From a virus (lineage: Duplodnaviria; Caudoviricetes): a DNA stretch of 24,138 nucleotides. The position numbers and the translations under genes were made by a program. Every line of letters begins with the position of its first letter. Position 1 is the first letter of the stretch. Positions 1-24,138 of this stretch are shown here, piece after piece. Where the stretch lies: positions 1-24,138 of the IMG/VR virus record IMGVR_UViG_3300025277_000150; one strand, given 5' to 3'. The notes below the pieces were generated by a model, which was given only the letters and a program-made list of their open reading frames with translations, was not told the DNA's origin and ran no database searches.

Positions 1-3000
1 ACTATAGGTTCTGCTGAACACATCGCTAAACAAATAGAGTTTGATAATGCTGCTAAAAAAGAAGGAGAAATATCTCAAAGAATAAGTGATAATGAATATA
101 ATAATCTTTTTGGACAATCAAGAAGAGAAGTAGCAGATAATAAAGTTGAATTAGCTAGAAGGTTTGGTGACGAACAAGTAGTTGATTATATGTTGGGTGA
201 TGAAGCTAATGGGTTTGTTATGAAACAACAACAATACAACGCAGGTAAGCTAAGAGAGATAATGACTTCTAGTAAACAAGAAGATATTACATTAGCTAAA
301 ACATTCCTAGCTTTGTCTTTTGAAAATATGATTAAAAAGCGTGGAGACTATGTAAGAGAAAACGCAGAACGATGGTTATCTATGTTTCCTCATATATACA
401 TGAGATTAAACAGATTGGCAACAGGTGGTCTTGCTGGTCTTAATACTACTCAATCAGATCAAACATATTTAAATACCATTATTCCTATTGTTATCTTAAG
501 TAATCTAGTTGTACCCGGACTTGAAAATGTTTCTGGTAATGTACAAAATACAAAGGGATGGGATAGTTTGGATGATAGGCGAAACGAGTTGTTTGATATA
601 GAAGAAGCAGCTAGAGAGTATGATAAAGAATTTGTTAAGAATACTGTTGATGGTAAGACTATGACAGAAGTACAATTTGATCAAATAAAAGAACTATCTC
701 TTTCTTTAATCAATGATCCATCTAGTGTCTCTTCCAGCCATCCTTTTTATGATTTAGCTAGAGAATATTCTAAGACATCTGAACAACTCATACAAAGAGC
801 TACTGATTATCTTGTTAATGCCCGTGTATTACAAGAAAGACATTTAGAAAAACCAGAGCATAGACTTATGCTATCTTTAAACAAAACAAAAATAGGAGAT
901 CTTATATCTAAGAATCCAGATGTTATTACTCAAGCTAAGGATGAAATAAGAAGACAAGTTTTAGAAAATCTGTCTTTAACAGATACTTCATCTATTGTAG
1001 ATCCTGTTTCTCTATATGCTTCTGGTATTCTACCTGACATAACATCAAGTGAAGTTAATCTTACTTTTATTAGAGGTTGGGATGATATGCCTTTGGTTAT
1101 CAGAAATAAGATTGATCAAGAAATTAAAAACGATCCTTCATTAATGACAATAACTGAATGGGATAGTGACATGCTTATGCTTGATACTAATCCTAGCTCT
1201 GAAGCTAAAGCTAGATTAAAGATATATAAAATTCGGAAACAAAAGGTTGAAGCATTATATAAGAAAGCAGATTACGGTGCTACTACTTTATCAGATATTA
1301 TAGGATCTGGTACTTCTGCTGGAGAAGCAGCTTCTATCATATCACAATATAATTCTTCATTAGAAGCACACAATACTTCTTTAGTAGATAAGTTTAGAGC
1401 ACATTCTGGAAGTTATCTGGCAACTATGATTCTTAGTGGAAATGGTTTAGCGAGAGATTCTGGTACTCATATGTTATTTACAAGTAAGGAAGCCAATAGT
1501 GTTGTTGGATTTAAATCATATCTTCTTATGAATAGAATTGGTTCTACTGCTTTTATTCCCCATTCAATTGTTGGAATACCTAAGTCTTATGAATTAATGA
1601 CAAACGATAAAACAAAGATGTTGTTTAATACCGATGTAGGTAGTATATCACGGGCTCTTACAAGAGGACCGGGATGGAATGCTGGAACAATTCTAGTAAT
1701 GAAGGAATTTACTAATTCAAATATAAACTTTTCTGACTTTCTGGATATGTTTAGAAATGTTATTGATAACTCGCCTGATTTAGATAGTATTAATGTTATA
1801 GATCAGTCTGTTCTAAACCTTAGTACAAAAATGAGAACTGATCTTAAAAGCAAGATATTAGATGATATTGAAACTCTAAGAAGAAAGATGCAGATTACTG
1901 GTGGTATTGCACTTAGACAATATAATAGATGGAATAGTGCAATTGATACTGCAAATGATTTTACTTCTACTTTGTTAGGACCAAACCTAACAGTAGCTAC
2001 GCTAACTGTTGAAGGTATGATGAATACTACCTCTCTTATGTTTGGCGGTCCTCAAGGATTAAAGAACTTTGCAACTGCTGTGATTGATTCTATAGCATTT
2101 GCTTCTTCTGGTAGTACTAAAAAAGGACGTAGCCAAATGCGTCAGCTTGCTAGAGAAATGGGATGGTATGCAAAACATAAGAGACATAGTATGTTTGAAG
2201 TACACCGTTCTGTTCTTTATGGCGATGAACTCCATGATGATGAAGTAGGTGGGCTTAAAAGATATCTTAGAAGAACTAAAACTTATTCTAATAGTGTAAA
2301 CGGTGGTATTAATATTGCTCTTAGAAGTCAATCTACTATGTCCTATAGAAAATGGTTTGCAGAAATTCTTGGAAATGATAAGCTTAAAGAATTAATTATT
2401 AAAGTAAATGATGCTAAAGAAAAAGGTGAGTTTAAAACTAGAGCAGATATTAAGAGGGTAGTAAAAGAAGTACTAGGTTCTTCTCATGGAAGAACTGAAG
2501 CTGTTTATCAAATGGCTAAAGCTGGTCTTTTAGATCTTGATATTCTACCTGATATTAAAACTCTTATTGATGAATCTGATGTTGTATATGGTGTACATAC
2601 TTATGGTGGTAGAATGAGAAACTACATAAGCGAAAAGACAGATACAGCAGAAAGAACAAGACTTAATGAGGTATTGCGGAAAATGAAGAATTGGGAAAAT
2701 ATCGTAGTACATATGAATATTGTTGATCCTAATGCTATGGATATTGATACAACGGATGTTCCTTTGTTTAGATGGTTAAGGCATTATAAGTCTTATCCAA
2801 ATATCTTTGCTGCTCAAAGAGTTTTTAGAGATTCGTCTAAATATAGTTTACCAGCCTTTGTAGCTCGTATGTTCCGTTTCATGCTTCAGGAAATGATATA
2901 TGCTATTATCACTATGCTAGCCGCCGGAATGTCAGCAGCTGTCTTAAAAGAAAGGTTTGAGAAAAACCCAATTAGTGAGATGACTGCACTCTTGCAAAGA

Positions 3001-3699
3001 AGTCCTATGTTAGGATACTGGGGAGAATTCATTGCTTCTACAGTAAGAACTATGCTATCAGCAGCCTCTGGAAAACTAGACGCTACTCCTTTGGCTAGAA
3101 CTTTACTACCTGTAGGTGGTTCTCTTATGAGATCTCAATCTCAATCTTTGGTCAATGCTATTAGAGGTAATACTGATGGAGGAGACTGGGCAAACTATGC
3201 TCGTATGTTAACTCTAGCTCCTGTCCCAGTCCTTGGACAAATTGCAGGTAATCCATTTACTAGGATAGCTGTAAGTAGAACAATGGGTAAAGAGAAGTCA
3301 GCCAATAGTATGAGACAGAAGATGGGGGACAGACTTGGGAAACCTAATGGTCGAGACAGCTTAAGAAATGGATTAGGTACGACCGTGGAACCCTCGGACT
3401 CAAGTCTATCCTCAAGAAATGTCTTCTTTACACCTGAGGAAAAGAACCTAAGTAATATCATGAAAGAACTATATCCAGATGCTATGAATTCACCATATGT
3501 TACAGATGTTGGTGTTTCTATAGATCCTGATGATATTAAAACTCCAGAAGCATCTCAAGTTATTCCTCAGTTACCTCCAAGAGATACTCCAGAGCCTAAG
3601 AGCAGTCGTGTCGATATTGCTAGTAAGAAACCTGACCCGATCCAAGCTATTTCAGAGTCTTCAAAACCTATGGAGATACCTCCAGAATTAATTGAATAA
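1..3699 (+). CDS. Large protein, 5'-truncated by the window (over 1230 aa); probable internal virion/ejection protein
   Basis: Frame 1 is open from base 1 through the ATG at 190 to TAA at 3697-3699. The protein is very large and predicted mostly helical, with hydrophobic segments and a Pro-rich tail near the C-terminus, and it lies just before the putative genome end. No diagnostic motif; the function is inferred from size and position. Confidence 0.45.
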   Translation, partial: TIGSAEHIAKQIEFDNAAKKEGEISQRISDNEYNNLFGQSRREVADNKVELARRFGDEQVVDYMLGDEANGFVMKQQQYNAGKLREIMTSSKQEDITLAKTFLALSFENMIKKRGDYVRENAERWLSMFPHIYMRLNRLATGGLAGLNTTQSDQTYLNTIIPIVILSNLVVPGLENVSGNVQNTKGWDSLDDRRNELFDIEEAAREYDKEFVKNTVDGKTMTEVQFDQIKELSLSLINDPSSVSSSHPFYDLAREYSKTSEQLIQRATDYLVNARVLQERHLEKPEHRLMLSLNKTKIGDLISKNPDVITQAKDEIRRQVLENLSLTDTSSIVDPVSLYASGILPDITSSEVNLTFIRGWDDMPLVIRNKIDQEIKNDPSLMTITEWDSDMLMLDTNPSSEAKARLKIYKIRKQKVEALYKKADYGATTLSDIIGSGTSAGEAASIISQYNSSLEAHNTSLVDKFRAHSGSYLATMILSGNGLARDSGTHMLFTSKEANSVVGFKSYLLMNRIGSTAFIPHSIVGIPKSYELMTNDKTKMLFNTDVGSISRALTRGPGWNAGTILVMKEFTNSNINFSDFLDMFRNVIDNSPDLDSINVIDQSVLNLSTKMRTDLKSKILDDIETLRRKMQITGGIALRQYNRWNSAIDTANDFTSTLLGPNLTVATLTVEGMMNTTSLMFGGPQGLKNFATAVIDSIAFASSGSTKKGRSQMRQLAREMGWYAKHKRHSMFEVHRSVLYGDELHDDEVGGLKRYLRRTKTYSNSVNGGINIALRSQSTMSYRKWFAEILGNDKLKELIIKVNDAKEKGEFKTRADIKRVVKEVLGSSHGRTEAVYQMAKAGLLDLDILPDIKTLIDESDVVYGVHTYGGRMRNYISEKTDTAERTRLNEVLRKMKNWENIVVHMNIVDPNAMDIDTTDVPLFRWLRHYKSYPNIFAAQRVFRDSSKYSLPAFVARMFRFMLQEMIYAIITMLAAGMSAAVLKERFEKNPISEMTALLQRSPMLGYWGEFIASTVRTMLSAASGKLDATPLARTLLPVGGSLMRSQSQSLVNAIRGNTDGGDWANYARMLTLAPVPVLGQIAGNPFTRIAVSRTMGKEKSANSMRQKMGDRLGKPNGRDSLRNGLGTTVEPSDSSLSSRNVFFTPEEKNLSNIMKELYPDAMNSPYVTDVGVSIDPDDIKTPEASQVIPQLPPRDTPEPKSSRVDIASKKPDPIQAISESSKPMEIPPELIE

Positions 3700-3713
3700 T
3701 TGGGTAAAGGAGA
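3694..3713 (+). promoter_or_regulatory. Putative phage RNAP promoter, variant B (GAATAATTGGGTAAAGGAGA)
   Basis: Exact 20-bp match to 24070-24089. Shares the core TTGGGTAA.GGAG with 12992 and 16789. Ends in a T7-like GGAGA. Confidence 0.65.
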
Positions 3714-3720
3714 GGGGGGA

Positions 3721-3817
3721 CCTAGGGACCTAGGTTTATATTATATATATAATATATAACTAGGGTAAACTAAGGACCTAGGAAATCGACTAGGGGTCAC
3801 GAATACACAGCTAGGGA
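3721..3817. repeat. CTAGG short-repeat cluster around an AT-only tract; candidate terminus/packaging/origin region
   Basis: CTAGG at 3722, 3730, 3760, 3778, 3790 and 3811, and CTAAGG at 3770. A/T-only tract at 3735-3759. Confidence 0.6.
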
Positions 3818-3899
3818 GAGATTATAAGAGGACTTTCTTTTCCCCCCGTACCCCCCTTAATTCTTTCGCTATAAAAAGCGATGGGGTACCGAGTGCTAA

Positions 3900-4214
3900 T
3901 TGAAACTAGCCTACTGCCCGTGGAAGGGCTTGCAGGTGGCTGGTGCTCATTATATCCTACCGGATATGGTGGGCATTATGGATAATCCTATTATCCAGAC
4001 CTTGCGAGGCATGGTCAAGATAGGAGCATCGTTGTTCCTAATTTGGCTCATGCTTCAAGCAGCTTATGAAAGTATGTCTATGCTTTCACAAGCGGTGGAT
4101 AGTTATGGTGTGGACTTCGCTTACAACGATCACCTCCTTTGGGCGGCGATTTCGTTTGGCGCAGCTTCAATCATAATCTCCATCATGTTTGTTCGCTCCC
4201 TTTATAGGGACTGA
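3900..4214 (+). CDS. Small hypothetical membrane protein (2 predicted TM segments); start uncertain, possibly a downstream ATG
   Basis: Hydrophobic stretches IGASLFLIWLMLQAAY and LLWAAISFGAASIIISIMFV. Confidence 0.5.
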   Translation: MKLAYCPWKGLQVAGAHYILPDMVGIMDNPIIQTLRGMVKIGASLFLIWLMLQAAYESMSMLSQAVDSYGVDFAYNDHLLWAAISFGAASIIISIMFVRSLYRD

Positions 4215-4448
4215 ACAGCATCTGCTGCATGATCCATTGGAGGTTGGTCTGCCAATGGCGGGGTTGTTGAACCCGATACCTTGTCACTCAAGGGGTTCAC
4301 TGTGGCTCATTCACATCTGATGAGGAGTGTCGTTGCTCTCCAGCGACAATCTCTAGGACACTTAGATCCTAAGCATCTACCTGATGATCATTTCGATAAG
4401 AGATAATTCTTATACCCTGAGCTAGCTAGGGTTGTACAGCTAGCAATC

Positions 4449-4817
4449 ATGTTTCCTTTGAAAGGACATGCCATGTCAAATCCAAATCTGTTCAAGCGTT
4501 TGCTTGGGCGCGTTTGGAAAAGTACTGTTGCCGAGCAACAGCCTCATAATGAGTCAGAGGTGAAAGACTCTAGTTTCGACCAACTAAAAGATACTCGTGA
4601 CGTTTGTAGGTTTGATACCTATGACCCAGATCGATCTATTCTTGTTAGTCGGCTTAAGAATTCTATCTTCATCTGGGAAATGCGCAACGGAGCAATCAAC
4701 CGTAGACGCATAAGTTCCAGACTTACATTAGAATTAGATCTATTTGCTAGATCTCCTAAAAATTCTATTAGTAAGGAAGAGCTCGTTGACATGGTTCGTA
4801 AAGAACTTGTTGACTAA
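4449..4817 (+). CDS. Hypothetical early protein; likely start at the MSNPN ATG
   Basis: 122-aa ORF with AAAGGA before the internal ATG, followed by a terminator-like hairpin. Confidence 0.6.
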   Translation: MFPLKGHAMSNPNLFKRLLGRVWKSTVAEQQPHNESEVKDSSFDQLKDTRDVCRFDTYDPDRSILVSRLKNSIFIWEMRNGAINRRRISSRLTLELDLFARSPKNSISKEELVDMVRKELVD

Positions 4818-4827
4818 GAGTGAACCT

Positions 4828-4861
4828 ATGGCACTACAGGCTACCGCTTGTAGTGTCATTT
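4828..4861 (+). terminator. Hairpin (terminator or processing site) after ORF 4449-4817
   Basis: ATGGCACTACAGGC-TACC-GCTTGTAGTGTCAT: 14-bp stem with 2 G-U pairs and a short T run. Confidence 0.5.
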
Positions 4862-4921
4862 GCCCTAGGTTAGTCGGGGCTGCAAAGTGACTAACTGAGT
4901 TCTTCCATAGGAGGCACTGCG

Positions 4922-5125
4922 ATAGCAGAACCTACTAAGAAGTCCGAAGCTATTGAGCGTTTGTTTCGTGAACTCAATGGTGGCGTGGACAGGCGTACTA
5001 TGATCGACTCCGATCTGTGTGCGGTCTGTGCTCAGCCAGCTACTGAGTTCAGCGACGCGCTCAGCCGCAAGGAATACACCATCTCTGGTATGTGTCAAGC
5101 ATGCCAAGATAGTGTGTTCCGCTAG
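4922..5125 (+). CDS. Small CxxC...CxxC zinc-finger protein (67 aa), not in the ORF track
   Basis: Reads AEPTKKSEAIERLFRELNGGVDRRTMIDSDLCAVCAQPATEFSDALSRKEYTISGMCQACQDSVFR*. AGGAGG at 4909-4914 precedes an ATA codon at 4922. Alternative starts are TTG 4961 and ATG 5000. Confidence 0.65.
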   Translation: MAEPTKKSEAIERLFRELNGGVDRRTMIDSDLCAVCAQPATEFSDALSRKEYTISGMCQACQDSVFR

Positions 5126-5445
5126 CGGTTAGCGTCGGAACAACGTCCCTCCGCCTGAGGTTTCGCCCTAGGGAGGGGCTTCATACCTGTGCTCTTCTCT
5201 ATGGAGAGCACGGGTATGAGGTACACGTTGTATCTCGTTCGACCTAAGCATGTCGTTAAAGGGCTTATGCTGATTCTTCCAAGGAAGAGTAGACTCAGGA
5301 GACGAGTCCGACTGAGGGCGTGATTCTCAAGGGGTTTTTAAACCGACAGGTTTTTGATCCTATTGCACTTGTTGTGCATTCCTTTACTCTCTGGGATAAA
5401 GAGAGGAACCCTTTACTACTTTCGAGTAGTATAAAGGAGATAATT

Positions 5446-7239
5446 ATGAAGAAATTCATAGTTATGCTTGAGGCTCTGCCCAAGCGTTATCGGGAACCTC
5501 TGGTCGCCTTCGGGTTGACTAAGTTCATCACCCTTCGTATGCAGCTACGTAGGGACAACCGCAGTATCCATCAGATCATTGATCAGATGCGAGAACAGGT
5601 TGGTCTGTCTAACTTTGGTTACTCTTTGAGTCTTGATGACTTGAAGAAGGCCGAGTTGGCGATTTGCGCTGGTGATGCCGTACTTCCTTCGACTGATCGT
5701 ATGGAGGGGTACGTTTTGGAATCACCGCACGTAGTTGGTCGGGACGATTCAAGGCGATCCGTCATGAGTCGTAACGGTAATGCTCAAGTTCCTAAGCGTG
5801 TGACGAACGCACTTAACTATCTCGGTAGTGTGGGTTTTGATATCCACCCTGAGATGGAGCACCTTCTTCTGGATAATAAGGAGAAGTGGTTGTGCGATCA
5901 GACCAAGCCGTTGTATCTTGAGCTGGAGCGAATTGAGGATTGGGATAAGTTCTTCCTAACCTCCTACCTCGATTGGAGAGGTCGCTTCTACGCAGGTTCT
6001 GGTATCCTGTCTTATCAAGGAGATGCCACTAATCGTGGGTTGGTCTGCTTTGCAGATCCATCTCCTTTCTCCGATAAGCAATGGGATTCCATTCGTACTT
6101 TCCTTCGTGGAGAGTATGGTGTCGCTCCCGATGTTCTCTCGTTTGCTTCTGAGGACTATACTCTTAAGCAACAGGCAGGATGGCTAGCACAAACAGATCG
6201 CACATTTGCCGAGCGATATATTGTGCAGCTCGATACCCACAGTTCTGGTCCACTTATGGTGGCTCTCATGATGAGAGACGAGCGTTTGTTGCGTGTCATC
6301 CTAACTTCAGACTTTTATATGGCGTTCCTTAAGCCGTATATGGAGTCTGGCACATCTTGGGCCAAGAGGCTGAGTGCTATATCTGAGGACGAAACTAGAG
6401 ATCAGGTTGCTAAGCCCTGTGGTATTAACACCATGTATGGGACAGCGGCTGATGCTCTGGCATATTCGTATGCAGGATTGACAATCAACGGTGTTACGCC
6501 TGAGATGTCTATCCTTGATTCTGGCAGCAAAAGTGATCCTAAGCCCGGTTTGGTGTCACTCCTTGAAACTGGAGTGGTTCTTGAATCGAATCTATCTTGG
6601 GAGATCCAACCCTGTCTTCGTCCTTACTTGATGAGTCTGTCCGTTTCTGAACGGTTACGACAGCTCTGCTACCTCGCAAGAGATATGCAGAACGCACTCT
6701 TCAGTGAGTTTCCCTCCATTAGGGTTTATCTCAACACACTCTCTGGTGCTGCTAATAGCTGGTGGAAGAATACGCAAACTTCTTTCAGTTTCCAGCACCC
6801 TCTTGATAAGAATATCATCATCAAGCCTTTCCCGCACAAGCGTACTGATGTGCCTGTAAAGGATTATATTGATATTCGTGTCCTTTCCAAACGGCTCCGT
6901 AGGAACTTGTGTCCAATGGAGTTTGGTCGAGGTCGAGTCTCTGCGTGTGCGCCTTGCTTCACACACATGATTGATGCCGTGATCGTGACCCTTGTGGTTA
7001 ACGAGTGCGAGCGAATGGATATTCCTATCGCTCCTATACACGACTCCTTCGGTGTGCCGATAGCTTATGTTGATGTTGTTAAAGACATCTTCAAGCAAGT
7101 CGTGATCTGGATGTTCACTGAGAATGATTATCTAGGTGACTTCTGCAAGGCTCATGACAAGACCCTCCCTGAGCGGTCTAGTCTTTCCGAGTTTGACATT
7201 GAAAGTCTGCTCGATGAGCTTCCATCCTGTATAGGGTGA
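5446..7239 (+). CDS. Divergent, compact single-subunit (T7-family) DNA-dependent RNA polymerase, RNAP-1 (about 597 aa)
   Basis: Motifs LDWRGRFY..LSYQG, motif A VQLDTHSSG, motif B R....KPCGINTMYG (Kx7YG), APCFTHMIDA and motif C IHDSFG, all in the T7 order. Start placed at ATG 5446 behind AAGGAG. Confidence 0.88.
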   Translation: MKKFIVMLEALPKRYREPLVAFGLTKFITLRMQLRRDNRSIHQIIDQMREQVGLSNFGYSLSLDDLKKAELAICAGDAVLPSTDRMEGYVLESPHVVGRDDSRRSVMSRNGNAQVPKRVTNALNYLGSVGFDIHPEMEHLLLDNKEKWLCDQTKPLYLELERIEDWDKFFLTSYLDWRGRFYAGSGILSYQGDATNRGLVCFADPSPFSDKQWDSIRTFLRGEYGVAPDVLSFASEDYTLKQQAGWLAQTDRTFAERYIVQLDTHSSGPLMVALMMRDERLLRVILTSDFYMAFLKPYMESGTSWAKRLSAISEDETRDQVAKPCGINTMYGTAADALAYSYAGLTINGVTPEMSILDSGSKSDPKPGLVSLLETGVVLESNLSWEIQPCLRPYLMSLSVSERLRQLCYLARDMQNALFSEFPSIRVYLNTLSGAANSWWKNTQTSFSFQHPLDKNIIIKPFPHKRTDVPVKDYIDIRVLSKRLRRNLCPMEFGRGRVSACAPCFTHMIDAVIVTLVVNECERMDIPIAPIHDSFGVPIAYVDVVKDIFKQVVIWMFTENDYLGDFCKAHDKTLPERSSLSEFDIESLLDELPSCIG

Positions 7240-7244
7240 AGCCC

Positions 7245-7280
7245 AGCCCTCTCTACCTTAGCGGGTAGGGAGGTGCTTTT
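7245..7280 (+). terminator. Rho-independent terminator-like hairpin after RNAP-1
   Basis: CCTCTCTACCT-TAGC-GGGTAGGGAGG (11 bp, 2 G-U) followed by TGCTTTT. Confidence 0.6.
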
Positions 7281-7330
7281 GCTCACAGAACGTCTGTGAG
7301 TGTCTTTGTCCCTTTTCTTAGGAGGTTGCT

Positions 7331-7777
7331 ATGAAAAGCAACAAATCAATCCTTCTTAAAAGTCAAGAAGGATATTCAATGGTGTGCTTCACTATCAAGC
7401 CATCCTCGAACATGGTAACGGTTACCAAGACGCGAAAGCCCTTGGTTACCATCCCATTGTTTGATCTGGCTAGCCGTGTGAAGGAGGAACTCTCCCTTGG
7501 TTTCAAGATTGAGGAAGTTCCGTCTAGTCTGCGGCACTTTGAGGCTGACACCATTAACTACCAGTACGATATCGAGGGTATGGTAACGATGTGGGCTAAT
7601 ATAGAAGAGATTCTATGTAATTCTCTCATATCTTCCTATACTCTTGGGGTCAAGGGTGGTGACTTTGGGTTAGCTAAGAAAGCTTTCTTTGATACTTTCA
7701 ATGCACATCACAAAGGCTCTAAGACTCTTCGTATTCGTAGTGGATTAGCTGACGCTCGCTATACGCGGATCAGTTGA
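7331..7777 (+). CDS. Hypothetical protein (148 aa) directly downstream of RNAP-1
   Basis: Strong RBS AGGAGG before ATG 7331; no motif recognised. Confidence 0.7.
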   Translation: MKSNKSILLKSQEGYSMVCFTIKPSSNMVTVTKTRKPLVTIPLFDLASRVKEELSLGFKIEEVPSSLRHFEADTINYQYDIEGMVTMWANIEEILCNSLISSYTLGVKGGDFGLAKKAFFDTFNAHHKGSKTLRIRSGLADARYTRIS

Positions 7778-7821
7778 TCTCAGGGGCTTACACCTCTTAC
7801 CAGAGGGTAGGTCCTTTCCAG

Positions 7822-8016
7822 TCTCGCCTTCGGCGGGAACAACCTTCGGTTTCAACCTTCGGTTCAACCTTCGGTTCAACCCTTCGTACTACCGGAACTT
7901 CGTACCTGATTCCCTTCGGGCTCCATTCTCCGGCCCTTCGTGCCTCTCAGGCTTCGCCTCAGGGCTTTCAGCCCCTCGGAGGTCCTTCGGACCCCCCTAG
8001 GAACGCTTCGCTTAGG
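7822..8016. repeat. Array of about 12 TTC-triloop mini-hairpin/CTTCG units (GAA loops on the minus strand), including 3 near-tandem AACCTTCGGTT
   Basis: TCTCGCC-TTC-GGCGGGA 7822; AACC-TTC-GGTT 7841, 7854, 7866; CCC-TTC-GGG 7912; AGGC-TTC-GCCT 7949; GGGCT-TTC-AGCCC 7962; GGTCC-TTC-GGACC 7981; GC-TTC-GC 8005; imperfect copies at about 7881, 7894 and 7932. Confidence 0.85.
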
Positions 8017-8286
8017 AACGATTCTCTGGTCAGGAGCGGGGACCCCCGCGTTTATGGGAACCCCTGCTTTTTTCCCATCAACCTTGCGCCGTCCACCGGA
8101 GCTGTTGGACATCCAACCATCTTTGGTAAGTCCAAGGTCAGCTCCTCGTGTACGGCTATGTGAAGCGAAGAGGGAGATGTTATGGCATATTAGTGCTAAA
8201 ATCTTAAGGAATTACTCCAAAGCGTAATGCGGCTTAAGATTGATCAGTCCACCGACGCGAGGCTGACTTAACATCTCCTCTCTTCG

Positions 8287-8342
8287 GGGATCAGCTCTCT
8301 ATTGTGGCTCGATATAGCAGGGAACAGTAGAGAGCCGATCCC
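8287..8342 (+). promoter_or_regulatory. Long hairpin, candidate RNase III-type processing site or regulatory stem
   Basis: GGGATCAGCTCTCTATTGT / ACAGTAGAGAGCCGATCCC: 19-bp stem with one G-U and one mismatch, upstream of the 8393 gene. Confidence 0.4.
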
Positions 8343-8392
8343 TGCAGAGATTTAAATTCATTTAGCTTTAACCGATCTAAGGAGGATCAATC

Positions 8393-8617
8393 ATGACTCA
8401 AATCGTCATAGAAATCTACCACCCATACTCCGTTGCTGTTCAATGCGATGGTGACTGGGACTGTTATAACTGCCTAACGGAGGCAGCTGAAGTAGCAAAG
8501 GGCTACATGATGGAGCACCCAGATGCCTCCATCGAAATCGTGAACTCATTTGCCACGAACGAGTGGCAACAACGAAAGTGGCGGCGAAGGCTCGCCAGAG
8601 AGGAAGTCATATCATGA
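8393..8617 (+). CDS. Hypothetical early protein (74 aa)
   Basis: Strong RBS TAAGGAGG; ATGA overlap with the next gene. Confidence 0.75.
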   Translation: MTQIVIEIYHPYSVAVQCDGDWDCYNCLTEAAEVAKGYMMEHPDASIEIVNSFATNEWQQRKWRRRLAREEVIS

Positions 8618-8874
8618 CTCAACTAGACAAGTTCCGTAATGCGGAACAATACAAGGACACGATTCTTCGTGGAATCGCGCTCAACCCCAAGGCAGGAACT
8701 GCCCGTGGCAATGCCAAGGAAGTCTTGTCTGAACGAGGTGTAACCCTCGAAAGCGTAGTCGAGAAGGACTACAGTACTCTGGACGAAGGACAGCTGGAAA
8801 ACATCATCAGCATGGAACATTCCAGAGAAGCAACGAAGGCTGCTGCTCAAACTGAGCTTGACAGTCGAAACTAA
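8614..8874 (+). CDS. Hypothetical early protein (MTQLDKF..., 86 aa)
   Basis: ATG 8614 coupled to the upstream stop (ATGA); followed by a terminator. Confidence 0.7.
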   Translation: MTQLDKFRNAEQYKDTILRGIALNPKAGTARGNAKEVLSERGVTLESVVEKDYSTLDEGQLENIISMEHSREATKAAAQTELDSRN

Positions 8875-8889
8875 AGAAGGCTAAGAGCG

Positions 8890-8919
8890 GAGGGGTGAAA
8901 TTCCCCTCTTTTCTTTTTT
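8890..8919 (+). terminator. Rho-independent terminator
   Basis: GAGGGG-TGAAATT-CCCCTC followed by TTTTCTTTTTT. Confidence 0.8.
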
Positions 8920-8934
8920 CTCGAATATAAATAG

Positions 8935-9400
8935 GGCAAACACTCTACGCTAGAGGAAGTAACTAGCGTAGGGTTTCTCCAAAGGATACTCAGGGTTAAT
9001 CTACTGAGGGAGACTAATAACATCCTGCCTAGACGAGAGCGTAGACCTTATAGGTCGTGGTAATCGTTGCACTCAAATCCTAGTGATTGTTTAGGCAAAA
9101 TCAGGAGTGTATGGTCGTAGTCTAGACCATAGCGTAGAGCTTAGGCTGTGTACGCTGAAGTGTCCGTTAAAGTGCGGAAAGTTATCGTTTTCGAGGAGGA
9201 ACTCCTTCAAAATGATAATAGAACTGCTATTGGGTACTACAGGTAGATTCTAGAGTCCCCCAATAGTGAGAACCACATAGATTTTTTTAAGAAAAGTGGT
9301 GTTAACTTAAGACCGTTCACGGGGAGTAGTAGTAAGACTCGAAGGATCCTAAATGGTATGATAAGAACCGTACCGAGGCTACCCTACTACTGCTCCCCAA
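8935..9400 (+). ncRNA. Candidate structured non-coding RNA/leader (series of hairpins; no ORF of 60 aa or more in the track)
   Basis: CTACGCTAG/CTAGCGTAG, GACCT/AGGTC, TATGGTC/GACCATA, AGCGTA/TACGCT, CTATTGGG/CCCAATAG and GGGGAGTAGTAGTA (9321-9334)/TACTACTGCTCCCC (9385-9398). Confidence 0.35.
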
Positions 9401-9505
9401 CAAACTACAGGAGAAAATTGTGTATGATATGAATCAAATATACTGGATGAGGATTATCATTATACTATGTATTAATCACACAGTCTATTGTTAGGAGGCA
9501 CAAAC

Positions 9506-9691
9506 ATGAGTAAGAAGTACGGAGTCTGGGTAACTGGAAAGCATAACGTAAAAGGATGGCTCATAGATGATGATGGCTACTGTACTTATGACACCCTAAG
9601 AGAAGCTAACAAGGATGCTAATGAATTTAGCAACGCCTTCAGGGGAAGAGTAACAAAATACGAAGGAAGAAAGTTTAAGAAACCATCTTGA
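9506..9691 (+). CDS. Hypothetical early protein (MSKKYGVW..., 61 aa)
   Basis: AGGAGG RBS before ATG 9506. Confidence 0.7.
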   Translation: MSKKYGVWVTGKHNVKGWLIDDDGYCTYDTLREANKDANEFSNAFRGRVTKYEGRKFKKPS

Positions 9692-9715
9692 CATTCTTGA
9701 AATCTATGGTATAAT
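9688..9715 (+). promoter_or_regulatory. Host sigma70-type promoter
   Basis: TTGACA (9688-9693), 16-nt spacer, TATAAT (9710-9715), with extended -10 TG. Confidence 0.8.
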
Positions 9716-9737
9716 GATACTATGAAAGGAAAATACC

Positions 9738-9866
9738 ATGTTTGATCCTGACATTGATGAGGATGATGGAGAGATGATTGACTGGGATACTCTGTTACCC
9801 GAATGGCTTTATGATAATCATGGAATTTCTTGGAACATAGAGGAGGATTGTGATGACAACAGTTAA
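9738..9866 (+). CDS. Very acidic 42-aa peptide (not in the ORF track)
   Basis: AAAGGA RBS; MFDPDIDEDDGEMIDWDTLLPEWLYDNHGISWNIEEDCDDNS*; first ORF after the 9688 promoter. Confidence 0.55.
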   Translation: MFDPDIDEDDGEMIDWDTLLPEWLYDNHGISWNIEEDCDDNS

Positions 9867-10131
9867 AGAGCATATAGAGAATCTTAATAAATACAATCCC
9901 GAAGATCATGTGTGTCTAACAATATGGACGCGGGAAGATATAATATGGAGAATAGATCAGCTAGTAGGCAACGTAGAGTTTCATGACGAGGATCTTGACT
10001 GGATACTAGAACAGATGGAACATAATCATGACGCTAACTATGGTATCAGTTGGGATACCATAGACTGGTGGATTGATATAGTAGCTGAAGAGAAAAGGGA
10101 ACTAGAAAAACGGGAGAAAACCAATGCCTAA
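9850..10131 (+). CDS. Acidic hypothetical protein, paralog of 10861-11163
   Basis: GGAGG RBS; shares MTT.KE.IE.L, C...W..ED and NHDA..GI.W..I with 10861-11163. Confidence 0.75.
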   Translation: MMTTVKEHIENLNKYNPEDHVCLTIWTREDIIWRIDQLVGNVEFHDEDLDWILEQMEHNHDANYGISWDTIDWWIDIVAEEKRELEKREKTNA

Positions 10132-10603
10132 CTGGTGTCAAAACTTTGTGGATATAACTGTCTGGGGAAAAGATGATGAGGAGATTGCGAGAGAAATCTT
10201 TGACCTTTTCTATGATAATTCCAATGGTGAGGATGAAGTAACTTTTGAAAAGGTATACCCTACGCCAGATGACCTAAGTAGTAAACAAGAATATGACTGG
10301 CACATAAACCACTGGGGAACCAAGTGGGATGCAGCGTCTTCACACATAGAACTCGACGGTGGCTACGTAGAGATGCGGATTGAAACTGCTTGGAGTCCAC
10401 CTGAAGGTGTCTACTGGGCGTTCATGAAGTGGCTAAAGGACAATGGCTATGAAGATAATGTCGATGTCGAATGGTTCTATAAAGAAAGAGGAATGAGATT
10501 ATCTGGCTGGTGTGGAGATAACACAATAGCTGAAGACTATGGTATAGTATATGATGCCCATAATTGGGAAGCTAGTATACCTGAAGAAAACAGGATAAGA
10601 TAA
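10124..10603 (+). CDS. DUF1281/YubB-like (ferredoxin-like fold) protein
   Basis: Characteristic MPNWC.N start and W.INHWGTKWDA and ETAWSPP motifs, recognised from memory of the family. Confidence 0.75.
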   Translation: MPNWCQNFVDITVWGKDDEEIAREIFDLFYDNSNGEDEVTFEKVYPTPDDLSSKQEYDWHINHWGTKWDAASSHIELDGGYVEMRIETAWSPPEGVYWAFMKWLKDNGYEDNVDVEWFYKERGMRLSGWCGDNTIAEDYGIVYDAHNWEASIPEENRIR

Positions 10604-10654
10604 CTAAAGAAATGTCGCATCAAGACATGGAAAAATAATAAGGAGGTACGGTTC

Positions 10655-10861
10655 GTGTATAATTATAAGATTACATTTGAAGAGTATTATGAAGACTATA
10701 ATAGTTTTGATGATTGTCTCAAAGCCTTTCGGATAATGCTTAATGACTTATCAAATGATAAAGATCAGATTCCACTCTACTTTAATTTTGATGAGTATGA
10801 TAAAGAAGAGGAAGCTCTTCATGAGCACGGATATATAAATCGGAAAGGACAGGAACTCTGA
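10655..10861 (+). CDS. Acidic hypothetical protein (68 aa)
   Basis: TAAGGAGG RBS, GTG start; C-terminal EEEALHEHGY shared with the next gene. Confidence 0.7.
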   Translation: MYNYKITFEEYYEDYNSFDDCLKAFRIMLNDLSNDKDQIPLYFNFDEYDKEEEALHEHGYINRKGQEL

Positions 10862-11126
10862 TGACTACTGCAAAAGAATGGATCGAGCGTTTAACAAATG
10901 AATATGATGGTGATGAGACGATTTGTGTGGTAGTGTGGAGTGCTGAGGATGTGGATACATTACTAGGCGATAGGGCTATGGAAGTTTCTCGAATCGAAAT
11001 AGATCATATGCTATCATCTATAGAACAAAACCACGATGCCAGCTCAGGTATTACATGGCAAGATATCGAGTATCGTCTTGATGATATCCTTGAGGAGGAA
11101 GAGGAAGCTCTTCATGAGCACGGATA
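10805..11126 (+). repeat. 29-bp exact direct repeat (10805-10833 and 11098-11126)
   Basis: GAAGAGGAAGCTCTTCATGAGCACGGATA occurs twice, each followed shortly by AAGGACAGGA. Confidence 0.9.
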
Positions 11127-11163
11127 CAATACTAGAAAAGAACAAGAAGGACAGGAGTTATAA
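10861..11163 (+). CDS. Acidic hypothetical protein, paralog of 9850-10131
   Basis: TGATG coupling; motif similarity as above. Confidence 0.75.
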   Translation: MTTAKEWIERLTNEYDGDETICVVVWSAEDVDTLLGDRAMEVSRIEIDHMLSSIEQNHDASSGITWQDIEYRLDDILEEEEEALHEHGYNTRKEQEGQEL

Positions 11164-11339
11164 TGAAACCCGGTGAAACTATCTATGAAGTATGTATTAG
11201 TGGGTTTGAAAATCAAGATTCCGCTACAGAATTTATGTGTTTTATTGCAAATGAATATGGAATAGCACTTAATAATATAGAATTTAAAGCTCGAACCCCT
11301 GTGATTTGGGAGGATTGTGATGTACAATCTAAAGAATGA
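11163..11339 (+). CDS. Hypothetical protein (58 aa, MKPGETIYEV...), not in the ORF track
   Basis: TAATG coupling, AGGAG RBS, fills the gap. Confidence 0.6.
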   Translation: MKPGETIYEVCISGFENQDSATEFMCFIANEYGIALNNIEFKARTPVIWEDCDVQSKE

Positions 11340-11451
11340 TCCTTGGTATAAACTTCATGTTTATTCAGAATTACTGTTGACATGTGCCATACGGTGTGGT
11401 ATAATAGTCAGCATTGGCTATCTTATATGGAGATACTACAATGCAGGTTGA
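11320..11451 (+). CDS. Small hydrophobic peptide (43 aa), not in the ORF track
   Basis: GGAGG RBS; MYNLKNDPWYKLHVYSELLLTCAIRCGIIVSIGYLIWRYYNAG*; overlaps a promoter. Confidence 0.4.
   Translation: MYNLKNDPWYKLHVYSELLLTCAIRCGIIVSIGYLIWRYYNAG
11377..11405 (+). promoter_or_regulatory. Host sigma70-type promoter (perfect consensus)
   Basis: TTGACA (11377-11382), 17 nt, TATAAT (11400-11405), with TG extension. Confidence 0.85.
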
Positions 11452-11516
11452 AGAAAACCACGTTCCACATGGATGTTTAGATGATTTTATGTGTTTTAAA
11501 AGTTGCGAGGAAATAT

Positions 11517-11681
11517 ATGAAGTGGGCAATATGGAACCACACGACGAAGAAATATTTGAAAATGAATGGTCAAACCGTAACCTATGGATCGAAAGACCTA
11601 GCTGTTTCTGAGCAAAGGAACTTAGGTCCTACTTTTGAGGTAGAAAAATATAGAAAGAAACGGGATAGAAACAATGAATAA
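11517..11681 (+). CDS. Hypothetical basic protein (MKWAIWNH..., 54 aa)
   Basis: GAGG RBS before ATG 11517; overlaps the next start. A competing frame at 11441-11611 is also possible. Confidence 0.5.
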   Translation: MKWAIWNHTTKKYLKMNGQTVTYGSKDLAVSEQRNLGPTFEVEKYRKKRDRNNE

Positions 11682-11913
11682 TTATGAGGTAATATGCTAC
11701 GAGTTAGCATCAAATTTAGTGACGGAGGGAGTTGTTGAAGATTGTGCGGTAGGAAATATAGGAAAACACCAATGGTTGCTTGATAGTAACGAATGGTTTC
11801 CTCTTCCTGTAATTGCTGAAAGCCTATATGAATCTCTTCTGGAAGATAGGTGTGTATTTAATTTATCTAGTGAGACAATCCATTTACTTAAGGAGTATTT
11901 GAATGAGTCATGA
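11674..11913 (+). CDS. Hypothetical acidic protein (79 aa)
   Basis: Tightly packed ORF overlapping both neighbours by a few bases. Confidence 0.65.
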   Translation: MNNYEVICYELASNLVTEGVVEDCAVGNIGKHQWLLDSNEWFPLPVIAESLYESLLEDRCVFNLSSETIHLLKEYLNES

Positions 11914-12925
11914 AATGTATAGCACAGATACTGCTATGTACGCTAAGACAAAAGCTTGGCATGGTCTTGGAACTGTTGTCGAAGACTACCCTAATGTTAA
12001 AGAAGCTCTGAAATTAAGTGGACTTGACTGGGAAGTACTACAAAGCGATTATCTATACGCTGAAGTAGAGGGTGATACCTACATTGCTGACGGTTATGTA
12101 GCTAACATCCGAAGCGATACCAATGAAGTACTTGGTGTAGTAAGCAAAGACTACCAGCCAGTACAGAATCGAGAACTGTTTGACATAGCTGAAGCAGCAG
12201 CTGGTCAACACTGCAAGGTTGAAACTGCTGGCTCCCTAAAGGGAGGAAGAAATGTTTACTTACTATTGAAGGCTGACTCGTTCGCCGTAGGCGAAGATGA
12301 GATCCAACCATACTTCGGTCTGTTCGATGGTAAGGATGGAAGCATGTCCACCTGTGGATTGAACACAGGAGTTCGTGTTGTATGTAGCAACACAATGGAG
12401 TATGCTATGAGTGGTGCTATACACAAGGTTACTCTTCGTCATCGAGGCAATACAATTGACGATGTATATGACCAAATGTGTGATGCAATCACAAACTTTA
12501 AGGAAACTGGTAAGATATTCCGAGAGAAGGTAGATCATATTGCTACCTATGCTCATTGGAATGAAGACAGGATTCAAAAATTCTTCAAAGAATGCTATGT
12601 TAATATCATTGACCCTAGCATTAAGAAGGAAAAGGATGAAGTCAAGAAAGAAAAGTATTCTATTAAGATGGGTACTAGTATCATGAAGATGCAGGCAAAG
12701 ATGCAAGCAGAACTAGAACTTAATCTTAATGTTTCAACTGGATGGTTGGCTGCAAACGCTGTGACTAACTACATTCAGAAAAAACAAGGAGAGCGTGGTC
12801 GCAAGACTAGTACAGAATCTCGTATCCAAAGCAACCTTATTGGTGCTGGAGCCACACAAAGTTCCAAGGTTATGAGGACTGCACTTAATTGGAGTAGCAT
12901 CAGCGATTCGCTTCCTGCTAACTGA
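11903..12925 (+). CDS. DUF932 family (phage/plasmid-like protein, TIGR03299-type)
   Basis: AWHGLG, LDWEV, LGVVSKDYQPVQN, ETAGSLKGG and VRVVCSNT motifs; TAAGGAG RBS. Confidence 0.85.
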   Translation: MSHEMYSTDTAMYAKTKAWHGLGTVVEDYPNVKEALKLSGLDWEVLQSDYLYAEVEGDTYIADGYVANIRSDTNEVLGVVSKDYQPVQNRELFDIAEAAAGQHCKVETAGSLKGGRNVYLLLKADSFAVGEDEIQPYFGLFDGKDGSMSTCGLNTGVRVVCSNTMEYAMSGAIHKVTLRHRGNTIDDVYDQMCDAITNFKETGKIFREKVDHIATYAHWNEDRIQKFFKECYVNIIDPSIKKEKDEVKKEKYSIKMGTSIMKMQAKMQAELELNLNVSTGWLAANAVTNYIQKKQGERGRKTSTESRIQSNLIGAGATQSSKVMRTALNWSSISDSLPAN

Positions 12926-12935
12926 TCCCCTCTTA

Positions 12936-12982
12936 AACTGGAGATCCTAGGTTTAATTATCTAGGATCTCCAGTTATTATTT
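12936..12982 (+). terminator. Strong hairpin closing the early region (putative terminator)
   Basis: AACTGGAGATCCTAG (12936-12950) / CTAGGATCTCCAGTT (12961-12975): perfect 15-bp stem followed by ATTATTT. Confidence 0.7.
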
Positions 12983-12991
12983 CCATCTCCC

Positions 12992-13016
12992 AATAATTGG
13001 GTAATGGAGTAACACT
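12992..13016 (+). promoter_or_regulatory. Putative phage RNAP promoter, variant A (AATAATTGGGTAATGGAGTAACACT)
   Basis: 24 of 25 bases identical to 16789-16813; intergenic, just upstream of the RNAP-2 RBS. Confidence 0.75.
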
Positions 13017-13038
13017 CCATATGCCACAAGGAGAATAT

Positions 13039-15486
13039 ATGATAAAATGGAATGAGTTATCTCCTGAGATACAGGAACAAAGGCTATCACTACAGTCTGC
13101 TCTTGAGGAACAGATGCTTTATGATGGTAGTAATAAATACTGGGATGAATATTCCAGAGCCTGTGATGAGGGTATACCTGAACAGCAGTTACTAGACTCT
13201 GTAGTTTTTCAGCTCGCTCCTGTCTATCAAGAATGGATAGATAATATATCTAAAAATAGAAAGACACCTGACTGGGTTCATCCCCTGTTAACTCTAGGTG
13301 CTGCTAAGATGGCTGACCTAACTGTTAGGTGTGTCATTAGAATGTGGCTCAAAGCCAGCATGTTTGGGTTTGGAAGAGATGATATCAAGAGTACGCCCCC
13401 TCTTGCACAGCATGTAGCAAGAACAATATCCAAGGAAGCTATTCATATCATCGCCTACCAGACGGCAAAGGAAACTTTCAAGGACGATTGGAGAAAGCAA
13501 TCCAAGTTCATTAAGAACTGGACAGAGAAAAGATGTATTGCTTTCACAAAGAAAATGCTACAGATTCCCCGCATGACCTTGAAACAAAGAGATGACTTCG
13601 GACACCACATGATTAGGATTGCTGAGCTGTCCTCTGTCATCCATACATTCAGGGATAAGTATCCTCACGGAAAGAACCAATGGAGAAACAAACTATTCGT
13701 CACACTTGATGACAGTATCCTAAAAGATATACACAATAAGCACAAGTTCCTAGAAAATACGACATTATTGTATAGACCTATGGTATGTCCACCTGTGGAT
13801 CATACACTGGAACGAAGCGGAGGGTATCTCCACCACTGGATCAGGAAAGAAGTGGTCCATAGATACAGCTCAGATTATATTACTGAAGAAAGAAAGATTA
13901 ATCAACAATACTCTGAGCCTAGTCAGAAGGTTCTTGACGCAACCAATGCTATGCAAAGAACAGAGTGGACTATTAACACCAGAGTTTTTGATGTTATGAA
14001 TAGCTTGTTCAAGAACAACACAAGACTATGTAATCTTCCTGCCTATTCTTTCGATGCCTTCTCCTTTGGAGATGAGTATCCTAAAGATAGTGGTAAGCAG
14101 GAGCAAGCAATCTGGTGTCAACGCAGAGAAGAAGCGTGGTCTGACTGGTTCAAGGAAGAACAAAAGAGAGGACGGATGTTGGTAAGACTACAGCTTGCTA
14201 TTAATCTAACTCTAAATGGATTCTTTTATATGCCCATGACTCTGGACTTCAGAGGCAGGGGATATACTACCTGTGAACTACTTAGTTGTCAAGGTTCTGA
14301 CTTTGATAGAGGCTTGATAATGTTTGCGAACGCTGTACCACAGACAGAAAGAGGAAGATACTGGATGAAGATCCATATAGCTAACCTCTTTGATATTGAC
14401 AAAGTTAGTTTCAGTGACAGAGTTAAATGGTTTGATGATAATCAAGAAATGTTAAAGAGAATTAATGAAGACCCATACCAGAACAGAGAATGGATAGATG
14501 ATGCGGTCAAGAAAAACAAATCATTCCAAAGAATAGCAGCTGTCTTTGACTACTTCAGAAAAGATGGCATGACTCAGGTTCCTGTCCAAATGGACGGTGC
14601 TTGTAATGGAAGCCAACACTGGGCTGCTATCATGAGAGATCAGGATCTTGCCAAGCTTGTAAATATTATACCGAATGAAGTTCCCCAAGATCTTTATCAG
14701 TATGTAGCAAACAAAAGCACTGAACATTTAAATGATAACAAAGAAAACCCTTGGTATAAAAAGTTTTTAGAATACTGGAAAGGAAATCTTGACAGAAAAA
14801 TTACGAAACGCAGTACAATGTGTGATGCCTACGGGCTCACGTTCTATGGCATTCAGAAGTACATGAAACTTGAGGGTCATGTGGACTGGGTTCCTCATGA
14901 AACACAAGCAGGAGCAATCGTAGAGCTTGCAAGAGCTGTTCAAGCTGGTCTTGGTTCTGCTCTTGAGTCTGCCAATCATGGAAAAGAATATCTTAAAGAT
15001 ATAACTAATATGATATCTACTATGGGACATCACTTAACATATACTGTACCAAGTGGATTCAAGGTAGTGCATAACTATACCAAGATCCGAAAGAGGAGAA
15101 GCTTAGCTGCTCTCTTTAATAATAAAGAGCTTATATTTTGGGAGGATGCTGGAGATCTTGATGCGAAAAAAGCAGAGCAAGGTATTCCACCAAATTATAT
15201 TCACTCTTTAGATGCAAGTCATTTGGTTTGCACTGTGTTTATACTGTATAATATGGGTATCAATTCTTTCAGTATGATACACGATTCATATGGATGTCAC
15301 GCCCCGTTTGTGGATGACATGATAAAAATAACGAAGGAGCAATTTTATGAAATGCATCAAGTCAATCTTCTCGAAGAGCTTAAGAACCAGATCGAAGAAA
15401 GATACAGAATTAGACTACCCAACCCCCCAGTCACAGGACAGCTTAGAATCAAGTCAGTTCTGGAATCGGATTATTTCTTCTCCTGA
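13039..15486 (+). CDS. Canonical T7-like single-subunit DNA-dependent RNA polymerase, RNAP-2 (about 815 aa)
   Basis: DFRGRGY, motif A QMDGACNGSQH, motif B RKITKRSTMCDAYG, PPNYIHSLDA, motif C IHDSYG, C-terminal YFFS; AAGGAG RBS before ATG 13039. Confidence 0.97.
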   Translation: MIKWNELSPEIQEQRLSLQSALEEQMLYDGSNKYWDEYSRACDEGIPEQQLLDSVVFQLAPVYQEWIDNISKNRKTPDWVHPLLTLGAAKMADLTVRCVIRMWLKASMFGFGRDDIKSTPPLAQHVARTISKEAIHIIAYQTAKETFKDDWRKQSKFIKNWTEKRCIAFTKKMLQIPRMTLKQRDDFGHHMIRIAELSSVIHTFRDKYPHGKNQWRNKLFVTLDDSILKDIHNKHKFLENTTLLYRPMVCPPVDHTLERSGGYLHHWIRKEVVHRYSSDYITEERKINQQYSEPSQKVLDATNAMQRTEWTINTRVFDVMNSLFKNNTRLCNLPAYSFDAFSFGDEYPKDSGKQEQAIWCQRREEAWSDWFKEEQKRGRMLVRLQLAINLTLNGFFYMPMTLDFRGRGYTTCELLSCQGSDFDRGLIMFANAVPQTERGRYWMKIHIANLFDIDKVSFSDRVKWFDDNQEMLKRINEDPYQNREWIDDAVKKNKSFQRIAAVFDYFRKDGMTQVPVQMDGACNGSQHWAAIMRDQDLAKLVNIIPNEVPQDLYQYVANKSTEHLNDNKENPWYKKFLEYWKGNLDRKITKRSTMCDAYGLTFYGIQKYMKLEGHVDWVPHETQAGAIVELARAVQAGLGSALESANHGKEYLKDITNMISTMGHHLTYTVPSGFKVVHNYTKIRKRRSLAALFNNKELIFWEDAGDLDAKKAEQGIPPNYIHSLDASHLVCTVFILYNMGINSFSMIHDSYGCHAPFVDDMIKITKEQFYEMHQVNLLEELKNQIEERYRIRLPNPPVTGQLRIKSVLESDYFFS

Positions 15487-15721
15487 TGTTCGATATATTC
15501 TATGGAAAGATGCTCAAAGTTTCGGTGGACCTGAATGGGTTGATCATACTGAAGCCTATGAATGGGCGCACCGTACTCCCCCAACAATGAAGACAGTTGG
15601 GTTTGTATTAAAAGAAACAGAAGAGTGGATAAGTATAACAGATTCCGTTGGTCCTAACGAATGTGGTGGCGTAACCACTATTCCAAAGGTCATGATTTTA
15701 TCTATGGAGAAAATAAGATGA
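15347..15721 (+). CDS. Hypothetical phage protein (W.DA...W...T.G..IP type), overlapping the RNAP-2 3' end
   Basis: AAGGAG at 15334-15339, 7 nt before ATG 15347; the C-terminal half looks like a typical small beta-rich phage protein. Confidence 0.6.
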   Translation: MKCIKSIFSKSLRTRSKKDTELDYPTPQSQDSLESSQFWNRIISSPDVRYILWKDAQSFGGPEWVDHTEAYEWAHRTPPTMKTVGFVLKETEEWISITDSVGPNECGGVTTIPKVMILSMEKIR

Positions 15722-15963
15722 CTCTCATTCCGATCAATTCAGAAGGAGATATGGAGCTGGCTATTAAGGAGACGATTCATATAGCCAGACATAGAGGAAA
15801 GGCAATAGTAGACCTAGCATTTACTACAGAGTTTTTAGCTCAAGTATTTTTATGGAATCTAAATTCTGCTATAGCTCAAACAGGAGTTTCTAGAAATAAA
15901 GATGTAGAATTAAACATCATAATTGTAGGAGACGGTGATGCTGCCGAAGAAATACACGAATAA
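15718..15963 (+). CDS. Hypothetical protein (MTLIPINS..., 81 aa)
   Basis: GGAG RBS and ATGA coupling. Confidence 0.7.
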   Translation: MTLIPINSEGDMELAIKETIHIARHRGKAIVDLAFTTEFLAQVFLWNLNSAIAQTGVSRNKDVELNIIIVGDGDAAEEIHE

Positions 15964-16114
15964 GTATCAAGAGATGCATGATAAAGGTGAGTTCAATGTT
16001 TGGGCTCCTATTCCACAAAAAGATGGCAGCTTCTTGCCTCCACTCGCACAGCAATGGAAAGAAGAGTGGTCACGTAGATGTAAAGCCATGAATAAAGGAA
16101 AGAAAGATGTCTAG
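15938..16114 (+). CDS. Hypothetical protein (58 aa, MLPKKYTNKY...), not in the ORF track
   Basis: AGGAG RBS; fills the gap up to the phosphoesterase gene. Confidence 0.55.
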   Translation: MLPKKYTNKYQEMHDKGEFNVWAPIPQKDGSFLPPLAQQWKEEWSRRCKAMNKGKKDV

Positions 16115-16793
16115 AGTTCTTATTATAGGTGATACTCATTGCCCTGCTATGAAGAAGGGTTATGTTGATTTCCTTAATGACATGAAGAATCTATGGAACA
16201 CAGATAAAACCGTACACATCGGAGATGTGGTTGATTGGGCAAGCATTAGCTTCCACGAAAAGCTCCCAGAGTTTCCTTCACCACATGATGAGTTCCATAA
16301 AGCTATGGAACAAGTACAACTATTATACAAAGCATTCCCGAAAGTTACAGTGTTGACTGGTAATCACGATGACCTACCAAAGAGAAAGATTAGTACTCTG
16401 ACTTTACCAACTCAATGTATTAAAGAATATTCTAACCTTTGGAATACTCCTAAGTGGGAGTGGAAGCCAAGGTTTTCTAGGATTAGTATTGATGGAGTAG
16501 CGTACAGTCATGGTGACAGCGGTAAGGGAGGTAAGTTTTCCTCCTTGAATAATGCACATGATAATTTCTGTTCTTGGGTTCAAGGACACCAGCACTCTAT
16601 TGCTGGAGTAAACTATTATGCCAACCTAACCAAAAGAATTTTTGCGCTTTCTACTGGATGTGGGGTTGACCACGAAAATCTTAGTATGTATTATGGTAAG
16701 AGATTCAACTCCAAGCCCATCGTGGGATGTGGAATTGTGTTGGATGGAGAGCATGGATTCTTTGAGCCTATGCCCTTTGAAGATTACGAATAG
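16107..16793 (+). CDS. Calcineurin-like metallophosphoesterase
   Basis: GDTH, GDVVD, GNHD, SHG and GHQH motifs. Confidence 0.9.
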   Translation: MSRVLIIGDTHCPAMKKGYVDFLNDMKNLWNTDKTVHIGDVVDWASISFHEKLPEFPSPHDEFHKAMEQVQLLYKAFPKVTVLTGNHDDLPKRKISTLTLPTQCIKEYSNLWNTPKWEWKPRFSRISIDGVAYSHGDSGKGGKFSSLNNAHDNFCSWVQGHQHSIAGVNYYANLTKRIFALSTGCGVDHENLSMYYGKRFNSKPIVGCGIVLDGEHGFFEPMPFEDYE

Positions 16794-16813
16794 TTGGGTA
16801 ATGGAGTAACACT
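16789..16813 (+). promoter_or_regulatory. Putative phage RNAP promoter, variant A
   Basis: AATAGTTGGGTAATGGAGTAACACT; at a gene boundary upstream of the SSB/replication genes. Confidence 0.75.
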
Positions 16814-16848
16814 TCATACTCACTAGATAAAAAAGAAAGGAGAAACCG

Positions 16849-17088
16849 TTGGACACAAAAACCCTCAAGAACGAGTACCGAGATGGACTCGAAAAGGAAG
16901 AAGTAATGGCAGAGAAACCAGCTGTTGAAGTTGAAAATGTTGTACGATATCTTAATGATGTTGCCGCAGCCCTAAGCCATGTTGTTAGCGGTGTTCAAAA
17001 GACAATCAGTCAATTGAATCACCAAGTATACACAATTAAACCAAATAATGAAATCACAGATCAAGAAGGAGAAAATAATGATGACTAA
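16849..17088 (+). CDS. Hypothetical coiled-coil protein (79 aa)
   Basis: AAGGAG RBS, TTG start. Confidence 0.6.
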   Translation: MDTKTLKNEYRDGLEKEEVMAEKPAVEVENVVRYLNDVAAALSHVVSGVQKTISQLNHQVYTIKPNNEITDQEGENNDD

Positions 17089-17599
17089 GATTTCCCAACT
17101 ATACACTGATACTTTAGACGTACAGTGGGCGCACCTACACAAGCCAGACACTAAGTTTGGTAACCCCGGCAATCATAATATTACCGTGGTTGTTGATGAG
17201 GTACTTCAAACTAACCTTGATAATCTCATGAAAGAGACAGGTGCTAAGAAGATTAATGGTATGCGAGAAGTTGAAGGTGTAACAACCATCAAGATCAAGT
17301 CCACCATTTATACTAAAGATGGTACAAATACTTTCCCTTGTAAAGATGCAGCTGCTGAAGATACAGAAGCCGTACCTTTTGGCGGTGACAAAGTTCGTCT
17401 CCGTCTCGCCCCGATGGTAATTTCAAGGGACAATTCACTTAGTTTGTTTCTCAATGGTTGTCAGATCATAGAGAAGAACGAACAATCGAACACTGGAGGC
17501 TTCACTCCAACCGATGGATACGATGGCTCAGACTACAAAGCACCTGTAGCTACAACTCCTGAGGTTCCTGAAGTTTCCGATGACGATGTTCCATTCTGA
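17078..17599 (+). CDS. Single-stranded DNA-binding protein, T7 gp2.5-like
   Basis: WAHL.KPDTKF start, L.LNG.QIIE, acidic tail ending DDDVPF; position before resolvase and primase; AAGGAG RBS. Confidence 0.85.
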   Translation: MMTKISQLYTDTLDVQWAHLHKPDTKFGNPGNHNITVVVDEVLQTNLDNLMKETGAKKINGMREVEGVTTIKIKSTIYTKDGTNTFPCKDAAAEDTEAVPFGGDKVRLRLAPMVISRDNSLSLFLNGCQIIEKNEQSNTGGFTPTDGYDGSDYKAPVATTPEVPEVSDDDVPF

Positions 17600-17979
17600 T
17601 GGAACTTGAATGGACTTTTCCTATTAGTCCAGTCGCTGCAAGTAGGCCCCGTGTCTCAAGATACGGGGCTTACTTCACTGGACCCTATAAAAAATTCAGG
17701 GAAGAAGGTTCACAAGTTATATATGAAGTGTTAGGTGCAGACTTTGATTTAATTGATCAACCTCTCATGGTAGATTTAGAATGCTATATAAAACAACCTA
17801 AATCTACAAAGCTAGATTGTCCCAAGGGAGACATAGATAATTTTATCAAAGGAATTTTTGACCTATTAAATGGTAAGCTATGGACAGATGATGGTATAAT
17901 CCGTTCTGTCCATGCTACCAAAGAATGGGCTCCCAAAGGAGAAGATGGTTATTTCACGCTAGGAATTAGAAATGTATGA
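17599..17979 (+). CDS. rusA: RusA-family Holliday junction resolvase
   Basis: RPR, KGDIDNFIK..FDLLNG.LW.DD signature. Confidence 0.85.
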   Translation: MELEWTFPISPVAASRPRVSRYGAYFTGPYKKFREEGSQVIYEVLGADFDLIDQPLMVDLECYIKQPKSTKLDCPKGDIDNFIKGIFDLLNGKLWTDDGIIRSVHATKEWAPKGEDGYFTLGIRNV

Positions 17980-18328
17980 CAATGCTTTTAAAGTTTATAT
18001 CGCAGGACCAATGAGCGGTATGCCAATGCTTAATCAAAATGCTTTTCATGAAGCAGAAAAAAATCTTAAGAGATCTAATTTATTTAGAGAAATTATAAAC
18101 CCAGCTAAGCTGGACACAAGTCAAGACATAGAAGAGCAAGAGCAACATGCATTAACGGATAAAGAATATAGAAAGAATGCAATCGCCAGAGACTTAAGTC
18201 TTCTTGTAGAATGTGATTCAATCTATATGCTTTCTGGCTGGGAGAATAGTAAGGGTGCTCAAGTAGAACATGCCTTGGCTAACTACTTGGGTCTTACTAT
18301 TTTCTACCAAAGTAAGGCTACTATATAA
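17972..18328 (+). CDS. DUF4406-like (N-deoxyribosyltransferase-fold) protein
   Basis: VYIAGPMSG, INPA, CDSIYMLSGWENSKGAQVE motifs. Confidence 0.8.
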   Translation: MYDNAFKVYIAGPMSGMPMLNQNAFHEAEKNLKRSNLFREIINPAKLDTSQDIEEQEQHALTDKEYRKNAIARDLSLLVECDSIYMLSGWENSKGAQVEHALANYLGLTIFYQSKATI

Positions 18329-18349
18329 GGAGAAGGAGAATATTATATA

Positions 18350-18691
18350 ATGGGTGAAATAAGATCTAATGTAAATGAGTGGAGTAGAGAAAAAAAAGTC
18401 AAAGATATAATGAAAAGAAGAGAAAGAGTGGGAGGAGTTAAGAAATGGAAAAAAGAAAACATGCAAGTAAAGAACGACAGCTTCATGACTCCCTCGGAAC
18501 AGAAGAATAAAAAATCATGGATGCCTCATATAGAAAAAGGATCACTGGCAGAAAATGGTAAGGGAGATTATAGAAGACCTCCAGCAATTACTAAAGAAGA
18601 ATTAGGTAATAGATATGATTTAGCATTTGGTAAAATAACTGAAAAGGAGTTTAAGAAGCGTGAACGCACAAGAAGAAAGTCAAGTAGTTGA
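18350..18691 (+). CDS. Basic hypothetical protein
   Basis: AAGGAG RBS; GKGD.RRP motif; overlaps the primase start. Confidence 0.55.
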   Translation: MGEIRSNVNEWSREKKVKDIMKRRERVGGVKKWKKENMQVKNDSFMTPSEQKNKKSWMPHIEKGSLAENGKGDYRRPPAITKEELGNRYDLAFGKITEKEFKKRERTRRKSSS

Positions 18692-20387
18692 CAGAGAACC
18701 CTGTCCATCATGTAGGAACAAGGGTAATGATAATTCAGGAGATAATTTAATAAGATACTCAGATGGTCATGGCTATTGCTTTGCCTGTGAGTACTTTGAA
18801 AAAGGAGATGGAATGACATACCAAACTACTATACCTACTAGCTTAAGTCTATCTCCAATCAATGGGGAGTGTGTTGGAAAACCTGATCGTCTTATTGAAA
18901 TGAAGACTACCAAGCTGTATGGATATCAAACCGCAAGAGTTAATGGAAAGAATGTTGACATCGCTAATTATTATCTTAGCAGCGGAGAGCTTATTGCTCA
19001 GCATCTAAGATCTGAAACTAAACAATTCCATTGGCGTGGAGATACAAGCAACCTACCTCTGTGGGGTCAACACCTATGGAGTGGCAGCGGAAAGAAAAAT
19101 AAACGATTGATTATTACAGAGGGCGAAATTGATTGTATGACATGTAATCAATTGCTTCAAGGAAAATGGCCTGTGGTTTCTTTACCAAACGGTGTAGCTT
19201 CAGCGGTGAAATCAATCAAACAAAACCTAGAATTTGTCACAAGCTACAACGAGATCGTACTATGCTTTGATCAAGACGAGGCTGGTCGTGCTGCTATGGC
19301 TAGGGTTGCTGAGATTCTACCTCCGGGCAAGTGCCACATTGCATCCCTACCATATAAGGATGCCAACGAATGCTTGATGAAGAATACTGGCAAAGAAGTT
19401 ATCAATGCGTTGTGGCAAGCACAAGTGTATGCGCCTGATGAAATAATACATGTTAAAGATATTGTTAATAACCTAGAAAATATGGAGCCTAAAGTATATG
19501 GATTCCCTTTTGATACGCTTACTGAATTCCTTGTCGGTCAACGATCAGGTGAAATTACTTTATGGTGTTCTGGAACAGGATCCGGAAAGACCACAATCCT
19601 CAAAGAAATGGTCATGCACCATCTTGAAGAAGGTCGTAGTGTCGGTGCTATTATGCTTGAAGAATCTCCGCAGGAGATCTTAGATGATATGATTTCTATC
19701 ATGATCAACAGACCAGTTCGTGCGCTTAAGGCAGCAAAGACTATGAATGATCTTCGTATTAAACTAGGAAAACCTCCTATTGATATGAGTATTGTCAGTG
19801 ACTTTACTGATGAAATGTATAACGATGCAAAGGAAAGGCTTAATCAAACCAACCTGTATATATACGATCACCTTGGTCACAGTGGTTTGAATAATCTCTT
19901 CGCTCGTATGGAATACATGGCAGTATCTTTAGGAGTTGAAGTAATTATACTCGATCATATTACCGCAGCTGCTGTTGGTCTGGCTATGGTAGAGGACAAG
20001 TTTGACTCTGAAAGAATGGTCATTGATAATCTTATGAAAGAAATGAGAAACCTTGTCTCCCGTACTGGAGTACGGATTGATGTGGTATCTCAACTTAAGA
20101 AGACCAACAAAGCATACGAAGAAGGAGATAGAATTACTCTTCAAGATCTTCGAGGCTCTGGATCCTTAGGTTCAGTTCCCAATACCGTGATAGCATTGGA
20201 ACGAGATCGACAGAATTCTGATGATCGTCTTGCTAATACTACAACAGTTAGAGTTCTAAAGAATAGACTGACTGGTAGAGCTGGTGTTGCTTCTGCTCTA
20301 TACTATGACAGAGGCACAGGTAGGCTTCGTGAAATTGTTTTTGCCCTTGACGATACTGGACAGATTATGCTTGGAAATGACGAATGA
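18660..20387 (+). CDS. DNA primase-helicase, T7 gp4-like
   Basis: Zn-binding CPSC...CFAC, TOPRIM ITEGEID and FDQDEAG, Walker A GTGSGKTT, LDHIT, DLRGSG, LKNR.TG. Confidence 0.96.
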   Translation: MNAQEESQVVDREPCPSCRNKGNDNSGDNLIRYSDGHGYCFACEYFEKGDGMTYQTTIPTSLSLSPINGECVGKPDRLIEMKTTKLYGYQTARVNGKNVDIANYYLSSGELIAQHLRSETKQFHWRGDTSNLPLWGQHLWSGSGKKNKRLIITEGEIDCMTCNQLLQGKWPVVSLPNGVASAVKSIKQNLEFVTSYNEIVLCFDQDEAGRAAMARVAEILPPGKCHIASLPYKDANECLMKNTGKEVINALWQAQVYAPDEIIHVKDIVNNLENMEPKVYGFPFDTLTEFLVGQRSGEITLWCSGTGSGKTTILKEMVMHHLEEGRSVGAIMLEESPQEILDDMISIMINRPVRALKAAKTMNDLRIKLGKPPIDMSIVSDFTDEMYNDAKERLNQTNLYIYDHLGHSGLNNLFARMEYMAVSLGVEVIILDHITAAAVGLAMVEDKFDSERMVIDNLMKEMRNLVSRTGVRIDVVSQLKKTNKAYEEGDRITLQDLRGSGSLGSVPNTVIALERDRQNSDDRLANTTTVRVLKNRLTGRAGVASALYYDRGTGRLREIVFALDDTGQIMLGNDE

Positions 20388-20390
20388 GTA

Positions 20391-20419
20391 TTGACTGGAA
20401 AGAAGTTGTGTGGTATAAT
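20391..20419 (+). promoter_or_regulatory. Host sigma70-type promoter upstream of the DNA polymerase
   Basis: TTGACT (20391-20396), 17 nt, TATAAT (20414-20419), with TG extension. Confidence 0.8.
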
Positions 20420-20462
20420 AAGTATTGGAGTAGTCTTCAAGATCAGGACGAAGGAGATGATA

Positions 20463-22148
20463 ATGAAATTAGTATTCGATATAGAAGCGAATGGACTGAA
20501 CGAATTGATACTAGACAGGAAGGGGAACGCGATACCCTCTGGAACTAAAGTCTGGTGTCTCGTTGCAAGAGATGTTGAAACAGATAAAACATATACTTAT
20601 GGACCCGATGAAATTTCTAAGGGTATTCAGTTATTACGTGACGCTGAGCTTATTATTGGGCATAATATTATTATGTTTGATAAACCTATGCTTGAGCGTT
20701 ATTATGGTCCCATTAATACCCCTACTTTTGATACTCTGGTTGTAAGTCGTATGATGTATCCAGAGAAATCTAATCACCCACTTGGAGGAAACTCCTTGGA
20801 GTGTTGGGGTCGAGAGGTTGGAGTTGAGAAACTAAACTATCAACATGGATGGGATGTGTTTACTCAAGAGATGATGGATTATTGTATACAAGATGTTAAA
20901 GTAAATGTTAAAGTTTATAAAGCTCAGCAAGAATTTGCTAATAAATATCCCAAGCCTGTTTGGCTTGAGCATAATGTAACTGATATAATTAGCGAACAAA
21001 CTATCAATGGTATTGGTTTTAATCTTGAAGCTGCTGAACAATTGGAGTTTGATTTACTCATTGAGAAATCTTCAGTTGAAGATAGTATGAGAGAGATCTT
21101 TCCAACCAAAGTAGAAGAACGACATTCTGAAAAGACTGGTAAGAGATTAAAGGATAAAATAACTATCTTTAATCCCGGCTCTAGAAAACAAATTGCAGAA
21201 AGATTGTCTGAGAAATATAATTGGAAACCACCTCAAACTGAAAAGGGAAATCCTAAAGTAGATGAATCAGTACTTAAGAAGTTAAAATATCCTGAAGCTA
21301 CTATGCTTGTAGATTATTTTAATAACACTAAACTTATGGGTCAGGTATCTGACTGGGTTAAGAGATCGGAACATAGCCGAGATGGTAGGATTCATGGTTC
21401 TATTAATCCACAAGGTACAGTCACAGGTCGGATGACCGCAAGCCAACCCAATCTTCAACAGGTAAGTGGAGACAAGCGAGCGAGAAGATTGTTTGTTCCT
21501 AGAAAAGGATGGGTTATGCTAGGAGCTGATGCTTCTGGACTTGAAGCTAGAATGTTAGCGACTCACATGATGAAGTATGATGATGGAGCATATGCAAATG
21601 TTCTTCTTAATGATGATATACACTCTGTAAATCAAAAAGCTGCGGGTCTTCCTTCGAGAGACACCGCAAAAACTTTCTTCTATGGATTAATATATGGTGC
21701 GGGTGATGCAAAGATTGGTAAGATTGTTAATCAATCATCACACGTAGGAAGAAAACTTAAGGAATCCTACTTTGCTAAGATTCCTGCTATTAAGAAAGTT
21801 ATTGATGATGTTAAGTTTCAAGTAGCCAAGAAGGGTACTATTACTTTATTAGATGGTAGAGAAGTTCCTTGTAGATCAGAGCATAGTTCACTCAATGTTC
21901 AGCTTCAAGGTGACGGTGCAATTGTTATGAAGCTTGCACAAGTTTTACTCCGAAAGAAAATGGGAACCAATCCCGCTAAATTTATGGCAACTGTCCATGA
22001 TGAGTGGCAAATGGAATGCTATCCTGACATGGCTGACAAGCTAGGTCAGTGGGCTGTAGATTCTATTCGTGAAGCCGGAGAAAAACTAGGATGTATGCAG
22101 CTTGATGGTGAATATCGTATAGGTAAAGATTGGAGCGAAACACATTGA
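20463..22148 (+). CDS. Family A DNA polymerase with 3'-5' exonuclease, T7 gp5-like (about 561 aa)
   Basis: Exo FDIEANG, GHNIIMFD, YCIQDV; TGRM, motif A DASGLEAR, motif B RDTAKTFFYGLIYG, motif C VHDE; AAGGAG RBS before ATG 20463. Confidence 0.96.
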   Translation: MKLVFDIEANGLNELILDRKGNAIPSGTKVWCLVARDVETDKTYTYGPDEISKGIQLLRDAELIIGHNIIMFDKPMLERYYGPINTPTFDTLVVSRMMYPEKSNHPLGGNSLECWGREVGVEKLNYQHGWDVFTQEMMDYCIQDVKVNVKVYKAQQEFANKYPKPVWLEHNVTDIISEQTINGIGFNLEAAEQLEFDLLIEKSSVEDSMREIFPTKVEERHSEKTGKRLKDKITIFNPGSRKQIAERLSEKYNWKPPQTEKGNPKVDESVLKKLKYPEATMLVDYFNNTKLMGQVSDWVKRSEHSRDGRIHGSINPQGTVTGRMTASQPNLQQVSGDKRARRLFVPRKGWVMLGADASGLEARMLATHMMKYDDGAYANVLLNDDIHSVNQKAAGLPSRDTAKTFFYGLIYGAGDAKIGKIVNQSSHVGRKLKESYFAKIPAIKKVIDDVKFQVAKKGTITLLDGREVPCRSEHSSLNVQLQGDGAIVMKLAQVLLRKKMGTNPAKFMATVHDEWQMECYPDMADKLGQWAVDSIREAGEKLGCMQLDGEYRIGKDWSETH

Positions 22149-22654
22149 TTGAAATATATATTTTATTTAGTGAACTCAAAGCACCTTGGGGAAAGGTTGT
22201 TAATATCCTAACAGGCTCTAAAATTAATCACGCTTCTTTAGTTGTTCGTGAAAAAGGTATAGATAATTTAAGAAATATCTTTGCTTTACATTGTGATATA
22301 ACAATAGGATGTCGATGGGTTTCTTTTGAAACTATGAATAAGATTACTAATCCCATAGACATTTTATATTTTGGGGATGTAAATCCCCCTAGTATGCTCT
22401 TTGAAAACATAGAAACATATGATATGAATCCTTGGATAATGACTAGATATTGGTTAACAAAAGGATTTAAGAAACAAGAACTTCCTAATTGTTGTACACA
22501 ACCAATCATTAGTTGGTTAAATTACTTTAGAAATTCAGAAGTCTATTCTAAAGAAGATAATTATAGTCCTATAGAGCTTTGGAAAACACTTAAGACAAGG
22601 TGTCCTAGAAAACAAAGTGTTATGGAGAAGTGGAAATGCAAATCATTACTATAA
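22130..22654 (+). CDS. Hypothetical protein, possibly permuted papain-like (His...Cys) hydrolase
   Basis: SKINHASL...YD...PNCC arrangement; weak resemblance only; start uncertain. Confidence 0.4.
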   Translation: MERNTLIEIYILFSELKAPWGKVVNILTGSKINHASLVVREKGIDNLRNIFALHCDITIGCRWVSFETMNKITNPIDILYFGDVNPPSMLFENIETYDMNPWIMTRYWLTKGFKKQELPNCCTQPIISWLNYFRNSEVYSKEDNYSPIELWKTLKTRCPRKQSVMEKWKCKSLL

Positions 22655-23352
22655 GTGGTCAGGCTAGGGTTGGAAAAACAACTACGGCTAAGATAATAGC
22701 AGAGCAAGCGTTTAGACTTGGTTTTATACCAATGTTTCTACCGTTTGCTAAGCCAATCAAAGACCTAGCAGAATCTGAGGGAATTAACAAAGACGATTCT
22801 CCTGAAGAATATAGGGAGTACTGTCAAAATATTGGTAAGGCAATGAGAGATAAGGATATAAATCATTGGATTAAATCTTGGGCAAAAGACCTACAAAAAA
22901 TAAAACAATCTGAGTTTAAGGATTTAGAAAATGAGAAAAAATATTGGGAAAGAGTTATCATCTCAGATGATTGTAGATATCTTAATGAATTATCCAGAAC
23001 TAGGAAACTCGGTGCATCCCAAATATTTATTACTGCGGGAAAGAGGTCGTTACCTGAGGCAAATGCAACATGGCGTAGCCACGAATCCGAACAGCTGTCA
23101 ATATCAAAAGATATGGGTCATCCTGATTATCAAGACTTATTTACAACTATTATTGTTAATGAGAATACAAAAGAAAATCTGGAATCTATAGTATCAAGAC
23201 GTATTAGGATGTGGCTTGGTCTTGAGATACATGATAAAGTATGTCTATGTGAGCTATGTAAAGCTCGTAGAGAAGATAGATTACCTGATATTGATGTTGT
23301 TATTGATGACTTAATAGATAGATTGTTTGGAGATTTTAATGAAGAAACCTAA
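22630..23352 (+). CDS. Deoxynucleoside-monophosphate kinase-like P-loop kinase
   Basis: ISGQARVGKTT, FAKPIKD, ISDDCRYLNE, HESE motifs. Confidence 0.8.
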   Translation: MEMQIITISGQARVGKTTTAKIIAEQAFRLGFIPMFLPFAKPIKDLAESEGINKDDSPEEYREYCQNIGKAMRDKDINHWIKSWAKDLQKIKQSEFKDLENEKKYWERVIISDDCRYLNELSRTRKLGASQIFITAGKRSLPEANATWRSHESEQLSISKDMGHPDYQDLFTTIIVNENTKENLESIVSRRIRMWLGLEIHDKVCLCELCKARREDRLPDIDVVIDDLIDRLFGDFNEET

Positions 23353-24100
23353 ACTTGCTGTTATTGATGGCGATATACTTGCCTACAAAGCCTCGTTCTG
23401 GGCTGATGTAGAGGGGATAGATTGTTTAGAAGACAGACTGGCTGTTGATTTAGAGAACTGGACTCCAGAAGGAGTCACAAAAACAATCGTTGCTTTATCT
23501 TGTCCTCGAAGTAAAAACTTTAGACGGGATATTTGGCCTCGATATAAGGCTCATAGAGACGGAACTGCCCAACCAGATAGTCTTGACTATGCTATTGAGA
23601 TTTTATATGACAATGCTGATACAAGGTGTATTGATAAGTTGGAAGCCGATGATCTTATGGGACTAGCCTCCAGTAAGGGGGCTGCTATCTCCGTAACTAT
23701 TGATAAGGACTTGAGATCTGTACCCGGATGGCACTGGAATCCTGATAAGGAGGAGGATAGTGTGTTCATTACAGAGGAAGAGGCAGATAAATTCTTCTTC
23801 AAGCAATGGATTATGGGAGATTCTACTGATGGAATTCCCGGTCTATGGAGGGTAGGTCCTAAGAAAGCTGAGAAGTTTCTGAATAGCTGGGCTAAGGAGT
23901 CTTGGGTTGATGAGATCTTTAATTTATATGAGAATGAAGATAGACCTAATCAATCTGACTATGGAGATATGACAAGAAAAGAGTTTGCTTTATCAATGGC
24001 TAGGTGTGTACGAATCTTAAGGGAGGGTGAATATACTAAGTCTACAAGGAGCATTAATTTATGGGAACCGAATAATTGGGTAAAGGAGATACAGCCTTGA
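23339..24100 (+). CDS. 5'-3' exonuclease, T7 gp6-like
   Basis: IDGDILAY, YKAHR, LEADD, IDKDL, GDSTDGIPG..VGPKKA (H3TH). Confidence 0.92.
   Translation: MKKPKLAVIDGDILAYKASFWADVEGIDCLEDRLAVDLENWTPEGVTKTIVALSCPRSKNFRRDIWPRYKAHRDGTAQPDSLDYAIEILYDNADTRCIDKLEADDLMGLASSKGAAISVTIDKDLRSVPGWHWNPDKEEDSVFITEEEADKFFFKQWIMGDSTDGIPGLWRVGPKKAEKFLNSWAKESWVDEIFNLYENEDRPNQSDYGDMTRKEFALSMARCVRILREGEYTKSTRSINLWEPNNWVKEIQP
24070..24089 (+). promoter_or_regulatory. Putative phage RNAP promoter, variant B (also contains the RBS of the next gene)
   Basis: Exact 20-bp match to 3694-3713. Confidence 0.6.
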
Positions 24101-24138
24101 GCAAGTTATTTGAAGATTTTATAGCAACAAGTAAATAC
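24097..24138 (+). CDS. 5' end of the next gene (MSKLFEDFIATSKY...), possibly a class II ribonucleotide reductase
   Basis: AAGGAG plus TTG start; F.F...SKY resembles NrdJ N-termini, but only 14 codons are visible. Confidence 0.3.
   Translation, partial: MSKLFEDFIATSKY

Follow-up and report, generated by a model that had tools for sequence, protein, structure and literature searches.

T7 has one RNA polymerase (RNAP) and a short terminal repeat. A layout with two RNAP genes, which the earlier note on the present DNA had called perhaps not new, is already published for the marine Autographiviridae group AG-10.1: the available text of Du et al. 2025 (PMC12361551) describes an extra RNAP of ~650 residues in 23 genomes, records only four giant proteins that have an RNA_pol domain, without linking this domain to the extra RNAP, and tabulates, in 48 rows, genomes of 47–137 kb, mostly 60–72 kb. 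The N4 enzyme RNAPII has a truncated N-terminal domain and thumb and is cofactor-dependent, according to the available part of its description (PMC4496689), and long terminal repeats of about 8 kb are reported, in the accessible portion of the source, for SPO1 and Twort-like phages (PMC3896407).

The DNA analysed comes from an uncultured marine T7-like phage (IMGVR_UViG_3300025277_000150); the whole stretch, 24,138 nt long, is referred to here as the window. It carries two intact T7-family RNAP genes, RNAP-1 and RNAP-2, set among the following features.

1–3699, + strand: C-terminal 1,232 residues of a giant protein, frame open at the window's left edge
3695–3712, + strand: phage-type promoter-like motif AATA[AG]TTGGGTAA[AT]GGAG, copy 1, just ahead of the probable repeat, a position that we take to be like that of the T7 right-end promoter
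3760–9050, no strand: GC-rich block, 45–49% GC against 32–41%, edges approximate
3782–3805, + strand: conserved element AATCGACTAGGGG(G)TC, on the left edge of this block
5446–7239, + strand: RNAP-1, a single-chain T7-family RNAP of 597 residues, without T7 residues 1–270 and with a short thumb
7248–7302, + strand: two terminator-like hairpins after RNAP-1
7331–7777, + strand: 148-residue ORF directly after RNAP-1, a cofactor candidate only
7825–7993, − strand (template): six C-GAA-G tri-loop hairpins with 4–5-bp stems
8035–8158, + strand: block 77% identical to the relative G001, taken as noncoding, spanned by a short ORF (7774–8163)
8614–8874, + strand: small ORF downstream of the short RNAP, kept in several relatives
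9688–9715, + strand: perfect sigma-70-type promoter (12/12, extended TG), just right of the GC-rich block
11377–11405, + strand: second perfect sigma-70-type promoter (12/12, TG), by sequence score
11903–12925, + strand: DUF932 protein, often the upstream neighbour of the canonical RNAP
12992–13009, + strand: second copy of the promoter-like motif, immediately ahead of RNAP-2
13039–15486, + strand: RNAP-2, a canonical full-length T7-like RNAP of 815 residues, ATG at 13039
16107–24100, + strand: T7-like replication module, by Pfam and PHROG matches
16789 and 24071, + strand: further promoter-like copies, within the span of the replication module

The two-RNAP layout is real and recurs in relatives. 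Metagenome contig L083 spans both RNAP genes, covering window positions 4223–17236 at 99.98%, and the closest relative, the IMG/VR genome G001, has homologs of RNAP-1 and RNAP-2 in the same order (56% and 79% identity), so the chimeric assembly that the earlier note had listed as a possible refutation is dismissed. In the canonical-RNAP tree the phage falls into one clade of 32 with five named AG-10.1 members (G006, G008, G009, G019 and G026; support 0.986), G008 being a long branch; this placement is by the canonical RNAP only, that of Du et al. by seven genes according to the available text (PMC12361551). The near-identical phage contig behind L085 is 67,673 bp long, in keeping with the large genomes of AG-10.1. 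A 639-residue RNAP-1 frame (597 residues from the ATG) lies between the giant gene and RNAP-2, as described for the group, and the named member G006 has an RNAP-1 homolog of the same family.

RNAP-1 starts at ATG 5446, with the ribosome-binding site aaggag, and its stop codon ends at 7239. As the earlier note had read from the DNA, both genes carry the full ordered set of T7-family motifs, catalytic Asp residues included: D176-W-R-G-R180, D263 (motif A), K323-x7-Y331 (motif B), H507-x2-D510 and H532-D533 (motif C) in RNAP-1, and D403, D519, K590, Y598 and D749 in RNAP-2. Residues D176/R180, D263 and D533 of RNAP-1 align with D421/R425, D537 and D812 of T7. The profile search proposed in that note matched PF00940 to both proteins (RNAP-1, E = 1.8e-10, 40.7 bits at a cut-off of 22; RNAP-2, E = 9e-84). 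RNAP-1 also matches phrog_414 (E = 2.7e-26), and its family profile, run against the PDB, matches mitochondrial RNAP (E = 5e-35), T7 RNAP (E = 7e-25) and N4 gp16 (E = 4e-18). Outside the motifs the two enzymes are, as claimed, barely similar: BLASTP aligns 43 residues at 40% (E = 1e-6) and 59 residues at 31% (E = 0.008), and nothing else. The tree path from RNAP-1 to RNAP-2 is 4.9, compared with 3.4 from RNAP-2 to T7, which bears out the view that RNAP-1 is no recent duplicate. Of the further claim that it was separately acquired or long diverged, the deep divergence holds; the broad agreement of the short-RNAP tree with the canonical-RNAP tree across 18 genomes (Mantel rho 0.30, p 0.007) speaks against a separate acquisition in recent times.

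Across 20 RNAP-1 homologs (14–57% identity), invariance is limited to columns R180, D263, K323, Y331 and D533. Both R180 and D263 are present in 94/94 short-RNAP representatives and D533 in 92/94, these being the representatives of 480–705 residues out of 149 listed; about a dozen of the 94 group with other RNAP lineages in the tree. The dN/dS ratio is 0.11–0.19 in six of seven pairs, indicating purifying selection, and the seventh pair is saturated. Because the catalytic residues alone are invariant and dN/dS is this low, RNAP-1 is likely to be an active RNA polymerase, as judged from sequence; frames are intact, in place of the broken or neutrally evolving homologs that the earlier note had considered.

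The N-terminal part of RNAP-1 is strongly reduced. Its profile alignment to T7 RNAP begins at residue 90, equivalent to T7 residue 271, with just 89 residues ahead, and 175 residues precede the DxRGR motif, compared with 420 in T7, 402 in RNAP-2 and 235 in N4 gp15. No N-terminal promoter-binding domain could be aligned, which argues against an autonomous enzyme of the T7 gp1 type. The specificity-loop region is kept; the region of the T7 AT-rich loop and intercalating hairpin, presumably positions 93–101 and 230–245 of T7 RNAP, is missing. An AlphaFold model calculated from a two-sequence alignment reached a pLDDT of 38.7. Among GenBank phages there was no close relative of RNAP-1, with 0 of 390 matches reaching 80% coverage. 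At ~600 residues, smaller than N4 RNAPII, the short RNAPs rank with the smallest single-chain enzymes of the T7 family, and they span dozens of 50%-identity clusters.

RNAP-1 is located within the GC-rich block, over which contig depth is 1.6–2.8 times that of the flanks in seven of eight runs (block depth is the contig mean; all eight runs date from 2017 and may be one campaign; run X14, too patchy, was left out of the depth ratios). Single-path contigs cross both block edges, and near the right edge contig L085 stops at 8934, L084 at 9080, and L002 starts at 9103. The block is probably a long direct terminal repeat of ~5.3 kb, at about double depth, that includes RNAP-1. A shared module as the cause of the doubled depth is disfavoured, no alternative flank being among those listed at either edge. 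In 11 of 19 genomes a single AATCGACTAGGGG(G)TC element follows the giant gene, and a 16-letter form of it matches 25 IMG/VR contigs, five of them in the AG-10.1 table; it is probably a genome-end or packaging signal.

The AATA[AG]TTGGGTAA[AT]GGAG motif is present in four exact copies and one with three mismatches, against 0.11 expected, and has copies at equivalent positions in G001. Two perfect host promoters lie upstream of RNAP-2, so production of RNAP-2 does not obviously require RNAP-1. The + strand of the GC-rich block contains no sigma-70 site better than 9/12, and no second repeated promoter family was found in the early region. The 148-residue ORF matches the ORF at the same position in G001 (31%, E = 8e-19), with no Pfam or PHROG match and no homolog in the other loci. 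The six C-GAA-G hairpins of the block compare with a shuffle mean of 0.3 (maximum 3) and with one in the remaining 18.8 kb; three occupy the equivalent place in G001, with none in G006 and none in the early region of G007. Rfam gave no match in the window, positions 8035–8158 included. The ORF at 8614–8874 has 17 locus matches at E ≤ 0.01, including G001, G006, G007 and G016.

The giant protein upstream of the block is a probable ejection protein. Contig L085, from the same phage, lengthens it to at least 2,750 residues, and in this form it matches the downstream flank of an RNAP-like domain profile (E = 9e-30). The domain itself is seen in the middle part of relatives' giant proteins, a part that lies outside the window here, in frames of 4,559–5,489 residues; G001 has it in a protein of 5,199 residues. 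A search of IMG/VR did not find the motif-bearing part of the phage's own giant gene. By comparison with these relatives, a third RNAP-like domain is probable inside the phage's giant protein. Both this probable domain and the probable location of RNAP-1 in a long terminal repeat had been missed in the earlier note. Cysteine is absent from the 2,750 residues of the phage's own giant protein, occurs 0–2 times in giant proteins and 0 times in N4 vRNAP; RNAP-1 has 12. Among 26 near-complete relatives (at least 90% completeness), the short RNAP and the giant-protein domain are both present in 15 and both missing in 11, with no exception; independent contrasts are few because 6 of the 11 negative genomes form one clade.

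The giant domain matches T7 motifs A–B (E = 9e-5) and, weakly, N4 vRNAP (E = 0.19), and has invariant D, D, R, K and Y residues in 22/22 sequences. It seems to carry its motifs in the scrambled order C-A-B-thumb-DxRGR. A search for motif C downstream of motif B in giant proteins returned only scattered, non-conserved H-x-x-D matches. Its AlphaFold model (mean pLDDT 52) is confident only in parts and leaves the palm unmodelled; the predicted fingers superpose on T7 RNAP residues 567–689 over 94 residues, with an r.m.s.d. of 3.1 and a Z of 5.3, a value within the range of common arrangements. Foldseek gave no match to this model at E ≤ 0.001, and no RNAP was matched by the domain profile among PDB sequences or by a word-indexed search among longer proteins; the only leads from the ESM Atlas, to RNA_pol and N4 vRNAP clusters, stayed below 0.9.

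Of the tasks suggested in the earlier note, one early in infection or during DNA entry is the best guess for RNAP-1, and the locus reads best as a T7-like genome onto which an N4-like module for early transcription has been grafted. RNAP-1 would then be a minimal early enzyme similar to N4 RNAPII, dependent on a cofactor or on DNA structure and forming a module with a probable virion-borne giant-protein polymerase, a proposal whose chances we place a little short of even. The GC-rich block, as the left end and twice present as a terminal repeat, would be first into the cell. The injected giant protein would transcribe it, as proposed because the block has no consensus host promoter; RNAP-1 would transcribe next and help to pull in further DNA; and the host promoters at 9688 and 11377, followed by RNAP-2 acting on TTGGGTAA-type promoters, would take over the replication and late genes.

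It is unlikely, if still a serious competitor, that RNAP-1 is instead a dedicated priming or end-processing polymerase, making short RNAs at the origin-like hairpin cluster or transcribing across the repeat during its duplication and packaging. The RNAP-2-type motif at 3695, right ahead of the GC-rich block in both the window and G001, could drive late expression of RNAP-1; the hairpin cluster and a conserved block directly follow its gene; an enzyme with no promoter-binding domain would be suited to DNA that is melted or structured; and RNAP-2 is already served by host promoters. However, the hairpin cluster is not universal, the phage already has a T7-type primase-helicase, and the strict co-occurrence with the giant-protein domain is left unexplained. 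That perfect co-occurrence, together with the abnormal motif order and the lack of a conserved motif C downstream of motif B, would be expected if RNAP-1 and the giant domain formed one machine, in which RNAP-1 does the work, recruited at DNA entry by the scrambled domain, which would be a scaffold or motor part rather than a polymerase in its own right. This we judge improbable, as the giant domain retains its own invariant residues and RNAP-1, with its 12 cysteines, differs from the cysteine-free giant proteins.

Quite doubtful, too, is a horizontally acquired accessory RNAP with its own double-stranded promoters and no link to the giant protein, serving another gene set, as suggested in the available text of Du et al. 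(PMC12361551). It would account for the block's distinct GC content and codon bias (GC3 0.49 against 0.27–0.38), the large divergence, some incongruence between the trees (for example G023 against G022), the retained specificity-loop region, and the different extra RNAP of ~700 residues in the RNAP-1 slot of G009, with frames of 717 and 722 residues in G065 and G066. Yet nearly every genome examined shows the GC rise, the two trees broadly agree, the T7 AT-rich loop and hairpin region is missing, and co-occurrence with the giant domain again goes unexplained. A decaying relic or assembly artefact, suggested by evolution about three times faster than that of RNAP-2 (tree length 25.5 against 8.1) and by altered DxRGR or H-x-x-D motifs in some homologs, is largely refuted and very improbable given invariant catalytic residues, dN/dS below 0.2, intact frames and contigs spanning both genes.

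Under the favoured N4-like module, AG-10.1 phages may follow a three-polymerase programme (an injected, rearranged giant domain, a co-inherited RNAP of ~600 residues in the terminal repeat and a canonical T7-like RNAP), a generalization offered tentatively, as possible rather than probable. If true, the giant domain would be the first T7/mitochondrial RNAP family member with naturally scrambled motifs found by the searches made. Should the giant protein hold a working rearranged polymerase, it would link the infection strategies of T7-like and N4-like phages, in a marine group of global distribution, and show the right-hand polymerase fold to be unexpectedly plastic. Among literature listings outside subscription journals, no paper was found on short-RNAP function, terminal-repeat location or rearranged motifs. 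The account given here makes a testable model out of a one-paragraph genomic remark on the extra RNAP. The short RNAPs could reveal how a polymerase initiates when it has no promoter-binding domain, and they are candidate compact tools for transcription.

With AG-10.1, as given in the available text (PMC12361551), the phage shares a short extra RNAP amid small unknown genes, upstream of the canonical RNAP and downstream of a protein of 3,274–5,566 residues. That text does not treat the catalytic residues, selection or missing N-terminal domain of the extra RNAP, and 'terminal repeat' occurs in it 0 times. It describes AG-10.1 as lacking SSB, whereas ORF 17048–17599 here matches the gp2.5-like phrog_112 (E = 3.8e-7) and may be a remote SSB homolog missed by Du et al. 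Kilobase-scale terminal redundancy, probable here, is shared with SPO1 and Twort-like phages, which belong to unrelated families and for which the available text mentions no polymerase gene in the repeat (PMC3896407). From the portion of the N4 description available (PMC4496689), RNAP-1 has in common with RNAPII (gp15+gp16) a minimal T7-like build and a place near the first-entering end, here a probable one, and, as N4 does in gp50, the phage has a giant protein free of cysteine, with a probable internal RNAP-like domain; N4 turns to host RNAP for late transcription, in contrast to the canonical T7-like RNAP and repeated phage-type promoter motifs here. RNAPII is a heterodimer of 673 residues, RNAP-1 a single chain of 597 that lies outside the N4 gp16 branch in the tree. 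The motif order of the giant domain seems to differ from that of the weakly matching N4 vRNAP. No homolog of gp1 or gp2 (Drc) was identified, the neighbouring ORFs having no named PHROG or Pfam family. N4 has hairpin promoters with 3-nt loops at its left end, whereas the C-GAA-G hairpins, found in some relatives, lie downstream of RNAP-1. With T7 and typical Autographiviridae the phage shares RNAP-2, host promoters where the early region begins and the replication module (phosphoesterase, gp2.5-like SSB, RusA, deoxyribosyltransferase, primase-helicase, DNA polymerase A, dNMP kinase and exonuclease); compared with T7, it has two certain RNAPs, probably a third, and probably a gene-bearing repeat of 5.3 kb.

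The window carries two intact genes for single-subunit RNA polymerases of the T7 family, set between the end of a giant gene and a T7-like replication module of normal type. The features on which the analysis turns are the following.

1–3699: tail of the giant gene, open-ended
About 3760–9050: GC-rich block
Left edge of the block: edge element AATCGACTAGGGG(G)TC
5446–7239: RNAP-1, the short polymerase, 597 aa
13039–15486: RNAP-2, the canonical T7-like polymerase, 815 aa

The earlier note's claim of two such polymerases in one T7-like genome holds, both genes being real, intact and motif-bearing. In RNAP-1 the motifs are DWRGR (residues 176–180), the motif A aspartate D263, motif B K323-x7-Y331, H507-x2-D510 and IHD533. 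BLASTP finds only two short segments in common between the enzymes, which agrees with the little shared sequence described before. A chimeric assembly is excluded, because contig L083, 99.98% identical to the window, spans both genes and the closest IMG/VR relative, G001, repeats their order, with 56% (RNAP-1) and 79% (RNAP-2) identity. The sequencing runs that contain the window's DNA are labelled marine metagenome. Two paralogous early ORFs (9850–10131 and 10861–11163) both match phrog_10258, and a 58-nt imperfect duplication (10798–10855 and 11091–11148) connects two small ORFs at their ends.

Du et al. (2025, PMC12361551) describe 23 AG-10.1 and 17 AG-14 genomes of marine Autographiviridae with an extra RNAP, about 650 aa long. 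Its place in AG-10.1 is between a 3274–5566-aa protein, upstream, and the typical RNAP, downstream; horizontal transfer is suggested for it, and an RNA_pol domain is recorded in four of the giant proteins. Genomes named in the AG-10.1 table (supplement file 2, 48 rows) were recognized among our loci, four through RNAP-2 (G006, G009, G019 and G026) and one through the RNAP-1 profile (G008), and these form one canonical-RNAP clade with the window's phage. Because that layout is already described and the phage groups there, the genome with its two polymerases adds a member to a known group, and the headline of the earlier note is a published feature. A gp2.5-like single-stranded DNA-binding protein is matched at 17048–17599 (phrog_112, E 3.8e-7), although AG-10.1 is reported by the same authors to lack one.

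RNAP-1 has a minimal architecture. In a family profile compared with T7 RNAP, its residue 90 corresponds to T7 residue 271 and the alignment runs to the end (E 4.5e-50), so that 89 residues replace T7 residues 1–270, which include the AT-rich loop and intercalating hairpin. A large part of the thumb is deleted and the specificity-loop region is retained. Among 20 homologues in the same genomic position (14–57% identity to RNAP-1), R180, D263, K323, Y331 and D533 are invariant; they comprise the arginine of DxRGR, the two catalytic aspartates, and the lysine and tyrosine of motif B. A full-library profile search gave 149 other representatives among the matches listed, and in the 94 of 480–705 aa, about a dozen of which fall with other RNAP lineages in the tree, the same residues are kept in 94 (R180), 94 (D263), 93 (K323), 90 (Y331) and 92 (D533). 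The dN/dS ratio is 0.11–0.19 in six of seven short-RNAP pairs, the seventh being saturated, and 0.147 between RNAP-1 and its G001 homologue, where dS is near saturation; canonical RNAPs give 0.06–0.12 (three pairs). The neutral decay or breakage that the earlier note had considered is thus not what the homologues display, and RNAP-1 is, as judged from these sequences, under selection for catalysis. The short-RNAP tree is three times as long as the canonical tree and, with some conflicts, broadly tracks it across 18 genomes (Mantel rho 0.30, p 0.007), which favours long co-inheritance over recent transfer. Of the readings in the earlier wording, 'separately acquired or long-diverged', a recent separate acquisition is therefore disfavoured.

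The short RNAP is strictly paired with an RNAP-like domain inside the giant protein. Among genomes of at least 90% completeness, both occur in 15 (G001, G006, G007, G008, G019, G022–G026, G046, G070, G071, G078 and G079, the short RNAP gene being cut by the contig end in G024 and G046) and both are absent from 11 (G009, G010, G033, G035, G036, G038, G039, G044, G065, G068 and G072); G009 and G065 have an extra RNAP of 700–717 aa instead. Independent contrasts are few: a single clade accounts for six of the negatives, and the part in question may be missing from G010. In 16 records chosen by the edge element, without regard to any RNAP, ten have the short RNAP and the same ten the giant domain; two fragments match neither.

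Genomes without the giant domain can hold a different extra RNAP of about 700–720 aa in the same slot (G009, L015:1420-3519; G021, L043:1-846; G065; G066). In the tree the enzyme of G009 falls near the canonical clade, which implies that this slot has been filled at least twice. The clade without the short RNAP has an early-region ORF of 279–294 aa (L061:4629-5465, L066:5220-6098, L068:3735-4616) with kinase-like motifs (DLHxxN...DFG, judged by eye), reminiscent of T7 gp0.7. In many genomes (L098, L054, L034, L039, L163, L165, L015) the extra RNAP is followed by a 155–192-aa ORF, a possible fast-evolving cofactor for which no similarity to the 148-aa ORF of the window could be detected.

The giant protein probably contains a third polymerase, as sequence comparison and structure prediction suggest. 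In relatives, the giant proteins have a motif B-like R-x3-K-x7-Y and match phrog_414 in three of five genomes scanned (E 1e-4 to 2e-5). Nine columns invariant in 14 giant domains are all kept in another eight sequences, of which two are near-identical, and realignment of all 22 leaves eight (P25, D63, D155, D208, Y210, R271, K275 and Y283). The stretch from D155 to Y283 aligns with T7 motifs A and B (E 9e-5). In a model that is poor overall, the predicted fingers superpose on T7 RNAP 567–689 (Z 5.3) and on human mitochondrial RNAP (Z 5.0); a Foldseek search with this poor-quality model returned no match at E ≤ 0.001. The giant proteins have 0–2 cysteines, against 12 in RNAP-1, and resemble N4 vRNAP in this low count. 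For the window's phage the domain flank alone is visible, on contig L085 (E 9e-30). An RNase_H_2-like domain lies in its giant protein (L085:2-8251, residues 788–917) and in that of G001 (L158), each at E ~2–4e-6. In other phages (L104, L106, L107, L112), the giant-domain profile has a weak match (E ~9e-5) to an ORF of 1096 aa that carries a motif B-like segment and is a possible free-standing virion RNAP.

No conserved motif C was found downstream of motif B in the giant proteins. The invariant D63, 92 residues N-terminal to motif A, belongs to an 'S-x-I-H-D'-like motif. Windows of 55 residues, slid along the short-RNAP profile and compared with the 22-sequence giant profile, placed, in giant coordinates, motif C at 56–80 (E 0.006–0.011), motif A at 153–167 (E 0.01), motif B at 266–297 (E 3e-6), the thumb-base helix at 507–531 (E 3e-4) and DxRGR at 549–588 (E 0.002), whereas motif-free control windows gave E of at least 0.2 in ten of 11 cases and 0.086 in one. 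A T7-based profile reproduced this order with weaker scores. Compared with thumb-DxRGR-A-B-C in T7 RNAP, the giant domain would read C-A-B-thumb-DxRGR, with two flanking blocks swapped; we hold this scrambled order to be about evenly balanced, because the E-values are pairwise and the palm is unresolved in the predicted structure.

The block that holds RNAP-1 has a GC content of 45–49%, against 32–41% in the rest of the window, and its contig depth is 1.6–2.8 times that of the flanks in five runs, with 1.8–1.9 implied in two others and an eighth too patchy for a ratio. Both edges are bridged by contigs, and no alternative flank appears among those listed; the break points of three independent assemblies are 8934, 9080 and 9103. 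The edge element is found 3′ of the giant gene in 11 of 19 genomes, and nearly all genomes examined have a GC rise; 25 IMG/VR contigs contain the element, five of them AG-10.1 table entries. The block is probably a long terminal repeat; this is a strong hint and not proof, because the depths are contig means, not copy numbers, from runs of one year that are possibly source runs. Just left of the edge element, an AT-rich alternating tract flanked by CCTAGG-like repeats (3730–3775) is a frequent cut point of assemblies. Stretches of 30–38 nt (4859–4896, 5207–5236 and 8922–8951) recur with other flanks in contigs of the same runs and are possibly regulatory elements common to related phages.

On the + strand of the block no sigma-70 site scores above 9 of 12; two perfect sites follow just beyond the block, at 9688 and 11377. 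The phage-type motif AATA[AG]TTGGGTAA[AT]GGAG, assigned to RNAP-2 by position only, occurs at 3695, 12992, 16789 and 24071 (0.11 copies expected), and G001 has it in corresponding positions. A cluster of six C-GAA-G tri-loop hairpins occupies 7825–7993 (shuffle mean 0.3); G001 has three at the same place and G006 none.

Anatomy, selection and co-occurrence are observed here, and N4 supplies an order of events. By that analogy, the terminal repeat would enter the cell first and be transcribed by an injected giant-protein polymerase, RNAP-1 would extend early transcription and DNA entry, aided by structured DNA or a cofactor, and transcription would then pass to host RNAP and after it to RNAP-2. 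We favour this whole sequence tentatively, at slightly less than an even chance. RNAP-1, encoded inside the block, could instead be a priming or end-processing polymerase, which we consider unlikely. A combined machine of RNAP-1 and the giant domain, its constant partner, and an independent accessory polymerase are each a little less likely again. A relic, set against the invariant catalytic columns, is very improbable.

Searches of the open-access literature found no paper on the minimal architecture, the location in a repeat, the strict pairing with a giant domain or the apparently rearranged motifs, which are what is new here, as a variant of known systems. For N4 RNAPII, PMC4496689 describes an enzyme truncated in its N-terminal part and thumb and dependent on the cofactor gp2. 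RNAP-1 has the same two truncations and may act in a similar way, but is no member of that lineage, being a single chain on a different branch of the tree.

Follow-up and report, generated by a model that had tools for sequence, protein, structure and literature searches.

Why a phage that carries a full-length T7-type RNA polymerase should also encode a second one of 597 aa, and how so short an enzyme would start transcription, are the questions raised by this locus. The window, i.e. the whole stretch of 24,138 nt that was analysed, was part of a T7-like phage genome encoding a primase-helicase, a family A DNA polymerase, an exonuclease and RusA, with two genes matching PF00940; the stretch 17048-17599 matched phrog_112 (gp2.5-like, E 3.8e-7) and no Pfam family. 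Public runs holding most of the window were marine metagenomes, 14 of the 18 listed containing half its words or more; among the matches listed, none was an RNA run containing the window.

Gene and identity of RNAP-1

The genes on which the argument turns were as follows.

1..3699, + strand: C-terminal end of a giant protein (5306 aa in cluster member P0037)
5434-5439, + strand: ribosome binding site AAGGAG of RNAP-1, 6 nt before ATG 5446
5446..7239, + strand: RNAP-1, short T7-family RNA polymerase, 597 aa (PF00940, phrog_414, fold match to T7 RNAP)
13039..15486, + strand: RNAP-2, full-length T7-type polymerase, 815 aa, ahead of the replication genes
18660-20387: T7-type primase-helicase, intact (Pfam and PHROG matches)

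RNAP-1 matched PF00940 (E 1.8e-10, 40.7 bits, cut-off 22) and phrog_414 (E 2.7e-26) and, judged by its motifs, its predicted fold and the PF00940 score, is a T7-like single-subunit RNA polymerase. A start at GTG 5320, which would give a 42-aa in-frame extension, was dropped because it aligned poorly with a 56%-identical homolog and ATG 5446 has a good ribosome binding site. Identical or near-identical copies of RNAP-1 occurred on many contigs of up to 68 kb (longest 67,988 nt); these copies, together with the same short thumb and short N-terminus in 25/25 family members, argue that the gene is neither a chance nor an assembly artefact.

Segment lengths of RNAP-1

5446..5682, + strand: reduced N-terminal domain, residues 1-79, five predicted helices and no beta-hairpin (structure model)
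5800..5973, + strand: short thumb, V119-D176 (segment counts)
6232..7044, + strand: catalytic core with D263 (motif A), K323/Y331 (motif B), H507 and D533 (motif C)
6478..6630, + strand: insertion in the fingers (residues 345-395, approximately), lying after motif B and before the long fingers helix
6799..6954, + strand: specificity-loop segment P452-P503, 51 aa (T7, 50), net charge +7

The landmark residues were V119, D176, R180, D263, K323, Y331, H507 and D533 in RNAP-1, V298, D403, D519, K590, Y598, H722 and D749 in RNAP-2, and V316, D421, D537, K631, Y639, H784 and D812 in T7 RNAP. An earlier note, made from the sequence, had described RNAP-1 as a minimal polymerase lacking about 180 aa at the N-terminus, and the counts bear this out, since the helix V..A.N lies at V119 versus V298 in RNAP-2, a deficit of 179 aa, or of 197 aa relative to T7 V316. 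The short thumb was likewise reproduced, with 57 aa from this helix to DxRGR versus 105 in RNAP-2 and 105 in T7, as was the span of 176 aa from the motif-B Y to H..DA, versus 124 in RNAP-2 (T7, 145). The proposed expansion of a fingers/specificity-loop region held for the fingers, whereas the specificity loop was of normal length: its part of the Y-to-H span was 55, 51 and 54 aa in RNAP-1, RNAP-2 and T7, respectively, while the interval between motif B and the start of the loop (Y639-P730 equivalents) was 121, 73 and 91 aa, so that the fingers surplus amounts to +48 relative to RNAP-2 but only +30 relative to T7. The distance from DxRGR to motif A, which had been missed, was 87 versus 116 aa, i.e. 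29 fewer (palm insertion). As for the N-terminal domain, it is cut down as claimed, but to call it absent would be wrong, five predicted helices (residues 2-79) remaining.

Predicted structure and missing promoter elements

The AlphaFold2 model of RNAP-1, computed on a 29-row alignment (A5), had a pLDDT of 81.9 and a pTM of 0.83; residues 2-79 formed the five helices and residues 84-111 were poorly defined. In VIA overlays on T7 RNAP elongation complexes, model residues 80-597 corresponded to T7 260-883 (Z 27-32, rmsd 3.3-4.0). These overlays began at model 80-86/T7 260-267, with a highest Z of 32.1, and that with 1s77 gave Z 30.8 and rmsd 3.6 over 451 aligned residues. The superposition proposed in the earlier note gave no T7-like N-terminal domain in the model; nor was the active site collapsed, as it was intact in the model and its residues were conserved. 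Either outcome would have told against that reading. Looser overlays on 1cez and 1aro (rmsd 5.5-5.9) extended back to T7 78, so the modelled N-terminal helical bundle may be what is left of a promoter-binding domain.

The profile alignment of RNAP-1 with T7 RNAP began at T7 288. An N-terminal domain complete with the AT-rich loop and the intercalating hairpin, which are residues 93-101 and 232-242 of T7 RNAP (PMC11617373), was not found: RNAP-1 gave no RPOL_N match and its model had no beta-hairpin in residues 1-85. By manual alignment, of moderate confidence, the segment T7 G225-P270 has 45 residues in T7, 13 in RNAP-1 and about 26 in some short relatives. The specificity-loop segment of RNAP-1 contained a predicted beta-hairpin (474-487, pLDDT 60-73). 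N4 RNAPII (6dt7) was not among the matches listed in fold searches with the model.

Conservation and divergence of the short enzymes

Among 25 short enzymes found behind the giant gene, the equivalents of T7 R425, D537, K631 and D812 were present in 25/25, across 15-57% identity, that of Y639 in 24/25 and that of H784 in 19/25; DxRGR was eroded in several, its D being kept in 19/25. D263, K323, Y331, H507 and D533 were invariant in the 29-row alignment, the thumb was 50-81 aa in the 25 measured versus 105, and the N-terminus was likewise short. RNAP-1 is real, well conserved and probably active. In seven of eight genomes whose RNAP-2 was 52-59% identical to that of the window, RNAP-1 was 15-26% identical. 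The family thus defined is one of fast-diverging enzymes of about 590-720 aa, encoded behind the giant gene of marine phages like those of group AG-10.1.

A profile search of 1.84 billion representatives retrieved six proteins at E<=1e-30, all of 572-639 aa, and the more divergent short enzymes were reached via genomes found through RNAP-2. Word-index searches with RNAP-1 yielded one relative only, the initial scan of viral contigs for its homologs yielded none, and matches in cultured phages were limited to motif C, 14-18% of the protein. An origin of RNAP-1 as a duplicate of RNAP-2 was ruled out (AU p about 1e-5; not sister in the tree). In a 33-row tree, which omits 59 of 92 rows and is weakened by long branches, the short enzymes, GJ1 and N4 gp16 fell on one side of a 97% branch and the full-length enzymes on the other. 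A 92-row FastTree, weakened in the same way, implied seven changes for the post-giant short RNAPs, set the 705-722-aa type apart and gave no support for a single origin of all of them.

Comparison with known polymerases

The gene class of RNAP-1 was already published in 2025, without analysis (PMC12361551): 23 AG-10.1 genomes were reported to carry an additional RNAP of about 650 aa downstream of a gene for 3274-5566 aa, four carrying PF00940. Like RNAP-1, this enzyme follows the giant gene, precedes the typical RNAP, is of similar size and belongs to genomes of about 68 kb, and the window RNAP-2 was 53-60% identical to that of four UViGs listed as AG-10.1. Assignment to AG-10.1 goes by a phylogeny of concatenated core genes; those for capsid and terminase are not within the window. 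The lack of an SSB gene is a described trait of the group (PMC12361551). In its available text, that account counts the additional RNAP in 23 of 47-48 members, goes no further than proposing different genes for the two RNAPs to transcribe, and gives no domain anatomy, terminal repeat, hairpins or mechanism. The additional RNAP is probably undercounted, because the family profile finds an RNAP-1-type gene in 24/25 informative loci with the end motif described below. What is new here is the context of RNAP-1, with its probable terminal repeat, end motif and hairpins. No biochemistry of AG-10.1 enzymes or of a Chaseviridae RNAP was found in the openly accessible literature.

N4 RNAPII (673 aa) is truncated in both thumb and N-terminus, binds no DNA other than ssDNA and depends on gp2 (PMC4496689), the unrelated equivalent of which in LUZ7 is Drc (PMC7145618). 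RNAP-1 resembles it in the truncated N-terminal domain and thumb, in being encoded by a phage that has a giant protein and at least one further RNAP of its own, and in its tree group. However, N4 RNAPII is a heterodimer (gp15+gp16) whereas RNAP-1 is one 597-aa chain with all motifs, the specificity-loop segment is 51 aa with charge +7 in RNAP-1 versus 42 aa with charge -1, and the late enzyme is the phage RNAP-2 in the window but the host RNAP in N4.

Chaseviridae phages have long direct repeats and an early RNAP (PMC8472413). Gp01 of phiEcoM-GJ1 (648 aa; N-terminus 152, thumb 66) is the sole annotated phage RNAP there, with 9 putative promoters, and in Mangalitsa the RNAP gene lies inside the terminal repeat 1-3234. 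The GJ1 enzyme shares with RNAP-1 the short N-terminus and thumb, the single chain and the position at the left genome end (hhalign 99.4%), but differs as the sole RNAP of a myovirus, with putative duplex promoters genome-wide and no fingers insertion (75 aa). T7 RNAP shares the fold of residues 260-883, the catalytic motifs, the specificity-loop length and the early position, but has an N-terminal domain of 312 residues versus about 110, a thumb of 105 versus 57 and a palm insertion of 116 versus 87. RNAP-1 is thus not canonical gp1, N4 RNAPII or a Chaseviridae RNAP. Another short T7-family enzyme is KSY1 gp14, of 610 aa.

Position at the probable left genome end

3694..3713, + strand: promoter-like motif AATA(A/G)TTGGGTAA(A/T)GGAG, one of four copies (others at 12991, 16788 and 24070)
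3784..3804, + strand: conserved motif AATCGACTAGGGGTCACGAAT, then a CCCCCC-TACCCC tract; probable left genome end
3784..8062, no strand: probable direct terminal repeat of about 4.3 kb containing RNAP-1, edges approximate (from contig depth and motifs)
8062..8074, + strand: CCCTGCTTTTTTC, resembling the T7 class II pause/concatemer-junction signal; probable inner edge of the repeat

The 21-nt end motif at 3784 was single-copy in the window and occurred once in each of 28 viral contigs, a set that includes about 6 near-duplicate loci. A large ORF ended <=1 kb upstream of it in 28/28 contigs, and RNAP-1 lay within 0.1-5.5 kb of it in 24 of the 28 loci (1.7 kb in the window), one of the others lacking the gene over 9 kb and three being too short. 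That the motif is a promoter of RNAP-1 is unlikely, as it hardly varies although identities of RNAP-1 are 15-57%, and as it is also present in genomes without RNAP-1.

Contig depth, which is flat per contig and is not copy number, was at about 3.8-8.1 kb 1.5-3.2x that of the right flank in 8/8 runs and 1.9-2.7x that of the left flank in 6/8; runs X3 and X12 had no left step, one contig spanning the left edge. The left step coincided with the motif at 3784, the RNAP-2-type promoter motif at 3694 directly preceding the depth-doubled block; the right step lay roughly at CCCTGCTTTTTTC (8062), with contig ends scattered from 7,741 to 9,047. As the eight runs (of 18 listed) were picked with this region, all came from one year and consisted of assembled contigs, the doubled depth is a hint of a terminal repeat rather than proof. 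The T7 terminal repeat is 160 bp, and the class II pause and phiOR of T7 serve packaging; ATCTGTT is found at position 161 of the T7 genome. The class II pause consensus is ATCTGTT followed by a U-run (PMC11617373). Depth and motifs suggest that about 3.8-8.1 kb is a terminal repeat of about 4.3 kb holding RNAP-1. Among 10 genomes with both edge motifs or the pause motif, RNAP-1 was inside the implied repeat in five and outside in five, so the constant trait is its nearness to the left end.

Candidate start sites

7248..7302, + strand: terminator-like hairpin, followed by another whose ACAGAACGTCTGT core recurs in L010, flanked by compensatory changes
7825..7993, - strand: seven C-GAA-G triloop hairpins (stems of 3-5 bp), on the strand that rightward transcription would use as template
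9688..9715, + strand: first 12/12 match to the sigma-70 consensus, at a distance of 5.9 kb from the left motif
11377-11405: second perfect sigma-70 consensus

The seven GAA-triloop hairpins at 7825-7993 compare with a shuffle mean of 0.24, 0/1000 shuffles reaching seven, and related genome L010 had four. Across 20 genomes, template-strand hairpin density 400-1300 nt after RNAP-1 was 1.51 per kb versus 0.06 elsewhere or on the other strand, although this zone was chosen after the data were seen and the hairpin was present in only 9 of 18 genomes with enough sequence. As controls, the scan gave matches just upstream of N4 genes 1 and 2, with stems of 5 and 7 bp, which from their position would be P1 and P2. 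The window hairpins share with N4 early promoters the template strand and a C:G-closed GNA triloop, but have shorter stems and are clustered downstream of RNAP-1 rather than before the first gene. The same scan found one such hairpin in the T7 terminal repeat, at position 72, for which reason the window hairpins may be genome-end signals; their user could be RNAP-1 or the giant protein, or they could act in end processing. A reading of the CTTCG array as UUCG tetraloop RNA was rejected, since few copies fit and the pairing fits triloops. Beyond the cluster, at about 8036-8074, comes a terminator-like stem with a T-run, at which any transcript could end.

The promoter-like motif at 3694, 12991, 16788 and 24070 is probably read by RNAP-2. 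A search with 16-mers, allowing up to 3 mismatches, of the window at 3.7-13 kb and of L010 gave no repeated promoter specific to RNAP-1, only the RNAP-2-type motif. Upstream of RNAP-1, sigma-70 matches of >=10/12 occurred in only 3 of 23 loci by a blunt scan that also gave 2 matches in the first 750 bp of T7. Rfam returned one match, at chance level.

Neighbouring genes as possible helpers

7331..7777, + strand: basic protein of 148 aa (pI 9.25), a candidate helper whose single sequence homolog, 31% identical, is in L010
8614..8874, + strand: helical protein of 86 aa, second candidate helper; follows RNAP-1 in 7/7 genomes of the subclade of the window

The 148-aa protein, for which no Pfam, PHROG or usable Atlas match was found, had been put forward as a partner subunit of RNAP-1. 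In favour, RNAP-1 is followed at a distance of 14-129 nt by a gene for 148-229 aa in 17 of 27 loci (one a duplicate and one apparently unrelated), most of these genes belonging to one divergent family whose eight-member profile retrieved two held-out cases, one of them exposing a missed RNAP-1. Against it, such a gene is missing in 5/7 genomes of the window's subclade, where one for about 86-110 aa is found instead, and the family profile did not retrieve the window's protein (hhalign 5%), only a C-terminal motif being in common. Support for this partner is therefore mixed. A search of the downstream proteins for an N4 gp2 homolog gave no match (best E about 0.5).

The giant protein upstream

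A motif B resembling that of RNAPs, a DEDD-type exonuclease motif and an HExxxH motif were read by eye in the giant protein. Ten genomes share a domain of it, outside the window, with motif A- and B-like invariants, which hhalign matched to full-length RNAPs over motif B (52%, E 1.5e-4); the giant protein of one genome, G009, matched PF00940 (E 1.1e-4). The AlphaFold model of this domain had a pLDDT of 42.8, and neither a Foldseek match nor a PDB profile match was obtained. From these motifs, the giant protein is possibly a virion RNAP.

Possible role of RNAP-1

The reading preferred here, with a probability of about 0.45, is that RNAP-1 would be a first-wave, N4-RNAPII-like enzyme that needs opened (ssDNA or hairpin) DNA and probably a small helper. 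The region 3.8-8.1 kb would be the terminal repeat and the first to enter the cell, as in T7. Devoid of the AT-rich loop and the intercalating hairpin, RNAP-1 would be unable to melt duplex promoters alone and would therefore read opened DNA via its specificity loop; the case for such templates is circumstantial, from the nearby GAA-triloop cluster and the N4 RNAPII precedent. The hairpins at 7825-7993 would be its likeliest start sites, or those of the RNAP-like domain of the giant protein, and the 148-aa or the 86-aa neighbour may be a helper like gp2 or Drc. RNAP-1 would express the first genes and help pull the DNA in, before a presumed handover to host sigma-70 promoters (9688, 11377) and then to RNAP-2 (12991).

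Against a first-wave role, the hairpin stems of 3-5 bp are shorter than those of the two N4 controls and the hairpin occurs in only 9/18 genomes; moreover, the GJ1 RNAP has a similarly short N-terminus and thumb, yet is the sole annotated RNAP, with 9 putative ordinary promoters.

A complete N4-style relay, in which an ejected giant protein with an RNAP-like domain hands over to an RNAP of about 600 aa, present twice in a 4-kb terminal repeat and reading GAA-triloop hairpins with a co-evolving helper of 150-230 aa, and this in turn to the T7-type RNAP, is doubtful. Were it true, RNAP-1 and its relatives of 526-600 aa would be the smallest working T7-family polymerases.

For phage biology, the locus points to a widespread marine phage group that may use, for entry and first expression, a relay nearer to that of N4 than to that of T7. 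The enzymes offer a natural deletion series for what is needed beyond the T7-family catalytic core (597 aa versus 883 in T7, and relatives of 526-573 aa without the specificity loop), and a small single-chain enzyme starting on hairpins or ssDNA, if confirmed, would be easy to express and a possible tool. The prior publication of the gene class limits the surprise of RNAP-1 itself.

Alternatively, in line with the primase idea of the earlier note, RNAP-1 may make primers or R-loops, short RNAs at the hairpin cluster priming leading-strand replication or copying of the long repeat. With half of the thumb gone, elongation should be less stable (thumb role: PMC11617373); the hairpins precede the T7-junction-like pause by 70-240 nt (compare hairpin 72 and ATCTGTT 161 in T7); the terminator-like stem right after them would give short products; and T7 RNAP itself primes replication (PMC8472413). 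Nevertheless, this role is unlikely, though still a live rival: the T7-type primase-helicase of the phage is intact, and its full-length RNAP-2 could make primers too; N4 RNAPII yields messenger RNA even with its thumb truncated (PMC4496689); in 5/10 genomes RNAP-1 is not within the inferred repeat; and the relatives G019-G028, G033 and G034, which form a clade, carry the end motif without an RNAP-1.

It is similarly improbable that RNAP-1 is a self-sufficient duplex-promoter enzyme like those of the Chaseviridae, its basic specificity loop and fingers insertion replacing the lost N-terminal contacts. The like architecture of GJ1 (hhalign 99.4%), the location of Chaseviridae RNAP genes in a long terminal repeat too (Mangalitsa), a loop of T7 length with net charge +7 and fingers 30 aa longer than those of T7 are in its favour, but no repeated motif specific to RNAP-1 was present at 3.7-13 kb of the window or in L010, the GJ1 promoters are annotated as putative, and GJ1 keeps, by eye, a hairpin-like segment after the N-terminal helix that is missing in the window's subclade. 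The relatives P0061, P0064, P0065 and P0181 have lost the specificity loop too (22-23 aa).

Finally, the extreme divergence between genomes, the loss of the DxRGR D in some members (kept in 19/25) and the absence of the gene from some relatives might suggest that RNAP-1 is a relic, decaying or already inactive, or that it does no more than bind DNA or act against the host. This is very improbable, given that R425, K631 and the two catalytic aspartates do not vary in 25/25 enzymes across 15-57% identity and that the frames are intact and of similar length, with a strong ribosome binding site and a confident fold.

Probable genome-end signals, hairpins and repeats

Each of 28 viral contigs (L148-L175) carried the end motif, a 21-nt sequence at the probable left genome end, a single time, and variants of it were present too in genomes lacking RNAP-1. 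Together with the other signals of this region, it is positioned as follows:
3784-3865, end motif with G-rich and C-rich tracts, near-invariant in L148-L175
5140-5221, long hairpin upstream of RNAP-1
8062-8074, (A/C)(C/T)CTGCTTTTTTC motif, downstream of the end motif
8089-8157, long imperfect stem, kept in L010, a related sequence
8920-9480, 550 nt devoid of genes that lie past the terminator (8889-8909) and contain short repeats of GCGTAG

The G-rich and C-rich tracts at 3784-3865 could base-pair as a long hairpin. The (A/C)(C/T)CTGCTTTTTTC motif was present in the window and in L029, L034, L042, L127, L129, L131, L151, L163, L173, L174, and L175, and its distance downstream of the end motif (0.2-5.2 kb) would imply that terminal-repeat lengths differ greatly among relatives. 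The hairpin at 5140-5221, whose flanks were common to related-strain contigs while its inner letters differed, is a candidate RNase III-like site or other signal. In three runs, a different sequence was joined ahead of position 8922.

Composition and neighbors of RNAP-1

The block at 3700-8900 had a G+C content of 45-49%, compared with 32-42%, and a negative AT skew; A-ending codons made up only 13% in RNAP-1 versus 27-34% in five other genes. In relatives L149, L153, L156, L162, L165, L172, L122, L125, L148, L168, L158, L169, L171, L163, and L057, the gene immediately after RNAP-1 encoded a member of a divergent protein family (160-230 aa) with the C-terminal motif F...F(P/H)G(C/S); a profile of this family led to L163, in which a 608-aa RNAP-1 was encoded immediately upstream.

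Even smaller relatives of RNAP-1 (proteins P0061, P0064, P0065, and P0181; 526-573 aa) retained the catalytic residues and lacked the specificity loop (22-23 aa). RNAP-1 was not found from the giant gene to RNAP-2 in relatives G019-G028, G033, G034, and L157, which are natural negatives for comparing promoter layout.

Other RNAP-like and replication genes

The giant protein, whose C-terminal end is encoded at 1-3699 of the window, has a conserved domain bearing RNAP-like motifs (about residues 1790-2600 of P0037), with an invariant D followed by D.Y in motif A, R...K.P.....Y in motif B, and no clearly recognisable motif C. It was seen in P0037, L139, L123, L124, L125, L130, L132, L137, L138, and L140, and was not found in the available stretches of L131, L133-L136, and L141. 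Downstream of it, DEDD-like and HExxxH motifs were noted by eye.

An unannotated 820-aa gene of Lactococcus phage KSY1 (gp033; L145, 15987-18449) showed the RNAP motifs A and B, a C-like motif, and a fold match in BFVD; thus, KSY1, too, may carry two T7-type RNAPs.

AG-10.1 phages are described as having no SSB (PMC12361551), whereas 17048-17599 of the window matched a gp2.5-like SSB (E 3.8e-7).
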